60,787 nucleotides of DNA from Candidatus Saccharimonadia bacterium. GTDB taxonomy: Bacteria > Patescibacteriota > Saccharimonadia > UBA4664. The translations under genes were made by a program, and so were the position numbers. The notes under the pieces were generated by a model. The model searched no databases and was not told where the DNA came from. It was given only the letters and a program-made list of their open reading frames with translations. Positions 1 to 60,787 of this stretch are shown here, piece after piece (positions within the stretch are counted from its first letter, which is position 1; each line of letters starts with the position of its first letter). The stretch lies in contig DATIIV010000006.1 of the NCBI GenBank assembly GCA_035479295.1, positions 1-60,787 on the forward strand, read 5' to 3'.

Positions 1-31
1 AAACCGGCGGCACCCTCCATCCCGAACCAGC

Positions 32-199
32 TCATTCGTTGACGGTCGGTGCGTCAGTGCTGGGTGGCGGGGCGGGGTTGGTTCGCGTGGTGTGCTTGGA
101 GGTGCCATCCGGCTGCTGCAGGCAGGTGATGAGGTCGCTGAGCGAACTCACCTCAACCTGTCGGCCGCAACGCGGATTGGGACACTGCTTGTATGGCAC
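32..199 (-). CDS. small hypothetical protein (55 aa)
   Basis: Not in the supplied track (<60 aa). GTG at 199 follows a GAGAGGAGAA Shine-Dalgarno. There are 55 codons to the TGA at 32-34. The product starts MPYKQCPNPRCG. It lies 28 nt downstream of the GtrA-like gene on the same strand. No family recognised. Confidence 0.3.
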   Translation of the reverse strand: MPYKQCPNPRCGRQVEVSSLSDLITCLQQPDGTSKHTTRTNPAPPPSTDAPTVNE

Positions 200-226
200 A
201 ATTCTCCTCTCGGGAAGAGTGGGCGT

Positions 227-778
227 CTAGCCCTCCCGGAACGCCCACAGCTTATAAAGCGTAAAGTTCCAAATGGCGCTGCCGATCACCCCCATACCAA
301 ACGCGATCGTCTTGATGACGAACGTGCGGGTGAGAATACCCGGCACCAAGTGTACCACACCTAGGCTGCGCGCCAGATCGAACCAGAAACCGCTAAAAGC
401 CACTCCGCCGCCCGTGCCCGAGAACACGTACACTAGCGTGGGCTGAATCACCCAGATCGAGACCAAGGTGGCTACCAAGAACCGCACGCCGCTCCGGCCC
501 AGCCCCGCCCGGCTGGCAAAGACCCAGCGCCGGTTCCAATAAAAACTGTTGATCATGGCTACTGAGCCCGAGAAGAATTTAACAATAAAGACCTTGTCGA
601 GCGGTACATTTAGCAGCTTGGTGATGAGCAGGTAGAGCGTATAATCGATCACCGTGTTGGAGATGCCGACCAGGCCAAACTTGGCGCCTTGCTTCACGAG
701 GGCGGTAGCAGTCTCCGGCTTAGCTGAGGTTTTATTCATTGATCGAGCGGATTTAGCGGGGCGCGCAGGGGCGGCCAT
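227..778 (-). CDS. GtrA family membrane protein
   Basis: ORF track 227..829. The core FGLVGISNTVIDYTLYLLITKLL plus several hydrophobic segments is typical of GtrA. Start moved to ATG 778 (MAAPARP) because GAAGGAA lies 8 nt upstream. 829 (TTG) or 739 are alternatives. Confidence 0.75.
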   Translation of the reverse strand: MAAPARPAKSARSMNKTSAKPETATALVKQGAKFGLVGISNTVIDYTLYLLITKLLNVPLDKVFIVKFFSGSVAMINSFYWNRRWVFASRAGLGRSGVRFLVATLVSIWVIQPTLVYVFSGTGGGVAFSGFWFDLARSLGVVHLVPGILTRTFVIKTIAFGMGVIGSAIWNFTLYKLWAFREG

Positions 779-869
779 GAGGCGGTTCCTTCTTTGCTTA
801 AGCATAACTATTTTGTGACATTTTGCCAAATATCCGCGCCGCGGCTTCTGGGGTGCGTTGGGTATTGAA

Positions 870-897
870 CAGCCTCTCCGGGTGGCCGGAGAGGCTG
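870..897 (-). terminator. perfect 12-bp hairpin after the 4422->1113 operon
   Basis: CAGCCTCTCCGG-GTGG-CCGGAGAGGCTG lies between two minus-strand transcription units. There is no strong U-tract. Confidence 0.5.
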
Positions 898-1112
898 GGG
901 TAGAGGGACGAATTGGTTAAGGCTAGGCTAGGCGCCCACTCTACGGCGGTACTCGTCGTAGAGCTGAGCGTTAAAGCCTATTTCGAGATCTGAGTGAGCT
1001 GCCCCTGATAGGCCGAATGATCTTGGCCACGGCCTTGGATTTGGGGTGATGGGGGAGGTCTATGGCATTCACGGTGAGACCTTCCTTAATTTGCGAAGGC
1101 GAGCTCTTACGC

Positions 1113-1748
1113 TTAAGGGTGGTGTAGGCCGCCATACTTGTCGCACTCGTAATGGTCTCTCCGTATTTCGTCCCAGCGCGAACTGCCATCCTCGTTGAGC
1201 AGACGGCGGTGATCGCCGCGAGCCATCGGCTCATGCTCAGAGGTGCCGCGCACGGGTATGCCGCGGACGGTAAGGGCACACTCGGCGTCCTGGAGCAGCC
1301 TTGGCTCGTCGGAAAAAGCATCGTTTGGCCAGGGCAGGGCTGTAAACGACAGCTCTCCCTCGTCGCCGTAGATCCAGTTGCCCAAGAATCGAATCCGAGG
1401 TAGCAGTGGCTCAATCGTCACCACGTGGATACGGTGCAGATCTGGGTAGCCGGTCTTCGTGAAGAGCCACTTCTCGGGGATAGAGGTTGAGCGCGCTTCC
1501 TTTCGTAGCCGGGGCAGATGGCCGGGATGGTGGTCTCCGAGATACTCGGCGGCCACCTCGCACTCCCGGCGCCCCTGCAGTCCATGCTTCAGCGCATGGC
1601 TTCCGCAGAACACCAGGGTAGAGGCGGCGCCATCGTCCAACAGACCAACGGCGTAATCGATCTCGTTGTAGACGTAATCGGGGAACTTACCGGTGGCGGT
1701 GAGCTGCGAGCCAAAAACGGCAATCGCATCATATGGCTGAGTCGGCAC
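1113..1748 (-). CDS. DUF218/YdcF-like (ElyC/SanA family) protein
   Basis: 211-aa ORF. AIAVFGSQL..., LVFCGSH and HVVTIEPLLPRIRF resemble the DUF218 pattern. It is third in a co-directional gene string. The family call is tentative. Confidence 0.55.
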   Translation of the reverse strand: MPTQPYDAIAVFGSQLTATGKFPDYVYNEIDYAVGLLDDGAASTLVFCGSHALKHGLQGRRECEVAAEYLGDHHPGHLPRLRKEARSTSIPEKWLFTKTGYPDLHRIHVVTIEPLLPRIRFLGNWIYGDEGELSFTALPWPNDAFSDEPRLLQDAECALTVRGIPVRGTSEHEPMARGDHRRLLNEDGSSRWDEIRRDHYECDKYGGLHHP

Positions 1749-1791
1749 GTTCGTATAGTAAGCTACGGGGCCGGGTTGAGTCCAACCAGCG

Positions 1792-2688
1792 TTATGCCTC
1801 GATCTGCCGCGCTAACTCTAGCGCCGTCAGCCCTGACTGGAGTTGCAAATCGCGCAGCCTGGCCTGGCCGCCAGACCAAATAGGGGTAGCGGCGCTGCGG
1901 AGCCAATAACCGGCCAGCCAGTGCAGAGCATTGGCGTCGAGTCGACCGGCGTGCCGGGTCATCACGGCTAGGCCCGATTGCTGGACATGAACGAGCGTGG
2001 CGGCCACATCAAGCCGGCCGTCACCCAGGTGCATCCAGTCCCAGTCCACTAGCTTAACGGCCGCCAGCCGAGCATTCCAGGCGCAGTTGTCGGCGCGAAG
2101 GTCGTTGTGGCTAAGGGCGTCGTCGCGAAATTCAAAGGCTTGGCTGCGTTCAGCCTCGCGCGCCCAGTTGAGCCTGGCGGCTAGGTCATCGTGACCGGCC
2201 GCCCGGAGCTTAGCTCGTAGCGTGGCCTGCAGCTCGGGGGAGGCTAGGAGCGGAACCCAGCCCTCGTTGTGCCGGCCAATCGTTTGGCGCGAGAAGTAGG
2301 CGCGATCGGCGCCGGTGGGGGTAATGGCCGCCAGTGCGTCCCGGGCCGCCAGCGTGGCATCGAGCCGAGCGTGGGTCCAACTTCCGCTCCAGTCCCAGCC
2401 GTCTTCGGTCGCCAGACTCGTTATGGCAAAGCCGGTCTCATCGTTATTTACCGCTACCAGCTCGGGAATATGCGGGTAACCCTGATGCTGCAAGAACCGG
2501 TAAACGGCGATCTCTTTTTTAACCCAGTGTTTCGTGTCGTCCTGCAGGCCAATCTTGATAAAAACGTGGCGGCCGTCGTTCAGGCTCAGCAGGCCACGCT
2601 GCGTAATGCTAAAGCCGCCGCCGACCGGACGGAGGCCAGAGAGCCGATGCTCGATGTCGTTCCAGGTAAGCTTCATGATGGCTCGCAT
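1792..2688 (-). CDS. phosphotransferase (APH/choline-kinase-like) family protein
   Basis: 298 aa. Contains the catalytic-loop-like HNDLRADNCAW and LVDWDW motifs. The ATG directly abuts the TAA of the upstream gene (TAAATG). Confidence 0.75.
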   Translation of the reverse strand: MRAIMKLTWNDIEHRLSGLRPVGGGFSITQRGLLSLNDGRHVFIKIGLQDDTKHWVKKEIAVYRFLQHQGYPHIPELVAVNNDETGFAITSLATEDGWDWSGSWTHARLDATLAARDALAAITPTGADRAYFSRQTIGRHNEGWVPLLASPELQATLRAKLRAAGHDDLAARLNWAREAERSQAFEFRDDALSHNDLRADNCAWNARLAAVKLVDWDWMHLGDGRLDVAATLVHVQQSGLAVMTRHAGRLDANALHWLAGYWLRSAATPIWSGGQARLRDLQLQSGLTALELARQIEA

Positions 2689-4422
2689 TTAGGTAAAGAT
2701 TGCCTCAAGTCCCATCGCTTGCTTAGCCAGGAACGAACCGCGTCGCCGCAGATACCACCGGATAAGCCAGCGTTGCAGCGGGGATGTTATGAGCAGGAGT
2801 CGATCGGCTGGGCGGTAGGCGGCTCGGCGGCGAGTGGCCAGCACAAGGAGGCGACTCAGGCCAGGCGGGGGAGCCTGGCGTAGAGCCTGCTGCAGCGCTG
2901 CCACGTCGATGCGGTAGTGTTGCGGGTAGCGGTCAGTGTAGGCGAGCACGCGCTGCTTGAGCTGCTCAAATTCAGCTGCCGTCAGGCCTTGCAACATGGC
3001 TTGGCGTACTACGGCCAGAATCTCCAAGGTGTCGCGCTCAAACTCGAGCGAGGCCTGCAGGCCAGCCGGCAGGTGCAGGGTTCGACCCAGCGCCACCATT
3101 TGGCGACCGATCGCCGCGGCTTGGCGGCCTTGCTCAACGGCCGCCTGCGGCCGCCGCACCAGCTCGCGCATTAAACCAATAAGCACCGGCTCCGTTACCA
3201 CTCGGTCCCAGGCTAACCAGCCCAGTGAGGGCAGCCGGCTGCGCCGAACGTAGCGCGGCTGTTGGGCGAATTCGCGCACGTACAATCCGTCTTTAACCGC
3301 CTGATCGGACAGTTGGAGCAGTCGCTCAAAGCCACCCGCGTCAGCGATGCTGTGAGCTTGGCAGAAGGCCGCCACCGCCTCGCGCACACTCTCGCCGCGC
3401 TCATATAATCGCACTGTGACCGCCGCATTGAGCTCGTTCCAGAATGAACCCTCATCCAGAAACGACACCGTACTCCAGGTTGGCCGGGCCCAGCCACCCG
3501 TTTGGCACCACACCTGTATGCCTACGAGCTGGGGGCAGTGTCGCAATTGGGCTAGATAGTTGGCATAATCCCAGCCCACAAACGATGGGTAGAGCCCCAT
3601 ACCCTCCCACTCCCGGCGGGCTTGGAGCTCTACCATGATGGGGTGGTGGCTCGCCACCAAGAGTGGATTTAGGTCCAGGTGGCGCATAAAGTCGGTGTCG
3701 CCATACTTCATGCTAATAATGAGCTGCTGGCTGGTGATCTCGCCAAAGACGCGGTCAAAAGTACGGCGGCTCCAAATGAGGTCACCCACCGGGTGCATAC
3801 CGACGGTCCAGGTGCGCACGATCAGCTTAACCTCGTGCTGCTCGCAGATTGGTAAGAGCCGGCGCAGCAAGGCGTTTAATTGTTGCGGCTGCCGGAGCTC
3901 GATGCGGCTGACAAATTCGCTCGTTACGTCTAGGCCGTCGTGCTCGCCTATGCGCAGAATTAGCCCGGCTATCTCTGGAAAGAGCCGGAGCGCCGCCTCA
4001 AATGTCTGAGCAAACAGCTCCTGAGTCGACCGGCTCGTTCCGCGCAGGTGCGTGTCGATGTCGGCATTGCGAAACATATAATCGCTATTTATGTAAACCG
4101 CCACGCCGTGAGCACGAGCTAGCGCAAACAGCCGTCGGTACAGCTGTTGGTACTGGCCAATCAGTCGCTGTAACGCCGGCCGGTAGAATGGCAGAGCTAC
4201 CACATGCGCCAAATCATCCAGGCTCACGGCGTTATAGCCCAGCGCCGTCACTTGCTCCAGATACTGTTCAAAGCGCGCCGCCACGTAGGCCCGCGTCTCG
4301 GCCGTCAGTTGGCCGTCCGTCTCTAGATTGGCAAAGTCGACCTTCGACCAGTTCACCACCGGTTGATTGGGGTTGGGCCGATAAAACGGCCCCAGCGCGT
4401 CGATGAGGCAAAGTTTTGGCAC
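2689..4422 (-). CDS. hypothetical protein, possibly TIM-barrel glycoside-hydrolase-like
   Basis: 577-aa ORF with a GTG start. The block ISMKYGDTDFMRHLDLNPLL...ELQARREWEG resembles the GH67/GH115-type pattern K.GP.DFQ..EP. Weak, by eye only. Confidence 0.6.
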   Translation of the reverse strand: MPKLCLIDALGPFYRPNPNQPVVNWSKVDFANLETDGQLTAETRAYVAARFEQYLEQVTALGYNAVSLDDLAHVVALPFYRPALQRLIGQYQQLYRRLFALARAHGVAVYINSDYMFRNADIDTHLRGTSRSTQELFAQTFEAALRLFPEIAGLILRIGEHDGLDVTSEFVSRIELRQPQQLNALLRRLLPICEQHEVKLIVRTWTVGMHPVGDLIWSRRTFDRVFGEITSQQLIISMKYGDTDFMRHLDLNPLLVASHHPIMVELQARREWEGMGLYPSFVGWDYANYLAQLRHCPQLVGIQVWCQTGGWARPTWSTVSFLDEGSFWNELNAAVTVRLYERGESVREAVAAFCQAHSIADAGGFERLLQLSDQAVKDGLYVREFAQQPRYVRRSRLPSLGWLAWDRVVTEPVLIGLMRELVRRPQAAVEQGRQAAAIGRQMVALGRTLHLPAGLQASLEFERDTLEILAVVRQAMLQGLTAAEFEQLKQRVLAYTDRYPQHYRIDVAALQQALRQAPPPGLSRLLVLATRRRAAYRPADRLLLITSPLQRWLIRWYLRRRGSFLAKQAMGLEAIFT

Positions 4423-4428
4423 GGCTTT

Positions 4429-4434
4429 ATTTTA
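4429..4434 (-). promoter_or_regulatory. -10 box TAAAAT, 6 nt before the GTG start at 4422 (leaderless design)
   Basis: Plus strand ATTTTA at 4429-4434. The reverse complement TAAAAT-aaagcc-GTG. Confidence 0.45.
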
Positions 4435-4513
4435 GCACCGAGTCGCAAGGTATAGCTCTGCGGTCCTAGTATGTACGGTCTATACCGCCGTAGAACGCTC
4501 AACCATAAGTTGA

Positions 4514-4519
4514 TATAAT
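4514..4519 (+). promoter_or_regulatory. extended -10 (TGaTATAAT) for the 4542 gene
   Basis: TGATATAAT at 4511-4519, followed by the AGAGAGG Shine-Dalgarno and ATG 4542. Confidence 0.5.
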
Positions 4520-4541
4520 CCGGCCGTAAAGAGAGGTGACT

Positions 4542-5222
4542 ATGGCAATCAAGGCAAAACAGAAGAATATTGAACATAGCAGCTGGCGGGTGCTTAGTGT
4601 GGTGCTACAGCTTGGGCTGGCAGGCGCTATTGTGGTGGCGCAAATATCAACCTACGGTTTGGCCGAGCGCGCTCATAACACCGACTTTCTGGGTCTAAAC
4701 TTCTTTAGCTACTTTACGATCCAGAGTAATATTTACTGCGCCATAATGCTTGTTATGGGTGCGGCGCTCATTGCCTCAAATAAGCCGTATGGGCCATGGT
4801 TTACGTTCTTACGCGGCGGCATGGTCATCAATATGGCTATTACCGCCCTGGTGTACGCCCTGCTTTTGCAGCATGCTAGCGCTGCTCATGCCGGATTGCA
4901 GTGGAGTTGGCAGAACTTTATCGCTCATCAGCTAGCGCCAGCCTTTGTGGCGATTGAGTGGCTGGTCTGGGCGCCCAAGTACCAGATATCATGGAGGCAG
5001 TCGTTTCTGTGGCTAATCTATCCGGTGTTGTGGCTTATCTATACCTTTATTCATGCGGCGATTACAGGTTGGTATCCTTATCCATTTCTGGACCCAGCAC
5101 TGGTGGGCGGTGTCGGCGGCGTGATGGCGTATGTTATCGGCATTACCGTTGGCTTTACGACTATTGCGTCGGTGGTGGCCTGGGTTAGCCGGCGGCGGTC
5201 GGAGCTAGCCGGGGCGTTTTAA
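4542..5222 (+). CDS. Pr6Pr (FAR-17a/AIG1-like) family integral membrane protein
   Basis: ORF track 4536..5222. Multi-TM, with the FFSYFTIQSNI motif characteristic of this family. ATG 4542 is preferred (SD AGAGAGG 6 nt upstream). Confidence 0.65.
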   Translation: MAIKAKQKNIEHSSWRVLSVVLQLGLAGAIVVAQISTYGLAERAHNTDFLGLNFFSYFTIQSNIYCAIMLVMGAALIASNKPYGPWFTFLRGGMVINMAITALVYALLLQHASAAHAGLQWSWQNFIAHQLAPAFVAIEWLVWAPKYQISWRQSFLWLIYPVLWLIYTFIHAAITGWYPYPFLDPALVGGVGGVMAYVIGITVGFTTIASVVAWVSRRRSELAGAF

Positions 5223-5230
5223 AAATAAAG

Positions 5231-5276
5231 AAGGACGCTTTGATCACTGCCAAGGCGGCAGCAAAACGTCCTTTTT
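5231..5276 (+). terminator. intrinsic terminator
   Basis: AAGGACG...CGTCCTT stem with inner CTGCC/GGCAG pairing, followed by a TTTT run, 9 nt after the stop at 5222. Confidence 0.6.
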
Positions 5277-5329
5277 AGCCATACGGCTAACATTAAGAAA
5301 GGTCGTCCTAAATGGGATGACATCATGCT

Positions 5330-5626
5330 TGTGGACCCAGGGATGGGCCGGCAAAACTCGCCGGGGTTCACGCAGGCCATCTACCAGGGGCGTAGTTGGC
5401 GTTCCGGGGTTGGCTTGGCCACCTCAGGGGCAGTAATTACTCCTTGGGCCTCGCTGGCTGGGGCAAGAATTGGCAAGGGTTTTGGTTTGGCTTTAAGCTT
5501 CATTTGGCAATTAATGCGCAGGGTCAAGTCTCAGCTCTCGTCTTTACTCCAGCGGATGTCTACGATGGCCATGTCGCTAAGCAGTTAATCCGGGCTGAGA
5601 CAAAGATGGAGGTGGTGGGTTTTTGA
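5330..5626 (+). pseudogene. DDE transposase remnant (IS982/IS4-like)
   Basis: The 76-aa fragment has WGKNWQGFWFGFKLHLAINAQGQVSALVFTPADVYDG, matching the GWFyGFKLHL..n..Gei......t.gnvdD core of IS982-type transposases. The upstream part is in another frame with an in-frame TAG at 5393. No terminal repeats seen. Confidence 0.6.
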
Positions 5627-5683
5627 ATTCACGGAGGGTGACATCAGCCAAAACCATAAGCTTTGTGGTAATCTTGTGGCGCG

Positions 5684-5974
5684 TTGCTCATAGCGGCTTG
5701 GGTGCCCGACCGACCTGGTTGGCAGCGGCGGCTCCATCAGGGCGCGGCCTGGCTGATGGCGGTACTGTTTCTGCCGTTGGCCGCGTTTATTGTAGCGGCG
5801 CCCGATTTGGTCTTTCGGGTGCGGTTTGTGGCGGCGGCCATTGGTTTGTATATGCTGGGCACGTTTATCTGGGGTGTGGTGCTGCGGGGTGGCCGACAGC
5901 ATTTTTTGGCGTTCCAGGTCATCTACATCATCGCGTTTCGGGTGCTTATTCTGGCGGCAGCTTATCTGTCGTAA
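5684..5974 (+). CDS. hypothetical small membrane protein (possibly 5'-truncated)
   Basis: 96-aa ORF with 3 hydrophobic segments. Only a TTG start, no SD. Lies immediately after the transposase remnant. Confidence 0.3.
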   Translation: MLIAAWVPDRPGWQRRLHQGAAWLMAVLFLPLAAFIVAAPDLVFRVRFVAAAIGLYMLGTFIWGVVLRGGRQHFLAFQVIYIIAFRVLILAAAYLS

Positions 5975-6199
5975 TTAATGATGATGCACCACGGCGTGAC
6001 CCAGGCCTTGGCGCAGTAGCGGCCACAGGGTTAGTGAATAACCCATAACGAAAGCCAGCATAACCGAGATGATAATGGCCGGCCCGACTTTGCGGTGCGG
6101 CGCATTGGTAATCACCATGCCCAGGGTCTCGCCCAGGCCGCAGCCGATGAGGCAATGGGTGGTGGCGGTTACGGCCAGCTTAGTGGTGCGGTCAAGCAT
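5975..6199 (-). CDS. DUF4396-like small membrane protein
   Basis: 74 aa with the HCLIGCGLGE motif typical of DUF4396, two TM segments and a His-rich C-terminus. Shorter than I would expect for the family. Confidence 0.5.
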   Translation of the reverse strand: MLDRTTKLAVTATTHCLIGCGLGETLGMVITNAPHRKVGPAIIISVMLAFVMGYSLTLWPLLRQGLGHAVVHHH

Positions 6200-6211
6200 G
6201 GACGGGCCTCA

Positions 6212-9200
6212 TTAGGTTGGCTGAGGCAGCGTTAGGGTGACGGTAGTGCCTCGACCCAACGCCGACTGGACTTGGATGGTGCCGCCCAAGTACGTCATAA
6301 TCAGCTGATCCAAATATAGGCTGAGGCCGGCACCTTCGTGCTGGAAAGTTAGAGCGCCTTCGGCTTTGGCAAAGGGCTTAAAGAGCTGGTTGGCAAAGTC
6401 GGGCGGCATGCCTTGGCCGTGATCGGTGATAGCCAGCGTGAGCTGACCCGGCGTGCGGCTGGTGGTGATATCAACCTGGCCGCCCTCGTTGCTATAAGCG
6501 GCGGCATTGTCTAACAGCGAGCTCATCACCTGGCCAAACAGTTGCGGGTCACGGAGACCGGCGGCTTGGTCAGGAGGGGTATGGAGAGTAATGTGCTTGG
6601 CGGCGGCCACAGCCGGTGTTTGCCAGAAGGCGGCCAGCTTAACAGGCTGCGGCTGGGGTGGCTGATTGGCGGCCGTAAGGCGGGTGACCAGAGCAAAACG
6701 AGCCAACAGTTGGGCAAATCGGTTGAGGCCTTCGGTGGCTGCCTGCTGCGCCGCTGCATTAGCGAGCTGGTTCGCCTGGGCCTGCAGCGCGGTTACATCG
6801 CTCTGCAAGGCCGCCACCGCCTGGCTCATAAAACGGTTGCGCTGGGCGTCAAATTGAGCCTGATCGGCCAGGGCGCGGTCCAGGATGGCTTGTTCCTGAT
6901 GCTTCAGTCTGCGCGACCGCAGCAGCGCATAGAGCCCGGTGGCCATGGCGATCAGTAGCGCGCCCTGAATAGCTAAGTTGAGCCACCAGCCCAGCAGCTG
7001 CGCACCGGCCAGGCTAGCCAGCAGATTGCAGACCACCACCAGTAGTCCTAATATCCCAATAGGGAGCCAAAAACTAGGACGGCGTCCCAGGCCGCTAACT
7101 ACCGTAGGAGCTGGCGGCAAAGCGCTGGCCGCGTTAGTATTGGCTTGAATATTGCCCAAAACTTCCTCCACGCGCCGGGCCAAATCACCGACAGTCTGGC
7201 CAAAAGCCGCCTGGCTGGCCGGCGCGGAATGGGCGTCAGCCGGCAGTTGGGCCGCGTCTACGCTGGCTCGGACGAGCGTAAGCGGCGTGCGCAAGTAGTG
7301 GGATGCCAGCTGCCGAAACACATCTTTTTGTTGCGCCACGCGAGCCTGCAGCTCATAAAATTGCCGCTGCCGCGTCGTGCTCGCCACCTCCCGCCGCAGC
7401 GCCACTACCAGCCAGGCCATAGCCAGGCCCAGCAGCACAAATAGCAGGTAAGGAAAACCTAGCCACACGGGCACCGGCACCTGGCGAATGAGCCGCTGCC
7501 AAAGCGGCCTGACCGGCGCGGGATTAATCAGCGATCGGTAGCTGGCAAACACCAGGCGTACCACGCCCTGGCGGTCAACCCGCTGAGTGAGGCGCACATC
7601 GGCTTGATGATCGGCGTTAACATCGGGCGTGATGGGTTTATTAGGCGCCAAATGGTAAGTAGTGGCAGCGGTCGTATCACGGGCGGGGTTTATGCTTAGG
7701 CTAACAGCTGTGGTAGTGGCACTTAGCACATTAATAAGGTAGGTTTCGCGGTCGCCGGCGGTAGGTGTAAAGCTAAACCTATCGCCAGCCTTGACGGGGG
7801 CGCTATAGCCGCTGCCATCCACAAAGGTGGGGATGGTGGTTAAATCAACCACTGGTCCGGGGCTAGGGCTGGGCGAAGGAGCCGGGCTGGGGGTTATGGT
7901 GGGGCTGGGACTAAGGCTCGGCGAGCCAGTCGGTTTGGTCGGGAGGGGAGAGGGTGCGGTGGTGGGCACCGGTGTGGCGCTCGGGTTAACGCTTGGCGAA
8001 GGCGAAATTGACGGCGACGGCGTGGGCGAAGGTGCAGCTACGGCGCCATACACCATGACGCGACTATTGCCCGAATCAGCCACCAGTAGCCGCGAGCTAA
8101 CCGGGTCATACCGAATACCCAGCGGAAAGTTAAGGCCGTCCTGCCCGCCGGCAAAGTTACTGCTGACAAGATCAGGCTGGCCGAGCGCTAAGGCCGCGGC
8201 TTGTCCCGTGCTAACGCCGCCAGACGCATCATAGGCTAGCACGCGGCTATTGCCCGAATCCGACACCAGTAAATAATTCCGGTCGGGATCATAGGCGATG
8301 GCGGTGGGATCGTTGAGCGTCGTGGCGGTAGTGGCCGAGCCGGTGCCGTTAAAGTCGATCTGGCCCAGCACCGCCGTTGCCGCCATACCGTCGTTGACGC
8401 CGCCGGAAATATCGTAGAGGAGCACGCGGTTGTTGCCAGAATCGGCCACCGCTAGACTGGTAGCGGCGGCGTCATAATACACGCCTTGCGGCGCATTTAA
8501 GCCTGTGGCCCCAGTATTGCTGGTATTAGCGCCCAGATCCGGCTGACCGAGCACGTGGCTGGCATTCATATTGTCGGTTAGGCCGCTCGACAAGTCATAA
8601 ACCATGACCCGGTTATTGCCCGCATCCGCCACAAACAGCTCCTGCGTGGTGGGATTGTAGGTCAAGCCAGCCGGATTGGCGATGGCGTTGGCCGTGGCCG
8701 GGCCGCTTGAGCTCATAAAGCTATTGTCGGTTAAATTGGGCCGCCCCAGCACATGGGTCGCCGGCATTCCATTACTAAGGCTGCCCGAGAAATCAAACAC
8801 CATCACCCGCTGCAGCGGCGAAGTCTCGGTGACAAACAGCCACTGGTGGGCCGCATCATAAGCCAGGCCGGCGCCATAGGTAACATTGCTGGCGGTCGCC
8901 ACCGAGGCAGCATTACCCACATTGTCGGCGGTTTGGATCAGGCCAGCCCCTGCCGTTAGGCTGCTCTGGCCCAGCACTAAATCGGCATTATCGCTAAGCC
9001 GTTGGTTCTGGCTACCGAGGTTATAAACCAGTATTCGAGCATTAGCATAATCCAGGACAAAAAGGCGATGACGCGTCGCGTCCAATTCTACATCGTCGGG
9101 GCTGTTAAGGCTGCTGGCTAGAGGCTGATTATTGGCGCGGTTATTCGTGGCATAGGTGGCGGTGCCGCCCGGGGTAGTTTGGCCCAACTCCGTACCGGCG

Positions 9201-10480
9201 CTCATATTATTGCTCAGGCCGGCGTTAAGGTTAAATTCCATCAGCCGCGCGTTGGTTCCATCCGACACCCACAGTCGCTGCTGTGCCTCATCGTATGACA
9301 CTGTGGTGGGGCTCCAAAAACCAGTTTGATTAAGGTGGCTGTCACTGGCGGTAAAGTTAGCTTGGCCCAGCACGTTGGCGGCATTCATGCCGTCGCTCAA
9401 GCCGCCGCTCAAGCTATAGACCAGCACCCGATTAGCCGAGCGGTCGGCCACGAACAGGCGATCGCCGATGCCATCATAGGCCAGGCCACCCACATTATGA
9501 AGGTTGTTTTGGCTGATGGTGCCGCCCGCAATAGCCTGCCCGAGCCGATTGGTGGCTGCCATGCCATCGCTGACGCCGCCCGATAAATCAAACACCAGTA
9601 CGCGGTAATCGTTGGTAGCTACGAACAGCCGCTGATGGACGCCGTCGTAGGCTAGACCGGGCAGCGGAGCGGCTAGGGTGTCCATTGGCCCCGTGCCGCC
9701 AGCTGTGGTGGTAAAGTTGGGCTGACCCAAAACGTGAGCCGCCGCCATGCCATCGCTCATCCCGCCCGACAGATCGTACTCCAAGACGCGATTGTTAATC
9801 TGATCGCCCACAAACAGCCGCTGTCCGGTAGCATCATACGCTAGCGAAGTCGGCTGGAACACATCGGTGGCGGTGGGCGAGCCAAATGTCGACGGACTGT
9901 TAGAGGTAAAGTCAGACTGACCCAGCACATGCGCTGCTGCCATGCCATCGCTGATGCCGCTGGTTAGGTCATACATAAGAATCCGATTATTGCCGGTATC
10001 AGCCACAAACAAGCGATTATTCGTGCTGTCGTAGGCCAGGCCGGTGGGGCCGGATAACGAGCTGGCCGTGGGTGGGCTCGGCACCGCCGCTGAGGTAACA
10101 TCGGTTTGGCCCAGCACAAAGACCGGCGTGCGAGCTGTGGGATCGTCGGTGATGCTGAGAGCATACACCAGTACGCGATTATTACTGGTATCGACTACAA
10201 ATAGCCGATGATGGGAACTGTCGACCGCGCTGCCATTAACGCCAATATAACCCGTGGCGTTGGGGCCAATCGGCGCGCCATTCGGGTCGCTATTGGTGTA
10301 GTCGGGGCCGCTGCCCGAGGAGTGACCCAGCACGTCCAGCGGGGTATAACTGCCGCCGGCCAAAGCGCTGGGAACGGCGGCCTGGCCAATCCCACCCACT
10401 ACCGCCATAAGCCCAAACCAAGCCAAAAGCAACCGAGTTACCGGCTGTTTTAGCCACGTCTTGGGGCGTATGGTGGTCAT
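6212..10480 (-). CDS. sensor histidine kinase with extracellular 12x NHL-repeat domain
   Basis: ORF track 6212..10582. The probable start is MTTIRPK (10480), ahead of the signal/anchor LLLAWFGLMAVVGGIGQAAVPSALA. Contains 12 NHL-type repeats, a Pro/Ser linker, TM segments and the H-box FRQLASHYLRTPLT. The C-terminal HATPase_c has LLDNAAAYS (N box), DHGQGM (G1) and GAGLSL (G2). Confidence 0.85.
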   Translation of the reverse strand: MTTIRPKTWLKQPVTRLLLAWFGLMAVVGGIGQAAVPSALAGGSYTPLDVLGHSSGSGPDYTNSDPNGAPIGPNATGYIGVNGSAVDSSHHRLFVVDTSNNRVLVYALSITDDPTARTPVFVLGQTDVTSAAVPSPPTASSLSGPTGLAYDSTNNRLFVADTGNNRILMYDLTSGISDGMAAAHVLGQSDFTSNSPSTFGSPTATDVFQPTSLAYDATGQRLFVGDQINNRVLEYDLSGGMSDGMAAAHVLGQPNFTTTAGGTGPMDTLAAPLPGLAYDGVHQRLFVATNDYRVLVFDLSGGVSDGMAATNRLGQAIAGGTISQNNLHNVGGLAYDGIGDRLFVADRSANRVLVYSLSGGLSDGMNAANVLGQANFTASDSHLNQTGFWSPTTVSYDEAQQRLWVSDGTNARLMEFNLNAGLSNNMSAGTELGQTTPGGTATYATNNRANNQPLASSLNSPDDVELDATRHRLFVLDYANARILVYNLGSQNQRLSDNADLVLGQSSLTAGAGLIQTADNVGNAASVATASNVTYGAGLAYDAAHQWLFVTETSPLQRVMVFDFSGSLSNGMPATHVLGRPNLTDNSFMSSSGPATANAIANPAGLTYNPTTQELFVADAGNNRVMVYDLSSGLTDNMNASHVLGQPDLGANTSNTGATGLNAPQGVYYDAAATSLAVADSGNNRVLLYDISGGVNDGMAATAVLGQIDFNGTGSATTATTLNDPTAIAYDPDRNYLLVSDSGNSRVLAYDASGGVSTGQAAALALGQPDLVSSNFAGGQDGLNFPLGIRYDPVSSRLLVADSGNSRVMVYGAVAAPSPTPSPSISPSPSVNPSATPVPTTAPSPLPTKPTGSPSLSPSPTITPSPAPSPSPSPGPVVDLTTIPTFVDGSGYSAPVKAGDRFSFTPTAGDRETYLINVLSATTTAVSLSINPARDTTAATTYHLAPNKPITPDVNADHQADVRLTQRVDRQGVVRLVFASYRSLINPAPVRPLWQRLIRQVPVPVWLGFPYLLFVLLGLAMAWLVVALRREVASTTRQRQFYELQARVAQQKDVFRQLASHYLRTPLTLVRASVDAAQLPADAHSAPASQAAFGQTVGDLARRVEEVLGNIQANTNAASALPPAPTVVSGLGRRPSFWLPIGILGLLVVVCNLLASLAGAQLLGWWLNLAIQGALLIAMATGLYALLRSRRLKHQEQAILDRALADQAQFDAQRNRFMSQAVAALQSDVTALQAQANQLANAAAQQAATEGLNRFAQLLARFALVTRLTAANQPPQPQPVKLAAFWQTPAVAAAKHITLHTPPDQAAGLRDPQLFGQVMSSLLDNAAAYSNEGGQVDITTSRTPGQLTLAITDHGQGMPPDFANQLFKPFAKAEGALTFQHEGAGLSLYLDQLIMTYLGGTIQVQSALGRGTTVTLTLPQPT
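8039..10240 (-). repeat. 12 tandem NHL-type beta-propeller repeats (protein-level)
   Basis: A recurrent 58-76 aa unit: ..LAYD....RLFVAD.GNNRVLVYDLSGG.SDGMAA..VLGQ.DFT. The NNRVL-like cores fall at aa 136, 198, 263, 325, 383, 444, 514, 590, 656, 717, 778 and 839 of the track ORF. This is consistent with two six-bladed propellers. Confidence 0.85.
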
Positions 10481-10634
10481 GCTTAGCCTAAGACTAGGCC
10501 GCCGGTTCGGGTCCGTCAACTGACTAAGCCCCCAATAATTTAAGCCCCAGCGCCTAGCCCCGGCTTTGGCGTTAGGCACCAAGACATCCGCTGCGGATGC
10601 GTCATAGAGTTATAGGGCATAACAAGAGGGGTTT

Positions 10635-11051
10635 ATGAACGTAATAGCAATCACACAATTAAAGATTTTGAGCGTAATCGTTCTGACTATGGTGTTTCCC
10701 GGTGCACTTTTGGCCGGGTCTGCCCAGGCTTCGGCTAATCCCTACACGCCACAGGGAGTTTGCGGTTCGGGTTATACGGTGCAGCGTTCGCATGTCCTTA
10801 ATGGCGCGGTGGTTTATCAGCTCTATAACGGCACGTATAACTGCGTGGTAACGATTAAGACCGCTCAAATTGGTACCGCTACCCGAACCACCGCGGGGTT
10901 GCAGGTGAGCGGCTCGGACTGGGCTTACGACACGGGTGATTACAGATATTACGCCGGGCCGGTTAAGCAGTACGGTCGGGGTAAATGCGTACGCTATTTT
11001 GGGTATCATGGCGGCACCAGCTACACGAGTCCATGGGGAAATTGTAATTAA
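10635..11051 (+). CDS. small secreted protein (4 Cys)
   Basis: 138 aa. N-terminal signal peptide ending AQASA. SD AGAGGGG upstream. The mature part is Gly/Tyr/Thr-rich with 4 cysteines. No family assigned with confidence. Confidence 0.65.
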   Translation: MNVIAITQLKILSVIVLTMVFPGALLAGSAQASANPYTPQGVCGSGYTVQRSHVLNGAVVYQLYNGTYNCVVTIKTAQIGTATRTTAGLQVSGSDWAYDTGDYRYYAGPVKQYGRGKCVRYFGYHGGTSYTSPWGNCN

Positions 11052-11250
11052 GTAAACACCTGAATCTCAGAACTCACCGTCCTTGTTCGGGGGCGCTTCC
11101 TGCCTTACGGTTTCCGGCTGCGGAACTCGCTAGCGCTCAAACAGTCCTCACGGGAGAACCATTAAGGCGGGTACGCGCCGAAAATCGCATAACCGGCTAT
11201 GTAAATCTGACGGCTGTTTCGCCCGGCTGAATTCGGTATACTTACCTTCC

Positions 11251-13524
11251 ATGAATACTGTCAAAGACAACGAAATCCACATTGTCGGCGCCCGCGAGAA
11301 TAATCTTAACAGCGTTACCCTTAACATACCCAAGCACAAGATCACGGTGTTTACCGGTGTTTCTGGCTCGGGTAAGTCGTCTTTGGTTTTTGATACGATT
11401 GCCGCCGAGTCTCAGCGCCAGCTCAACGAGACCTATTCTAGCTACATTCGCCATCGCCTGGGCGGCTTTTCGCAGCCCGATGCCGATTTGCTCGAGAATC
11501 TGTCGGTTTCGATGATCGTCGATCAAAAACGCATTGGCGGCAACGCCCGCTCAACCGTCGGAACGGTTACCGATATTTATACGTTTTTGCGCCTGCTGTT
11601 TTCGCGCATAGGGAAGCCGTTCGTCGGCTACTCGACGGTGTTTTCGTTTAATAATCCAGACGGCATGTGCCCTCATTGCCAGGGGCTAGGGACCGAGCAA
11701 ACCGTCAACCTCGACCGCTTGGTTGATAGGCACAAATCACTGAATGAAGGCGCGATTCAGTTTCCGACCTTTGAGCCCGGTGGCTATCGGTGGAAGCGTT
11801 ATGCGCTGTCGGGCTTATTCGATAACGACAAAAAGTTGGCAGATTACACCAAAGAGGAATGGGACATACTGCTTCACCGAACCGATGTCAAAATCACTAA
11901 ACCGCTGCCCGGCTATCCACCGTCGCATCGCTATCGCGGCATTTTGGTGCGGTTCAAGGAAGACTTCTTCTCCAAGGACAGCCAGGAGCTTAAGACCCAC
12001 GCTGCAGCGCTGGCAAAGGTGGTGCAGTCCGGACCATGCCCGGTGTGTCATGGCGCCCGGCTCAACCAAAAATCGCTGAGCTGTCGCCTAAACGGCTGCA
12101 ACATCGCCGACTGCTCCGACATGCAAATTAACGATTTGCAAACGTTTTTGGCTGGTATTACCGAACCGAAAGCCCGCCCGATTATCGCCGAAACTCGCGA
12201 GCGCCTGCAAAGTCTGATCGATATTGGGCTGGGTTATCTTAGTCTTAGTCGCGTCACCGGTACATTATCGGGCGGCGAATCGCAGCGCATCAAAATGGTC
12301 AAGCACCTGGGCAGTAGCCTCAACGACCTGATCTACATTTTTGATGAGCCCAGCACTGGGCTTCACCCCGCCAACGTAGAGCGGCTCAATGTCATGCTGC
12401 GTCAGCTACGCGACAAGAGCAACACTATTTTAGTGGTTGAGCATGATCCCGATGTCATTAAAATTGCTGATCATATTGTGGATATGGGGCCCGGCGCCGG
12501 GCGCGAGGGCGGTAACGTTGTCTTTGCCGGCAGCCTTAAAGACTTTGCCGCTGCTGACAGCCTAACCGCGAAATTCCTGCACCAGAAAATTTCTCTCAAA
12601 CAGGACGTTCGCCAGGCTCATGATTATCTTAAAATAACCAATGCTTCGATCAATAACCTCCAGCATGTTAGCATTAGCATTCCTCAAAAGGTTCTTACGG
12701 TGGTGGCTGGAGTGGCCGGCTCGGGTAAAAGTTCGCTCATTCATGGCGCGCTAGCGGCACAGCATCCGGCTGCCGTCACTATCGACCAAGGGGCTATTCA
12801 TACCTCAAAACGGTCTACGCCGGCTTCGTTCGCGGGCATTTTGGATCCTATACGCCAGCTGTTTGCGGCCGCCAACCAAGTTGATGCAGCGCTATTTAGC
12901 TTTAACTCTAAGGGCGCCTGTCCTGAATGCAAAGGCACTGGCGTCACCTCTACCGACCTGGCTTTTATGGACCCCATTGTTACGGTTTGCGAAGTCTGCC
13001 AAGGCAAGCGCTTTACGGATGAAACGCTCGGTTACAAGCTCCACGGTAAAAGCATCTACGACGTTCTCTTGATGAGCGTTGACGAAGCTTTAGTCTTTTT
13101 TAACGCCCCTGAGATCACCGGCGCTTTAGAGCAAATGCGAGTGGTCGGCATTGGCTATTTGTCGCTTGGCCAACCGCTTGATACGTTATCAGGTGGCGAG
13201 CGGCAACGGATTAAACTAGCGCTTCACCTTAAGCAGCCAGCCAGCCTCTACATCCTTGACGAGCCCACCACCGGGCTGCATATGTCTGACGTTGATAGGC
13301 TCATTGGCGTGCTTAATTCCCTGGTTGACGCCGGCAGCACAGTGGTGGTTATTGAGCATAACCTCGAGGTTATAGCTCAGGCTGATTGGCTGATCGAGGT
13401 TGGGCCCGGCGCCGGCCATGACGGCGGTCAGGTCATCTTTGAAGGCACTCCCGCGCAAATGCAGCGGTCGAGCACCTCGGTCACTGGGTCGTATCTTACT
13501 GCAGTATCGTCAGAGGGAATGTGA
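11251..13524 (+). CDS. UvrA-family ABC ATPase, short (about 750 aa) paralogue
   Basis: GARENNLNSVTLNIPKHKITVFTGVSGSGKSSLVFDT at the N-terminus. Second Walker A GVAGSGKSSL. LSGGE signatures present twice. Zinc modules CPHCQGLG, CPVCHGARL, CPECKGTG and CEVCQGKRF. About 190 aa shorter than canonical UvrA. Confidence 0.9.
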   Translation: MNTVKDNEIHIVGARENNLNSVTLNIPKHKITVFTGVSGSGKSSLVFDTIAAESQRQLNETYSSYIRHRLGGFSQPDADLLENLSVSMIVDQKRIGGNARSTVGTVTDIYTFLRLLFSRIGKPFVGYSTVFSFNNPDGMCPHCQGLGTEQTVNLDRLVDRHKSLNEGAIQFPTFEPGGYRWKRYALSGLFDNDKKLADYTKEEWDILLHRTDVKITKPLPGYPPSHRYRGILVRFKEDFFSKDSQELKTHAAALAKVVQSGPCPVCHGARLNQKSLSCRLNGCNIADCSDMQINDLQTFLAGITEPKARPIIAETRERLQSLIDIGLGYLSLSRVTGTLSGGESQRIKMVKHLGSSLNDLIYIFDEPSTGLHPANVERLNVMLRQLRDKSNTILVVEHDPDVIKIADHIVDMGPGAGREGGNVVFAGSLKDFAAADSLTAKFLHQKISLKQDVRQAHDYLKITNASINNLQHVSISIPQKVLTVVAGVAGSGKSSLIHGALAAQHPAAVTIDQGAIHTSKRSTPASFAGILDPIRQLFAAANQVDAALFSFNSKGACPECKGTGVTSTDLAFMDPIVTVCEVCQGKRFTDETLGYKLHGKSIYDVLLMSVDEALVFFNAPEITGALEQMRVVGIGYLSLGQPLDTLSGGERQRIKLALHLKQPASLYILDEPTTGLHMSDVDRLIGVLNSLVDAGSTVVVIEHNLEVIAQADWLIEVGPGAGHDGGQVIFEGTPAQMQRSSTSVTGSYLTAVSSEGM

Positions 13525-13702
13525 TCGCAAGGGTGGCGACCGCATTGGTAACGCTACAATGAGACGAGCGGTTCATAACGGCGGCAAAAACGAAGATCAG
13601 GATATAGCTTATCGTCGTGTAAGACGTTAATTGCCATGGCCTCTGACCGGGACCCATTTTGCAGCAAAGCGGCGTGCTTTATACCGAGACCGACAGATGA
13701 GT

Positions 13703-14275
13703 CTACTTTTTAGAAATGTCCGATACCTTCGCATTCGACAAACTGCGCAATCTCTCTGACGCAACAAGAACCTTCGACCCTCGAATCCCGCTGCCTAAGA
13801 TCACTCTTTCGTGCTGGATAACCTGGCTATCAATAAGAATTGGCCAATCGCTCGGTAAGCCAATTGGTGTAATGCCACCGTACTCCATATGTGTGAGCGA
13901 TGTTGCAATGTCCATTGGAGCGAAAGAAACTTTACGGGCATTGAGTGTTTTGCGGACCATGCCATTTACGTCGGCCCTGTTTGTAGCTAGAACCACGCAA
14001 GCCGCATACCACGTCCTGTCTCCTCGCTTTGCCTCGACGATCACGCAGTTAGCTGAAACATCTAAGTCAATCTCGTATTGTTTACAAAACGCAGCAGTAT
14101 CTGCCAGATTTGGGTCAATTTCAGAAACCCAAACATCACTATAGCCACGTTCCTTGAGGCAATCATCGACTGGTACTCCAAGTAAGGACTTCGCTTGGTC
14201 TGTGGGCTGAAATGTAAGTTTACCGAGTTGTTGTGTCATATAATTACTACTTTCTAGGACTGAGTCCCTCTTCAT
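13703..14275 (-). CDS. YbaK/ProX-type aminoacyl-tRNA deacylase domain protein
   Basis: 190 aa. SANCVIVEAKRGD....ACVVLATNRADVNG.....LNARKVSFAPMD...LTHMEYGGITPIGL resembles the YbaK/EbsC fold pattern. Lies in lower-GC DNA. Confidence 0.65.
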   Translation of the reverse strand: MKRDSVLESSNYMTQQLGKLTFQPTDQAKSLLGVPVDDCLKERGYSDVWVSEIDPNLADTAAFCKQYEIDLDVSANCVIVEAKRGDRTWYAACVVLATNRADVNGMVRKTLNARKVSFAPMDIATSLTHMEYGGITPIGLPSDWPILIDSQVIQHERVILGSGIRGSKVLVASERLRSLSNAKVSDISKK

Positions 14276-14531
14276 TTATTGTAATACAGTTGAGCCCGCG
14301 GCCAACACACGAAGACAGGTTGAGGTGTCAACAGATTGGCAGCCAACAAAAAGGTCCAGATACGGGTACTGAACCTGTTTTGGTGAACCTAACAAGGATG
14401 AAGTGGCACACCTTGTACCCTGATATCGTCAATTTACACCTTAGACTCAATGAACTTGGTTGTATCGTCTATAACGAGAGGGTGATAGTCGATAGTGAGC
14501 CATAACATAATTTTACGGCAAAGATGCTGAG

Positions 14532-15698
14532 TTATTCTCCTAGAATCTCCCTCTGGATGTCACAAGTATTAATAAGCCTCGCCTCAGAACGGAGCTGTGT
14601 CTCCCCCTTATAAAATAAGTATCGTCTCTCGACAGGAATATTTAGTAGTTCTGCAAAGTAAGTGAGTTTAACAGAATGTTCTTTTACGTACGTACTCGTT
14701 GCCTTGATTTCAGCTATGGCGAGGCCTCGAGGCGTTTCAAATACGCAGTCTGCTTCGCCATATTGGTTGCGTATAAAGTAGACTCGTGGTTGCTCGCCGG
14801 TATTCGTTTGAGTCTTTAGGAGCTCACTAATTGCTAGGTTCTCAAAGATGTTGCCGTAAAAATGGCTTGCCGTTAACTCCTGTCGTGTACGAATACCAAG
14901 TAAGTAACAAAGTATGCCGGTATCGTAAAAATACAGCTTCGGCATTTTTGTCAGCCGCTTGGATATATTCGCCGCGTATGGTTGCAGGCGATAGGCGATA
15001 AACGAGGCCTCCAATACGCCAATCCATGCGTCAATTGTCTTCACGTCAACACCAACGGCGCCACTAAGGTCGGTCATATTTAATATTTGCCCGGCCCGGC
15101 CGGCACAGAGCGTGATGAAGCGCTGGAATTTAGGTAGATTGTCAATGGTCCTCAAGTCGCGTACATCACGCTCAATATAGAGACTCACATAAGATGAGTA
15201 GAAGGTCTTTGGGTCGATTTTGTGATCGTATACCCCTGGATAAGAACCGGCAATAACGGCGTCATCAACATCAGCAATCCTCTTCTGATGGAAGCTGCCA
15301 ATCTCTGGCAGGGCAAGGGGCAGAAGCGTTGTAAGCCCAGTTCTACCAACCAGCGTTTGCCCAATGTGTTGTGAGAGCAGAAAATTTTGAGAGCCGGTCA
15401 AAATATATTGTGCTGTTTCTTTGCTTTCATCCAGCTTTGCTTGCAAATATGACAAGATATCTGGTACGCGCTGTACCTCATCGATAATAGTGCGCGGGCC
15501 ATACTGCTTCAAGAATCCGCGAGGGTCGTCTTGAGCAAACTGCCGCGAATCCAGGTCTTCAAGCGAGACATAGGTGTAGCCGTTGAAAAGTGCACGCGCA
15601 AGTGTTGTTTTGCCGGACTGGCGTGGACCAGTAATAGTTATGGCTTTAAAGCTTTTAGCAAGTTCGCGTATTGTGTTTTCGGCAATTCTTTCTATCAT
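14532..15698 (-). CDS. AAA family ATPase with DUF4143 (restriction-endonuclease-like) C-terminal domain
   Basis: 388 aa. Walker A ITGPRQSGKTTL. The overall layout and length match AAA_14 plus DUF4143 proteins. Low GC. Confidence 0.8.
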   Translation of the reverse strand: MIERIAENTIRELAKSFKAITITGPRQSGKTTLARALFNGYTYVSLEDLDSRQFAQDDPRGFLKQYGPRTIIDEVQRVPDILSYLQAKLDESKETAQYILTGSQNFLLSQHIGQTLVGRTGLTTLLPLALPEIGSFHQKRIADVDDAVIAGSYPGVYDHKIDPKTFYSSYVSLYIERDVRDLRTIDNLPKFQRFITLCAGRAGQILNMTDLSGAVGVDVKTIDAWIGVLEASFIAYRLQPYAANISKRLTKMPKLYFYDTGILCYLLGIRTRQELTASHFYGNIFENLAISELLKTQTNTGEQPRVYFIRNQYGEADCVFETPRGLAIAEIKATSTYVKEHSVKLTYFAELLNIPVERRYLFYKGETQLRSEARLINTCDIQREILGE

Positions 15699-15811
15699 AG
15701 TGACAAGTGTAGCTCATACAATACTGGAATTCAACTCCATAATTGCATGAACTATATCAGGTGGAATACTACTTATCCAGGCTACTTGCAATAGCCGCAA
15801 AACTGACGAAG

Positions 15812-16513
15812 CTAAATCTCATTGAGCCGACTAATCATCTCAGGAATCCTGATGTCGAGCCATGAATTTAGATCTTCAAAAATCTTAGTTGCTTCTGTGC
15901 TGTGCTTACTTTTATGTCGAGTGAGTGCTTTTTGATAGTCTGTTTGGATGTCTCGTAATAGCTCAACCGGCTTTTGCCAACCATAGGCTTGACACATCAA
16001 CTTTACGCGACGCACCTGTTCCATAGTATCAATATTTTTATTGATTAAATCTGTGTAACAATCGACTGCGTAGGCAAAGTCGCGTAGTCGCGCACCCGGC
16101 GCTGCTTCATCCCAGTCAATGAAGCCAATCGGTGTATCATTTTGAAATACGGTATTGTGTGGTCCAAGATCACCATGGGCTACGATCTCACTCTTGCTCG
16201 ACAACTTACTGTCGGCCGTTACGTCGTGATAGCGACGAATAAGCTTGGCAACATTTTCTAGCTTCGCGTCATTGAGCTTCACGCCGCTACCAGGTGGCAC
16301 GTTACCCTCAAAGTAAGTCAATATTTCTCTATTCTTGTTATCAATCCCTAAAAAACGCGGTGCTTCAGCAAAGTCAGCCTTTTCTAGATAAAGAAATAGT
16401 TTGTGAACAAACGCAGCGTTTTTAGACTGCTCACGATGAACAGTGTTACCGATTCGAGCAATGTTAGCATTTAACGCACCACCATGGAGAGGAACTTCAG
16501 GCTGTAAACTCAT
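15812..16513 (-). CDS. aminoglycoside/small-molecule phosphotransferase (APH) family protein
   Basis: 233 aa. HGDLGPHNTVF catalytic loop and FIDWDEAAPG metal-binding motif. Low GC. Confidence 0.8.
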   Translation of the reverse strand: MSLQPEVPLHGGALNANIARIGNTVHREQSKNAAFVHKLFLYLEKADFAEAPRFLGIDNKNREILTYFEGNVPPGSGVKLNDAKLENVAKLIRRYHDVTADSKLSSKSEIVAHGDLGPHNTVFQNDTPIGFIDWDEAAPGARLRDFAYAVDCYTDLINKNIDTMEQVRRVKLMCQAYGWQKPVELLRDIQTDYQKALTRHKSKHSTEATKIFEDLNSWLDIRIPEMISRLNEI

Positions 16514-16645
16514 TTATCCCATAATAACAGAAGCCGGTCTTCCCGCGGAGAATCGAACTCGATTTAACGGAGGCAGCACAAAAAGAAAAGCTCAACGAAA
16601 TCAATAGTGGAACTTTTCTGATCTGTAAAATTTTGAATAATACCC

Positions 16646-16721
16646 TGGTGATCCCACGGGGACTCGAACCCCGGTTGCCGGGATGAAAACCCGGTGTCCT
16701 AGGCCACTAGACGATGGGACC
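16646..16721 (-). tRNA. tRNA-Glu (anticodon UUC), CCA encoded
   Basis: The reverse complement GGTCCCATCGTCTAGTGGCCTAGGACACCGGGTTTTCATCCCGGCAACCGGGGTTCGAGTCCCCGTGGGATCACCA folds as a cloverleaf. It has a 7-bp acceptor, a CCGGG/CCCGG anticodon stem, loop TTTTCAT and a T-arm CGGGG-TTCGAGT-CCCCG. Confidence 0.92.
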
Positions 16722-16936
16722 ACGTGGCGATTTAACCGCCAAATCATACCATTGTGAGCCAGAATGATCAAGCCGCCGGGGGTGCGGCGCAGCTGGTGGC
16801 GCGCGAGGGTATCGTCGTAGAACTATTCGGCCTAAGGAATGCGTCAACGCCGACCTTCACGATTCTAACAACTCAGCCCCTTATATCTGGCGATATCTGG
16901 GAGAAATGCACAATTCGGCGGCCGGGGTGATGATGC

Positions 16937-16942
16937 TACAAT
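16937..16942 (+). promoter_or_regulatory. extended -10 (TGcTACAAT) upstream of the flippase gene
   Basis: TGCTACAAT at 16934-16942, 12 nt before ATG 16955. Confidence 0.5.
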
Positions 16943-16954
16943 CCCCAACGGTTT

Positions 16955-18238
16955 ATGACAAACAAAGCTAACATCCTAAAACGGGCTGCCGGAAGCACTT
17001 TTTTACGGCATAACGCGATCTACTTTGGCGGCGCCACTCTGGTGTCGTTCTTGAATTACCTCTACTACCCGGTGGTGAGCCGGCTGTTGGCACCGGCCGA
17101 GTTCGGCGAGGTGCAGGCCATCATCTCATTCTTTTTGCAGGCCGGGGTGTTCTTGCAAGTGCTCGGTCTGGTAACGATTGGGGTGATTAAGCGCTACGAG
17201 CACGGTCCGCAGCGGGCCGAGATTATCGCCGAGATCGAACGGCTGGCGCTCATGATCGGCTTGGTGCTGTTTGCGCTGGTGGTGGTAATGAGCCGGCCGC
17301 TGCAGGTATTTTTGAACTTCTCGTCGCTGGTGCCGTTTCTGCTGTTTGCGCTGTCGGTGCTCATCGGCATTCCGCTGGCCTTTAGTAATTCGTACCTGCA
17401 GGGGCATCAGCGGTTTGGTTGGCTGGCGCGGTCAAATATGCTGGCGGCTAGCAGCAAGCTGGTGCTATCGGTGGGGCTGCTGCTCGTGGGTCTGCGGGCG
17501 GCTGGTGCCGTGCTCGGTGTGGTGCTGTCACAAGTGGTGGCGCTGGGTTACTCGCTGTGGCGGGCGCGCCAGCTGGGCCGGCCGCGGTTGCAGTGGTGGG
17601 TGGGCCGGCCTCGGTTGGCGCTTATTCGGCCAGAGCTACGCTATGCTGGTCTGGTACTGGTAACGTCGCTGTGCGTTAACGTGTTGTTAAGCGTTGACAT
17701 CATCGCCGTTAAGCACTACTTTGACCCAGCTCAGGCCGGTCTCTACGCCGGTATCGCTACGGTGGCGCGCATCATCTTCTTTCTCACCGGCCCGCTGTCG
17801 GCGGTGCTCATCGCCTCGGTGGCGCTGGGTCAGCACGTGGAGAATCGCCGGCTACTGCTGCGCTCGGCCGGCCTGACGACGCTGCTGGGCGGCGGGGCGC
17901 TGGCAGCGTTCGCCTTGGCGCCCATGCTCATCGTACGGCTGCTCATCGGCGCCAAGTACCTGGCCTACGCCAACCTGCTGCCGCCACTCAGTCTAGCCAT
18001 CTTTCTGCTGTCGCTGGCCAACCTGCTGGTGTACTACTACGTGGCGCTGCGGCGCTACGCGGTGGCCGGTATTGCGGTGCTAAGTCTGGCGGGTACGAGC
18101 GTGCTGCTGGCTACTCAGCACCAGAGCCTGGCGGCGGTAGTGCAGAGTCTGTTGGAGGGAAGTTTCGGTTTACTACTACTGGTAATGCTGTTGGGCCTGT
18201 GGCGCCCGGTGGCTAAGGGGGAGATCCAACATGGCTGA
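16955..18238 (+). CDS. oligosaccharide/polysaccharide flippase (MOP/Wzx-like)
   Basis: 427 aa with about 12-14 hydrophobic segments. The N-terminus FLRHNAIYFGGATLVSFLNYLYYPVVSRLL is typical of polysaccharide biosynthesis proteins. First gene of the GT cluster. Confidence 0.75.
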   Translation: MTNKANILKRAAGSTFLRHNAIYFGGATLVSFLNYLYYPVVSRLLAPAEFGEVQAIISFFLQAGVFLQVLGLVTIGVIKRYEHGPQRAEIIAEIERLALMIGLVLFALVVVMSRPLQVFLNFSSLVPFLLFALSVLIGIPLAFSNSYLQGHQRFGWLARSNMLAASSKLVLSVGLLLVGLRAAGAVLGVVLSQVVALGYSLWRARQLGRPRLQWWVGRPRLALIRPELRYAGLVLVTSLCVNVLLSVDIIAVKHYFDPAQAGLYAGIATVARIIFFLTGPLSAVLIASVALGQHVENRRLLLRSAGLTTLLGGGALAAFALAPMLIVRLLIGAKYLAYANLLPPLSLAIFLLSLANLLVYYYVALRRYAVAGIAVLSLAGTSVLLATQHQSLAAVVQSLLEGSFGLLLLVMLLGLWRPVAKGEIQHG

Positions 18239-19181
18239 CCAGCCGTTAATATCAATCGTCGTGCCATGCTACAACGAGCAGGCCAACCTGCGGCCGTTTT
18301 ACGACGCCATGCAGCGCGTCATTAAGCCGCTGCCGTATGCATTTGAGTTTGTGTTTGTGGACGACGGCAGCGCCGATAAGACCAAGAAGGTACTGGCCAG
18401 CCTGGCGCGCAAGGACGAGGCGGTGCGCCCGGTCGAGTTGGTGCGCAACTTTGGCAAAGAGATCGCCGTTACGGCCGGGCTGCACCAGGCGCGGGGTGAC
18501 GCGGCCATCATTCTGGACGCCGACCTGCAGCACCCGCCGGAGCTCATCCCCGAGTTTCTCGATAAATGGCAGCGCCTGTCTGAAGTGGTGGTGGGTGTAC
18601 GCCTGCCTACTAAGCACCATACCAGCTGGCTCAAGCGCCTGGCCTCCAAGTGGTTCTACCGCATCATGGGCGCCATCTCCGATGTGGCCATCGTGCCCAA
18701 TGCTACCGACTATCGTCTGCTCGATCGGCTCGTGATCGATGAGTTTAATCGCTTTACCGAGCGCAACCGCATGACGCGCGGCCTGATCGACTGGCTGGGC
18801 TTTCGTCACGCCTATGTTTACTTTGAGCCGGCCAAGCGTCTCAACGGCGCGCCGGCTTACAGCTATCGCAAATTGTTGCGGTTGGCCATTCAGAGCTTCA
18901 TCTCGCTGAGCCTCTTTCCGCTTAAGCTGGCTGGTTACTTGGGGCTCATAATTACTATTGTGTCGTTGCCGCTGGGCATCTTCATTTACATCGAGAAGTA
19001 CATTATGAGCGACCCGATGCGGCTGCATATTACCGGCACAGCTACGCTGGGCGTGGTGCTGCTCTTTTTGGTCGGCATCATCTTGGTGTGCCTGGGGCTG
19101 ATGGCGCTGTACGTGGCTAATATTTATGGCGAGGTGGTCAATCGGCCGCTGTACGTGGTGCGCCGGGAGCGACGGTTTTGA
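18231..19181 (+). CDS. family 2 glycosyltransferase, polyprenol-phosphate sugar transferase-like (GtrB/Dpm1-like)
   Basis: ISIVVPCYNEQANL...FVDDGSADKT...DADLQHPPE plus two C-terminal TM helices. Overlaps the previous gene by 8 nt. Confidence 0.88.
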   Translation: MADQPLISIVVPCYNEQANLRPFYDAMQRVIKPLPYAFEFVFVDDGSADKTKKVLASLARKDEAVRPVELVRNFGKEIAVTAGLHQARGDAAIILDADLQHPPELIPEFLDKWQRLSEVVVGVRLPTKHHTSWLKRLASKWFYRIMGAISDVAIVPNATDYRLLDRLVIDEFNRFTERNRMTRGLIDWLGFRHAYVYFEPAKRLNGAPAYSYRKLLRLAIQSFISLSLFPLKLAGYLGLIITIVSLPLGIFIYIEKYIMSDPMRLHITGTATLGVVLLFLVGIILVCLGLMALYVANIYGEVVNRPLYVVRRERRF

Positions 19182-20317
19182 AGATACTCTGGTTAACCTG
19201 GAAGGATGGTGATAATCCGCTGGCCGGCGGCGCCGAGGTGGTCAACGAGGAGCTGGCCAAGCGGCTAGCGGCCGACGGCCACGAGGTCACCTTTGTGGTG
19301 GGCGGCTTTGCCGGTAGCGCTCATCGGGTGTCGCGTGACGGCTATCGGATCGTGCGCGTGGGCGGCCGCTTTACTACCTACTTGGCGGCCTGGGGTTATT
19401 ATCGGCGGCATCGGGCTAAGCTAAGTCCAGATCTCGTCATCGATGAGTGCAATACTATGCCGTACTTTTCGGCTTGGTATACAGGCAAACCCACCTTGCT
19501 CTTCTTTCATATGTTGTGTCGGCGAATCTGGTTTTACGAGTTTCCGCAGCCGCTCAGCACTATTGGGTGGCTGGTGGAGCCACTGTACTTGCGGCTGCTG
19601 CGCCGGGCACCGGTGGTGACCGTCTCGGAGTCGAGTAAGCGCGATCTGATGCGCCAGGGCTTTCGGGGCGGCGACATCCATGTGATCTCCGAGGGGATTG
19701 AACTGGCGCCGCTGACCTCGCTGGCCCAGGCTACCAAGTTTGAGCAGCCGACGCTGCTCTCGCTGGGCTCGATCCGGCCGATGAAGCGCACGCTCGACCA
19801 GATTACGGCCTTTGAGCTGGCCAAGCGCCGGCGGCCGGATCTGCGCCTGGTGGTGGCGGGCGCCCCCAGCGGCCGCTACGGCCAGGAGGTGTTGCGGCGC
19901 ATCGTCGCCAGCCCCTACGCCGCCGACATCGAGTACGCCGGCCGCGTCAGCCCCGCCGACAAGCTGCGCCTCATGTGCCGAGCCCACGCCATTCTGGTCA
20001 CCAGCGTCAAGGAGGGCTGGGGGCTCATCGTCACCGAGGCGGCTAGCCAGGGCACGCCGGCCATTGTGTACGACGTAGACGGCCTGCGCGACAGCGTGCG
20101 CCCCGGCCAGACCGGCCTCATTGCCGCCACCAACGCGCCGGCGGCTCTGGCCGACCGTATCATCGAGCTGCTGGCCGATCCGGCTCGCTACGATCAGCTG
20201 CGCGAGCAGGCCTGGGCCTGGAGTCACCAGATCACTTTTGATCGCAGCTACGCCGACTTCTGTGCCGTGCTCGATGGCTTGCCCTTGCCTCAAACTGAGC
20301 TGGCGGCGGATCGTTAG
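19178..20317 (+). CDS. family 4 (GT-B, group 1) glycosyltransferase
   Basis: 379 aa. The C-terminal half has the VTSVKEGWGLIVTEAASQGTPAIVYDVDGLRD (E-x7-E-like) motif. The start overlaps the previous stop (ATGA-type, 4 nt). Confidence 0.85.
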   Translation: MKILWLTWKDGDNPLAGGAEVVNEELAKRLAADGHEVTFVVGGFAGSAHRVSRDGYRIVRVGGRFTTYLAAWGYYRRHRAKLSPDLVIDECNTMPYFSAWYTGKPTLLFFHMLCRRIWFYEFPQPLSTIGWLVEPLYLRLLRRAPVVTVSESSKRDLMRQGFRGGDIHVISEGIELAPLTSLAQATKFEQPTLLSLGSIRPMKRTLDQITAFELAKRRRPDLRLVVAGAPSGRYGQEVLRRIVASPYAADIEYAGRVSPADKLRLMCRAHAILVTSVKEGWGLIVTEAASQGTPAIVYDVDGLRDSVRPGQTGLIAATNAPAALADRIIELLADPARYDQLREQAWAWSHQITFDRSYADFCAVLDGLPLPQTELAADR

Positions 20318-20464
20318 CATGCTATCTGCTATCCAGAATAAATCCCTAAAATATTCCGCTATTTGGCCAAAAGGTTTAGCGGTCTGCACAACCAAACCGC
20401 CGAGTGCATTTGCTAAGGTAGGTTGGCTGCCTACTGTCACGCTGTCTAAACGGGTCCTTGGCTT

Positions 20465-21292
20465 ATGAACCAACCACTCGTCTCTGTCATTGTTCCCACG
20501 CGCAACTCAGCACCGCTCCTGCGAGCCTGTCTCCAATCGATTGCTGATCAAACGTATCCTCACCTTGAACTCATCGTGGTGGATCGCGACTCGACCGACG
20601 ACACCAAGACGATCGCTCGACAATTTACCAAACACGTCTACAATCATGGTCCTGAGCGTTCGGCCCAGGTTAACTTTGGCGTCGAGCAGGCCACCGGCCA
20701 GTACGTCTATAAAGTTGACAGCGACTTTGTGCTTGAGCCCACGGTAGTGGCTGAGTGTGTGGCCAAGGCCGCCGAGGGTTACTCGGCCGTGGTGGTCCAC
20801 AATAGCCCCGATGTGCGCGTCAGCTGGATCGCCAAGGTGCGCAAATTTGAGGTCGACATGTACAAGTACGATCTGACGCACTCGTCGGCCCGGTTTGTGC
20901 GGCGCGATGTCTACCAGGCTATTGGTGGCTTTAACTCGGCCATTACCGCCGGCGAAGACTATGATTTTCAGAACAAGCTCAATCGCGGCGGCTACCGCAC
21001 CGGCTTTGTGGCGGCCGAGGCGCTGCACCTGGGCGAGCCCAAGCACTTCTGGTCGCACCTGCGCAAATACTACGACTACGGCCGCAACTTTGTGCACTAC
21101 CAAGCCGCCAACCAAGACGAGTCCAAGGAGCAGGTCTTTAGCTTTGGCCGCTCGGTTTATGTGCGCAACTGGCGCCGCTTCGTCCGCCGGCCGCTCATGG
21201 GCCTGGCCTTCATTGGCTACAATATCTGCAAGTATGGGGCGGGGGCGTTGGGGTATGCGCGGCAAAAGCTTGGACGGGTTGGGACTGCATGA
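20465..21292 (+). CDS. family 2 glycosyltransferase
   Basis: VSVIVPTRNSAPLL...LELIVVDRDSTDDT...KVDSDF, GT-A DxD-type motifs. Confidence 0.85.
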   Translation: MNQPLVSVIVPTRNSAPLLRACLQSIADQTYPHLELIVVDRDSTDDTKTIARQFTKHVYNHGPERSAQVNFGVEQATGQYVYKVDSDFVLEPTVVAECVAKAAEGYSAVVVHNSPDVRVSWIAKVRKFEVDMYKYDLTHSSARFVRRDVYQAIGGFNSAITAGEDYDFQNKLNRGGYRTGFVAAEALHLGEPKHFWSHLRKYYDYGRNFVHYQAANQDESKEQVFSFGRSVYVRNWRRFVRRPLMGLAFIGYNICKYGAGALGYARQKLGRVGTA

Positions 21293-22464
21293 CCGTCTAT
21301 CACCTTGAATTCGCCAAGACCGGCCACAACCTTAGCGGCGGGGAAGTCTGGATGACCGAAGTCATCAAGCAACTCCAGGCTAAGGGCCTCAAAAATGTGC
21401 TGTTGACCACCGACAACGCCAAACAAACGTATGAGCGCATTGGCCTAATCGAGAGTGACACGCTTACATATCAGATAATTGAGTCGTATCAGGGTGAGCA
21501 GAAGCTGCCGCTTATCGCTTCATACGTGGCTCGCACTCTTCAGGCTTGCGCGTTGGTCCGCACGCTAAAGCTAGATCAGGATGACATGATTATTTGCCAT
21601 TCTGACTTCTTTCCAAACTCAGTTCCATTTTATGTCTTGGCCAGGCAAGGAGGTACGGCGAAGTTGTTCTGCCTGTTCCATATGTTAGCTCCGGGGCTGT
21701 TTCGCGGATACGAAGGTCACTTTACCAATCGCTTCCAGCTGCCAAAGCTTACCATTCTGCACTATCGCCTCAACCAGCGGCTCTATCGCCAGATTCTCAG
21801 AAAGACGGGTGCGGCCGTCATCACAAATAATCAGTATTATGCTCAATTGCTGGAGCGTAGCCACTTGAAGGGCCGCATTAACGTACTTAAGCGTTTTGCT
21901 GGAGCCGAACAGCACGATTCGCAGCCCGCTAAGATCTACGACATTCTTTGGATGGGGCGGTTTCATCCCCAGAAAGGTCTCCTTGAGGTGCCGGCTATTT
22001 TAGAGCAAATCAAGCGCCAGGTGCCGGAGCTTAAGGTGCTTATTCTAGGCGGAGCGGCTGACGACGATCTTAAGCAGCGGTTTCTTGATGAGATCGCTCG
22101 CCGTGGCCTAACTCAGAATGTCGAGATGAAAGGGTTTGTGGTCGGCGAGGATAAATACCGTTATATCTGTCAATCAAAGGTGTTTTTAATGACAAGTTTT
22201 TATGAGAGTTTTGGCATGGTTAATTTAGAGGCGCTCAAGAATGGCGTTCCCGTGGTGGCCTACGATTTGCCCATCTACTCGGTCTTTAGCGGGGGCATGG
22301 TGAAGGTGCCGGTGCTCGATCGAGCGGCGATGGCCGAGCAGGCAGTTCGTTTGTTGAATCAAGCGTCCACCTACCAGCAAGTCAGCGCGGAAGCACGGGA
22401 GTTTGCCTCGAGTTTCTCGTGGCAGAATACGGGCGACGAAATTTACCGGTTGCTGCTAGCATGA
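21289..22464 (+). CDS. group 1 (GT-B) glycosyltransferase
   Basis: 391 aa. WMGRFHPQKG and LMTSFYESFGMVNLEALKNGVPVVAYD motifs. 4-nt overlap with the previous gene. GC drops from here. Confidence 0.8.
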   Translation: MTVYHLEFAKTGHNLSGGEVWMTEVIKQLQAKGLKNVLLTTDNAKQTYERIGLIESDTLTYQIIESYQGEQKLPLIASYVARTLQACALVRTLKLDQDDMIICHSDFFPNSVPFYVLARQGGTAKLFCLFHMLAPGLFRGYEGHFTNRFQLPKLTILHYRLNQRLYRQILRKTGAAVITNNQYYAQLLERSHLKGRINVLKRFAGAEQHDSQPAKIYDILWMGRFHPQKGLLEVPAILEQIKRQVPELKVLILGGAADDDLKQRFLDEIARRGLTQNVEMKGFVVGEDKYRYICQSKVFLMTSFYESFGMVNLEALKNGVPVVAYDLPIYSVFSGGMVKVPVLDRAAMAEQAVRLLNQASTYQQVSAEAREFASSFSWQNTGDEIYRLLLA

Positions 22465-23576
22465 ATAACCACCGCACCAAACCCAAAAGAGTGCTCTTGC
22501 TGGGGTCATATGGACGCGGCAATATCGGCGACGATGTCTTCTTAATTGCGGCCACCAAGTTGTTGGCAGGCTATGAAATCGCCATTAACGCCGCCACAGA
22601 TGGCTCGTTACCTGCGGAGGTCCAGGACAAAGTGCTGGTGCTGCGAACCGAAGACTCGAGCGACTGGCGACAAAAAGCAAAAGTACTTTTGCAGGCTAAA
22701 GCGATTATTTACGGCGGCGGAGACCTGTGGGTGGAGCTATTTGGCGATAAACGTCCACGGCAAGCGCTCTGGAAGATGTTCTTGCTCAACCTCGCCGCCC
22801 GCATGTTAGGCAAAAAGGTGCTTTATATTGGCTGCGGTGCCGGCAAACTGGAGGGCTTCTCGCTTACGCTGGCCAGGTTATCGGCGCACCTAGCTCATGG
22901 CATAATCTTGAGAGATGAGGTTACGCGCGAGGTGCTTGCCCTCAAAGATGTGCTCGTTTTGCCCGACCTAACCATAACCCTCTGCTCGGAGGCCCCAAAG
23001 CCGGCGCCCTTGCCATTACGCCACCCGATAAAGCTCGTTATATCGCTTCTCTACTATATTCCCGAGCCGGAGCGTAATTTTGAACCTTATATTCAGCGCA
23101 TAGCAGACTGCCTTAACCAGCTTGATTCTCGTAATCGGTTCGAGATAACACTCTTGCCCATGCTGACGGCCCGCAATACGCCTCATAATGACATCTGGGC
23201 TTCCGAGCGCCTCATGGAGCGATTGGCGCCCGGTCATCAAGTCAAGATCGCCGCGCCGACCAGTGTGGGACACTGCCAGCAGATACTATCCGACGCAGAC
23301 ATCATTATCGGCTCCCGGCTTCACGCTAATATCTTGGCAACTTGGGCGGCAAAGCCGTGTATTGGCGTGGCCTATCGGCCCAAAGTCGCGCGCTTCTTTG
23401 AGCGCAATAACCTGGACCAGAACTGTCTCGATCTAGATAACCTGGGTGCACTACCGGCAGTAATGTCTCGTCTTATTAGAAATTACGATCATGCCGCCCG
23501 CCAAGCCTATGCAGTGTGGGAAGAGAATGCCAAGCAGGGGAGAGCGTATGAAAGCTTTATTCAAACACATCTTTAA
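22461..23576 (+). CDS. polysaccharide pyruvyl transferase family protein
   Basis: Track ORF 22419..23576. Start set at ATG 22461 (ATGA overlap with the upstream stop). LLLGSYGRGNIGDD near the N-terminus and IIGSRLHANI near the C-terminus match PS_pyruv_trans-type proteins. Confidence 0.7.
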   Translation: MNNHRTKPKRVLLLGSYGRGNIGDDVFLIAATKLLAGYEIAINAATDGSLPAEVQDKVLVLRTEDSSDWRQKAKVLLQAKAIIYGGGDLWVELFGDKRPRQALWKMFLLNLAARMLGKKVLYIGCGAGKLEGFSLTLARLSAHLAHGIILRDEVTREVLALKDVLVLPDLTITLCSEAPKPAPLPLRHPIKLVISLLYYIPEPERNFEPYIQRIADCLNQLDSRNRFEITLLPMLTARNTPHNDIWASERLMERLAPGHQVKIAAPTSVGHCQQILSDADIIIGSRLHANILATWAAKPCIGVAYRPKVARFFERNNLDQNCLDLDNLGALPAVMSRLIRNYDHAARQAYAVWEENAKQGRAYESFIQTHL

Positions 23577-26500
23577 TCGCTTAAGAGCGGATGATTGGCA
23601 GTCGCTCCTTATTCGCCTCGCCGCTATTGGTGTTATTGTTGCGCTCCTGGTGCTGCCATACTTCTTATTTGGCACCCGAATGCACGCCGAGGGCGACGAC
23701 TCTCACTTGTATTTTCACTACCCAGAGTTATGGATAAAAAATATCGCCAATAGCTCCTGGATGAGCTTCTCCTCGGCCGGCAAGCAGGATGAGCACTTCT
23801 TTTTGTTGCCTATCCTGTATCTATTTTGGGGCATTAAGCAACTGGGCATACCTACCTTCGTAATTCAAAACTTGAGCTTCTCGGCTATCTTTATCCTCGG
23901 TTTCGTCTTCTTCCAGAAGCTGGTGCGAGAGCTGCTTCCAAACAATAAAGACTACCGCGTAGAACTGCTGTTTGGGGCTCTCATGTACATCTTCTCGCCC
24001 ATAATTTTAATTGCACCACTTCGGTCGTATTTGGCACCTATCTGGCTGATTGGGGCCTTGCCACTTATGGTGTATTTGCTGGTGCGGTATATAAAAACCA
24101 ACCGCCCCATCTATCTCGCCATTAGCGGCCTATGCGCTGTTGTCCTTTCGGTGGCCCTAAACGCCTTGCCATGGCTATTGGGCTGTGTGCTGCCGGTAGC
24201 AGTAGGCGGTGCGGCCTTATCGGTGCTAACGTCCGGCGTCGAAAAGAGAACCTTCTTTAAGCGAACTGGCTACTGGTTGCTCGTAGTCGGCCTCTGCCAA
24301 GCCTTTTGGCTGACATCGTTTGCTGTTAGCTTGAGCGGTAGCAACTCCTTGGGCGGGCGCATATTTAACGATGATGTGAAGCAGTCGTTTAGCCGGACGG
24401 TAATAACGACCGATCGAGGCAACACGGTTATCGATCCATTGCTGAATCTGTTCCATCGCGAGATTCAGCGCGACTTTAACTGGACCTCATACACCACGTA
24501 TGTTAACTGGTATAACCATCTCATTCCGTTGACCTCAGTTTATATCGTTATTCTGCTGCTGGGAGTATTATTTGCTGGGCGTTTCGGCAGCCGAGTCTAC
24601 TGGTTTCTTTTTAGCTCATTCTTAGTGGCTTTATTCTTGTTCACCGTCCACATTGGCTGGCTCGAGAACCTGTTTCTGCTGGCTGGAGGGGTGCCTGGAT
24701 TTGCCATGTTCCGCAACTTCTATAACAAGTTTGCACTTGGCTATGTTCTGCTTTACGCCTCAATTATTACGTTCTCACTCATATATATTAAACAGGGTTT
24801 AAAACAGAGATACTTCGTCATTCCGTTGTATGTGGCGGGCTTCTTGGCTATCGCGCTGAATGCTCGGCCCTTCTTTACCGGCGAGATCATTAACGCTAAT
24901 TTGCAGGATACGCCTCATGTTCAGCGCAATCTTCATATGCCTCAAGAGTACCTGGATTTTATGCAGCAGTTAGGCAAAATGGTGCCATCGAACTCTAACG
25001 TCTTTGATGTGCCGTTTGGCACGTCGGCGTATACCATTATTCCGGAGACGGGCTCAGACCATGCTTATTCCGGTAAATCGCCGGTTAAGCTGTTCAGCGG
25101 TATAAGCGATTTTAGCGGCAATCTCTCCTTCCCTCCGGCCATCGCTCGTCAAGTTAACGCTGCCATTATGCAGCGCGATTACGTTAAGCTGCGCCATCTG
25201 CTTAGCTCGTTGCATATTAACTACATCTTCGAGACCAAGAACATTCCGGCTGAGCTCATTCAGTCATCGTTATTTGATGATCGGGTACTTATTAAGACGG
25301 ATGCCGAGTTTCGTCAGCAACTCTACGGGCAGAAGCTCTTAACCAGCGCGGATGGAAATTACGTCTTATACAGTCTCAAGCAGACTCAGGAGGCGTTGCC
25401 AGCTGATAGTTTTGTAGCAGCTACTACCGCCTATGCGGTTTCGCCTCCGCTTCTAGATGCAAACGGCAATATGTTGTCTGGGTCGCTTGGCTACTTTTTA
25501 GATGTGGCGCATATAGGCCTAAAAGAGGGCGCCCAGGGCAGTCAATTAGCGGACGCCAAGGTTAAGCCGTTCACCCTGGGTGACGCTATCGCCGATGCCG
25601 CCAAGAGCACTATCGAGGTGCCGCATAATAATCTATATCAGGTAGTTAGCAGCGACTTAACTGGCGTCTTAGGCCTTCAAAACTTGGCTAAGGCCACGTA
25701 CACTCATGATCAGATTCCGCCGCAAACCGTCTCGGTGGGCCAGCTGTCGCCCGATAATCTCATTCAAATAAATAATGAGTTTTATCCTCCATCTAAGCTA
25801 AACGGAGCTGTTATTAGCGATACAGACAATATTACCGTCTTGCAAAAGAGCGGCGAGCTAACAGGAGGCACCACGAATGTTTACCAGCACTGGGTGCCCG
25901 GCGACTGTACGGCCGAGGATAAAGGCAAACTGGTGGCGGTGGCTCATGATGTGGCCGCCGATGTCATTACTCTGACCGCCAAGAAGGATCATAATGCTTG
26001 TCTTTTCTCGGACATGCCAACTAAGGTTTCGGCGAGTTACGTGGTGAGCTTTGAGTACAACACCAATATGACCGGGGCCTCGCTGGGCATTACGCAGCGC
26101 GACAAGCTGACCGACGCAAATAGAACGATTGGCTCGCCGTTTCAGGCTGGTCCGTCTAATCAGTGGAACTCATTTAGCTATACCTTTAGCGCCCAGGATG
26201 GTACCGCTCGTATCTACTTATTCTCTGGCCGGAGTCCGCAGCAGGCAGTAACGAGTTTTCGTAATATTCAGATCAGTGAGTACGACCCTACTCGGACCGT
26301 TTCCCTTGCTAATAGTGGCTTCTCCGATCCAGAGGTCGGCGAATACTCGGCTGCAGCGATGAACTCTGCGCCTGTGTCGGCTACTAATGTGCCGGTTCCG
26401 CCCCTATCCGAGTGGCGCCAAGGAGATTGTAATGCTCTCGATGATAGCTTAACCACAGACTTTACTCACTTGGACGATGGTATTCAGCTGAGCGCTAAGG

Positions 26501-27249
26501 ATGGCCACAACGCCTGCATTCGGTTGGTGACCGATATAGATACTAACTACTCCTATACAATGGGTTTCGATTATTATGCAACTGGCTCGAGTGGTGCCTT
26601 TAAGATGGCCTATATCAATGACCCTGGCTTTCCACTAACAAAGTATTCTGAGCCGGAAGTGCAAAACAGCTGGCATCATGTCACGATTAACCCTTCTTCT
26701 CCGGACGGGGCTAAGCGACTGACTCTTTACTTGTACTCAGGGACGAATAGTAAGGGTACGGCTCAGATAAAATATCGCAACCTTACCATCAAGCGAGCAC
26801 CAAAAACGTTCTCTGAGAACCTGATTGTGACGCAGGCTGCAGCCGCTCATACCCCGCCTACGGTTAGCAGTACCGAGATTGCACCTCACTTATATAACGT
26901 TAAGGTAGCCGCGGCTAAGTCGGGCTTCTTCCTCAATTTTTTAGAGCCGTATCATGCGGGCTGGCAGCTTTCCGTGGTTAGCGGCAAGCGTGCTAATTCA
27001 GTTATGCCTCATGTGACCGCTAATGTGCAGACCAACGCTTGGTACATTGACGTTAATACCCTCTGCAAAGAGCAGAAGCGTTGTGCGCAGAACCCAGATG
27101 GCTCGTACAATATTGAGCTAACGGCTACCTTTACGCCCGAGAAGTACTTTTATGTTGGACTTGGCCTAAGCGCACTGGCTGTGCTGAGCTGCATTGGTTA
27201 TCTCGTCTGGTGTTGGCGTCGAAAGCACTGGTTGCTAAGGCTATTTTAG
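23548..27249 (+). CDS. very large integral membrane protein: N-terminal GT-C-like polytopic domain plus two CBM-like modules plus a C-terminal TM anchor
   Basis: Track ORF 23491..27249. Start set at MKALFKHIF (23548), preceded by GGGGAGAG. About 12 or more TM segments in the first 480 aa or so. A large soluble region has a duplicated module. Terminal TM is LGLSALAVLSCIGYLVWCW. The architecture recalls AftD-like arabinofuranosyltransferases (inference only). Confidence 0.8.
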   Translation: MKALFKHIFNRLRADDWQSLLIRLAAIGVIVALLVLPYFLFGTRMHAEGDDSHLYFHYPELWIKNIANSSWMSFSSAGKQDEHFFLLPILYLFWGIKQLGIPTFVIQNLSFSAIFILGFVFFQKLVRELLPNNKDYRVELLFGALMYIFSPIILIAPLRSYLAPIWLIGALPLMVYLLVRYIKTNRPIYLAISGLCAVVLSVALNALPWLLGCVLPVAVGGAALSVLTSGVEKRTFFKRTGYWLLVVGLCQAFWLTSFAVSLSGSNSLGGRIFNDDVKQSFSRTVITTDRGNTVIDPLLNLFHREIQRDFNWTSYTTYVNWYNHLIPLTSVYIVILLLGVLFAGRFGSRVYWFLFSSFLVALFLFTVHIGWLENLFLLAGGVPGFAMFRNFYNKFALGYVLLYASIITFSLIYIKQGLKQRYFVIPLYVAGFLAIALNARPFFTGEIINANLQDTPHVQRNLHMPQEYLDFMQQLGKMVPSNSNVFDVPFGTSAYTIIPETGSDHAYSGKSPVKLFSGISDFSGNLSFPPAIARQVNAAIMQRDYVKLRHLLSSLHINYIFETKNIPAELIQSSLFDDRVLIKTDAEFRQQLYGQKLLTSADGNYVLYSLKQTQEALPADSFVAATTAYAVSPPLLDANGNMLSGSLGYFLDVAHIGLKEGAQGSQLADAKVKPFTLGDAIADAAKSTIEVPHNNLYQVVSSDLTGVLGLQNLAKATYTHDQIPPQTVSVGQLSPDNLIQINNEFYPPSKLNGAVISDTDNITVLQKSGELTGGTTNVYQHWVPGDCTAEDKGKLVAVAHDVAADVITLTAKKDHNACLFSDMPTKVSASYVVSFEYNTNMTGASLGITQRDKLTDANRTIGSPFQAGPSNQWNSFSYTFSAQDGTARIYLFSGRSPQQAVTSFRNIQISEYDPTRTVSLANSGFSDPEVGEYSAAAMNSAPVSATNVPVPPLSEWRQGDCNALDDSLTTDFTHLDDGIQLSAKDGHNACIRLVTDIDTNYSYTMGFDYYATGSSGAFKMAYINDPGFPLTKYSEPEVQNSWHHVTINPSSPDGAKRLTLYLYSGTNSKGTAQIKYRNLTIKRAPKTFSENLIVTQAAAAHTPPTVSSTEIAPHLYNVKVAAAKSGFFLNFLEPYHAGWQLSVVSGKRANSVMPHVTANVQTNAWYIDVNTLCKEQKRCAQNPDGSYNIELTATFTPEKYFYVGLGLSALAVLSCIGYLVWCWRRKHWLLRLF
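25891..26805 (+). repeat. two paralogous modules of about 132 aa (carbohydrate-binding-module-like) inside the giant membrane protein
   Basis: Module 1 (25891-26289) reads WVPGDCTAEDKG...ITLTAKKDHNACLF...YLFSGRS...FRNIQISEY. Module 2 (26413-26805) reads WRQGDCNALDDS...IQLSAKDGHNACIR...YLYSGTN...YRNLTIKRA. Confidence 0.7.
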
Positions 27250-27251
27250 GC

Positions 27252-28871
27252 ATGAAGCAGTGGTTGGCTTGGCTTGGCTATGGACTGTTGGGGCTGCTCA
27301 TCTTGGGCCCGCTGCTGCGGCCGGGCTACATCTTAGCTCTTGATATGAGTTGGGTGCCTCAGCTGCGCTCACCGGCTGCATTTACCAGTAGCTGGCCATT
27401 TTATGAGTTACTGTGGCTGGTGGGGCTGGTGCTGCCTAGCATGGTAATTCAGAAGCTGGTACTCGTAGCGTGCCTAGCCGTGGCGGGTGTGGGTGCCTAT
27501 TGGTTGGTGCGAAGAGCTGCGTTATTGAATAATGAGGCGGCTGGGTGTCTGGCCGGGGTTTTCTACATCGTAAACCCATTTGTCTATACGAGGCTAATGG
27601 CGGGCCAATATCTGGTATTGCTAGGTTATGCCTTGTTGCCTTGGTTTGTGGGAGTGCTGTGGCGCTTGCTGGATCGGCCGAGTTGGCGGCTAGCCGCGAT
27701 ATTGGCTGCTCTTGCGGCGGCGATAGGGTTTGTGTCGATTCATGACATCGGCCTGATGGCGGTGGTGAGTTTGGTATCGGCCGTCGCCGTGGGGTGGGGT
27801 CGTGGGCGACGGCTCTGGCAGATTGCGTCCTGGCTGGGTGCCGTTGCAGCTGGCTGGTTGGCGGCTAACCTCTTTTGGCTAGTGCCCTTTATTTTGGGCC
27901 GATCGCCCGAGGCTCGGCAGGTAGCAGGTTTTGGAGCCGATCAGTATGTTGCTTATGCTACTACGAGTGACGGTGTGGGCGTCTCATTTAATACGCTGAT
28001 ACTTCAGGGCTTCTGGGACGACCCCCATGGCTCTTATGTCCTCCCCAGCTCACGTGCGCTGTTCTGGGTGGCGGTTGCCTTGTTGGCTGTGTTGATAATT
28101 TTAGGCCTGTGGCGAACCGTGCGAGAGCGTGATCGGCTCGGCTTGGCACTGACCGCTGCCGGTGTCGTGGGTTGGGCTCTGGCGATGGGAGTAGCGGGTC
28201 CCGGTCTGCTAGGCTTACTCTCGGATTGGCTATTACGTCACGTGCCATTTTACGAGGGTTATCGCGAGCCGCAAAAATGGTTAGCGTTATCGGCTTTAGC
28301 CTACGCCTACCTGGCGGGTATCGGGTTGGCTTGGGCGCTAACACGACTCCGCGACTGGGTGAAGGAGGCGACGGCACTGGCGGCTTCGATGTTGCCATTA
28401 GCAGCGGTACCAATGCTGCTCTGGGGTGCCGGCGGTCAGCTACGCAGCGCAGACTACCCGGCCAGCTGGTACGCACTGGCGCAGCAGCTGGCTGCCGAGC
28501 CAGCCAATGGGCGAATCCTGGCGCTACCTTGGCACGAGTATATTGGGCTTAATTTTGCGGGTCGGACGGTGGCCAATCCAGCACCAGCCTTCTTTGGCCC
28601 TCGCCTGGTCTCGAGCGATAATCCCGAGCTGCTCGGCGCCAGATCAACTACCCGACAGCCGCTTAATGACGCCATTGAAACCCAAGTATTGGCCGGCTCA
28701 TACTACGTGCACGATGCCGGCTTCAAGCTGGCGACTCTGGGTGTATCCGAGGTTATCTTGTTTAAGCAAGGCGATTGGACATACTACGACTGGCTAAACC
28801 ATCAAACTGATCTGGTGCTAGTGGCTGAGTCGAGCGGTTGGAAGCGTTATCGTGTTAAGGAGATTAAATGA
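27252..28871 (+). CDS. polytopic membrane protein, GT-C-like (putative glycan polymerase/transferase)
   Basis: Track ORF 27210..28871. Start set at MKQWLAWLG (27252), 3 nt after the upstream stop. Many TM segments plus a C-terminal soluble domain of about 130 aa. High GC again. Confidence 0.65.
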   Translation: MKQWLAWLGYGLLGLLILGPLLRPGYILALDMSWVPQLRSPAAFTSSWPFYELLWLVGLVLPSMVIQKLVLVACLAVAGVGAYWLVRRAALLNNEAAGCLAGVFYIVNPFVYTRLMAGQYLVLLGYALLPWFVGVLWRLLDRPSWRLAAILAALAAAIGFVSIHDIGLMAVVSLVSAVAVGWGRGRRLWQIASWLGAVAAGWLAANLFWLVPFILGRSPEARQVAGFGADQYVAYATTSDGVGVSFNTLILQGFWDDPHGSYVLPSSRALFWVAVALLAVLIILGLWRTVRERDRLGLALTAAGVVGWALAMGVAGPGLLGLLSDWLLRHVPFYEGYREPQKWLALSALAYAYLAGIGLAWALTRLRDWVKEATALAASMLPLAAVPMLLWGAGGQLRSADYPASWYALAQQLAAEPANGRILALPWHEYIGLNFAGRTVANPAPAFFGPRLVSSDNPELLGARSTTRQPLNDAIETQVLAGSYYVHDAGFKLATLGVSEVILFKQGDWTYYDWLNHQTDLVLVAESSGWKRYRVKEIK

Positions 28872-29389
28872 AATTAGAAAAGAGCAGTTCACAGGGTATT
28901 GCCGGCGATATCGTGCCTCATTACCGTCAGATCAAGTCCGCAAGACCACCCCGTCGCTCGACGGTGCCGGTTCCTAAGAAAGGACCGCTGAGTTCATCTA
29001 GGGGGGCTAATCAAGAACCAGCCGCCGCCGCTCGTCAGCGACAACTTGCGAAGCCGCGTCTCAAGTCTTCCTGGCGTACCAAGCTTCATTGGCTGTTGGC
29101 AGCTAGTCAGTATCCCCTGATCGCGGTGGCAGGCCTGGCGGCTGCTTATAGTACGACATTTGGACAGTGCTTTGTGCTCGGGTATATGGTGGTGGCTCTT
29201 ACTGGCCGCCGCCGGAGCTCCTTTAGCTTTGGCGTTACGTTGTTTTTGTTGGCTATCGTGGCGGTCTTTGAGGTGTTGGGTCAGAAGGTTATCGCGCAGA
29301 ATGTAGCCGTCTATACCTTTGAGCTTTTGGCATTTGGCACAGTCCAGGCTATCTGGGAGCAACGCAAAATTGCAACATCCGCCAATTGA
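28868..29389 (+). CDS. hypothetical membrane protein
   Basis: 173 aa. ATGA overlap with the upstream gene. Basic disordered N-terminus followed by 3 TM segments. Confidence 0.55.
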   Translation: MKLEKSSSQGIAGDIVPHYRQIKSARPPRRSTVPVPKKGPLSSSRGANQEPAAAARQRQLAKPRLKSSWRTKLHWLLAASQYPLIAVAGLAAAYSTTFGQCFVLGYMVVALTGRRRSSFSFGVTLFLLAIVAVFEVLGQKVIAQNVAVYTFELLAFGTVQAIWEQRKIATSAN

Positions 29390-29452
29390 TAGCGCTAAGC
29401 CTTCCGATAAGATAACCCTTGTGTGTTATACCTGTAAGATAAGGGAGTGCCT

Positions 29453-30085
29453 ATGAACATTCCGGCCAAATCATTAATTACCAAGGCGTTCTTCGCGGTA
29501 GCGGTCGTAGCTACCACGGCTACGGTGGGAATCGTCGGCTTTGCTCAAGCCGCACATCCGAGCCAAAACGGTTACGGCGGCCAGATCGACCAGCTCATTG
29601 CGGCAATCGACCACTTTCGTCAGCAAGTCCTCGTGGCTACCGACACCTATCGCCACGACGTGAATGTCTGCCTTGGCAGCTCGTCCATCCTGTCGATGGG
29701 GAGCCGGGCCTTGCCTAATGGCGGCCAGCTCAGTCCGCTGCAGGCTCAGGCCCAGGATCGGCAGCTCAGTAGTGCCAAGACCCAGTTTAACAGCCGGCTC
29801 GATCAGGCGATGGGGTCGCTGAGTGCGCGCGTGGGCGATGTTCGCAGCGCCCAGGGTGGTGAGACTGCTTTTGAGCAGGCCTACGACAGCGCCACCAACC
29901 AAGCCTTCTCGCAGCTTAACAGCGCGCAGACTGAGCTCTCGGCCGACCTCGGCCCGGTTGGTCAGAGCGTAGCGCAGCAGGGCGGCCTGTTCGACTGCCT
30001 CCAGCGGGCCCAGAACAAGTACCACCGCGCGCTCGACGCGGCCAAGGCCGAGCTCCTCGCTGCCATTCGGCGCATTCTCGGCTAA
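29453..30085 (+). CDS. secreted hypothetical protein (helical, Gln/Ala-rich)
   Basis: Track ORF 29447..30085. ATG 29453 lies 5 nt after AAGGGAG. Signal peptide ...VGFAQAAHP. Confidence 0.6.
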   Translation: MNIPAKSLITKAFFAVAVVATTATVGIVGFAQAAHPSQNGYGGQIDQLIAAIDHFRQQVLVATDTYRHDVNVCLGSSSILSMGSRALPNGGQLSPLQAQAQDRQLSSAKTQFNSRLDQAMGSLSARVGDVRSAQGGETAFEQAYDSATNQAFSQLNSAQTELSADLGPVGQSVAQQGGLFDCLQRAQNKYHRALDAAKAELLAAIRRILG

Positions 30086-30140
30086 GTTTCCGTTACCATA
30101 TAGCAACCTGCGGCGATCGCGCTCATTGCTGCACCAAGAG

Positions 30141-30171
30141 CTCTCCGTTGAAAAAGGACGGGGAGTTTCTT
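30141..30171 (+). terminator. intrinsic terminator
   Basis: CTCTCCGT-TGAAAAAGG-ACGGGGAG stem-loop followed by TTTCTT. Confidence 0.55.
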
Positions 30172-30278
30172 GGTGGTTTGACGTGGCAAAACTCGGCCCA
30201 AGCTCTAGCTTCCAGATGACGAGAGTGGTAGGGTAGGGAGTGGAATAGCCACTGGGCTAATTGTTAATGAGGAATTTT

Positions 30279-31697
30279 ATGCTCGCCGCTTCATTCAAAC
30301 GTACGAAAATTGTGGCTACTATCGGCCCATCGTCTAACACGCCCGAGGTGCTGGAGCGGATCATGCTGGCCGGCGCTAATGGCTTGCGGCTGAACTTTTC
30401 GCACGGCACGCACGAGCAGCATGGTGACGTTATTAAGTTGGCGCGCCAGCTCAGCGCCAAGCTAGAGCGGCCGGTCGCCATGATCGCCGACCTGCAAGGC
30501 CCCAAGATTCGGGTTGGTTCGCTGCCCAGCGACGGCTTGCCATTTGTGCGCGGCCACGTGGTGCGGTTTGAGTATGGCGCCGACTACGAGGATCACAACA
30601 TCATTCCGGTGCAGCACGACGTTAGCAAGTACCTCAAGCCTGGCGAGCGCATCTTTCTGCGCGATGGCCAGATCGAGGTCGAGGTGGAGAAGATCGAGAA
30701 AACGCTCATTACGGGCAAAGTGCTCAATCCCGGCCTGCTCTACAGCAATCAAGGCATGAATTTGCCCGATACCGATCTAGGCGGCGATATCTTAACGCCC
30801 AAGGATGTGGCCGATATTGAGTTTGCCGTTAAGCAAGACGTAGATTATGTGGCGCTGAGTTTCGTGCAGACCGCTCAAGACATCATTAATTTGAAGGAAC
30901 GCCTGACCAAGCTGGGGGCCAATGTGCAGGTGATCGCCAAGATCGAGACGGCTGCGGCGGTTGACAATCTGGAGGAGATCTTTGCCGTCACCGATGCCGT
31001 GATGGTGGCGCGCGGCGATCTAGCCATCGAGACCAAGCCCGAGGCCGTGCCGGCGACGCAGCGCCGGATGGTGGAGCTGGCGCGCCAGCAGCGCAAGCCA
31101 GTGATCGTGGCCACGCAGATGCTCGAGAGCATGATCCAGTCACCATCACCAACCCGCGCCGAGGTGAGCGATGTGGCTACCGCCGTGCTAGAGGGCGCCG
31201 ACGCCGTGATGTTGAGCGGCGAGACGGCTATGGGGCTCTTCCCGGTCGAGACAGTGCAGATGATGAAGCGGGTTATCCTGTACACCGAGCGCGAAGAGCT
31301 AGCCCAGCAGGCAGCCACCACGCGTCACCTGGAGGACGAGAGTGGCCGCGGCAACGCCATCTCGGCCGCGGCCGTGGTGCTGGCTCACCAGCTGCCGGCC
31401 AAGGTTATTATTGCCGAGACGGCCACCGGCCAGACCGCCCGCAACATCTCGAGCCTGCGGCCGGTGGCGCCCATCATTATGGTGACGCATCAGCCGCGGG
31501 TCTACCACCAGCTGGCCATCGTGTGGGGCGGCAAGTCCTACCTGCACGACCAGCCCGCCGAGGCAGCCGAGCACGTCACGCGCCAACTTCGCGCCGCCGG
31601 CAACATTGCCAAGGGCGACGCCCTGGTGGTGGCCTCGGGCAACCAGCCTGGCGTTACGGGCGGCACGAGCAATGTGTCGATTCGGGTGGTGCAGTAG
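30279..31697 (+). CDS. pyk: pyruvate kinase
   Basis: KRTKIVATIGPSS, NGLRLNFSHG, MVARGDLAIE and ATQMLESM motifs. Start chosen at ATG 30279 after GAGGAA (the track starts at TTG 30261). Confidence 0.93.
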   Translation: MLAASFKRTKIVATIGPSSNTPEVLERIMLAGANGLRLNFSHGTHEQHGDVIKLARQLSAKLERPVAMIADLQGPKIRVGSLPSDGLPFVRGHVVRFEYGADYEDHNIIPVQHDVSKYLKPGERIFLRDGQIEVEVEKIEKTLITGKVLNPGLLYSNQGMNLPDTDLGGDILTPKDVADIEFAVKQDVDYVALSFVQTAQDIINLKERLTKLGANVQVIAKIETAAAVDNLEEIFAVTDAVMVARGDLAIETKPEAVPATQRRMVELARQQRKPVIVATQMLESMIQSPSPTRAEVSDVATAVLEGADAVMLSGETAMGLFPVETVQMMKRVILYTEREELAQQAATTRHLEDESGRGNAISAAAVVLAHQLPAKVIIAETATGQTARNISSLRPVAPIIMVTHQPRVYHQLAIVWGGKSYLHDQPAEAAEHVTRQLRAAGNIAKGDALVVASGNQPGVTGGTSNVSIRVVQ

Positions 31698-31727
31698 GCC
31701 GACTCGTCGTGCTTAGACAGCCCGGCC

Positions 31728-31755
31728 TTTACATTTGGCCTTATTGCGATAGAAT
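31728..31755 (+). promoter_or_regulatory. cassette promoter copy 1 (TTTACA-16 nt-TAGAAT)
   Basis: cCTTTACATTTGGCCTTATTGCGATAGAATC. It shares flanking and spacer bases with the copies at 33219, 34181 and 34999. Confidence 0.6.
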
Positions 31756-31798
31756 CTAACCCGGCCCAGTCTCCGGAAGCAAGGAGCTATCAGTCACC

Positions 31799-32395
31799 AT
31801 GCGATTTTCGCGAGTAGTGCGGCTTCTGGCAGTGTGCAGCATTGGCCTGGCATCGGTCGGCTGTAGCGCCGACTCGCCAACCCCCACAAGCACCGTGATT
31901 ACCACATCACCGCCGCTCAGTTCGTACCAGGGCTTGCCGGCCGACGTGACGACGCAGTACTACTCTTCCAAAAGCGACTCGTTTGCGATTGGATTTCCGG
32001 TCCTCAAAACCAGCTCCGGAAATAGCCCCATTATTGCCGCGTCAAACACGACCTCGGATGGCGCCCCGGTAAACGGCTATATGAGCGATTTGAGCGTAGC
32101 TACGCTGGGAGTCTACTCGGTATTCGTTGAAGGGGACCTTCATCCCGATCTGCCGCTCGCTCAAATCAATGATGGTTGTCACGGTCAGCCTGGGTACAAG
32201 CAGAGGGCGCTAAGTAATTTTGGCGGCAATGGAGTGGCGGCTATGCGTTCAGACTGCCTCAAGTTGGAGGGCCGGCAAGCCACGGTTATCTTGCGGTATC
32301 AGGATCATATCTACCGGATTGGCGCGGATCATGCCGACCGGATAGGTTCGGCTAGCGTTGAGCAGTTCTTTAGCTCATTTAAGTTGGTCGGCTGA
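31799..32395 (+). CDS. secreted/lipoprotein-like hypothetical protein (L1)
   Basis: 198 aa. AAGGAG SD. Signal sequence with ...GLASVGC (imperfect lipobox). The C-terminus VEQFFSSFKLVG resembles that of the 35082 lipoprotein. Confidence 0.7.
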   Translation: MRFSRVVRLLAVCSIGLASVGCSADSPTPTSTVITTSPPLSSYQGLPADVTTQYYSSKSDSFAIGFPVLKTSSGNSPIIAASNTTSDGAPVNGYMSDLSVATLGVYSVFVEGDLHPDLPLAQINDGCHGQPGYKQRALSNFGGNGVAAMRSDCLKLEGRQATVILRYQDHIYRIGADHADRIGSASVEQFFSSFKLVG

Positions 32396-32430
32396 GGCTC
32401 AACGATTGCTCGTACTCGAGAGAAGGTAGC

Positions 32431-33144
32431 ATGACCGAATTGCTGTATGCCTTGGTAAGCCCGGCCGGCCGGATCTGCCCCGGCTTCTGGACCATTGGCT
32501 TTGACGTAAGGCGGCCGCTCAAGCTGGATCAAGCGGAGCAGCTGAGGCGGGTGGCGCGCCAGTCTGAGGGTGCTGACTTGGCTCCAATCAGGTGGTATGG
32601 CCTCGGTCCGGGCGCGACCCAGCCGATGATCATGGCCAACTCTGCTATGACTGAGCAGGGTGCGCGTGAGCTCGTGCGATTGGTAGCGGAAGCCCTGGGC
32701 CGGTCGGCCGAGATCATGGTGCTGCCGCTGACTGATACAGCGGTGTACGTGCAGTACAGCCCTGCACGCGAGAGCTGTGAGCGGGTGGCTATCCGATTGC
32801 CTACTCAAGCTCTGCTTACGCCTTACCAGCTCCGGACCCTGCGAGGCTTCTTGGGTTACGATCTGCGAGCCTTCGAGGCCTTGAACTCAGCTGGTAAGAC
32901 TGACAACGATGAACCGATCTTGCTGTACCTCATCTCGCGGCCGGATGTCTGGGGGCATGCCGTGCTCCTGCCGTTTGGGCGGCTAGAAGAAGTCATCCAG
33001 CGCTGGGCCAAGCTGTTTGGCCTTCAGCTGGAAGTGGCCGAGGGCGAGGAATCAGACGAGGATCTGGTCGACCGAACTCGTGCTCGTGTTCAGCCCTTGG
33101 TTACCGCTGGGCTACCCACTCCTCCCAAGATCGATAGTCCCTGA
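32431..33144 (+). CDS. hypothetical cytoplasmic protein, paralogue family member P1
   Basis: 237 aa. GAGAAGG SD. Shares EQGARELVRLVAEALGRSAEIMVLPLTDTAVYVQYS and RWAKLFGLQLEVAEGE blocks with the next gene. Confidence 0.75.
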   Translation: MTELLYALVSPAGRICPGFWTIGFDVRRPLKLDQAEQLRRVARQSEGADLAPIRWYGLGPGATQPMIMANSAMTEQGARELVRLVAEALGRSAEIMVLPLTDTAVYVQYSPARESCERVAIRLPTQALLTPYQLRTLRGFLGYDLRAFEALNSAGKTDNDEPILLYLISRPDVWGHAVLLPFGRLEEVIQRWAKLFGLQLEVAEGEESDEDLVDRTRARVQPLVTAGLPTPPKIDSP

Positions 33145-33199
33145 CCGCTCGCGCTGAAGCTCCCGGCTTGTTGGCCGCGGTCGGGGGCTTCAGCATTGG
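33139..33199 (+). terminator. cassette hairpin repeat copy 1 (overlaps the stop codon of P1)
   Basis: CCCTGACCGCTCGCGCTGAAGCTCCCGG...TCGGGGGCTTCAGC with a 12-bp stem. The TGA inside CCCTGACC is the P1 stop codon. Confidence 0.6.
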
Positions 33200-33218
33200 T
33201 TAATGCAGTAACTGTCTC

Positions 33219-33246
33219 TTTACATTTGATCTGATTTCGTTAGAAT
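33219..33246 (+). promoter_or_regulatory. cassette promoter copy 2 (TTTACA-16 nt-TAGAAT)
   Basis: tCTTTACATTTGATCTGATTTCGTTAGAATC. Confidence 0.6.
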
Positions 33247-33290
33247 CAAACGCGGTCCAACTCCTGTCGTCTACCGAGAGAAGGTCTGGT

Positions 33291-34010
33291 GTGACCAATA
33301 CACTGCGTGCAGTCATTAGCTTGGCTCGGGAAGCCAATCCTAACACGCTGATGATTGCCTTCAATTTTGGGCATACACTGACCGAGGACATGGCTCACCA
33401 GCTCAAAGCTCTAATCGAGGAAGTTGGTGCGCCAGCGCTGGCCCCCACGGAGTGGTATGACCGCGTCATGAGCGGTGGTGGGCTGAGTCTGATGGTCAAC
33501 CCCGCCACCACGGAGCTAGAGGCTCGCCAACTTGCTCAGAACGTAGCCGACCGGCTGGGTTATGTCGCCGAGATTGTCGTCTTGCCGCTGGCCGATATGA
33601 CGGTGAGGTTGCGCTACAGCCTATCTCGGGCGCAGCCCCAGGTAGTGGTGGTGCGATTCCCCAAGATGCTGTCAGGCTTTGTGATGAACCTTCTCTTGAG
33701 CGTTCCGGTGACGTTTCTTGTGTCACAGGCGAACCTTCAGGGGCCTGCCGTGGCTAATGGAGTGCCGGTGCGAATTATTAGCTGTCCGCGGGCTTGGCTC
33801 ATTCCGCCGGTGCTGTCTCCCAAAATGCTCGAGATGCTGCTTCAGCACTGGCAGCTCTGGCTTGGCTTTCAATGGGAGGTGAGTGAGGGCGATATGCTAG
33901 GCGAGGACGCGATCGATAGCGGTAGGGCCGACCTGTTGCCGCTGCCGGATGGCCAGAGCTGGTCCCAGGAGTGGCAGGACTACGCGGTCCTGACCCGCAT
34001 GGGCTTTTAA
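33291..34010 (+). CDS. hypothetical cytoplasmic protein, paralogue family member P2
   Basis: 239 aa. GTG start after GAGAAGG. ELEARQLAQNVADRLGYVAEIVVLPLADMTVRLRYS and HWQLWLGFQWEVSEGD align with P1. Confidence 0.75.
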   Translation: MTNTLRAVISLAREANPNTLMIAFNFGHTLTEDMAHQLKALIEEVGAPALAPTEWYDRVMSGGGLSLMVNPATTELEARQLAQNVADRLGYVAEIVVLPLADMTVRLRYSLSRAQPQVVVVRFPKMLSGFVMNLLLSVPVTFLVSQANLQGPAVANGVPVRIISCPRAWLIPPVLSPKMLEMLLQHWQLWLGFQWEVSEGDMLGEDAIDSGRADLLPLPDGQSWSQEWQDYAVLTRMGF

Positions 34011-34067
34011 AGACTCAATTACTCACCAAACTTCATTGACTCGTTCCGCTTGACTGCCTGTATCCGC

Positions 34068-34127
34068 CCCTGACCGCTCGCGATGAAGCCCCTGGCTCTC
34101 GCCTCGCGGTTGGGGGCTTCATCGTGG
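34068..34127 (+). terminator. cassette hairpin repeat copy 2
   Basis: CCCTGACCGCTCGCGATGAAGCCCC...GGGGGCTTCATCGTGG with an 11-bp perfect stem, 58 nt after the P2 stop. Confidence 0.6.
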
Positions 34128-34180
34128 CGGGTGGTGCGTGCTGCGATACTCACTGGGGCTGGCCGTCTGCGCTCCGGGAC

Positions 34181-34208
34181 TTTACATTCGGCCTCACTGC
34201 GTTAAAAT
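34181..34208 (+). promoter_or_regulatory. cassette promoter copy 3 (TTTACA-16 nt-TAAAAT)
   Basis: aCTTTACATTCGGCCTCACTGCGTTAAAATC. It lies inside the N-terminal extension of track ORF 34138, which argues for the downstream start. Confidence 0.6.
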
Positions 34209-34251
34209 CAATCTGGTTCATTTAAGAGTCTTGGCTACAGGAAGGCCCGTT

Positions 34252-34908
34252 GTGGAAGAGCCCATCTTGCGGATGGTTATTGCCCGACCATATGGTCGCA
34301 CCGATGCCTGGGTCCTTAAGGCCGACTTAGGCGCCGAGCCAGAGCCCAGTACGAACGTTCATCTGGTGGAGGTGCTCAAGACCGCGTTCTCTGCTCGTCC
34401 TTTGGATGGCTCCTATGAGTTTCGCGACAAAGGACGGCAGTTACGGGTATGGCTCAATGACGCCGATCCAAACGGCGATCAAGCCGTGGCGCTCGTCGAG
34501 CAGATAGCTTGTGCCTTAATGAGCTCGGTAGAGTGCCTGTTGCTGCCCTCCGGAGGCCTAACGATGGCTACTTCGTGGTCTCCTCATGCGACCAGCCTGG
34601 GTTGGGTCGTGAAGATTGAGTTAGATAAGGCCTTGTCCCGGGAGCCCTATGAGGTCCTGGCGGAATATTTAGTCCGAGCCATTCGGTCTTGTTCAGAGAC
34701 CAGCGGGGCACAGTGCCGAGAATGGGGTCAGGTACTGCTGTGCTGGCGTGACCAGGCTTGCTTGGCACGAGCTCGCTTAACCGAGTTGGACTTAGTAGGA
34801 GTCGTGACCGGCTGGGCCAATGCGATGGAGGCCACGATAGCGTTTACGTTTCCCGAATTGACGATACGCGACCTTGCCCGCATGGGTCTGGCACGTCGAT
34901 TACCATAA
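34252..34908 (+). CDS. hypothetical cytoplasmic protein, divergent paralogue P3
   Basis: Track ORF 34138..34908, trimmed to GTG 34252 (after AGGAAGG). The N-terminus EEPILRMVIARP then aligns with TNTLRAVISLA of P2. The middle block QAVALVEQIACALMSSVECLLLPSGGLTMATSWS aligns with the family core. Confidence 0.65.
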   Translation: MEEPILRMVIARPYGRTDAWVLKADLGAEPEPSTNVHLVEVLKTAFSARPLDGSYEFRDKGRQLRVWLNDADPNGDQAVALVEQIACALMSSVECLLLPSGGLTMATSWSPHATSLGWVVKIELDKALSREPYEVLAEYLVRAIRSCSETSGAQCREWGQVLLCWRDQACLARARLTELDLVGVVTGWANAMEATIAFTFPELTIRDLARMGLARRLP

Positions 34909-34998
34909 ATCTGCCCAGAGTTCAGCCAGGCCTCCGCCACAGGCGATGACCTAGCCGGCGGCTGCGCGGTCACCGGCTTGGATCTCTAGTACCTATCC

Positions 34999-35027
34999 TT
35001 TACATTTAGCAGAGGATATGGTACAAA
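34999..35027 (+). promoter_or_regulatory. cassette promoter copy 4 (TTTACA-17 nt-TACAAA)
   Basis: cCTTTACATTTAGCAGAGGATATGGTACAAAG. It is preceded at 34943-34981 by a degenerate copy of the hairpin repeat. Confidence 0.5.
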
Positions 35028-35081
35028 GTCAAAGGTTCTACAGGCTTAGTTTGACACTCAAACCAGAAGGGATCTTCCTCG

Positions 35082-35753
35082 ATGAGGCGGATTGCCAAGC
35101 TGTGGCCGGCTGTGTTGTTACTGGTGCTGGCTGGCTGTACCGAGCCCACCAGTGACGGTACCTCAGCGCCATCGACGCCGGTGTCGGCCGATCCGTGTGC
35201 GGCACCGGACATTCTGTCTGGTCCTATCGGAACGGACGGCGTCGGCCCCACGTACCAGCCACCGGCCGACGTACACAAGGTGACGTTCGGGACCCCGTGC
35301 GGTTACTTCCAGGCCGAGTTTCCGACAGCAGCTTCGCAAAGCTCGGTGCTGGAGACTACGCTGAAGGACGATGATGGGCGTCCCACTAAGGACTATCACA
35401 CCATCCTGAACAACTACCAGCTGCAGGGCCAGCCGGTCGCCTGCCCGCAGTGCGAGGAATTTTCGGTCTTCGTGCACCCCGAAACGAGCCCCGGTAGCTC
35501 GCTGGAGTCCTACGCTCAAGACTGCTCGAACAAGGCCGATTACCAGCATCTCCATGTGAATACCTTCAACCACACTGGCGAGCCGGCCTTCATGGCCAAC
35601 TGCCGGCCGTTCGGCTCATCTGGCCTAACGCGTCAGCTGGCTATCCTGCGCCATCAAGCCCCGGACGGAACCCTGTTCCGCTACGAGGTAATGGCTACCG
35701 GCACCGCAGCCGACGTCCTCGCCTTCGTGAACTCCTTCCAGCTGAATAGCTGA
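35082..35753 (+). CDS. lipoprotein (L2), related to L1
   Basis: 223 aa. Canonical lipobox LVLAGC. The C-terminus VLAFVNSFQLNS parallels L1. Confidence 0.75.
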   Translation: MRRIAKLWPAVLLLVLAGCTEPTSDGTSAPSTPVSADPCAAPDILSGPIGTDGVGPTYQPPADVHKVTFGTPCGYFQAEFPTAASQSSVLETTLKDDDGRPTKDYHTILNNYQLQGQPVACPQCEEFSVFVHPETSPGSSLESYAQDCSNKADYQHLHVNTFNHTGEPAFMANCRPFGSSGLTRQLAILRHQAPDGTLFRYEVMATGTAADVLAFVNSFQLNS

Positions 35754-35761
35754 CGGACTGC

Positions 35762-35821
35762 CCCTGACTGCTCGCGATGAAGCCCCTGGCTTCGTCCCCG
35801 CGGTCGGGGGCTTCATCGTGG
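35762..35821 (+). terminator. cassette hairpin repeat copy 3
   Basis: CCCTGACTGCTCGCGATGAAGCCCC...GGGGGCTTCATCGTGG, 9 nt after the L2 stop. Confidence 0.6.
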
Positions 35822-36065
35822 TTGGGCGGCGGGGCGGCACATTCGTTTGGGGCTAGTATGCAAATATTTTGCGTAGTCCTGCACTCGGTGAAGATTGGGC
35901 GCACCAGGGCGACTAGCTTGCTTTACCAAAGCCATAACAACGACTTTATCAGGAAATCCGATAACTGCATCGTCAAGTGTGCCACATTTTTGCATAGTAC
36001 ATATATAATGGGTGGCCTATCGGTCGGCGCCGAGCGGTCAGGCGACAACCTGCCCCCACCCGCGC

Positions 36066-36071
36066 TACAAT
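36066..36071 (+). promoter_or_regulatory. -10 box TACAAT upstream of pgk
   Basis: gcgcTACAATag, then a 29-nt leader with GAGGAA before ATG 36101. Confidence 0.45.
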
Positions 36072-36100
36072 AGAACCCGACAGCTAAACGCGAGGAACGC

Positions 36101-37300
36101 ATGCACAAGAAGACGGTTCGCGACATCGATCTAAAAGGGAAGCGCGTGCTGGTGCGCGTGGATTACAATGTGCCGATTAAGGACGGCAAAGTCGGCGACA
36201 CGCTGCGCATTCGGGCCTCGTTCGAGACGCTTAATTATCTGCTAGAGCAGGGCTGCGCGCTAGTATTAATGAGTCACCTGGGCGAGCCCAAGGGCGCGCC
36301 GGACCCGCAGTACAGCCTGCGGCCGGTGGCGGCCAAAGCGGCCGAGCTGCTGGGCCACGACATCACGTTTTATGACGACTGCGTGGGCGAAGCGGTGGAG
36401 CAGGCCGCCAAGGCGCTGCAGCCCGGCCAGATGATGATGCTAGAGAACGTGCGTTTCCACCAGGAGGAGCTCGACAACGACGCCGCCTTTGCTAAGCGGC
36501 TGGCCGGGCTGGGCGAAGTGTACGTTAACGACGCCTTTGCCGTGGAGCATCGCAAGCAGGCCTCGGTGGTGGGTGTGGCGGCCTACTTACCGGCAGTGGC
36601 CGGATTGTTGGTTGAGAAAGAGGTTAATTATATTGCTGGCGCCCTAGAGGCGCCGCAGCGGCCGCTCGTAGCGGTGCTGGGTGGCGCTAAGGTCTCGACC
36701 AAATTGCCCCTGCTCAAGCATCTCATGCCCAAAGTCGACGTGATGGTCCTGACCGGCCCGATCGCCAATACCTTTGCGCTCGCTCAAGGGCAGCCGATAG
36801 GCCAGAGCGTGGCCGAGCCCGACATGGTAGATGATGTGAAGGAGCTGCTAGAGCTGGCCCGGCGCGAGAACACCGAGCTGCTAATGCCCGACGAAGTGGT
36901 GGTCTCGCAGGAGTTGCGGGCGGTTAAGCATATGCGTACGGTGAAGGCCGCGGCGGTGCAGCCGGACGACTACATTGTGGACGCAGCGCCGTCGTACGCC
37001 AAGCAGTTTACGGCCGCGCTGTATGACTTTTTGGACCTGGACGGCCGCAGCACCGTCATTTGGAACGGTCCGCTTGGCCTCACCGAGGTGCCCGAGTTTA
37101 CTCACGGTACGCAGGCCATGGCCGAGGCCATTGTGGCCGTTAAGGGCACCACCATCGTGGGCGGTGGCGATACGGCGGCGTTTGTGGACGCGGCCGGCCT
37201 GCACGACAAGTTTACTTGGGTCTCCACCGGCGGCGGTGCCTCGCTCGAGCTCATGGCCGGCAAAGAGTTGCCCGGCGTGGCCGCTCTGCTCGATATGTAG
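36101..37300 (+). CDS. pgk: phosphoglycerate kinase
   Basis: KRVLVRVDYNVP, MSHLGEPKG and GGGDTAA motifs. 399 aa. Confidence 0.95.
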   Translation: MHKKTVRDIDLKGKRVLVRVDYNVPIKDGKVGDTLRIRASFETLNYLLEQGCALVLMSHLGEPKGAPDPQYSLRPVAAKAAELLGHDITFYDDCVGEAVEQAAKALQPGQMMMLENVRFHQEELDNDAAFAKRLAGLGEVYVNDAFAVEHRKQASVVGVAAYLPAVAGLLVEKEVNYIAGALEAPQRPLVAVLGGAKVSTKLPLLKHLMPKVDVMVLTGPIANTFALAQGQPIGQSVAEPDMVDDVKELLELARRENTELLMPDEVVVSQELRAVKHMRTVKAAAVQPDDYIVDAAPSYAKQFTAALYDFLDLDGRSTVIWNGPLGLTEVPEFTHGTQAMAEAIVAVKGTTIVGGGDTAAFVDAAGLHDKFTWVSTGGGASLELMAGKELPGVAALLDM

Positions 37301-37332
37301 CTCGTTTGACGGCCGGCGAGCTTTATCATAGT

Positions 37333-37989
37333 ATGGCCTCATTGCCGATGCTCTGGACGACGGACGGAGGACTGACAATGAATGTGAAGCGGCCCAGAGA
37401 GGGCGGCATGGCTCCGCTGTGGGCGGGTGCCCAGAGGTTGGTCCAGCTAGCTGACGGTTACGGCGGCTACCGCTTAGCTCAGCGCGCTGCCGTGGGGAGG
37501 CTCCTCAGGCTTGATCTCGATTGCCGGATTGCCGCCCTCACCATGGTGGCCGATGGCACGGCGGCCGAACTGACGCCGCGAGGCAAGGTCGGCGTAATTC
37601 TGTCTATCGACTTTATGTGGGTGAGTTGCACCGGGGTGATCTCGCTCTGGGCCGAGACTCCCGGCGGCCGCTCCACGCCGGAGATGCCGCCGCTGCTCCG
37701 GCTGGAGCCACCGGACAACCCGGATTTCAAGCTCGCCATGTGGCTGATTTTGGACGAGCTGGGCATTCGCCGGGTGTCTCACATGGAGGCGGTGGCGTAC
37801 ACTCAGCTTGGCTGGGACGGGTGGGCCATGAAGTGCAGCCACCGCCTTAGCCAGACGGGGCTATCTCACATCGTGCGACCCTCGGAGCAGGAGGCCTTGC
37901 TGGTCTTTCGCAATGGTCAAACCATGAGCCTGAGCATTATCACGCTCAACCCCGGCAGCCCGATGCTGGAGCTTCGCCCGGGGCCATGA
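37333..37989 (+). CDS. hypothetical protein inserted between pgk and tpiA
   Basis: Track ORF 37216..37989 overlaps the pgk 3' end. Trimmed to ATG 37333 (MASLPML). The block IAALTMVADGTAAEL...MPPLLRLEPPDNPDFKLAMWL resembles MMALMMWDPDGAGRL...MMPYLRLELPDNDGPLELRVGL of the 57324 gene. Confidence 0.6.
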   Translation: MASLPMLWTTDGGLTMNVKRPREGGMAPLWAGAQRLVQLADGYGGYRLAQRAAVGRLLRLDLDCRIAALTMVADGTAAELTPRGKVGVILSIDFMWVSCTGVISLWAETPGGRSTPEMPPLLRLEPPDNPDFKLAMWLILDELGIRRVSHMEAVAYTQLGWDGWAMKCSHRLSQTGLSHIVRPSEQEALLVFRNGQTMSLSIITLNPGSPMLELRPGP

Positions 37990-38018
37990 TCGAGCCACAG
38001 CTCTGAGCCGGCCTTCCG

Positions 38019-38059
38019 AATCCCGCCAAGCCGCCCACGTCGGTGGTTTGGCGGGATTT
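38019..38059 (+). terminator. hairpin terminator after the inserted gene
   Basis: AATCCCGCCAA...TTGGCGGGATT perfect 11-bp stem followed by TTGCTCGTTT. Confidence 0.6.
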
Positions 38060-38105
38060 GCTCGTTTGGTGCGGCGCCGGCTTTGCCCATGTTGCCCATA
38101 AGCGG

Positions 38106-38111
38106 TACAAT
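38106..38111 (+). promoter_or_regulatory. -10 box TACAAT upstream of tpiA
   Basis: cggTACAATaaag, GAGGG SD, ATG 38135. Confidence 0.45.
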
Positions 38112-38134
38112 AAAGACCACAAACGAGGGTACTC

Positions 38135-38887
38135 ATGGCGCGCTTAATCGTTGGTAATTGGAAGATGAACCTGAATCCGGGTGAGGCCAGCGTGCTGGTC
38201 CATCGACTGGAGGATAAGCTGGCCGTGAGCACGGGCACCGAGGTGGTGATCTGCCCGCCATTTATCGATATTTACCCCATCGCGCGCGAGCTCGATCACA
38301 AGAAGCTGAGGCTCGGTTCGCAGAACATTCATTATCTGGACGAGGGTGCTTTTACGGGCGAGATCTCGCCGGCTATGCTCAAGGGCCTCGTCAACTACGC
38401 TATCATTGGCCACTCGGAACGGCGCGCTATGGGCGAGGACGATAAACTGATTGCCAAGAAGGTGGCGGCCGCCTTACGCAACGACATTACGCCGATTCTG
38501 TGCGTGGGCGAGAAGTTGGCCGATCGCGAGCACGGCCTCTCTACTAAGGTAGTGATCGATCAGCTCACGGCCGACCTGGGCCAGCTCACGGCTGCCGATG
38601 TGGCGCAACTGGTGGTGGCCTACGAGCCGGTCTGGGCCATTGGCACCGGCCGCGTGGCTAAGCCCGACGAGGTGGCGCCGGTGGTGGCGGCCATCCGCCA
38701 GACCATCGAAGAGCTCTATGGCGAGGAGGGTGCCGGCGGCTTGCGCGTGCTATATGGCGGCAGCGTTACCCCAGATGTCTGTACGGCCTACCTCAAAATG
38801 CGGAGCATCGACGGCCTGCTCGTGGGGGGCGCTAGCCTCAATTACGAGGAGTTTGCCCAGATTGCTAAGATTGCGCAGGGGTTGTAG
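38135..38887 (+). CDS. tpiA: triose-phosphate isomerase
   Basis: VGNWKMN, IIGHSERR, AYEPVWAIGTG and YGGSV motifs. Confidence 0.95.
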   Translation: MARLIVGNWKMNLNPGEASVLVHRLEDKLAVSTGTEVVICPPFIDIYPIARELDHKKLRLGSQNIHYLDEGAFTGEISPAMLKGLVNYAIIGHSERRAMGEDDKLIAKKVAAALRNDITPILCVGEKLADREHGLSTKVVIDQLTADLGQLTAADVAQLVVAYEPVWAIGTGRVAKPDEVAPVVAAIRQTIEELYGEEGAGGLRVLYGGSVTPDVCTAYLKMRSIDGLLVGGASLNYEEFAQIAKIAQGL

Positions 38888-38927
38888 TATCGGCCGCCCA
38901 TCGCGCATCGACGCACAATAGGGTAAA

Positions 38928-39368
38928 ATGGCCGACATGAACCTGCCGCTCGACTCGCAACAACTCAAGAAATTGATCGAACTAGCCTACCTGGGTGAGT
39001 GGTTGATTAACGCCCATCACGATACCGATTTTCAGGATGAGGCGGCTACGGCCGCGCTGCAGCCGCTGCTGGCCGCGGCCGAGGGTGCTGGGGTGGGCCG
39101 TGATGCTGAGACCGGCCAGTATTACCTGGAGTCGGATTGGACCGAACGGCTGTACGACCAGTACGTGCTCGATTATGACGATCACGTGTTCTGGGACGAG
39201 CTGGTAGAGCGGCTGGCCCAGCGCGATCTGGCCCGGCAGCGCGGTGTGCCGGTGGAGGAGGTTAATCGTGAGGACGATCTGCGCGAACTTCGACCGCTGG
39301 AGGATCGTTACCGGCACGAATGCGAGGAGCATGGACTCGATCGATTGGAGATCAGTAACGACTTTTAG
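38928..39368 (+). CDS. acidic hypothetical protein
   Basis: 146-aa ORF. The second ATG at 38937 lies 7 nt after TAAAAT (38924-38929) and may be the leaderless start. Confidence 0.55.
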   Translation: MADMNLPLDSQQLKKLIELAYLGEWLINAHHDTDFQDEAATAALQPLLAAAEGAGVGRDAETGQYYLESDWTERLYDQYVLDYDDHVFWDELVERLAQRDLARQRGVPVEEVNREDDLRELRPLEDRYRHECEEHGLDRLEISNDF

Positions 39369-39398
39369 CATAACCGGCTTGATGTTATACTAAAAGCC

Positions 39399-40685
39399 AT
39401 GAAGTGTCCTAAATGCCAGCATGATATGCTGGAATCCCACCACGGCTGGCTCTGTCTTAATTGTGGCCACCTGGAGCCGGCGGCGGCCAACCAGACGCCA
39501 TTAACGGCGGCCGATATCAAAAATGGCCGTCCCACCGCCGAAAACCCAATTATGCCACTAAATGCTGCACCCGCACCGTCCGAGACCAAGCCAGTGTCGG
39601 CCACGGCGCCAATAGCGGACACCGCGCCGTCTAAGCCGGCTGATGAGTCAAAGGAGCCTACGGCTGAGGCTGTGGAAAAGTCGGCGACGCCAGAGCCAAT
39701 CCCGGCGGCGCCGGCCGAGATCGATGCGCCGGTTGAAGCCAAGGCTGAACCAGACCAGGCACCAGAGGCCGCCGAAGCTTCCGAGCCGAAGATCCACGAC
39801 GAGAAGGAGGAGCCGGCCGCCGAGGTGGTGGCCAAGCCCACCGATCAAGACGATGAGGCTGACGAGGCCGATGACGCTGAGCCTGAGGCCGCCGACGATG
39901 ACACTGATGACGACAGTGATGACAGTGACGACACTGACGAGACCGAGGATGCCGATGAGGCCGTACCCGCTGTCATCGATGCACCGGTCGACGCGCCGGC
40001 CGAAGCGGAGGTCAAGGTTGAGCCTATTAATAACAATGACGCTCCCGAAGAGGTAGCCGAGGCAATTAGCGCAGCTGTAGCGGCGACGCAGCCCACTGAA
40101 GCTGAGGCTTCGGCTGCACCCAAGACCGCGGATGCCGAGACGCCCGAGCCTACAGCGCCAGCTCCCGCCACTGAACCCAAGCCTGAACCTGAACCCAAGT
40201 CCGACCCCGACCCAAAGCCCGAATCAGTCGCTAGCGTTCCGTCGGCGCCCGTGGCTGCGGCTTACACCCCGGTTCATGCGGCCGACGTTCACACGGGCGG
40301 CAAGCCTCGTGCGGTCGACGCCATTGCCTCTAAGCCTAAGCCGCCGGTGGTCTCTGCGCCGTCCACAGCAGATACCATCGCCGCGCCAACTCCGGTGCCA
40401 ACTCCTGAGGCCTCGCCACCCGCTTCGCCGTCGCCGGCTGCATCGCCAGCCCCTATGCCCGCTCCGGCCGCTGCTCCTGCGCCCGTTGCGCCCACTCCGC
40501 CTCCTGCTCCGGCTCCGTCTATTCCCCAGACCGTCCCTGGCGCCAAGCCACCGGTTATCGCCAAGACCCAGCCCCGACCGCTCAAACTTCGTGATATTAT
40601 TGCTATTGCTGTCGGCGCAATCCTCCTGATTGTCCTGGGCATCTTTGCTTATCTCGTCATCACCAAGCAAAGCCTACCGTTTTAG
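39399..40685 (+). CDS. zinc-ribbon protein with long acidic/Pro-Ala-rich disordered region and C-terminal TM anchor
   Basis: N-terminus MKCPKCQHDM...CLNCGH (CxxC...CxxC). About 330 aa of low complexity follow (DDxDDDSDDSDD, then PAPxP runs). The C-terminus IIAIAVGAILLIVLGIFAYLVI is hydrophobic. Confidence 0.7.
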   Translation: MKCPKCQHDMLESHHGWLCLNCGHLEPAAANQTPLTAADIKNGRPTAENPIMPLNAAPAPSETKPVSATAPIADTAPSKPADESKEPTAEAVEKSATPEPIPAAPAEIDAPVEAKAEPDQAPEAAEASEPKIHDEKEEPAAEVVAKPTDQDDEADEADDAEPEAADDDTDDDSDDSDDTDETEDADEAVPAVIDAPVDAPAEAEVKVEPINNNDAPEEVAEAISAAVAATQPTEAEASAAPKTADAETPEPTAPAPATEPKPEPEPKSDPDPKPESVASVPSAPVAAAYTPVHAADVHTGGKPRAVDAIASKPKPPVVSAPSTADTIAAPTPVPTPEASPPASPSPAASPAPMPAPAAAPAPVAPTPPPAPAPSIPQTVPGAKPPVIAKTQPRPLKLRDIIAIAVGAILLIVLGIFAYLVITKQSLPF

Positions 40686-41011
40686 CTGACAGCTCCGATG
40701 GATGAAGGGAATCGCGTGATTTCACGTCCGTTGACGACCTCCGGGCCGCCGGATCCGGAAGAGCGACAGTTTTAAATCGAACCTCTCGCTTCACTGAATG
40801 ATCAGCCACCCCTTGGCGGCCAATGACCCGCCGCCTCTGCCCGAGAAAGCCGAGAACTAGTGACAGAGCCGACTACGGAATCTGCCGATCAGGAGCCAGA
40901 AGAGGCTCCGGCGGGCCCGCCGGATGTACTGCGCGACGAACATGGCATGCCGTTTGGCCCAAACGGCGAGCGTATCTGGATGGACTGACCACGACTACAA
41001 GGAGGAGCGTA

Positions 41012-41164
41012 ATGAGCTTGCCTGACGGCGAAGAGAAGCCCAGGCCAAGGCCGGCCACGGTGGGCGATCTGTTCAGCCGGACCGATTCCGGCCAGGACAG
41101 CCTAGAGACCGGGCCGCAGACCCCGGCGCCGGATGATCCGGATGAGCTGGCGCCCGAGCAGTAG
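41012..41164 (+). CDS. small acidic disordered protein (50 aa)
   Basis: An internal ATG of track ORF 40823..41164, preceded by the consensus AAGGAGG 6 nt upstream. Followed by a strong hairpin. Confidence 0.4.
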   Translation: MSLPDGEEKPRPRPATVGDLFSRTDSGQDSLETGPQTPAPDDPDELAPEQ

Positions 41165-41196
41165 CCCTCGACGACCGATGTAATCTGCGGTCGCTT

Positions 41197-41233
41197 GGCG
41201 CCCCGGAAGCAGCGTGACTGTTTCCGGGGCGCC
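41197..41233 (+). terminator. strong GC hairpin
   Basis: GGCGCCCCGGAAgCAG-cgtga-CTGtTTCCGGGGCGCC. Lies inside the 5' extension of the pcrA track ORF. Confidence 0.55.
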
Positions 41234-41288
41234 TACCATACCCTGGGCCGGCGGCATGTCAACTCTAGTTCGGCCGCGTTCGGCCAGG

Positions 41289-41294
41289 TACAAT
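41289..41294 (+). promoter_or_regulatory. -10 box TACAAT, 6 nt before the pcrA ATG (leaderless)
   Basis: ggTACAATcagataATG. Confidence 0.55.
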
Positions 41295-41300
41295 CAGATA

Positions 41301-43568
41301 ATGAATGATCTGCTAGCCGAGCTAAATGAGCCGCAGCGCCAGGCTGCCCAAACCACCACGGGGCCGGTCTTGATTTTGGCCGGCGCTGGCTCGGGCAAGA
41401 CCAAGGCGCTGACGCATCGCATCGCCTACCTGGTGGCGCAGCAGGGGGTGCGGCCGGTCAATATCTTGGCCGTTACCTTTACCAACAAGGCCGCCGGCGA
41501 GATGCGCGGCCGAGTGCTGCGACTGCTGGGCCTCGATCCCGCCAGCCGCACGTACTTTCCGTTTATTGGCACCTTCCACTCCATTTGTCTGCGGCTGCTG
41601 CGGCGCGAGGCGGCCGAGATCGGCCTGCCGGCCAACTTCCTCATCTTCGATGCGGCCGATTCACAGAGCGCCATTAAGCAGGCCATGCGTGCTACCCACA
41701 TCGACGACAAACAGTTTACGCCCGGCCTCATTCACGGCCTCATCTCGTCGGCCAAAAACGAGCTGGTCGGCCCCGACAATTACGCCAAACTAGCCAATGG
41801 CAAGGCCCAAGATGCCGCCGCCAAGGTCTACCCGCGCTATCAAGCCCTGCTCAAGGAGGCCGGCGCCCTCGACTTTGACGACCTCATCTTTGAGACCGTG
41901 CGCATGTTTCGCCAGTATCCGGACCTTCTGCACAAATACCAAGAGCAGTTCCAGTACATCATGGTCGACGAGTATCAGGACACGAATCACGCACAGTATC
42001 AGATCACCAAGCTGCTGGCAGCGGCGCATCGCAATCTGTGTGTGGTGGGCGACGACTGGCAGAGCATTTATAGCTGGCGCGGGGCTAATTTTCAGAATAT
42101 TCTCGATTTTGAGAAGGACTATCCCGAGACGCAGGTAATTAAGCTGGAGCAAAATTACCGCAGCACTCGCAATATTCTCGATGCCGCCCACGCTATTATT
42201 ACCAAAAATCGCACCCGGTCCGACAAAAAACTCTGGACTGAGCTGGGAGCCGGCGCGGGTATCGGTGCGGTCAATGTTTACAACGAGATCCAGGAGGGCG
42301 AGTGGATTACGCGCAAGGTCCAAGAGCTGGTGGTGACCGAGAAGCGCGAGCTGTACGATTTTGCGGTGCTGTACCGCACCAATGCTCAGTCGCGCTCGCT
42401 TGAGGAGGCGTTTCTACGGGCCGGATTGCCGTATAAAATCGTCGGTGGTACGCGGTTTTATGAGCGGCGCGAAATCAAAGATGCCATGGCCTACTTGCGA
42501 TTCGTCTACCAGCCCGACGACGTGGTGAGCTTTGGCCGTATTATTAATTTGCCGCCGCGCGGCCTGGGCGACGTGAGCCTGGCGCGGCTAGAGGAGTGGC
42601 GGCGGGCACAAGGGCTGGGGCTGCTGCCAGCGCTCCAGCGGGCGGCCGAGGCGCCGGGGTTACAGGCTCGGGCGGTAACGGCTCTGCGCGGGTTTGCCGA
42701 GCTCATCGACGGCCTGCGCGCCGAGATTCCCAAGCGCTCGGTGAGTGGCCTGCTCGACCTGATTATCAAGCGCTCGGGCTACCTCAATTATCTGGACGAC
42801 GGCTCGGTTACGGCGGCCGATCGCATCGAGAACGTCAAGGAATTATTGAGTGTCACCGAGACGTACAATGAGCTGTCGTTGCAAGAATTTCTGGAAGAGA
42901 TCGCGCTGATCGCCGACATCGATAACTATGCCCAAGACACCAATGCCGTAACCCTCATGACGCTGCACGCGGCCAAGGGCCTGGAGTTTCCAGTGGTGAT
43001 CATTCCCGGCATGGAGGAGGGGATCTTTCCGCACTCGCGGTCGCTGTTTGACGCCGAGCAGATGGAGGAGGAGCGGCGGCTCTGCTACGTGGGCATGACG
43101 CGGGCCAAGGAGCGGCTGTTCTTGGTGTATGCTAATTCGCGGCTGCTCTACGGTCGCACCGATCACAATCCGCCGTCGCGGTTTATGCTGGAGGTGCCGC
43201 CGGAGCTGCAGGCCGAAGGGAGCGAGTGGGGTGTGGCGGGGCGAGCGGCCGGGGCTGGGCATGGAGCTGGAGCGGCTAGCTGGTCGGCTACCACGCTGCA
43301 TGGCGGTGGCGGCTCGGGCCGGCGTGGTCCGGCGGCCGATGTGCTCGGTGCTGGCCAGAGCGGCCTGCCCACCACCGAGCACGAGGCCGCCGCTCACCGC
43401 GAGGAGCTGCTCGGCCTCCAGCTCCAGCCCGGCGACCGCATCGAGCACGCCAAATTTGGCGCCGGCATCGTCAGTGCCGTCGATGGCGACGAGGTTACGG
43501 CCGCCTTCGCCGGCCTGGGCAGCAAGCGCCTGTCGCTCAGCTTCGCGCCTATTCGCAAGCTTGACTAG
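41301..43568 (+). CDS. pcrA: ATP-dependent DNA helicase PcrA/UvrD
   Basis: LNEPQRQAA, AGAGSGKTKALTHR, FTNKAAGEM, VDEYQDTN, LEQNYRST and the C-terminal VTLMTLHAAKGLEFP..., VGMTRAK motifs. Start trimmed from 41214 to 41301. Confidence 0.92.
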   Translation: MNDLLAELNEPQRQAAQTTTGPVLILAGAGSGKTKALTHRIAYLVAQQGVRPVNILAVTFTNKAAGEMRGRVLRLLGLDPASRTYFPFIGTFHSICLRLLRREAAEIGLPANFLIFDAADSQSAIKQAMRATHIDDKQFTPGLIHGLISSAKNELVGPDNYAKLANGKAQDAAAKVYPRYQALLKEAGALDFDDLIFETVRMFRQYPDLLHKYQEQFQYIMVDEYQDTNHAQYQITKLLAAAHRNLCVVGDDWQSIYSWRGANFQNILDFEKDYPETQVIKLEQNYRSTRNILDAAHAIITKNRTRSDKKLWTELGAGAGIGAVNVYNEIQEGEWITRKVQELVVTEKRELYDFAVLYRTNAQSRSLEEAFLRAGLPYKIVGGTRFYERREIKDAMAYLRFVYQPDDVVSFGRIINLPPRGLGDVSLARLEEWRRAQGLGLLPALQRAAEAPGLQARAVTALRGFAELIDGLRAEIPKRSVSGLLDLIIKRSGYLNYLDDGSVTAADRIENVKELLSVTETYNELSLQEFLEEIALIADIDNYAQDTNAVTLMTLHAAKGLEFPVVIIPGMEEGIFPHSRSLFDAEQMEEERRLCYVGMTRAKERLFLVYANSRLLYGRTDHNPPSRFMLEVPPELQAEGSEWGVAGRAAGAGHGAGAASWSATTLHGGGGSGRRGPAADVLGAGQSGLPTTEHEAAAHREELLGLQLQPGDRIEHAKFGAGIVSAVDGDEVTAAFAGLGSKRLSLSFAPIRKLD

Positions 43569-43589
43569 TGTTCGTCAGCGCTTTTTAAT
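43561..43589 (+). promoter_or_regulatory. sigma-70-like promoter TTGACT-17 nt-TTTAAT overlapping the pcrA stop
   Basis: TTGACTagtgttcgtcagcgcttTTTAAT. It would start a transcript about 23 nt before ATG 43619. Confidence 0.5.
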
Positions 43590-43618
43590 GAATCACGGCC
43601 CGTTCGCCACCGACAAGA

Positions 43619-43870
43619 ATGAAGGTTGGATACGTGACCTGTATGATCATGCAAGCTTCTGCGGAACAGGCCGCTTTGGCGGCCAGGCTGTTCCTTCCTG
43701 ATGCTTTGTCGCCCGGAGCGCTGTCGGCGACCAGCGACAATCCTACATGTATGTGCATGGGAGAGGGGGCAGGCTGCACTGGCTGTTCTTGCCAAACCTG
43801 CCCGCAAAGGAAGCGGTGCAGCCACACCGTTAGTGTGGCCGACCAGCTGTTTTGTTCAAGCTGTCGCTAG
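43619..43870 (+). CDS. Cys-rich small protein 1 (83 aa)
   Basis: MKVGY... The C-terminal 40 aa carry C-x-C-x6-C-x2-C-x-C-x2-C-x5-C-x11-C-x2-C. The same signature occurs in the adjacent ORF although the DNA is diverged. No obvious SD. Confidence 0.45.
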   Translation: MKVGYVTCMIMQASAEQAALAARLFLPDALSPGALSATSDNPTCMCMGEGAGCTGCSCQTCPQRKRCSHTVSVADQLFCSSCR

Positions 43871-43876
43871 CGGCCG

Positions 43877-44083
43877 ATGAGAGTGGGAGGCGTTCCGATA
43901 CACTTGAAGCTTCTCCCCGGTTTTCTGATTACGGTACTCGGTCCGGTAGGGCTGGCGAACCGCTGCCAGTGCAAGAATCCGGCGTGTCGGTGCCCCTGCG
44001 AGGCGTGCGATATGGGTCTGCAGTGCATTCGATACATTACGGTGCCGGGCATCTGTAGCGCCTGCTCTTCGGTTGGGCTGTAA
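43877..44083 (+). CDS. Cys-rich small protein 2 (68 aa), paralogue of the preceding ORF
   Basis: MRVGG... C-x-C-x4-C-x-C-x-C-x2-C-x5-C-x9-C-x2-C. Starts 6 nt after the stop of ORF 1. Confidence 0.45.
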   Translation: MRVGGVPIHLKLLPGFLITVLGPVGLANRCQCKNPACRCPCEACDMGLQCIRYITVPGICSACSSVGL

Positions 44084-44085
44084 TC

Positions 44086-44121
44086 CGGTAGGCTTGCCGG
44101 CCACGACCAGCAAGCCTACCG
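44086..44121 (+). terminator. 12-bp perfect hairpin right after Cys-rich ORF 2
   Basis: CGGTAGGCTTGC-cggccacgacca-GCAAGCCTACCG. No U-tract. Confidence 0.5.
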
Positions 44122-44173
44122 AACCCTAAACTTATCCACATTGACGGCGCCCAGATAGAGCGCTACCATAAGC

Positions 44174-45451
44174 ATGTTACGTAAAACGAAAAAGCTTAAA
44201 AACGAAACGTCCCTTGTATTAACGCGAGAGACCACCATTTTAAGCCACATTATCGGACTCCTGGCCGCCACGTTCCAGAGGTTGAAGACTCAGCCGCGCA
44301 ATAGTTTGGCCATTGGAATCCTTATTATCATCGTTTTCTTTGGACTAACGTCTGGTCATATGCCGTTTTCTCCCACCGCTAACGCCGATGCGCAGCGCAT
44401 GGTTTCGCTGTACGTTGACGGCGAGAAACGCGTCTTTGCCACCGACGATACTAATGTGCACAGTGTGCTCGATCACAGCGGCGTGCAATTGCAGACCGGC
44501 GACTTAGTGGAGCCCAGCCTCGACTCGACCGTGCCGCAGGGCTTCTTTAACATCAATGTGTACCGCTCGCGGCCGGTGCTGGTGCAAGATGGCCAGAACA
44601 CCTATCGCTTCTTAAGCGCTTACCAGAGCCCGCATCTGCTGGCTCAGGCGGCCGGCCTCACGCTCTACCCGGAGGATCAGTACGACATGGGTGTCATTAC
44701 CGACGTAGTGGGCAACGGTGCGGTCGGTGTTAAGGTTACGGTTAAACGGGCCACGCCGCTGACGATTCGGGTCGATGGCCAGGTTAAGTCGATTCGGACG
44801 CAGGCCACCACGGTGGGCGATGCGCTTAAGAGCGCCGGTGTCGCGCTGGGCCTTAAAGACACCGTGTCAGCGCCGCTGGACGCGCCAGTGGAGTGGAACA
44901 TGAGCGTTAGCGTAGCGCGCGTCACCGAGGTGGAGGCCAATATTACAGCGGCTATTCCGCACGCCACCCAGACGGTAACCGACCCAACCATGCTCAAGGG
45001 CCAGACCCAGGTGCGTACTCACGGCGTCGACGGCCAGCGCGTCGCGCTCTACCGCATTCATTACCAGGACGGCAACGAGACCGGTCGCGAGCTGCTGAAT
45101 GTAGTGAGTCAAACGGCGCCCGTCACCGAGGTTGATGTGGTTGGTACCAAAGTGGTCTTTGCCGGCTCGGTGGAGTACTGGCGGCCCATGGTCGAGGCGG
45201 CCGCCGCCCAGTGGAGTCTCGATCCCAACATGATGTTGCGGATCATGTCCTGCGAGTCCCACGGGAATGCCACCAGTGTCAGCCAGTTCATTATTAATGG
45301 CGAGCACCCCACCGGCCTCTTCCAGTATCTGCCGTCGACCTGGCGCTCCAGCGGTGGCACCAACGACAATATCTTTGATGGTGCCGCGCAGATCACCATC
45401 ACCGCTCGCAAGATGGCGACGCAGGGTACACGGGCTTGGCAGTGCCAATAG
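44174..45451 (+). CDS. RpfB-like cell-wall hydrolase (TM anchor, DUF348 repeats, G5 domain, C-terminal lytic-transglycosylase-like domain)
   Basis: 425 aa. Repeated V.L..DG......T....V...L...GV.L...D units. G5-like segment QTVTDPTMLKGQTQVRTHGVDGQR. C-terminus MSCESHGN...GLFQYLPSTW. TTGACG-17-TACCAT sits just upstream. Confidence 0.8.
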   Translation: MLRKTKKLKNETSLVLTRETTILSHIIGLLAATFQRLKTQPRNSLAIGILIIIVFFGLTSGHMPFSPTANADAQRMVSLYVDGEKRVFATDDTNVHSVLDHSGVQLQTGDLVEPSLDSTVPQGFFNINVYRSRPVLVQDGQNTYRFLSAYQSPHLLAQAAGLTLYPEDQYDMGVITDVVGNGAVGVKVTVKRATPLTIRVDGQVKSIRTQATTVGDALKSAGVALGLKDTVSAPLDAPVEWNMSVSVARVTEVEANITAAIPHATQTVTDPTMLKGQTQVRTHGVDGQRVALYRIHYQDGNETGRELLNVVSQTAPVTEVDVVGTKVVFAGSVEYWRPMVEAAAAQWSLDPNMMLRIMSCESHGNATSVSQFIINGEHPTGLFQYLPSTWRSSGGTNDNIFDGAAQITITARKMATQGTRAWQCQ

Positions 45452-45487
45452 TTCGTCGCTGATCTAGTAATTTTATTGTAAATATGC

Positions 45488-45493
45488 TATAAT
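45488..45493 (+). promoter_or_regulatory. extended -10 (TGcTATAAT) upstream of the lipoprotein gene
   Basis: aatATGCTATAATttg. GAAGGGGGAA SD before ATG 45545. Confidence 0.5.
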
Positions 45494-45544
45494 TTGCCAA
45501 CGAAGACGAATCGGTCTTAGCTCCAAGTTCCCGAAGGGGGAATC

Positions 45545-46213
45545 ATGTCACGCTCAGTGATGAGCTTGTTCGTGGCCTTAGTCGCGGCGCTGGCCCTGAC
45601 CGCTTGCGGTGGCGTGGGCGGCAGTCCGCAGCCCGGCCCGAGCACCACGATCACCAGCGCGCCGACGGTGGTGACTACCACGGCCGGTAGCATCGCGCCC
45701 TCGACGGCGGCCAGCGAGCTGCCGACGCCGGACCCCAGCGCCTGGGCGACTACCATCTCGACCCAGCCGCCCCGAGTGGTGCCCGGTGCCACGACGCCGC
45801 CCAACGGCGAGCCGATCCAGGGGGTGCTGCGCGGTATTCGTTGGGCTTCGGGCCCCGGCTACGAGCGGGTGGCCTTCACCTTCGATCGCGCGGCGCCGGC
45901 CTACACGGCTCGCTACCTCTCGACGATCGTGCGCGATTCGTCGAATCAGCCGGTGCAATTCGCCGGGGCGGCGCACCTTCAGATCCGGTTTCTCAGCGCT
46001 CACGCTTTCGACGCGGCCACCGGTCAGGAGACCGTCACCCAGGAGATCCAGCCGGTGACGGGCTCGGCCGTCCTCCGGGCCGTCGTCGTGAATGGCGACT
46101 TCGACGGCACGGTATCGGTCGCAGTGGACCTGAACGACGTGGTCGCTCTGCAGTGGGGCAGCCACATCAATGACCAGGGTCAGGGGGTCGTTTACATCGA
46201 CTTCAAGCAGTGA
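45545..46213 (+). CDS. lipoprotein, hypothetical
   Basis: 222 aa. Lipobox LALTAC, a Thr/Pro/Ser-rich linker, then a beta-rich domain. Confidence 0.75.
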   Translation: MSRSVMSLFVALVAALALTACGGVGGSPQPGPSTTITSAPTVVTTTAGSIAPSTAASELPTPDPSAWATTISTQPPRVVPGATTPPNGEPIQGVLRGIRWASGPGYERVAFTFDRAAPAYTARYLSTIVRDSSNQPVQFAGAAHLQIRFLSAHAFDAATGQETVTQEIQPVTGSAVLRAVVVNGDFDGTVSVAVDLNDVVALQWGSHINDQGQGVVYIDFKQ

Positions 46214-46283
46214 CCATGTCCCAAAAAAACCGGCGCGAGACTCGTTCTCGCGCCGGTTTTCCCGTATTAGCCTCAAACTCTGC

Positions 46284-46289
46284 TAAGAT
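46284..46289 (+). promoter_or_regulatory. extended -10 (TGcTAAGAT), 6 nt before the rsmA ATG (leaderless)
   Basis: cTGCTAAGATacccacATG. Confidence 0.5.
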
Positions 46290-46295
46290 ACCCAC

Positions 46296-47123
46296 ATGGA
46301 TTTATCGCGTGTCGAAGATGTGCGCACGGCGCTTAAGCTGGCCGGCATTCGTCCCAACAAGGGGCTGGGTCAGCATTTTTTGGTTGATAAAGCCAGTTTG
46401 CAGGCTATTATGGATGCGGCCGGCCCCGGCCCAAACGACACCGTGCTCGAGATCGGCCCTGGTCTCGGCGTGATGACCCGCCCGCTGACGCAGCAGGCCG
46501 GCCGGGTGGTGGCCGTGGAGACTGACCACATTCTGGCCGACCTGCTGCGCCGCGACGCCCCGGCCAATCTGGAGGTGGTCGAGCAAGATATTCTGCGCTA
46601 CGACCTGCGCCAGCTGCCTAGCGGTTACAAAGTTATCGCCAACATTCCTTATTATTTAACTAGCAAAATCTTTCGTCTGCTGCTCGAGAGCCCCAATCCG
46701 CCGAGCGTACTGAGCCTGCTGATCCAAAAAGAGGTGGCGCAGCGCATTACGGCTCGGCCCGGCAGCATGAGCATCTTGGCCCTGAGTGTGCAGTACTACG
46801 GCCGGGCCGAGCTGGTGCAGGTGGTAGAGCGCCACAAGTTTTGGCCGGCGCCCGAGGTGGATTCGGCGGTGGTGCGCGTGGCGCTAAGCGGGCCGGCCTT
46901 TCCGGCCGAGCCGAGCCGCCTGTTCCGGCTCATCAAGGCCGGCTTTGGCGAGAAGCGCAAGCAGCTCAAGAACGCGCTGGCCGGCGGCCTCAACTGCAGC
47001 GCCGACTGCGCCGTCGAGATCATTGCGGCGGCCGGCATCGCGCCGCTGGCCCGCGCCCAGGAGCTGGCGCTGCCCGAGTGGGATCGGCTCTATCAAGTGG
47101 CTATTGCTCGCGGCCTGATTTAG
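46296..47123 (+). CDS. rsmA: 16S rRNA (adenine1518/1519-N6)-dimethyltransferase
   Basis: KGLGQHFLVD, VLEIGPGLGVMT and ANIPYYLTS motifs. Confidence 0.93.
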   Translation: MDLSRVEDVRTALKLAGIRPNKGLGQHFLVDKASLQAIMDAAGPGPNDTVLEIGPGLGVMTRPLTQQAGRVVAVETDHILADLLRRDAPANLEVVEQDILRYDLRQLPSGYKVIANIPYYLTSKIFRLLLESPNPPSVLSLLIQKEVAQRITARPGSMSILALSVQYYGRAELVQVVERHKFWPAPEVDSAVVRVALSGPAFPAEPSRLFRLIKAGFGEKRKQLKNALAGGLNCSADCAVEIIAAAGIAPLARAQELALPEWDRLYQVAIARGLI

Positions 47124-47222
47124 TGCTTCAATAAACTCCAACTTTCATTCTTGCGCCCCGGCGCCCTCACGAAAGCCGCACCTTATCGGCCCAATCTGAC
47201 GAGTACGAGTAGGGGTACCGCT

Positions 47223-47654
47223 ATGACCATGCCATTCGGAGAGAACACCTGGACAGAGCAGCAGCGGAACGATGCGCTCTGGCTCGACCCATTGCTACTC
47301 GATGACGCGCTTGAGGCGACCGAAGCCGCGCTTCGAGTCGGTGTCACCGTCGAAGCCCTGTGGAGCCTGGTGCGTGATCGGCAGTTGCTGTGCATTGTGT
47401 GCGACAACCAGGTGTTCTTTCCGGGCTTTCAGTTCACGGAGCACGGCGTTGTGCCGCACCTGCGCGAGATCCTGCCGCAGTTACCCTTCACCTGGGGGCT
47501 GTGCGGCTTGATCGAGTTTCTGACGATCAGGCCCATGGTCCTGCTCCACGAGTCCGACCCCGTCAGCCTGCCGGTCATCGAGTGGCTGCGGCTCGGCGCC
47601 CGCCCGCAGCAGGTGCTGGACTTCCTGCGGCGCAGCAGCGAGGAGGTGGCTTGA
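47223..47654 (+). CDS. hypothetical protein, possible HTH plus DUF2384-like antitoxin-type protein
   Basis: Track ORF 47151..47654 (TTG). ATG 47223 preferred. VTVEALWSLVRDRQLLCI looks HTH-like. The C-terminus SDPVSLPVIEWLRLGARPQQVLDFLRR resembles the Xre/MbcA/ParS toxin-binding domain pattern. Weak. Confidence 0.55.
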   Translation: MTMPFGENTWTEQQRNDALWLDPLLLDDALEATEAALRVGVTVEALWSLVRDRQLLCIVCDNQVFFPGFQFTEHGVVPHLREILPQLPFTWGLCGLIEFLTIRPMVLLHESDPVSLPVIEWLRLGARPQQVLDFLRRSSEEVA

Positions 47655-47667
47655 GCTTCCCTGCCTA

Positions 47668-47700
47668 ACTACCCGGTTCCTCTTGACGGAGCCGGGTAGT
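47668..47700 (+). terminator. hairpin after the 47223 gene
   Basis: ACTACCCGG-ttcctcttgacggag-CCGGGTAGT. Confidence 0.5.
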
Positions 47701-47828
47701 GTCATGTTTGCGTGCTGTCTAATATCGTGGGCCCACACGCGTAACTTTTTGGAGGCCTGGCAGGCCGGCGAAGTCAAGCTGCCGTAAGCGGGGTGAGTCT
47801 GAGATTGGTCATATCGTTCAGCCAACTA

Positions 47829-47879
47829 GTTGTATAATACAACCTCTATCACGGGAGCGAACTGGTTGTATTATACAAC
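47829..47879. promoter_or_regulatory. pair of 15-bp palindromes GTTGTATAATACAAC / GTTGTATTATACAAC, 36 bp apart
   Basis: 47829-47843 and 47865-47879 are exact reverse complements of each other. Each is a near-perfect palindrome and contains TATAAT. They lie about 100-150 nt upstream of metG. Confidence 0.5.
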
Positions 47880-47981
47880 CACTGGCGAGATCGACAGGCC
47901 GGAGCGCCCCAACCACCCAACCCTAAGCTTGGCCCAAACCAGCCACTCATGATACCATGGCCAGGTTAGGAATCGCATATC

Positions 47982-49436
47982 ATGGCCAAATTTTACGTTA
48001 CCACCCCCATTTATTACATCAACGATAAGCCGCACATTGGCCACGCGTACGCCACCTTTGCGGCCGACGTGTTGGCGCGCTACCATCGCCAAAAGGGCGA
48101 CCAAGTGCTGTTTTCGGCCGGCGTCGATGAGAACTCGCAGAAGACGGTGCAGTCGGCCGAGGCGGCGGGCCAAGACATAACTGCCTACACTAAGGCCATG
48201 TCGGACCTGTGGCAATCGACTTGGAAGCAGGCCGAGGTTAGCAATGATGCCTTTATTCGCACCACCAGCCCTGAGCACAAGGCGGCCGTGTACGAGGTAA
48301 TTAAGCGCGTCCAAGCCAAGGGCGATATTTACAAAGGCACCTACGAGGGCCACTACTGTGTGGGCTGCGAGGAATTTAAAAAAGAGGATGAGCTGCTCGA
48401 GGGCGGTCTCTGCCCCATCCACAAAAAGCCGGCCGAGCTCATCAAGGAGGACAACTACTTCTTTAAACTCAGCGCTTACCAGCAGCCGCTGCTCGACTAT
48501 ATTGAGGCGCACCCGGAGTTCATTCAGCCCGAATCGCGGCGCAATGAGTGGGTGAGCTTTATTAAGAGCGGCCTGCGCGACTTCTCGGTGTCGCGGTCGA
48601 CGCAAAAGTGGGGCATTCCCTGGCCGGATGACAAGAACCAGGTGGTATACGTGTGGTTCGACGCGCTGGTGAATTACTTGACGGCGACCGGTTTCCCCAA
48701 GGCCGGCTACGAGACCAATTGGCCGGCCGACGTTCACGTGGTGGGCAAGGATATTGTGAAGTTCCACGGCGTGTACTGGCCGGCCATGCTGATGAGCGCC
48801 GGTCTGCCGCTACCCAAGATGGTCTTTGGCCATGGCTTCTTTACCATCGACGGCGAGAAGGTCAGCAAGTCGCTCGGCAACGCCATCGACCCGGTGGAGC
48901 TGGCCGGCAGCTACGGCATCGATGCCTTGCGCTACTATTTGCTCAGCGAGATTCCGTTTGGTGGCGACGGTGAGTTTAATCGCGTTCGGTTTGAGGCGGT
49001 CTACAACGCCGATCTGGCCAACGACCTGGGCAATCTGGTGCAGCGCGTGGCGGTGATGATCTCGCGCTACATGGATGGCAACATCGGTGAGCTGCCGCCG
49101 CACTCGCACGACATCACGCCGTACGAGTCGGCCATGGCCGAGCTGCGTTTCGACAAGGCACTGGCCGAGGTCTGGCTGCTGATTCGCGGCCTCAACCAGT
49201 ATCTCGAGGAAGAGAAGCCCTGGCAGCTGGCCAAGACCGACACGGCTCAGCTGGCCGAGGTGCTGCATCACGCTGTTAGCGACCTGGTGCAGATCGCCAC
49301 GCTGCTCATGCCATTTATGCCCAGCACCGCTCAGCGCATCGCGGCTACTTTCGCGGCCGGCCAGGTCCACTCCGAGGTAGGGCTGCTCTTCCCCAAGGCC
49401 GATACGATCGAGCGGACCAATATCGAGCTTAAGTAG
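47982..49436 (+). CDS. metG: methionine--tRNA ligase (short form)
   Basis: YYINDKPHIGHAY (HIGH), one CxxC...CPIH knuckle, and VSKSLGN (KMSKS). 484 aa with no C-terminal tRNA-binding extension. Confidence 0.93.
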   Translation: MAKFYVTTPIYYINDKPHIGHAYATFAADVLARYHRQKGDQVLFSAGVDENSQKTVQSAEAAGQDITAYTKAMSDLWQSTWKQAEVSNDAFIRTTSPEHKAAVYEVIKRVQAKGDIYKGTYEGHYCVGCEEFKKEDELLEGGLCPIHKKPAELIKEDNYFFKLSAYQQPLLDYIEAHPEFIQPESRRNEWVSFIKSGLRDFSVSRSTQKWGIPWPDDKNQVVYVWFDALVNYLTATGFPKAGYETNWPADVHVVGKDIVKFHGVYWPAMLMSAGLPLPKMVFGHGFFTIDGEKVSKSLGNAIDPVELAGSYGIDALRYYLLSEIPFGGDGEFNRVRFEAVYNADLANDLGNLVQRVAVMISRYMDGNIGELPPHSHDITPYESAMAELRFDKALAEVWLLIRGLNQYLEEEKPWQLAKTDTAQLAEVLHHAVSDLVQIATLLMPFMPSTAQRIAATFAAGQVHSEVGLLFPKADTIERTNIELK

Positions 49437-49445
49437 GAGGCGCTC

Positions 49446-49907
49446 ATGCCCGACCAACGAGACTGTCAGGTCTGTGACGTTATTCAGGACGACCCACGTC
49501 GGCTCTTGACCACCGAGCATTGGTTGATCTCGCTGGCGGTTGATCAGGGCTACCTCGGTCGGGCGTGGGTGACACTGCGCCAGCATAAAGGCGATTTGGC
49601 CGAGCTAGCGCCGGTCGAATGGACCGAGCTGCACGAGGTGATTCGCCGTTACGAGGCGGCGGTGCGGGCGGCCTTTGGTGCCCAGCTCTTTAACTGGAGC
49701 TGCCTCATGAACGACGCCTTTAAGGCGACCCATCCGGCGCCCCACGTGCACTGGCATGTACGCCCGCGCTACGATCGGCCGGTACAGGTGGAGGGGGTTG
49801 AGTTTGCTGATCCGAACTTCGCCCACCACTATGATCGCCAGTATATTCGGCCGGTCGACGAGGCGATGCAGCAGGCCATTATGAGGCAGATAAAAACCCA
49901 CCTGTAG
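49446..49907 (+). CDS. HIT family protein
   Basis: AGGAGG SD. Histidine triad HVHWHVRPRY. Confidence 0.8.
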   Translation: MPDQRDCQVCDVIQDDPRRLLTTEHWLISLAVDQGYLGRAWVTLRQHKGDLAELAPVEWTELHEVIRRYEAAVRAAFGAQLFNWSCLMNDAFKATHPAPHVHWHVRPRYDRPVQVEGVEFADPNFAHHYDRQYIRPVDEAMQQAIMRQIKTHL

Positions 49908-50017
49908 ACTACTAACGACATGTTAGATGCAGTACTAGGGCGCGCTCACGACGCCCCAGTAGGCGTTCGGCCCCGTTGCGCGAGACAACGGGGCCGAGAT
50001 TCGAGCTTTCTTGTGCT

Positions 50018-50539
50018 CTAGGGAGCGGATAGTGCCAACAGTTGCTCGAGCTGCTGAGCTGTCTCCGCGTCGTTGACGACGCAAGTGACATCCCGGAGAA
50101 GGCGTGGTCGACTGTAGTGGGTGAACTCACGCAGAGCCACTACGGTCTCAAAGGCCGCCGTTCCGGTTGGCTCCTCGCGCAACCCGGCCTGCTCTCCGGT
50201 CCGCAACAATGGGAGCCGTAGCATCCCAAGATGCTGTTCCTCGGCTTCCTTGAGGGCTGTGGCTACAGTCTTGCGGAGTGGCTGTGCTAGATCATCGATC
50301 ACAAAGATCACGTCGCCGACGGGCAGGTCCAGCTCGGGCTTGTGGACCAGGTGAATGGCTCGGCAGCGCGATGGCATTACCGCTCGACACAGGGTGAGCT
50401 TGTCGTGGTAGTAGCTACCAGCTACTTCTCGAAGTGCTCTGTTGAGGTGATCATCGTTGTCGCCTTTCGGCTTGACCGGGATGACTACCGCGCTGCCGGC
50501 AAACTTCATGATATCACCCTCGGCTACGGTGATGTCCAT
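50018..50539 (-). CDS. hypothetical protein (possibly macro-like fold)
   Basis: Track ORF 50018..50608, trimmed to MDITVAEGDI (50539) with GAGAGG 8 nt upstream. ITVAEGDI...AVVIPV is only faintly macro-domain-like. Confidence 0.55.
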   Translation of the reverse strand: MDITVAEGDIMKFAGSAVVIPVKPKGDNDDHLNRALREVAGSYYHDKLTLCRAVMPSRCRAIHLVHKPELDLPVGDVIFVIDDLAQPLRKTVATALKEAEEQHLGMLRLPLLRTGEQAGLREEPTGTAAFETVVALREFTHYSRPRLLRDVTCVVNDAETAQQLEQLLALSAP

Positions 50540-50616
50540 GTGGCGCCTCTCGTTCGTTGGGGTCACTCCACGGCTTGATACTATATAATAGTCCAGCGAA
50601 GAGCACAAACCTAAGG

Positions 50617-50622
50617 TAGAAT
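50617..50622 (+). promoter_or_regulatory. -10 box TAGAAT, 6 nt before the tatD ATG (leaderless)
   Basis: ggTAGAATaatcatATG. Confidence 0.5.
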
Positions 50623-50628
50623 AATCAT

Positions 50629-51384
50629 ATGTTAATCGACACCCACGCCCATATCCACTTTGACGAATATCGCGACGAGCTCGACGCGGTGCTAGAGCGT
50701 GCTCACGCGGTCGGCGTTGATAAGCTTCTGTGCGTCGGCGTGGACGAGCAGGACTCGGGCCAGGCGGTAGCGGTGGCGCGCGCCTACGACAATGTTTGGG
50801 CTACCGTCGGCCTGCACCCGCACGAGGCCGACCGCGGCTACGAGGCGCTCGAGGAAGTGGCGCGGCTGGCCGAGCTCGACAAAGTGGTGGGTATCGGCGA
50901 GTGCGGCCTGGATTATTACAAGAGTGAGACCTCGCGCGAGGACCAGGAGCGGGCGCTGCGGTTCCAGCTTGAGCTGGGCCTGGAGCGTGACCTGGCTATG
51001 GTCTTTCATGTGCGCGACGCTTTTGACGATTTTTTCCGGATCATTGATGAGTATGAGAACGTGCGCGGGGTAGTGCACTGCTTTACGGCCGGCACCGAGG
51101 AGATGCGTCAGGTGGTTAAGCGGGGGCTGTACATTGCGCTCAACGGCATTATGACCTTTAGCAAAGACGCCCGGCAGTTGGCGGCGGCGCGCGAGGTGCC
51201 GCTGGATCATTTGGTGCTCGAGACCGATTGCCCGTTTTTAACGCCGGTGCCGCATCGGGGCCAGCGCAACGAGCCGGCCTATACCGCGCTGACGGCTAAG
51301 TTTTTGGCCGAGCTGCGGGGTGAGCCGCTGGAGGATGTGGCGGCCGCTACCACGCGCAATGCGGAGGCGTTATTTCGGATTTAA
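50629..51384 (+). CDS. tatD: TatD family metal-dependent DNase/hydrolase
   Basis: IDTHAHI, GECGLDY, VFHVRDA, VHCF and LETDCPFL motifs. Confidence 0.92.
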   Translation: MLIDTHAHIHFDEYRDELDAVLERAHAVGVDKLLCVGVDEQDSGQAVAVARAYDNVWATVGLHPHEADRGYEALEEVARLAELDKVVGIGECGLDYYKSETSREDQERALRFQLELGLERDLAMVFHVRDAFDDFFRIIDEYENVRGVVHCFTAGTEEMRQVVKRGLYIALNGIMTFSKDARQLAAAREVPLDHLVLETDCPFLTPVPHRGQRNEPAYTALTAKFLAELRGEPLEDVAAATTRNAEALFRI

Positions 51385-51403
51385 TCCTGAGATTTTAGGC
51401 AAT

Positions 51404-51465
51404 AAAAAAGCCCCATGATGGGGTAGGGATCCCGGAGGGGCCCGCTCGTGGTGAGCGGGCCCCTC
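51404..51465. terminator. bidirectional terminator region between convergent genes
   Basis: AAAAAAGCCCCATGATGGGG reads as hairpin plus U-run on the minus strand. It is followed by the perfect 13-bp hairpin GAGGGGCCCGCTC-gtggt-GAGCGGGCCCCTC (51435-51465). Confidence 0.6.
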
Positions 51466-51498
51466 GCGGGGTTGGGACGTTAGTCCCGAGGTGAACCT

Positions 51499-51912
51499 TC
51501 AGCCCTGGACGGGCTGGGCGGTCCGAGACGCGCCGCTGCTGCAGATGACGCTGGTCTTGGTCATGTTGACCAGAACCAGGCCATCGTTGTGGAACAGCAG
51601 TTCCACCCGGTGCTCCGGGTGGAGCCGGTCCAGGCCCGCGAAGGCCCAGACGTTGTGCTCGTAGCTGACCGGCAAAGCGGTGTCGATGAGCACGTTGAGA
51701 CCGACGGTGAAGTCGTTCCCGAGCTCGTCGCGGTACTTTGCCTGGACAGTCACCACGAGGCGGTTGGCCGGGTCCGACTCCAGCAGGCTGGCGGCGAACG
51801 CCTCCAGGATCTCCTGCGGGGAGTTGTGGGACGAGCTGACGATAGCCTCGTCCTGGAAGTCCCAGCTCGACCGTTCGATCACGGCGATCCGGGTGGCGGT
51901 CAGGTTGTTCAT
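51499..51912 (-). CDS. hypothetical protein (137 aa)
   Basis: Strong AAGGAGAA SD 5 nt before the ATG. No recognisable motif. Confidence 0.65.
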   Translation of the reverse strand: MNNLTATRIAVIERSSWDFQDEAIVSSSHNSPQEILEAFAASLLESDPANRLVVTVQAKYRDELGNDFTVGLNVLIDTALPVSYEHNVWAFAGLDRLHPEHRVELLFHNDGLVLVNMTKTSVICSSGASRTAQPVQG

Positions 51913-52107
51913 GGCGTTTCTCCTTTTTCTTTCTCCACCCGGATTGGGCAGAGACGACCGGTGTGCTGCCTAGTCGTTCCAAAGAAAAGAAAAATTCAAA
52001 TATGCCATATGGTGCGGTAGTGCCGTGAAAATGCAGATGCAAGATGCTATGCGGTAAAGCATGGCAGCACGATCACAATTATACTTCCATTGCATGCTTT
52101 TGTCAAT

Positions 52108-52113
52108 TATAAT
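52108..52113 (+). promoter_or_regulatory. -10 box TATAAT, 6 nt before ATG 52120 (leaderless)
   Basis: caatTATAATaaggctATG. Confidence 0.5.
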
Positions 52114-52119
52114 AAGGCT

Positions 52120-53313
52120 ATGAAGGCAATGTATCTTGATTATGCGGCCGCGACGCCGCTCGATCCGCTGGTGTTGGCGGCTATGCAGCCGTATTTGGCG
52201 GCCGAGTTTGCTAATCCGTCGAGCTTGTATGGGGCGGCCAGGCAGACACGGCGGGCAGTGGAGGCGGCGCGGCAGGCCGTGGCTGGGTTATTGGGGGCTA
52301 AGCCGACCGAGATTGTCTGGACCAGTGGCGGCACTGAGGGCGATAACCTGGCGGTGCAAGGCGTGCTGCGAGCAGCGGGTGAGGTCGGGAAGCCGGCTCA
52401 CTGGGTGACAACGGCGATTGAGCACGATGCGGTGCTGGCCCAGATAGTACCGCTGCGGCGGGCTGGCCACAAGGCTACAGTGGTGCCGGTGCGGCCCAAC
52501 GGCATCGTGGAGGTGGCGGCGATCGAGGCGGCTATCACCGACGAGACGGTGCTGGTGAGCGTGATGCTGGCCAATAACGAGATCGGCACGATTCAGCCGG
52601 TGGCTGAGGTGGCCAAGCTGGTGGCGCGGGTGCGGGCCGAGCGAGCGGCACGGGGGTGGGCGCGGCCGCTTTATTTGCATACCGATGCCACACAGGCACC
52701 GAATTATCTGGACTTGCATGTGGCGCGGCTGGGGGCGGATCTGCTGACGTTGAATGGCTCGAAGATTTATGGGCCCAAGGGCGTGGGTGCGCTGTATGTG
52801 CGTCAAGGCACGCCGCTGGAGCCGCTGCTGTACGGTGGCGGCCAGGAGCGGGGGCGGCGCAGCGGCACCGAGAACGTGGCCGGTGTGGTGGGGCTGGCGG
52901 CGGCGCTGCAGCAGGCTCAGCTGGTGCGGGAGGCCGAGCGCCGCCGCCTAACCGCTCTGCGCGATGCCGTGCTGCATAGCCTACTGGCGGCCGTACCGGG
53001 CGCCCGTCTCAACGGCGACGCCAAGCGCCGGCTGCCCAACAACCTCAACCTGACCATCCCCGGCGCGGCGGGCGAGGCGCTGGTGCTGTACCTGGATCAG
53101 GCCGGCTTTCAGGCCTCGACCGGCTCGGCTTGCTCAACCGGCGACCTCGATCCGTCGCACGTGCTGCTAGCCCTGGGGCGCACGCCGGGCGAGGCCAACA
53201 GCTCTCTGCGCCTGACGCTCGGCCGCGCCACCACTGCCGCCGACCTGGATCGGCTGGTGGCTGAACTGCCACCGATTGTAGCGCGGCTGCGGCAGCTCGG
53301 CGCCGACGCTTAA
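52120..53313 (+). CDS. cysteine desulfurase (NifS/IscS class V aminotransferase)
   Basis: Track ORF 52090 (TTG), trimmed to MKAMYLDYAATTPLD-like N-terminus. Motifs TSGGTEGDN, LNGSKIYGPKG (PLP Lys), RSGTENV and GSACSTG (active-site Cys). Confidence 0.9.
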   Translation: MKAMYLDYAAATPLDPLVLAAMQPYLAAEFANPSSLYGAARQTRRAVEAARQAVAGLLGAKPTEIVWTSGGTEGDNLAVQGVLRAAGEVGKPAHWVTTAIEHDAVLAQIVPLRRAGHKATVVPVRPNGIVEVAAIEAAITDETVLVSVMLANNEIGTIQPVAEVAKLVARVRAERAARGWARPLYLHTDATQAPNYLDLHVARLGADLLTLNGSKIYGPKGVGALYVRQGTPLEPLLYGGGQERGRRSGTENVAGVVGLAAALQQAQLVREAERRRLTALRDAVLHSLLAAVPGARLNGDAKRRLPNNLNLTIPGAAGEALVLYLDQAGFQASTGSACSTGDLDPSHVLLALGRTPGEANSSLRLTLGRATTAADLDRLVAELPPIVARLRQLGADA

Positions 53314-53339
53314 CCGCGCTTGCCACTCACCAGAGCTGC

Positions 53340-53345
53340 TACAAT
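53340..53345 (+). promoter_or_regulatory. -10 box TACAAT, 6 nt before ATG 53352 (leaderless)
   Basis: gcTACAATgagaccATG. Confidence 0.5.
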
Positions 53346-53351
53346 GAGACC

Positions 53352-53945
53352 ATGAAGCGGTTCTTGTTGGGAACGATGGTGGTTAGCATTCTGCTGGTCG
53401 CAGCTGTGGCCGGAGGGTTCTTTGGTTTGGGGTTTTATCTGTCACCCCAAGATCCTCTGGCCAAAACCGACGCCATCGTGGCCATCTCGGGCGGTGAGAC
53501 CGACGCGCGGGTCGATGAGGCGGTGCGGCTCTATCAGGACGGCTGGGCGCCGCGCATTATTTTTTCGGGAGCGGCGCTCGATCCCACCGGCCCATCTAAC
53601 GCCAAGGCCATGGCCGACCGCGCTATAGCGGCCGGGGTGCCGACCGTCGACATTACCCTGGACGAGACCTCGGCCGATACGCGCCAGAATGCCACCAATG
53701 TGGCGGCCATCGTGCATCGCGCCGGTTATCGGTCGATTACGTTAGTGACCTCGCCCTATCATCAGCGCCGCGCCTATATTCTGTTTCAGCGCGTGCTTGG
53801 GCCAAGTTTTGGCATCGTCAATCACTCATCGTACGACCAGGCCTGGCGCCGCTCCGACTGGTGGGCCACAGCTTATAGTCGCAGTTTAACGCTGTCGGAA
53901 TTGCAAAAAGTCCTGTACGAATTAGCGAGCGGGAACAGCCAGTGA
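53352..53945 (+). CDS. YdcF/DUF218 (ElyC/SanA family) protein with N-terminal TM anchor
   Basis: AIVAISGGETDARVDEAVRLYQDGWAPRIIFSG and LVTSPYHQRRA motifs. Confidence 0.8.
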   Translation: MKRFLLGTMVVSILLVAAVAGGFFGLGFYLSPQDPLAKTDAIVAISGGETDARVDEAVRLYQDGWAPRIIFSGAALDPTGPSNAKAMADRAIAAGVPTVDITLDETSADTRQNATNVAAIVHRAGYRSITLVTSPYHQRRAYILFQRVLGPSFGIVNHSSYDQAWRRSDWWATAYSRSLTLSELQKVLYELASGNSQ

Positions 53946-54907
53946 TTATCACCGACATCGTGATTGTGGGCCTGCTCATTTTGGCCGGCTATATGGGGAC
54001 GCGGCGCGGCGTGGTCCTGATTGCGCTGGAGCTGGCCAGCTTTGTGATGGCCACCGTGATTGCGGCGCTGGTCTATCAGCCGTTGGGCGCGGGGTTGCGT
54101 AGCTGGGGCGGCCTCGCGACGCCGCTGGCCAATGTATCGGGCTTTGCCGTAGCCTGGATGGCGGCCGAGGTGTTGAGTGCGCTGCTACTGCGGATGACGG
54201 TGTGGCGGCTGATGGCCCATCGGCTGCAGCCAAGCTGGTTGAGCCAGGTCGGCGGCGCGGCGCTCAATGCGCTTAAAGCGCTTATTTTGATCGCCGCCAG
54301 CCTGATCCTCTTTGCCGGCTTACCGTTCTCGGCCGCCACCAAGCAGCCAGTGACCGATGCGCTGGCAGCCAAGCTGATTCTGAACGCCACCGCCAGTTGG
54401 CAGCAGCAGATCCAGAGCGGCCTCGGCCATGACTTGAACGAGAGCTTGACCGTCTTTACGGTCTCGCCCTCGGCCGAGAGCCAGGAGCGGATCGCGCTGG
54501 GCTTTACCACCACCAGCGGCACGGTGGACGAGGCCGACGAGGCGGCCATGTTGCAACTGGTCAACCACGAGCGGACGCAGCGCGGCCTGGTGGCGGTTAA
54601 GCTTAACGCTAAGGCCCGCGCCGTGGCTCGCACCTACGCCGCCCGCATGCTGGCCGACGGTTACTTTAGCCACATCGATGCCGACGGCCACAGCCCCTTC
54701 GACCGGATGCGGGCGGGCGGCGTGTCATTTGATCTGGCCGGCGAGAACTTGGCGCTGGCGCCCACACTCCAGCTGGCCCATCAGGGCCTAATGAACTCGC
54801 CCGGCCACCGCGCCAATATTCTCGATACCAACTACCGCACGGTCGGCATTGGCATCGTTGACGCTGGGCCCTATGGCCTGATGGTGGTCCAAGACTTCAC
54901 CGACTGA
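53942..54907 (+). CDS. CvpA-family membrane domain fused to a CAP/SCP (YkwD-like) domain
   Basis: The N-terminal 4 TM segments resemble CvpA. The C-terminus has NHERTQRGL...YFSHIDADGHSPFDR...GENLA...MNSPGHRANIL, typical of the CAP domain. GTGA overlap with the upstream stop. Confidence 0.75.
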   Translation: MIITDIVIVGLLILAGYMGTRRGVVLIALELASFVMATVIAALVYQPLGAGLRSWGGLATPLANVSGFAVAWMAAEVLSALLLRMTVWRLMAHRLQPSWLSQVGGAALNALKALILIAASLILFAGLPFSAATKQPVTDALAAKLILNATASWQQQIQSGLGHDLNESLTVFTVSPSAESQERIALGFTTTSGTVDEADEAAMLQLVNHERTQRGLVAVKLNAKARAVARTYAARMLADGYFSHIDADGHSPFDRMRAGGVSFDLAGENLALAPTLQLAHQGLMNSPGHRANILDTNYRTVGIGIVDAGPYGLMVVQDFTD

Positions 54908-54933
54908 TCTCGTCACGGAGTGTCTAGATACGC

Positions 54934-54963
54934 TTGACACGGACCCGACACCGAATCTATCAT
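54934..54963 (+). promoter_or_regulatory. promoter TTGACA-18 nt-TATCAT for the two-gene module
   Basis: TTGACAcggacccgacaccgaatcTATCAT, then GGAGGGAG SD and ATG 54987. Confidence 0.5.
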
Positions 54964-54986
54964 GGGGAAAGAACGGAGGGAGCGTC

Positions 54987-55607
54987 ATGTCAGCCATTAA
55001 TACTGGTACAGCCGAGGGTTTGCTCCAGCTCATCCGCCAGTTTACCCAGCAAGGCCACATCACGGTCGGTGCGGGCAAGGCCCTGGAGATCGCTGTTACA
55101 AAGGTGCTTTCAACTGTAGATGGCGACGCTTGGCTGAGCCAAAATGTGCGAATCATTAACGTTGATAAGTATATGATTATGTTTCGCAATAAGACCCAAG
55201 GCACGTATACGGCCGACAGCCTACGCGCCTACGCCTCTCGTGTCCGGCGGGCACTGGCTTGGTACGACAACTTTTTGCGTGATCCCACGTGGACCCCGCC
55301 TCCAGGCAAAGCCCGGCGTGTCAGCAAGGTCGCCAATCCGGGCAAGACCAAGACACAGACGGCCAACGCGGCCGTCCGGCAGTCGCCCTTGAAGGTCCCT
55401 GCTTGGCTAGCCTCTTCGCCGCCCCGGGCCGCTATTCGCGACGATCAGCCAGGGTCGGCGGCGACTGTCGAGCTCGTATCGTATGTCTTTCCCTTACGGC
55501 CCAATCAATTGGTGACGCTGCATCTGCCGCTGCAGATCACGGCTCACGAGGCGCAACGCCTAGCTCGATTCGTGGACAGTCTGGCTATTGACGAAGAGCG
55601 GATCTAG
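54987..55607 (+). CDS. hypothetical protein (206 aa), partner of the NYN protein
   Basis: Good SD. Helical N-terminal domain, a Pro/basic linker, and the C-terminal motif YVFPLRPNQLVTLHLPLQITAHEAQRLARFVDSLA. No family assigned. Confidence 0.65.
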   Translation: MSAINTGTAEGLLQLIRQFTQQGHITVGAGKALEIAVTKVLSTVDGDAWLSQNVRIINVDKYMIMFRNKTQGTYTADSLRAYASRVRRALAWYDNFLRDPTWTPPPGKARRVSKVANPGKTKTQTANAAVRQSPLKVPAWLASSPPRAAIRDDQPGSAATVELVSYVFPLRPNQLVTLHLPLQITAHEAQRLARFVDSLAIDEERI

Positions 55608-55613
55608 CGAGAC

Positions 55614-56096
55614 ATGGCTCGTGTATATGCCTTCATCGACAGCCAGAACTTGAACCTGGGCGTGCGAGCGCATGGGTGGCAGCTTGATTTTCGCAAGTTC
55701 CGTCAGTATCTACGTGACAAGCATGACGTTGGTAAAGCCTATCTGTTCATCGGCTATCAGCCGGGTAACGAAGCGCTCTATACGGCGCTCCAATCGTATG
55801 GCTATATTCTGGTCTTTAAGCCAACCATGCAGTTGCCGGATGGAACCGTAAAAGGCAATGTGGACGCAGAGCTCGTGCTCCATGCCATGATCGAATTTCC
55901 GGTTTATGACCAGGCCATCATCGTTTCGGGCGATGGCGACTTCTATTGCTTGGCCGAATATCTCGATACCAAAGGCAAATTATTGCGGATACTGGCGCCG
56001 TCTCGGCGTTACTCTACCTTGCTCCGTAAGTATGCCACTCGCGTGGTTCAAGTGGGGCGGCTCCGGGGCAGCCTGGAATATAAACAAAAAAAGTGA
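55614..56096 (+). CDS. NYN domain (LabA/DUF88-like) predicted RNase
   Basis: VYAFIDSQNLNL, GNVDAELVL and IIVSGDGDFYCL match the NYN acidic-residue motifs. Starts 6 nt after the upstream stop. Confidence 0.8.
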   Translation: MARVYAFIDSQNLNLGVRAHGWQLDFRKFRQYLRDKHDVGKAYLFIGYQPGNEALYTALQSYGYILVFKPTMQLPDGTVKGNVDAELVLHAMIEFPVYDQAIIVSGDGDFYCLAEYLDTKGKLLRILAPSRRYSTLLRKYATRVVQVGRLRGSLEYKQKK

Positions 56097-56184
56097 GCAG
56101 GATCGGCGGTCGGACGAATCCTTAGGCGTACCTGCTCATCGTGATGGTATCACTATATAGTATGTTGTGTAAGGCGTCAATTAT

Positions 56185-57249
56185 ATGAAAACAGTTTACG
56201 TTGGCATGAGTGGAGGCGTTGACTCCTCGGTGGCCGCAGCCTTGTTGGCGCGCGGCGGCTATCGCGTGGTGGGCGTGTACATGAAGAACTGGACGCAAGA
56301 CGTGGCCGGCGTGGCCTGCCCGTGGCGGCAAGATCTGGCCGATGCGCGCGCGGCGGCGGCCGTCTTGGACATTCCGTTTAAGGTCTTTGATTTTCAGGCC
56401 GAGTACAAGCAGCATGTGGTCGATGCCATGGTGGCCGAGTACGAGGCCGGACGCACACCCAATCCAGATGTGATGTGCAATCAGGAGATCAAGTTTAAGC
56501 TGTTTCTGCAGGCGGCCCTGGCCGATGGCGCCGACCTGGTGGCGACGGGGCATTATGCGCGGACGGCGGGTGGGCAGCTACTGACCGCACGCGATACCGC
56601 TAAGGACCAGACCTACTTTTTGTATCGCGTGACGCGTGCCGCACTGGAGCAAACGCTGTTTCCGCTGGGGGAGCTTACGAAGCCCGAGGTGCGAGCGCTG
56701 GCGGCCGAGTTTGGTCTACCCACAGCCGATAAACCCGACTCGCAAGGCATCTGTTTTGTGGGCGAGGTCGGCATTAAAGAGTTTTTGCGGCAATACGTGG
56801 TGGCCGAGCCGGGGCCAGTAGTTGACGTAGCCGGCCGGACGCTGGGCCAGCATGACGGGGCGCTGTTTTACACCATTGGTCAGCGCCATGGCCTCGGTAT
56901 CGGCGGCGGTAAGCCATTTTACGTTACCGGCAAGAATATCACTACCAACACCGTCTACGTCACCGCCGATCCGGCCGACCTGGCGCTGGAGTCGGCCGAC
57001 CTGACGCTGGAGCAACCACACTGGATCGGCGGCAAGGCGCCGGCGGCCGGCCCGGGCTATCAGCTGCGGGCGCGCTACCGGGCCGATATGATCGGCGCCG
57101 AGTTGATGCCGGCCGGCCACCACTGGCACGTGCGCTTGGCTCGCCCCGAGCGCGCCATTTCTCCGGGCCAGTCGGCCGTGATCTACCGCGGCGATGAGGT
57201 GCTGGGCGGCGGCATCATCGCAGCCGCGGCCGCCCTCGATAATCGTTAA
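56185..57249 (+). CDS. mnmA: tRNA 2-thiouridine(34) synthase
   Basis: VGMSGGVDSSVAA PP-loop, NPDVMCN, KDQTYFL and DSQGICF motifs. Confidence 0.93.
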   Translation: MKTVYVGMSGGVDSSVAAALLARGGYRVVGVYMKNWTQDVAGVACPWRQDLADARAAAAVLDIPFKVFDFQAEYKQHVVDAMVAEYEAGRTPNPDVMCNQEIKFKLFLQAALADGADLVATGHYARTAGGQLLTARDTAKDQTYFLYRVTRAALEQTLFPLGELTKPEVRALAAEFGLPTADKPDSQGICFVGEVGIKEFLRQYVVAEPGPVVDVAGRTLGQHDGALFYTIGQRHGLGIGGGKPFYVTGKNITTNTVYVTADPADLALESADLTLEQPHWIGGKAPAAGPGYQLRARYRADMIGAELMPAGHHWHVRLARPERAISPGQSAVIYRGDEVLGGGIIAAAAALDNR

Positions 57250-57323
57250 TAAAACCAGTTGCGGGCGCGAAACCAGGGCCACTTGTGGCGGCCCCGGCTT
57301 CGCGCCCAGTCGGCATGGATGAG

Positions 57324-58154
57324 CTAGGCTCGAACCGACGCTATGCGCGGCATCATGCAGTTATCGAACACCGGCTCGTCTAGCTTTTGCAGGCCAACCC
57401 TTAGCTCCAGAGGCCCGTCATTATCGGGTAGCTCTAGCCGCAGGTAGGGCATCATGGACTGATTCTCGGGCCCATTGACCTCAAGAGCTCCGAGATAGAT
57501 GGTGGCCGGTAGGTCGGGTAGGCGACCGGCTCCGTCTGGATCCCACATCATCAAGGCCATCATTTCCACCCCGGCCAGTACCCAGCGTTGCCCGATAGCT
57601 ATCTCGCGCAGCCGGCGGGGAGTAACGCTTTCATCCTCTGTGCAGAGCTCATGAAAGGGCGGCCACATCACAATTTGCCTGCGCTGGACCGTATTGGGTG
57701 GCCAGTCACGCCGTAGCGCCCCTTGCTTGCTCTGACCTGCGATGGGGTAGAGCCGCATGCTCTGCAAGTGACTGGGTTTTGACCCATTGGCCTCGCCAAT
57801 GAATCCCCGAAATACCATTGGATGACGTCGGCGCCGCTCGGCGATCAGCGGGTAATGGCGAACCCAGAAAGGTCGACCAAGCAGCCCCGCGTACATACAG
57901 AAGGACGACAATGGCCCCTCGTCGTATAACACCATGAGGTCGCCCTCACCAAGGCGGCCTCGTCCTTGTTTGACGATGGAGAGGCTGGCGAATGCCTCGG
58001 GGGGTATATTTAGCTTCCATTCCGCAGTGAGATCGCTAAGCACGGTTCGCTGGGCTTCGAGAAAAGCCGACTCCTGCTGGTCGGGCCGGCGGGGTGTGCC
58101 GCCTTGATGCTTTTCTGCCGAATCATCATCGAGCGTAGTCACGATGGGGGTCAC
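57324..58154 (-). CDS. hypothetical protein (276 aa), distant paralogue of the 37333 gene
   Basis: GTG start. The C-terminal block aligns with the pgk/tpiA insert protein (see the 37333 feature). Confidence 0.6.
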   Translation of the reverse strand: MTPIVTTLDDDSAEKHQGGTPRRPDQQESAFLEAQRTVLSDLTAEWKLNIPPEAFASLSIVKQGRGRLGEGDLMVLYDEGPLSSFCMYAGLLGRPFWVRHYPLIAERRRRHPMVFRGFIGEANGSKPSHLQSMRLYPIAGQSKQGALRRDWPPNTVQRRQIVMWPPFHELCTEDESVTPRRLREIAIGQRWVLAGVEMMALMMWDPDGAGRLPDLPATIYLGALEVNGPENQSMMPYLRLELPDNDGPLELRVGLQKLDEPVFDNCMMPRIASVRA

Positions 58155-58220
58155 GTCTTTCTGACGTTTGAGGTAACGAAAGAGCCTTGGGGAAAGGCTT
58201 TGCGCAAGAGGCGCTTCAGT

Positions 58221-58249
58221 TTTATACCGCCTTTGCTCCGGCGCGTCAA
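58221..58249 (-). promoter_or_regulatory. promoter TTGACG-17 nt-TATAAA (minus strand) for the 57324 gene
   Basis: The reverse complement reads TTGACGcgccggagcaaaggcggTATAAA. Confidence 0.45.
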
Positions 58250-58270
58250 CGCCGCATCATTGCGCTACGG

Positions 58271-58299
58271 TTGGCATTTGCTCGGGGGCGTAGTAGAAT
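58271..58299 (+). promoter_or_regulatory. promoter TTGGCA-17 nt-TAGAAT for the 58372 gene
   Basis: TTGGCAtttgctcgggggcgtagTAGAAT. Divergent from the previous promoter. Confidence 0.45.
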
Positions 58300-58371
58300 A
58301 AGCCCGCCCGAACAGCCTAGGCCGACGTGGCCGAGATTGTCCTTATGCCAACGCAAATAGGAGGGGACTCC

Positions 58372-58728
58372 ATGTCTGGCAAGCCGGACCTGGCACCTGA
58401 TGTGCGCGCGATCCTCGACGCCATTCGCCGAGATTTCGTGGTCAAGTCGATTCCTGAACGAACGCTCACGCCAGGAGGTTTGAGTGGGCCGCCTGGCGTG
58501 AGCCAGCGTCTCTTTGGTCGTCTACTGGACGCGCTCATGATCTGTATCAAGCATGAGCTGGCGTATCAGCCGCGCCGGACCGTACCCATCCAGACCGCCG
58601 CGGAGTGGGCGGCCTACCGCCAAGCTGCAGCGCAGGTTGGTCAGGTGGCTGCTGGCGAGCTGGCAGCGGCGATTCTGGCTCGGCGGCTAACGCTCGAGGA
58701 CGTCCGCGCCTTTCTGACCTATTCCTAG
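58372..58728 (+). CDS. hypothetical protein (118 aa)
   Basis: Track ORF 58327..58728, trimmed to ATG 58372 after AGGAGGGG. Confidence 0.55.
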   Translation: MSGKPDLAPDVRAILDAIRRDFVVKSIPERTLTPGGLSGPPGVSQRLFGRLLDALMICIKHELAYQPRRTVPIQTAAEWAAYRQAAAQVGQVAAGELAAAILARRLTLEDVRAFLTYS

Positions 58729-58836
58729 CCTGTCACCGGGGTGCTCTCTGCGGGTTGCGCTGCCGGTCGTGCTGTTTTTGGCGCGTAATCTCCGGCGGCG
58801 CAGCCTGCAATTTTCGCGCTAATCTCAGAATTGATT

Positions 58837-58842
58837 TACAAT
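58837..58842 (+). promoter_or_regulatory. -10 box TACAAT, 7 nt before the alaS ATG (leaderless)
   Basis: gatTTACAATataccccATG. Confidence 0.5.
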
Positions 58843-58849
58843 ATACCCC

Positions 58850-60736
58850 ATGACTACCCAAGACATCCGCTCCGCCTACCTCAAATTCTTTGCCGACCGC
58901 GGCCACGTGGTGATTCCGCGCGCCAATCTGGTGCCCAAAGAAGACGCTACGACCTTGTTTACCGGTTCTGGCATGCAGCCGCTGGTGCCGTATTTATTGG
59001 GCGCCGAGCATCCCGCTGGTACCCGTTTAGTCGACTCTCAGGCGTGCTTTCGAGCTGAAGACTTCGACGAGGTGGGCGACAACCGCCACACCACCTTCTT
59101 TGAGATGCTCGGCAACTGGGGTCTCGGCGAATACTTTAAGGCCGAGCAGCTGCCTTGGTTCTTTGAGTTTCTGACCGAGGTCGTGGGCCTAGATCCGCAC
59201 AAGCTCTATGTCACGGCCTTTATTGGCGAAAAAGCCTACGACATCCCGCAAGACACCGAATCGGTTGAGCTATGGCAGAAGTTATTTAAGCAAAAAGGTA
59301 TCGAGCCCAAGGTGGCTGAGGTTGGCTCCGAGGCTGATGGGTACAAGCGCGGTGTCAAGGCCGGCGAGCGTATCTTCTTGTACGAGTCCAAGAAAAACTG
59401 GTGGAACCGAGGCGAGAAAGGCCCGGCCACGACCCCGGTGGGTGATCCGTGTGGTCCGTGCGCCGAGGTTTTCTACCTGTTCGATCACGTTGAGCACGAT
59501 CCAAAATGGGGCGAGCACTGCCACCCCAACTGCGACTGCGGCCGCTATATGGAGATTGGCAACTCGGTCTTTATGCAGTATCGCAAGCGCGAGGACGGCG
59601 GTCTAGACGCGCTACCTAAACCCAACGTTGATTTTGGTGGCGGCCTCGAGCGCATTGCGGCAGCCGTTGAGGGTAGCGGCGATATGTTCCGGATCAGCCT
59701 GCTCTGGCCCCTCATTGAAGAGCTCGAGAAGCTGTCGCACAAGCAGTACGCCGACCACGCCGAATCGATGCGGGTGATCGCTGATCACTTGAAGGCGGCC
59801 GTATTCTTGGCGGTCGATGGCGTGGTGCCGTCTAATACTGCCCAGGGCTACGTGATGCGGCGGTTTATTCGTCGAGCCCTGGTAAAGGCACATGATCTGG
59901 GCCTCAAAGATAACTTTGTCGATAAACTCGTGCCAGTGATCACTGATCTCTACCGCGATGCTGTACCTGAGATTGTTGAGCATAATTCCGAAGTTATTAG
60001 AATTCTCGTGGGAGAGGAGAAGCAGTTCCGAGTAACGCTGGAACGTGGCGTACGCGAGCTTGAAAAGCGGTCTCAGGACGGCCTGGATGGTCAGCAGATC
60101 TTTGTGCTGTTCGACACCTATGGTTTTCCAGCCGAGTTGACGCTCGATCAGGCCGAGGAAAAAGGCATCAAAGTGGCTGAGGATTGGCAAACCGACTTCG
60201 ACAAGCTCATGGCCGAGCAAAAAGACCGCTCCCGCACTGCCACCGCTGGCCAGTTTAAGGGCGGCCTCATGGACCACTCCGAGCAGGTGGTAAAGTATCA
60301 CACTGCCACGCACCTCATGTACAAGGCGCTGCGCATCGTGTTGGGCGACCACGTGATTCAGCGCGGCAGCAACATTACGCCCGAGCGGCTGCGGTTCGAC
60401 TTTAGCCACCCCGACAAGATGACGCCGGAGCAGATCGCCGAGGTCGAGCGCATCGTCAACGAGCAGATCGATAAGGACTGGCCGATGGGCTTCCGTGAGG
60501 AAAAGACGGCCGATGTGCTGGGTAAGGTGCTGGGCGCCTTTGGCGATCGTTACGGCGATATGGTCAAGATTTACACCGTGGGCGACCCCGACGGCGTGAA
60601 CTACTCGCGCGAGATCTGCGGCGGCCCGCACGTGGAGCACACCGGCGTCCTGGCCGAGGGCGGTAAGCGCTTTAAGATCAAAAAAGAGGAGTCGAGCTCG
60701 GCCGGCGTGCGGCGAATTAAGGCGGTGTTGGAGTAG
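58850..60736 (+). CDS. alaS: alanine--tRNA ligase, C-terminally truncated form (628 aa)
   Basis: N-terminus IRSAYLKFFADRGH...LFTGSGMQP. Editing-domain motifs HTATHLM and CGGPHV. Ends shortly after GVRRIKAV, so no C-Ala domain. A GC hairpin (CCCCGCgcaatGCGGGG) follows at the window edge. Confidence 0.92.
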   Translation: MTTQDIRSAYLKFFADRGHVVIPRANLVPKEDATTLFTGSGMQPLVPYLLGAEHPAGTRLVDSQACFRAEDFDEVGDNRHTTFFEMLGNWGLGEYFKAEQLPWFFEFLTEVVGLDPHKLYVTAFIGEKAYDIPQDTESVELWQKLFKQKGIEPKVAEVGSEADGYKRGVKAGERIFLYESKKNWWNRGEKGPATTPVGDPCGPCAEVFYLFDHVEHDPKWGEHCHPNCDCGRYMEIGNSVFMQYRKREDGGLDALPKPNVDFGGGLERIAAAVEGSGDMFRISLLWPLIEELEKLSHKQYADHAESMRVIADHLKAAVFLAVDGVVPSNTAQGYVMRRFIRRALVKAHDLGLKDNFVDKLVPVITDLYRDAVPEIVEHNSEVIRILVGEEKQFRVTLERGVRELEKRSQDGLDGQQIFVLFDTYGFPAELTLDQAEEKGIKVAEDWQTDFDKLMAEQKDRSRTATAGQFKGGLMDHSEQVVKYHTATHLMYKALRIVLGDHVIQRGSNITPERLRFDFSHPDKMTPEQIAEVERIVNEQIDKDWPMGFREEKTADVLGKVLGAFGDRYGDMVKIYTVGDPDGVNYSREICGGPHVEHTGVLAEGGKRFKIKKEESSSAGVRRIKAVLE

Positions 60737-60787
60737 CGCGAATAGCTAGTCAATAAACGTTCAGTGGCCGCCCCGCGCAATGCGGGG

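Follow-up and report, generated by a model that had tools for sequence, protein, structure and literature searches.

A five-gene array between pyk and pgk in a Saccharimonadia genome: two orphan protein families and a probable origin by tandem duplication

An intergenic cluster of five fast-evolving genes, two of them lipoprotein-like (LpA and LpB) and three cytoplasmic (P1–P3), lies between pyk and pgk in a soil Saccharimonadia (TM7) metagenome-assembled genome. Taken as a whole, it is best explained, with a probability of about 0.6, as a dispensable accessory cluster that arose by tandem duplication and has an envelope-associated role. Within this explanation the structural and evolutionary part is highly probable. 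The functional role, tentatively a non-essential, highly expressed function at the envelope or the interface with the environment under relaxed constraint, is deduced from localisation signals alone.

How a gene family arises and decays in a reduced genome can be followed clearly at this locus: the array is intact here, a sister genome has relics of it, and tandem pairs have formed independently elsewhere. Two orphan protein families are defined by it as well, and for one of them the fold is predicted with confidence and no structural neighbours could be detected. The array is an ordinary case of genes being born and lost within one lineage, and there is no sign in it of a new molecular mechanism or a new kind of system.

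Layout of the array and its repeated blocks

The window (the whole stretch of DNA analysed, 60,787 nt) carries glycosyltransferase genes, pyk, pgk, tpi and UvrD in the surroundings of the array, and the array flanks were identified as the PK and PGK genes. The closest relatives of this pgk are found in Saccharimonadia metagenome-assembled genomes. All five open reading frames of the array were picked up by gene callers and are intact, the array being identical in two independent assemblies (Table 1). Four transcription units are predicted from the positions of promoters and hairpins: promoter 1, LpA-P1 and a hairpin; promoter 2, P2 and a hairpin; promoter 3 and P3, without a hairpin; and promoter 4, LpB and a hairpin. 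LpA and P1 are probably co-transcribed, because neither a promoter nor a hairpin was found between them. The overall GC content of the array is close to that of its surroundings, and the GC3 of its genes is lower than that of the glycolytic genes. P3, which combines the lowest GC3 with the missing hairpin, may therefore be decaying. An insertion of about 180 nt with inverted repeats adjoins the array.

Table 1. Features of the array and its flanks, with positions in the window
Feature	Position	Strand	Basis
pyk, left flank, conserved	30279..31697	+	gene calls, comparison with relatives
Promoter block 1 (TTTACA-16-TAGAAT + conserved spacer and +1 region), for LpA-P1	31727..31768	+	repeat alignment, promoter pattern
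LpA, 198 aa, signal peptide, relaxed lipobox SVGC	31799..32395	+	gene calls, LpB comparison
P1 ribosome-binding-site block CGAGAGAAGGT, identical in P2	32417..32427	+	sequence comparison
P1, 237 aa, cytoplasmic, orphan family	32431..33144	+	gene calls, profile search, AlphaFold2
Hairpin block 1, overlaps P1 stop codon; ~17-bp stem, no U tract	33137..33198	+	repeat alignment, folding
Promoter block 2 (TTTACA-16-TAGAAT), for P2	33218..33259	+	repeat alignment, promoter pattern
P2, 239 aa, GTG start, P1 paralogue	33291..34010	+	gene calls, pairwise alignment
Hairpin block 2	34066..34127	+	repeat alignment, folding
Promoter block 3 (TTTACA-16-TAAAAT), for P3	34180..34221	+	repeat alignment, promoter pattern
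P3, 218 aa, GTG start, divergent probable P member	34252..34908	+	gene calls, profile match
Promoter 4 (TTTACA-17-TACAAA), for LpB	34998..35027	+	-35 element, L038/L031 orthology
LpB, 223 aa, canonical lipobox LAGC	35082..35753	+	gene calls, L038 orthologue
Hairpin block 3, orthologous to L038 1920-1983	35760..35821	+	repeat alignment, folding
pgk, right flank, conserved	36101..37300	+	gene calls, comparison with relatives

The element CTTTACATT occurs exactly four times in the window, at the starts of the four promoter entries of Table 1 and always on the + strand, against a chance expectation of 0.23; none of 100 shuffled sequences reached four copies. The sequence-only reading had described four copies of one promoter. 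Three of these are homologous blocks of 42 nt each with 69–81% identity, whereas the fourth has only the -35 element in common with them, takes its spacer and -10 element from a different block and has its orthologues in the promoters of LpB in two relatives (L038 and L031). Blocks 1–3 conform to a predicted sigma-70-type promoter, with 10 of 12 consensus positions, a 16-nt spacer and a distance of 43–44 nt to the start codons, and the pattern TTTACA-N16-TAGAAT/TAAAAT is absent elsewhere in the window. The array promoters are probably near-consensus sigma-70 promoters. Given the saturated divergence of the coding sequences, the spacer, -10 and +1 regions of these promoters are much more alike than would be predicted, which implies that the blocks may be kept alike by gene conversion or by selection on a regulatory input common to them (co-regulation). 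The proposed contrast with leaderless neighbouring genes had to be given up, since pyk, pgk and tpi all carry a Shine-Dalgarno-like GAGGA/GAGGG 6–8 nt before the start.

The three hairpin copies said to punctuate the locus were recovered as homologous 62-nt blocks (76–89% identical) with stable folds, their folding energies ranging from -35 to -45 kcal/mol and their z-scores from -3.2 to -4.7. When five copies from two genomes are compared, pairing in the stem reaches 94%, with one compensatory change, A-U to C-G, while the loop varies freely. A degenerate fourth copy, claimed at 34905-34990, did not survive scrutiny: its fold is no better than that of shuffled sequences (z -0.39), and 22–52% of shuffles score as well when aligned with the hairpin block. 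All three copies detected within the 60.8 kb searched lie at this locus, a distribution at odds with a dispersed element of REP or MITE type, and the 17 metagenome and 5 viral matches to the block were all chance or unrelated. The hairpins also differ from canonical intrinsic (Rho-independent) terminators in having 3′ tails of CATCGTGG or CAGCATTGG rather than a U tract, and a terminator scan picked up none of the three. U tails are likewise lacking from the long GC-rich hairpins at the ends of other genes in the window, and there every hairpin has a sequence of its own. Tail-less (“I-shaped”) GC-rich hairpin terminators occur in high-GC Gram-positive bacteria; the array hairpins resemble these in placing a long, perfect, GC-rich stem without a U tract directly after the stop codon, and depart from them in sharing their sequence with one another, including a 15-nt unpaired 5′ flank, CCCCTGACYGCTCGC. 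They probably act, as would the other long GC-rich hairpins of this genome, as tail-less terminators or 3′-end stabilisers.

Two orphan protein families

Searches of Pfam, NCBIfam, PHROG, PADLOC and PDB sequences gave no family match for any array protein, the only PADLOC score being that of P2 against Csx15 (13.9 bits, E 0.011). The initial failure to recognise any known family was thereby borne out across domain, phage, defence and PDB libraries. When 1.84 billion representative proteins were scanned by HMMER with a profile of P1 and P2, only these two and three others were returned; one further P relative (P0006) and one further Lp relative (P0009) came from word-indexed searches of 5.8 billion clusters, and no relatives turned up in viral contigs. 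Both families are orphans, limited to a few metagenome contigs that are related to one another.

The three cytoplasmic genes had been read as paralogues. This is clear for P1 and P2 (32% identity over 228 aa, E 1.6e-28), whereas P3, with its weak scores, is only a probable member: a family profile from which it had been left out matches it in register over its full length (E 1e-5, 18.5 bits), as does P0005 in a pairwise comparison at E 1e-4. As defined here, the P family comprises P1, P2, P0003–P0006 and the L063 pair, with the outside members scoring E 6e-22 to 1e-3. It is characterised by a length of ~215–240 aa, the motifs AEIxVLPLxD, VRLP, W...G and EDxVDS, and full-length in-register alignment, features that P1 and P2 display and that P3 displays weakly, its motifs being degenerate. 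AEIxVLPL, VRLP, W192 and EDxVDS are kept by P1, P2 and the outside members across genomes of 43% and 60% GC. The AlphaFold2 model of P1, computed from a 7-sequence alignment, consists of two alpha/beta lobes (pLDDT 81.5, pTM 0.76), and neither PDB nor BFVD yielded a structural neighbour for it at TM > 0.3. Since the P proteins, which are small and acidic, contain no conserved catalytic-type residues, P1–P3 are probably cytoplasmic proteins that bind or scaffold and have no enzymatic activity.

LpA and LpB are paralogous, as had been suspected from their C-termini (24% identity over 135 aa, E 7e-7), and Cys127/Cys153 of LpA align with Cys148/Cys174 of LpB. The description of both as lipoprotein-like applies fully to LpB, whose residues 16–19 (LAGC) fit the lipobox pattern [LVI][ASTVI][GAS]C expected of a bacterial lipoprotein (Lgt/LspA substrate) and whose orthologues carry LTAC (P0009) and LAAC (L031), but less well to LpA, which has a relaxed SVGC/SAGC in place of a canonical lipobox. 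The conserved Cys pair is consistent with an extracytoplasmic location, and both proteins are probably exported, membrane-anchored, disulfide-containing envelope proteins. The structure model of LpB is poor (pLDDT 46) and therefore says nothing reliable about its fold; its best Foldseek matches, to SciW, DcrB, Tsi3, PsbP and Mog1, are non-significant (E >= 2.7e-3, TM <= 0.44). A PDB profile match to LpqN covers the signal-peptide region only (E 0.056).

Relatives, decay and selection

Synteny of pyk, pgk and tpi is kept among relatives, and the pyk-pgk gap varies widely, from 7–90 nt in several of them through 342 nt (L005) and 615 nt (L003) to unrelated cargo of 2–3.4 kb (L007, L009 and L013). 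A decayed version of the array is present in one very close relative, L038, with 98.9% (pyk) and 96.5% (pgk) amino-acid identity. There promoter 1 is mutated, and LpA is frameshifted and has lost an internal segment; a hairpin copy, an intact promoter 2 and a P-gene stump of just the last ~25 codons come next, ahead of promoter 4, LpB and a hairpin. Its LpB is intact and 65–68% identical to the one described here. L038 is a 3.5-kb metagenome contig, for which a small chance of mis-assembly exists; its deletions fall outside the repeat blocks. This sister genome thus appears to be already without functional LpA and P genes and to retain LpB only.

In the comparison with L038, dS is 0.39–0.62 for flanking and array genes alike, so that the array is vertically inherited, and dN/dS is about ten times higher in the array than in the flanks, with a value of 0.32 for LpB. 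A ratio near 0.3 points to relaxed purifying selection and does not demonstrate diversifying selection. Further afield, L031 has a P gene followed by a promoter of the promoter-4 type and an LpB-like gene, and L037 and L063 carry independent tandem P pairs with repeated -10 blocks and a hairpin between them. A close relative, L033, has a single P gene at another locus with unrelated promoter and hairpin, which argues that the blocks are local copies and not the ends of a mobile cassette.

Origin of the array and candidate roles

Small promoter-gene-hairpin units, each complete in itself, would have been duplicated in tandem, and the array would have grown at its present site in this way. Promoters 1–3, the ribosome-binding block shared by P1 and P2, and the three hairpins are copies of one another in sequence. 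The cluster is passed on vertically with fast turnover and would be a lineage-restricted and dispensable set. The sequence-only reading of an amplified and diversifying module fits this proposal, with regulatory blocks locally duplicated, the paralogues they frame diverged to 20–34% identity and the array labile, and none of the findings named beforehand as speaking against an array emerged. Structurally, the locus shows no more than monocistronic units duplicated in tandem, in the ordinary way, at an intergenic hotspot of variable content.

Tandem paralogous arrays formed by local duplication in variable hotspots are exemplified by the mycobacterial LpqN/LpqT-type lipoprotein paralogues. Common to both are small, predicted exported lipoproteins of ~200–230 aa with signal peptide and lipobox, paralogues in one neighbourhood, fast evolution and lineage restriction, to which weak hints of a Mog1/PsbP/DcrB-like beta-sheet fold may add. 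In contrast, the Lp genes described here are interleaved with the unrelated cytoplasmic P family, conservation is stronger in the regulatory blocks than in the genes, and Pfam gave no sequence-level membership in the Lpp-LpqN, DcrB or PsbP families.

Ideas of a surface, host-interaction or immunity function draw on lipoprotein signal peptides, the Cys pair and non-significant fold matches of a low-confidence model. An orphan immunity-gene array, in which P1–P3 would be cytoplasmic and LpA/LpB extracytoplasmic immunity proteins against polymorphic toxins of competitors or hosts, duplicated in an arms race, is unlikely. Like the orphan immunity arrays of polymorphic toxins (T6SS tsi, CDI orphan cdiI, LXG/WXG), the locus contains small, divergent tandem paralogues that evolve fast, differ in presence between close relatives and lack catalytic motifs (the P proteins being also acidic), and the LpB model matches the T6SS immunity protein Tsi3 and Eag/SciW chaperones, at the non-significant scores given above. 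Each gene's own strong predicted promoter could be counted in favour as well; together with a predicted terminator per gene, it sets the locus apart from immunity genes in a 3′ operon tail. No toxin-domain, Rhs/WXG/LXG, secretion, CDI or mobility gene lies within the flanking 10 kb, PADLOC and Pfam recognised no toxin, effector, defence or immunity family, a dN/dS of 0.3 gives no overall positive selection, and single-copy P genes elsewhere sit beside unrelated neighbours.

Less probable again is that the DNA is largely non-functional, its reading frames having been left by chance during neutral decay after an old duplication. The loss or pseudogenisation of three units in the sister genome, the strong divergence of P3 and its missing terminator, and a GC3 below that of the neighbours would suit such decay, which is countered by five intact frames in two assemblies, the confident fold of P1 from a shallow alignment, the P motifs kept at 43% and 60% GC, the LpB dN/dS of 0.32 and promoters that still hold 10 of 12 consensus positions.

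Mobile or foreign DNA (whether an array of cassettes, what is left of a prophage or island, or an insertion bounded by MITEs, with the blocks as recombination or transposition sites) is highly improbable, for the hotspot with other cargo in relatives, the genes bounded by repeated blocks, the low GC3 and the adjoining inverted-repeat insertion are outweighed by the lack of any integrase, transposase or phage gene (PHROG without a match), viral contigs without relatives, dS and overall GC equal to those of the surroundings, a P gene with different flanking signals at another locus of a close relative, chance matches only in the metagenome scan for the hairpin block, and blocks that read as promoter and terminator in the correct places and orientation. 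Integron gene-cassette arrays share the row of small unrelated or divergent reading frames, each followed by an imperfect palindromic element; this candidate was rejected because no integrase lies within +/-10 kb and each unit has its own promoter, cassettes being normally promoterless, and the array hairpins are moreover absent from P genes at other loci.

A further reading can be imagined, though it is improbable: the conserved promoter and hairpin blocks would serve as a dedicated scaffold for the co-regulated expression of a hitherto unknown module with two components in episymbiotic Saccharibacteria. In this module LpA and LpB, as surface lipoproteins, would contact the host cell or environment, P would be their new-fold cytoplasmic partner family, and diversification and fast turnover would track host or competitor specificity. 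If true, the P fold would be new among proteins and would take part in the epibiotic way of life. Because Saccharibacteria genomes are tiny, five amplified genes behind the strongest-looking promoters of the 60-kb stretch suggest usefulness in the lineage.

Layout of the array between pyk and pgk

The interval between pyk and pgk is occupied by a tandem paralogue array that is lineage-specific and comprises two families of orphan proteins. Its five ORFs, all on the + strand and also called by independent gene callers, encode two lipoprotein-like proteins (LpA and LpB) and three cytoplasmic proteins (P1, P2 and P3). The locus is found both in the MAG GCA_964451975.1 (contig CAYVKC010000008.1) and in an independent Logan assembly of run SRR9179560, and the closest pgk relatives, with 57-69% amino-acid identity, all belong to Saccharimonadia/Saccharibacteria MAGs. 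P1 lacks a promoter block of its own and starts 35 nt after LpA, which points to a layout of four units: promoter 1-LpA-P1-hairpin 1, promoter 2-P2-hairpin 2, promoter 3-P3 and promoter 4-LpB-hairpin 3. An 11-nt ribosome-binding block, CGAGAGAAGGT, is exactly common to P1 and P2 and occurs only in these two places. The surrounding housekeeping genes had been described as leaderless; in fact, GAGGA/GAGGG precedes the start codons of pyk, pgk and tpi by 6-8 nt, promoter-like sites lie 25-30 nt upstream, and these genes are thus short-leadered. Upstream of the array lies a cell-envelope glycan cluster encoding a GT4 glycosyltransferase, a polysaccharide pyruvyl transferase, a 1233-aa AftD-like GT-C enzyme and a 539-aa membrane protein, so that the array borders envelope-biogenesis genes.

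Features of the array and of other parts of the window
Feature	Position	Strand	Remark
U-less hairpin	831-900
Glycan cluster	16955-28871
pyk, pyruvate kinase	ends 31697		Pfam PK
Promoter block 1	at 31727	+
LpA	31799-32395	+
P1	32431-33144	+
Hairpin block 1	at 33137		5' flank 33137-33151
Promoter block 2	at 33218	+
P2	33291-34010	+
Hairpin block 2	at 34066		5' flank 34066-34080
Promoter block 3	at 34180	+
P3	34252-34908	+
Promoter block 4	at 34998	+	shares the -35 element only
LpB	35082-35753	+
Hairpin block 3	at 35760		5' flank 35760-35774
AT-richer stretch	35830-36010		inverted repeat 35854-35872 / 35981-35999
pgk, phosphoglycerate kinase	starts 36101		Pfam PGK
Pgk-tpi insert	37306-38075
Promoter-like site	37306-37334		pgk-tpi insert
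orf37378	37378-37989		203 aa, no family match
Long hairpin	38006-38075		pgk-tpi insert
U-less hairpin	41166-41235
U-less hairpin	49931-50000	-
U-less hairpin	51421-51490
U-less hairpin	57246-57315	-

Promoter and hairpin blocks

The 60.8 kb contain four copies of the sequence CTTTACATT, where 0.23 are expected, and every copy lies at the array on the + strand. Four copies of one promoter block had been proposed from the sequence, of which three stand as 42-nt homologous blocks (69-81% identical) that read TTTACA-16 nt-TAGAAT/TAAAAT, have spacer and +1 sequence in common and lie 43-44 nt upstream of the LpA, P2 and P3 starts. The remaining one, before LpB, reads TTTACA-17-TACAAA, and its spacer and leader are orthologous to LpB promoters on two other contigs. 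TTTACA-N15-19-TANAAT was not found elsewhere in the window, and the predicted array promoters are the closest to consensus among the sites listed in the scanned 29-40 kb stretch.

The three proposed hairpin copies are borne out as 62-nt blocks, 76-89% identical, which fold to stems of about 17 bp (-35 to -45 kcal/mol, z-scores -3.2 to -4.7). Across five copies, three from the window and two from L038, a contig of a very close relative, the stem is 94% paired, variation lies mostly in the loop, and one compensatory A-U to C-G change occurs, five copies being too few to prove covariation statistically. A degenerate fourth copy at 34905-34990 did not hold up, with a z-score of -0.39 against shuffles, and shuffled sequence aligns to the hairpin block equally well. 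Conservation is equally high in the stem and in the unpaired 15 nt that flank it on the 5' side, CCCCTGACYGCTCGC; the TGA within the first copy of this flank is the P1 stop codon, and the flank may be left over from an ancestral gene end or serve as a binding site for protein or RNA.

None of the three hairpins has a U tract or was called by the terminator scan. Since several other genes in the window are also followed by long, perfect GC-rich hairpins that lack U tails and each have a different sequence, elements of this type are nothing unusual in this genome, and the three stand out only in their sequence identity. U-less hairpins of -42 to -53 kcal/mol occur in many of its intergenic regions (five are tabulated), and their abundance suggests that tail-less terminators may be the norm in the host organism. 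Outside the window, a metagenome scan with the 5' block of the hairpin yielded 17 chance matches, none with the stem, a viral-contig scan with the stem sequence returned an unrelated element only, and no RNA family was found over the locus in Rfam, either at gathering thresholds or at E <= 1.

The non-coding blocks are 69-89% identical, whereas the framed coding sequences share 20-34% amino-acid identity with saturated synonymous sites. This is the one feature slightly beyond the ordinary, and it implies either selection beyond the two promoter hexamers, which would most simply reflect a common regulatory input, or gene conversion among the copies.

Two orphan protein families

The paralogy claimed for the P proteins is confirmed for P1 and P2, which share 32% identity across 228 residues (E 1.6e-28). 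P3 has diverged much further, with pairwise E values of 0.019 to P1 and, among the outside relatives, 1e-4 to P0005 and 0.003-0.005 to P0003 and P0004, in register in all cases. Against a family profile built without it, P3 scores 18.5 bits (E 1e-5), the best of 175 window decoy ORFs reaching E 0.63, and it is a probable member of the family. A HMMER profile of P1+P2, scanned against 1.84 billion representative proteins, retrieved only P1, P2, P0003 (E 6e-22), P0004 and P0005, to which word-indexed profile searches added P0006; for the Lp family, the latter found only P0009. P0003 (contig L031, 1-40) misses about 60 N-terminal family residues and has an in-frame stop just upstream of its start; possible reasons are truncation, a frameshift or a contig end within the gene. 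As further family members, orf37378, orf38928 and orf29447 were rejected for want of similarity.

Consistent with the earlier impression that no known family was present, Pfam, NCBIfam, PHROGs, PADLOC and PDB sequences gave nothing above noise for the five proteins and the family alignments. No P or Lp relatives were found in viral contigs, and nothing relevant in the literature on Saccharibacteria lipoprotein paralogues and variable regions. The AlphaFold2 model of P1 (7-sequence alignment) is confident (pLDDT 81.5, pTM 0.76) and consists of two alpha/beta lobes and a disordered acidic tail. Foldseek against PDB and BFVD found no full-length neighbour and no full-length TM > 0.3; the best matches are generic half-domain alpha/beta sandwiches of about 100 residues (EutS, Rpb11, S6, Prp; query-normalised TM < 0.3). 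The P proteins are acidic (pI about 5), their invariant residues (A86, P99, W192, D211) include no catalytic-type set, and P1-P3 are probably non-enzymatic cytoplasmic proteins.

LpA and LpB align over 135 residues at 24% identity (E 7e-7), with two aligned cysteines and a common F..SF.L motif that accounts for the C-terminal echo noticed earlier. LpB and its orthologues bear canonical lipoboxes (LAGC, LTAC, LAAC) and LpA only SVGC. From such localisation signals, both are predicted to be exported, disulfide-containing envelope proteins that are probably lipid-anchored. The LpB model is poor (pLDDT 46), and its top PDB matches in Foldseek, of the Mog1/PsbP/DcrB/Eag/Tsi3 type, are not significant, making a Mog1/PsbP/DcrB/Tsi3 theme a possible lead only. 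The sequence-only reading of an amplified, diversifying module therefore stands for amplification and divergence, to which block copies, paralogues and relatives all speak; its function is a prediction from localisation signals. A new-fold, host-interface module of episymbiotic Saccharibacteria is improbable; an immunity-gene array is possible, but toxin or secretion context is absent.

Duplication and decay in an intergenic hotspot

The gene order pyk-pgk-tpi-orf38928 is conserved across Saccharimonadia. The pyk-pgk gap measures 7-90 nt in several relatives, 342 nt in L005 and 615 nt in L003, and elsewhere contains unrelated cargo, namely a 3.4-kb gene set (L007, 2573-5942) or an ABC transporter pair (L009, 7845-10001; L013, 7298-10001). 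In two further loci (L008, 11184-13181; L026, 11207-13197) the pgk-tpi gap is occupied by the gene for a repeat-rich surface protein of 665 aa, which seems to be frameshifted in L026. Both gaps are thus hotspots for insertion.

It is well supported that the array arose by tandem duplication in place, followed by divergence and decay: self-contained promoter-gene-hairpin units would have duplicated within the intergenic hotspot, then diverged rapidly and decayed in a lineage-specific manner. A GC-43% lineage (L037; L063, on a 1.18-Mb contig) has two full-length P paralogues in tandem, each with a repeated TGCTATACT -10 block and with a hairpin between them, so the whole monocistronic unit was duplicated independently. 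L033 is a fairly close relative, its GtrA-like gene sharing 81% identity with window 236-700; it carries one P gene (P0004), which is found at another locus and has a promoter region and a hairpin unrelated to those of the array. The blocks are therefore local duplicates rather than the boundaries of a mobile cassette, which rules out that idea and disfavours a mobile element in general. In L031, P0003, a P2-like gene, is followed by a promoter 4-type block and an LpB-like lipoprotein (38% identical), so that the P-LpB adjacency predates the split between the window and L038; P3 and its promoter are probably a later insertion or duplication.

The most informative comparison is with L038, a 3.5-kb JGI contig (pyk 98.9%, pgk 96.5% amino-acid identity), in which the interval keeps a decayed array together with its repeat blocks. 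The remnants follow the order of the window: promoter 1 in mutated form (TTTATA ... TAGATT), an LpA gene disrupted by a frameshift and an internal deletion, one copy of the hairpin, the promoter 2 block, still intact, a P gene reduced to its last ~25 codons (EDYVDSLEGGELPAPYGKSFYRL and stop), a promoter 4-type block, an intact LpB only 65-68% identical, and a second hairpin copy. The array is thus partly dispensable. Nei-Gojobori dS is similar for flanks and array (pyk 0.39, pgk 0.49, LpB 0.62), and dN/dS is 0.02 for pyk, 0.04 for pgk and 0.32 for LpB; the array is therefore vertically inherited and its protein evolution, roughly ten times faster than that of its neighbours, is still constrained, which disfavours junk DNA.

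Between hairpin 3 and the pgk promoter, an AT-richer stretch of about 180 nt, absent from L038, contains a 19-nt imperfect inverted repeat. The stretch is single-copy in the window, matches nothing in Rfam and could represent a small-RNA gene or a MITE-like insertion. Between pgk and tpi lies another lineage-specific monocistronic insert, whose orf37378 is only 56% identical to L038 at its N-terminus and, with a dN/dS of 0.69, evolves faster than LpB.

What the first reader, a model, noticed from the sequence alone, without database searches (positions are those of the whole stretch)
43561..44121. Self-contained unit encoding two tandem paralogous nine-cysteine small proteins between pcrA and the RpfB-like gene
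**Layout.** A good TTGACT-17-TTTAAT promoter overlaps the pcrA stop. Two adjacent ORFs of 83 and 68 aa follow, and then a perfect 12-bp hairpin.

**Shared features.**
- Both ORFs begin M(K/R)VG.
- Both end with the same cysteine scaffold: CxC-x4/6-C-x1/2-C-x-C-xx-C-x5-C-x9/11-CxxC.
- The nucleotide sequences are clearly diverged, which argues for selection on the cysteines and against a chance ORF.

**Possible roles.** The scaffold fits a metallothionein-like or other metal or redox-binding peptide, or a Cys-rich RiPP precursor. No maturase lies nearby.

**Caveats.** There is no obvious SD, and the region also forms several strong stems. A structured ncRNA remains an alternative.
Basis: partly seen in the sequence, partly recalled or inferred. 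Interest (0 to 1): 0.65.

Follow-up and report, generated by a model that had tools for sequence, protein, structure and literature searches.

The report
Unannotated tandem nine-cysteine mini-protein genes
Between the helicase gene pcrA and the cell-wall gene rpfB of an uncultured soil Saccharibacterium lie two small genes that gene callers missed; each encodes a mini-protein with nine strictly conserved cysteines that most likely hold metal ions, and no relative was found in any family, protein or structure database searched.

Summary
ORF1 (43619-43870, 83 aa) and ORF2 (43877-44083, 68 aa) exist. Both carry the stated scaffold CxC-x4/6-C-x1/2-C-x-C-xx-C-x5-C-x9/11-CxxC, and a perfect 12-bp hairpin follows.

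The scaffold is not chance. It gave 0 matches in 20 million simulated codons and 4e-6 or less in composition-preserving shuffles.

The nearest relative (a Saccharibacteria MAG, RpfB 77% identical) has the same layout right after pcrA: one intact 71-aa copy with all nine Cys, one frame-broken copy, then a 12-bp hairpin. There is no DNA-level similarity, and the Cys codons differ synonymously. Selection therefore acts on the protein, not on an RNA.

No match was found in Rfam, Pfam, NCBIfam, PHROGs, PDB or 1.84 billion representative proteins. None of the ORFs is in a 15-billion-protein collection.

The "self-contained unit with a good promoter" part is weak. The -10 hexamer lacks the key A. The -35 hexamer is made of pcrA's last codons. 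In the relative, the first copy starts 16 nt after the pcrA stop behind a Shine-Dalgarno (SD) motif. Co-transcription with pcrA is at least as likely as a separate promoter.

Best reading: a lineage-restricted family of cytoplasmic metal-thiolate mini-proteins, either metallothionein-like with an M3Cys9 cluster or a two-site zinc domain. Function is untested.

The parts
41301..43568 (+). pcrA/UvrD-type helicase gene directly upstream. It is the likely source of read-through transcription into the Cys-ORF pair.
   Evidence: Pfam UvrD-helicase E 6e-91, UvrD_C, PcrA_UvrD_tudor. The called gene is 755 aa. No terminator-like structure lies after its stop.
43561..43589 (+). TTGACT-17-TTTAAT promoter-like site overlapping the pcrA stop. 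It is weak or doubtful.
   Evidence: The sequence was read directly. The promoter scan did not call it because there is no A at -10 position 2. The equivalent site in L003 reads TCGACT and is followed 16 nt later by the first ORF.
43619..43870 (+). ORF1: an 83-aa Cys-rich mini-protein with a variable N-terminal extension and a C-terminal nine-Cys domain.
   Evidence: GC3 is highest in this frame. The best cross-genome frame match is to L003 338-553.
43748..43864 (+). Nine-Cys domain of ORF1 (CMCMGEGAGCTGCSCQTCPQRKRCSHTVSVADQLFCSSC).
   Evidence: Pattern match. All nine Cys are invariant in the 3-way alignment.
43877..44083 (+). ORF2: a 68-aa paralogue that starts 6 nt after the ORF1 stop. It has a moderately hydrophobic N-terminal extension and a nine-Cys domain.
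43964..44065 (+). Nine-Cys domain of ORF2 (CQCKNPACRCPCEACDMGLQCIRYITVPGICSAC).
44086..44121 (+). Perfect 12-bp GC-rich hairpin 3 nt after the ORF2 stop, with no U-tract. It is the likely end of the transcription unit.
   Evidence: -26.5 kcal/mol, z -6.5. An analogous 12-bp hairpin follows the second copy in L003.
44141..44169 (+). Conserved rpfB promoter (TTGACG-17-TACCAT) that marks the downstream boundary of the variable slot. The rpfB ATG lies 4 nt after the -10 hexamer, which suggests a leaderless transcript.
   Evidence: It is conserved in L003 and L013.

Best explanation
**What it is.** The pcrA-rpfB interval carries two tandem, previously unannotated genes. They encode small proteins whose only conserved part is a C-terminal domain of about 35-45 residues with nine invariant cysteines.

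**How it is probably transcribed (inferred).** Transcription most likely reads through from pcrA, possibly helped by a weak internal promoter. ORF2 is probably translated by re-initiation, because it starts 6 nt after the ORF1 stop. Transcription probably ends at the 12-bp hairpin.

**What the proteins probably do (inferred, untested).** They are most likely cytoplasmic metal-thiolate binders. Two arrangements fit the spacing:
- All nine Cys hold a trinuclear M(II)3Cys9 cluster. This is the stoichiometry of the metallothionein beta-domain and of the CXC, pre-SET and Bud31 zinc clusters.
- Two sites form instead. C5xxC6...C8xxC9 would form a zinc-ribbon or knuckle on the predicted beta-hairpin, and C1xC2...C3x(1-2)C4 would form a second site, leaving C7 spare or bridging.

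**Likely role.** Zn/Cu/Cd buffering, or a small zinc-stabilised module.

**Distribution.** The family was found only in one clade of soil Saccharimonadia, in the window's MAG and in one sister species.
For: **Shown**
- The paralogy of ORF1 and ORF2 is far beyond chance, even when their Cys-rich composition is kept.
- A third intact member lies at the syntenic position in the closest relative (L003 338-553). It has all nine Cys aligned, an otherwise different Lys-rich sequence, a GGAAGGG SD and a 12-bp hairpin after it.
- A fourth copy, split over two frames, lies between pcrA and that member. It is the best non-training hit of the family profile (E 0.036).
- The two genomes share no nucleotide similarity in this interval (blastn E > 0.1). 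Six of the nine Cys columns mix TGC and TGT. The ORF1 frame against the L003b frame is the best of all 6x6 frame comparisons.
- The interval is not an RNA and not a repeat. No Rfam family matches, folding is unexceptional at z -1.35, and there is no other copy in the window.
- It is not a remnant of the genes that fill this slot in relatives.

**Inferred**
- Metal binding rests on three points. Cys makes up 21-26% of the domain. CxC and CxxC motifs are present. Nine Cys is the count that holds three metals in known clusters (PMC7614390 for Bud31, and its reference to the MSL2 CXC Zn3Cys9 cluster).
- The C5xxC6-x15-22-C8xxC9 spacing is typical of zinc ribbons and LIM fingers. The only weak PDB hits align exactly there (E 0.4-0.5).
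- AlphaFold places a beta-hairpin there in both models (pLDDT about 70).
- A cytoplasmic location is favoured because the L003 copies have no hydrophobic N-terminus and the Cys count is odd.
Against: - There is no expression evidence. No RNA run holds the region, and gene callers skipped all four ORFs.
- The window ORFs have no SD and are not leaderless with respect to the putative promoter.
- GC3 is 0.63-0.68, below the 0.73-0.85 of most neighbouring genes.
- The family was seen in only 2 of 17 related genomes. One of the four copies is frame-broken, confirmed by an independent assembly. Constraint may therefore be weak.
- No metallothionein, CXC, pre-SET or zinc-finger profile is matched.
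- Structure models have low confidence (pLDDT 55-60), and Foldseek found nothing.
- The N-terminal extension of ORF2 could be a signal peptide (KD19 = 1.64, with small residues Gly and Ala at -3 and -1 before Asn28; hand-read), which would argue against a cytoplasmic role.
Confidence: 0.55

Rival explanations
1. The ORFs encode secreted or processed Cys-rich peptides. They could be RiPP precursors (thioether or radical-SAM type) or disulfide-rich bacteriocin- or effector-like peptides that an epibiotic Saccharibacterium uses on its host or competitors. The variable N-terminus would act as a leader or signal peptide.
For: - The layout is a variable N-terminal extension followed by a conserved Cys-rich C-terminus, in tandem paralogous copies.
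- The ORF2 N-terminus is moderately hydrophobic, with small residues (Gly, Ala) at -3 and -1 before Asn28 (sequence).
- L003b has a GG just before the first Cys.
- There is a weak, non-significant match to the Clo7bot Cys-rich peptide family (E 0.1, 12.4 bits against a cut-off of 31).
Against: - No radical-SAM enzyme, cyclase, peptidase or ABC exporter is among the genes called within ±10 kb. All neighbours with a family assignment are housekeeping genes.
- The leaders are not conserved. L003 copy a has only 5 residues before the first Cys.
- ORF1 and L003b have no hydrophobic segment.
- Nine is an odd number for a disulfide-knotted peptide.
- In RiPPs the leader is usually the conserved part.
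Confidence: 0.14
2. The ORFs encode a small Fe-S or redox-sensing protein, in the manner of a WhiB-like or rubredoxin/ferredoxin-like module. It would be functionally tied to the pcrA operon and would use some of the nine Cys for a [4Fe-4S] or [2Fe-2S] cluster.
For: - ORF1 and ORF2 contain CxxC-x5-C. ORF1 even has CxxCP, which recalls the Wbl motif C-x2-C-x5-C (sequence, my own knowledge of Wbl proteins).
- The genes sit directly after a DNA-repair helicase gene, in the same orientation.
Against: - The x5 spacer is x9 in L003b.
- No Whib, ferredoxin or rubredoxin profile is matched at E up to 1-10.
- The domain is much shorter and more Cys-dense than Wbl proteins.
- No GVWGG turn or basic tail is present.
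Confidence: 0.08
3. The ORFs are not functional genes. They would be chance or decaying ORFs in a variable intergenic slot, or a structured or regulatory RNA with stems and a terminator, whose GC-rich sequence happens to translate into Cys-rich frames.
For: - Off-frame Cys-rich stretches are common in this GC-rich genome.
- The antisense frame of L003b is also Cys-rich and gives a spurious BLAST hit to ORF2.
- The window ORFs have no SD, and one L003 copy is frame-broken.
- The ORFs are absent from every protein database searched.
- They occur in only two genomes.
Against: - The nine-Cys spacing recurs three times, with P at most 4e-6 per sequence given its composition and 0 matches in 20 million random codons.
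- The two genomes share no nucleotide similarity that an RNA element would need.
- No Rfam family matches, and the folding z-score is -1.35.
- Cys codons vary synonymously.
- The L003 copies have SD motifs.
Confidence: 0.1

Closest known systems
Metallothioneins (vertebrate beta-domain M3Cys9; fungal Cu-MT; bacterial SmtA/BmtA and MymT)
   Same: - The domain is small and 21-26% Cys, with CxC and CxxC motifs.
- The N-terminal half, CxC-x4-6-C-x1-2-CxC-xx-C, resembles the CxC-x5-CxC-x3-CxC-xx-C spacing of the MT beta-domain and Neurospora Cu-MT (my recollection of those sequences).
- Nine Cys equals the ligand count of an M3Cys9 cluster.
   Different: - No profile match. Pfam Metallothio gives only E 1.8 (9.2 bits against a cut-off of 23) for L003b and nothing for ORF1 or ORF2.
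- No MT chain appeared among the PDB profile hits at E up to 10.
- The last three Cys are widely spaced (x5-9, x9-12) around a predicted beta-hairpin.
- The window copies carry 29-43 non-Cys N-terminal residues.
- The domains contain aromatic and His residues.
Zn3Cys9 cluster domains (tesmin/MSL2 CXC, pre-SET, Bud31/G10)
   Same: - Exactly nine invariant Cys sit in a short domain that begins with CxC. In these families nine Cys bind three Zn, with three bridging thiolates (PMC7614390).
   Different: - The Cys order and spacing differ.
- No TCR, Pre-SET or G10 Pfam hit and no PDB hit was found.
- Those are domains of large eukaryotic nuclear proteins, not free-standing bacterial mini-proteins.
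LIM / zinc-ribbon type C4 fingers
   Same: - The C5xxC6-x15-22-C8xxC9 spacing and the predicted beta-hairpin fit a CxxC...CxxC zinc knuckle pair.
- The only PDB sequence hits are to the second finger of LIM domains.
   Different: - The E-values of 0.4-0.5 are not significant, and there is no Pfam LIM or zinc-ribbon hit.
- Five additional invariant Cys are not explained by a single C4 site.
Cys-rich RiPP precursors (SCIFF/ranthipeptides, Clo7bot family)
   Same: - These are short ORFs with a Cys-rich C-terminus, often in tandem copies and often missed by gene callers.
   Different: - No adjacent maturase or exporter is present.
- The TIGR04333 score is far below its cut-off.
- The leaders are not conserved.

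Membership tests
Metallothionein (Pfam PF00131 and bacterial MT families) | Small protein with very high Cys content arranged in CxC/CxxC motifs. | tested here: met
   There are 9 Cys in a 34-43-aa domain, with CxC at the start and CxxC at the end in all three intact members.
Metallothionein (Pfam PF00131 and bacterial MT families) | Match to a family profile above its curated threshold. | tested here: not met
   ORF1 and ORF2 match no Pfam or NCBIfam family. L003b matches PF00131 at E 1.8, 9.2 bits against a cut-off of 23.
Metallothionein (Pfam PF00131 and bacterial MT families) | Binds several d10 metal ions in thiolate clusters. | not testable with these tools
   This needs recombinant protein with ICP-MS, ESI-MS or 113Cd-NMR.
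Zn3Cys9 domains (CXC/tesmin PF03638, pre-SET PF05033, Bud31/G10) | Nine conserved Cys. | tested here: met
   There are nine invariant Cys columns in alignment A3.
Zn3Cys9 domains (CXC/tesmin PF03638, pre-SET PF05033, Bud31/G10) | Family-specific Cys spacing, or a profile or structure match. | tested here: not met
   No such Pfam hit was found at E up to 1-10. The profile search of PDB lists no CXC, pre-SET or Bud31 chain at E up to 10. Foldseek found nothing at E < 5.
RiPP precursor with dedicated maturase | A modifying enzyme and/or exporter is encoded next to the precursor. | tested here: not met
   Among the genes called within ±10 kb, those with a family assignment are PGK, TIM, PcrA, RpfB-like, AMIN-like, KsgA, MetRS, TatD, an aminotransferase, DUF218 and CvpA/CAP. 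None is a radical-SAM enzyme, a cyclase or an ABC exporter.
RiPP precursor with dedicated maturase | Conserved leader peptide or precursor family profile. | tested here: not met
   The N-termini are unrelated (MKVG.../MRVG.../MPEH.../MGKP...). TIGR04333 scores 12.4 bits against a cut-off of 31.
WhiB-like Fe-S proteins | C-x14-22-C-x2-C-x5-C motif plus a Whib profile match. | tested here: not met
   CxxC-x5-C is present in ORF1 and ORF2 but is x9 in L003b. There is no PF02467 hit.
Sigma-70 promoter (for the 'self-contained unit' claim) | -35 and -10 hexamers with 16-18 nt spacing, including the conserved A2 and T6 of the -10; conserved in orthologous loci. | tested here: inconclusive
   TTGACT-17-TTTAAT is present but fails the A2 rule, and the scan did not call it. 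It is not conserved in L003, where the first ORF starts 16 nt after the pcrA stop.
Intrinsic terminator | GC-rich hairpin followed by a U-tract. | tested here: inconclusive
   The hairpin is strong in both genomes. The window has no T-run and L003 has only a partial one, and the scan did not call it.
Known structured RNA (Rfam) | Covariance-model match at or near the gathering score. | tested here: not met
   The best match scores 17 bits against gathering scores of 55-107, with E > 3.

The most novel reading that the evidence does not exclude
These ORFs found a previously unseen family of bacterial metallothionein-like mini-proteins. The family would be built on a single nine-Cys (M3Cys9-type) cluster, confined to soil Saccharimonadia, carried in the pcrA operon, and systematically missed by gene callers and by profile searches. 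Such a family could be much more widespread than current protein databases can show. A bolder variant is that the window copies have acquired export signals and act as secreted Cys-rich effectors of an episymbiont.
Probability: 0.3. Interest if true: 0.55.

Novelty: new variant of a known kind. Interest (0 to 1): 0.4.

Why it matters
- **Few known families.** Bacterial metallothionein-type proteins are few and patchily distributed (my own knowledge). My searches found no paper describing such a family in Saccharibacteria. These organisms have tiny genomes and live on other bacteria.
- **Conserved despite a small genome.** A conserved pair of nine-Cys mini-proteins in the pcrA operon suggests a dedicated metal-handling or zinc-stabilised module.
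- **Invisible to standard pipelines.** No gene was called here. None of the ORFs is in a 15-billion-protein collection. A profile built from the two window copies cannot even recover the orthologue in the sister species. This shows how such short Cys-rich families escape standard searches.
- **Limits.** The family was seen in only two MAGs, and its function is wholly inferred. The immediate impact is therefore modest.

Tried and rejected
**Searches that found nothing**
- Word-indexed homology searches with ORF1, ORF2 and the 3-sequence alignment.
- A full HMMER scan of 1.84 billion representative proteins with the ORF1/ORF2 domain profile. The single hit, P0001 (E 3.4e-4), is a repeat protein without the scaffold and is spurious. 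This negative is weak, because the same profile fails to find L003b among 336,000 residues.
- A metagenome scan with the Cys-domain alignment.
- A metagenome scan with the PcrA C-terminus. It returned 3 loci, none with a Cys ORF, and in L019 pcrA runs straight into pyrH.
- A viral contig scan and tblastn against plasmids and phages.
- Pfam, NCBIfam and PHROGs gave nothing significant.
- A PDB sequence profile search gave only non-significant LIM fingers.

**Structure prediction**
- AlphaFold models have low confidence (pLDDT 55-60).
- Foldseek against PDB gave only E > 5 hits to defensins and LIM domains, which are meaningless at this confidence.

**Expression and variation**
- DNA runs of the source soil study show no polymorphism in the region, so no dN/dS could be computed.
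- No RNA runs are available.

**Ideas rejected**
- Structured ncRNA.
- Repeated or mobile element.
- Remnant of the pyrH, alpha-CTD or membrane genes that fill this slot in relatives.
- Antisense ORFs as the real genes. They are not conserved between the genomes once composition is corrected.
- The shared M(K/R)VG start as a family feature. The L003 copies do not share it.
Full report
**Source and setting**

The window is contig CAYVKC010000008.1 of MAG GCA_964451975.1. DNA runs from a soil metagenome study hold the region identically. The RpfB-like neighbour has 16 relatives in GTDB species genomes; most of these records are titled Candidatus Saccharibacteria, Saccharimonadia or Saccharimonadales. 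The organism is therefore a high-GC (about 0.6) soil member of the Saccharibacteria (TM7, Patescibacteria). The finding lies between pcrA (Pfam UvrD-helicase, UvrD_C, PcrA tudor) and an RpfB-like gene (DUF348-G5-transglycosylase). The public gene call leaves the 605-bp interval empty.

**Checking the observation**

- ORF1 is 43619-43870 (83 aa, starts MKVG) and ORF2 is 43877-44083 (68 aa, starts MRVG).
- ORF1 carries CMC-x6-C-x2-C-x-C-x2-C-x5-C-x11-C-x2-C. ORF2 carries CQC-x4-C-x1-C-x-C-x2-C-x5-C-x9-C-x2-C. When the domains are aligned, all nine Cys fall in the same columns.
- TTGACT-17-TTTAAT sits at 43561-43589, across the pcrA stop.
- The hairpin 44086-44121 has a perfect 12-bp stem (-26.5 kcal/mol, z -6.5).
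- Neither ATG has a Shine-Dalgarno motif.

**Is it more than chance?**

Cys density alone is not enough. Off-frames of real genes in this window reach 9 Cys per 45 residues (17316-17663 and 47227-47511). The spacing is what matters.
- The scaffold pattern, and even its first six-Cys half, gave zero matches in 20 million codons generated from a 3rd-order Markov model of the window.
- It gave no further match in the six-frame translation of the window plus all fetched loci, about 336,000 residues.
- I shuffled the residues of ORF2 or of the relative's copy one million times, keeping all nine Cys inside the ~40-residue domain. The full scaffold appeared in at most 4e-6 of shuffles. The six-Cys half, defined strictly from the ORF1/ORF2 ranges, appeared in 0.02-0.6%.

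**The relative**

L003 (JARIHM010000081, RpfB 77% identical) is the closest genome found. Its pcrA ends at 141.
- A 71-aa ORF at 338-553 reads MPEHQIKLPNRLNDITGGMCICSGGSTCENCDCPHCKSKEHRVLRCTNKPDKELDNGYCKECWGKHKPKTC. Its spacing is CxC-x5-C-x2-C-x-C-x2-C-x9-C-x12-C-x2-C.
- All nine Cys align with ORF1 and ORF2, and almost nothing else is conserved.
- It has a GGAAGGG motif 8-9 nt before its ATG. A perfect 12-bp hairpin of unrelated sequence follows it (-26.3 kcal/mol, z -4.8).
- Between pcrA and this ORF lies a second copy, 16 nt after the pcrA stop and behind AAGGGGAG. It begins MGKPRCNCTGGKTCGC (CxC-x5-CxC) and then continues in another frame as ...QCRSSHRRTRCLKDASPSLNTLYCTSC.
- Joined, this copy has eight of the nine Cys, and it is most similar to its neighbour.
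- Its second half is the best hit of the family profile outside the three training sequences (E 0.036).
- An independent assembly of the source run has the same sequence, so the frame break is probably real.

The tandem pair at this exact position is therefore shared by two species.

**Protein or RNA?**

- The two genomes share no detectable nucleotide similarity across the interval (blastn E > 0.1).
- Among all 6x6 frame comparisons, the best is ORF1 frame against L003b frame (E 5e-5 uncorrected, 0.037 composition-corrected). The next best are ORF1 against the two halves of L003a.
- Six of the nine Cys columns mix TGC and TGT.
- GC3 is highest in the proposed frames (0.63 and 0.68 against 0.51-0.60 in the other frames), although it is below most neighbouring genes.
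- Rfam gives nothing (best 17 bits, E > 3).
- The 535-nt region folds no better than shuffles (z -1.35).
- The interval is not repeated elsewhere in the window.
- It carries no remnant of the genes that occupy this slot in relatives.

I conclude that these are protein-coding paralogues under selection for the cysteines.

**Transcription**

The 'self-contained unit' reading is weak.
- The -10 hexamer TTTAAT lacks the A at position 2. Every convincing -10 in this window has it: TACAAT, TACCAT, TAAGAT, TATACT, TAGAAT. The scan does not call the site.
- The -35 hexamer TTGACT is made of the conserved Leu-Asp-stop codons of pcrA and reads TCGACT in L003.
- L003 has no room for a promoter before its first copy.
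- No terminator or stable structure separates pcrA from ORF1.

Read-through from pcrA, with termination at the hairpin, fits both genomes. A weak internal promoter in the window is not excluded. Downstream, the rpfB promoter block (TTGACG-17-TACCAT, then ATG 4 nt later) is conserved in the window, L003 and L013 and bounds the cassette.

**Distribution**

- In the other 15 relatives, the region upstream of rpfB holds pyrH, membrane proteins or RpoA-alpha-CTD-like proteins, and no Cys ORF.
- The three extra metagenome loci found through the PcrA C-terminus also lack it.
- Searches of proteins, metagenome, viral, plasmid and phage DNA and exact-sequence look-ups found nothing.
- These negatives are weak. 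Gene callers skip these ORFs, and a profile built from ORF1 and ORF2 does not recover L003b even in a tiny database.

**What it most likely does (inferred)**

No family profile or structure matches. The case for metal binding rests on the following points.
- Cys makes up 21-26% of a 34-43-residue domain.
- CxC and CxxC motifs are present.
- The N-terminal half resembles metallothionein beta-domain spacing (my recollection).
- The Cys count of nine matches trinuclear M3Cys9 clusters. Examples are Bud31 and the MSL2 CXC Zn3Cys9 domain, as described or cited in PMC7614390.
- C5xxC6-x15-22-C8xxC9 has zinc-ribbon/LIM spacing, and the weak LIM alignments fall exactly there.
- AlphaFold predicts a beta-hairpin there in both models, with pLDDT about 70 locally and 55-60 overall.

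The L003 copies lack any hydrophobic N-terminus, and nine is an odd number for disulfide knots, so I favour a cytoplasmic metal-thiolate mini-protein. The ORF2 N-terminal extension could still be an export signal. The RiPP reading is disfavoured by the absence of any maturase or exporter within ±10 kb and by the unconserved leaders.

**Verdict**

This is a real, previously unannotated, lineage-restricted family of nine-Cys mini-proteins. The coding and paralogy claims are well supported. The autonomous promoter is not. The function is an inference. I rate it as a new variant of a known kind (small Cys-rich metal-binding proteins) with moderate interest.

Noticed in passing
window 41301, 44174, 46296, 39399, 50629, 58850 (gene starts): Many first-in-operon genes have a TAnnnT -10-like hexamer only 4-8 nt before the ATG (TACAAT, TACCAT, TAAGAT, TATACT, TAGAAT). 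This suggests widespread leaderless mRNAs. Internal genes (45545, 18231, 38135) carry GGAGG-like SD motifs.
   Followed up: partly
L003:636-1484; L013:2041-2625; L016:3062-3868: The variable slot upstream of rpfB holds free-standing proteins in several relatives. The L003 protein has an RNA-polymerase alpha C-terminal-domain-like module (Pfam RNA_pol_A_CTD, E 8e-14). The L013 and L016 proteins look similar by eye only. The window has none.
   Followed up: partly
L003:158-311: The upstream Cys-ORF copy of the relative is split over two reading frames and would have 8 of 9 Cys if joined. An independent Logan contig has the identical sequence. The cause could be a pseudogene, a short 43-aa product or a programmed frameshift.
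   Followed up: partly
window 17316-17663 and 47227-47511 (+ strand off-frames); L003 381-596 (- strand): Stop-free off-frame or antisense stretches reach 9-10 Cys per 45 aa in this GC-rich DNA. One gives a spurious BLAST hit to ORF2. This is a caution for any Cys-density-based screen.
   Followed up: yes
window 14001-17000 and 23001-27000: GC content drops to 0.44-0.51 in a window that otherwise averages about 0.6. These could be horizontally acquired or otherwise atypical segments.
   Followed up: no
window 39399-40685: This 428-aa protein has an N-terminal CxxC...CxxC zinc-ribbon-like start, a very long acidic Pro/Ala/Glu-rich low-complexity middle and a C-terminal hydrophobic segment. It has no Pfam family.
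   Followed up: no
window 41214 vs 41301: The longest pcrA ORF starts at GTG 41214 (784 aa). The public call starts at ATG 41301 (755 aa), which sits 6 nt after a TACAAT hexamer and fits a leaderless start.
   Followed up: no
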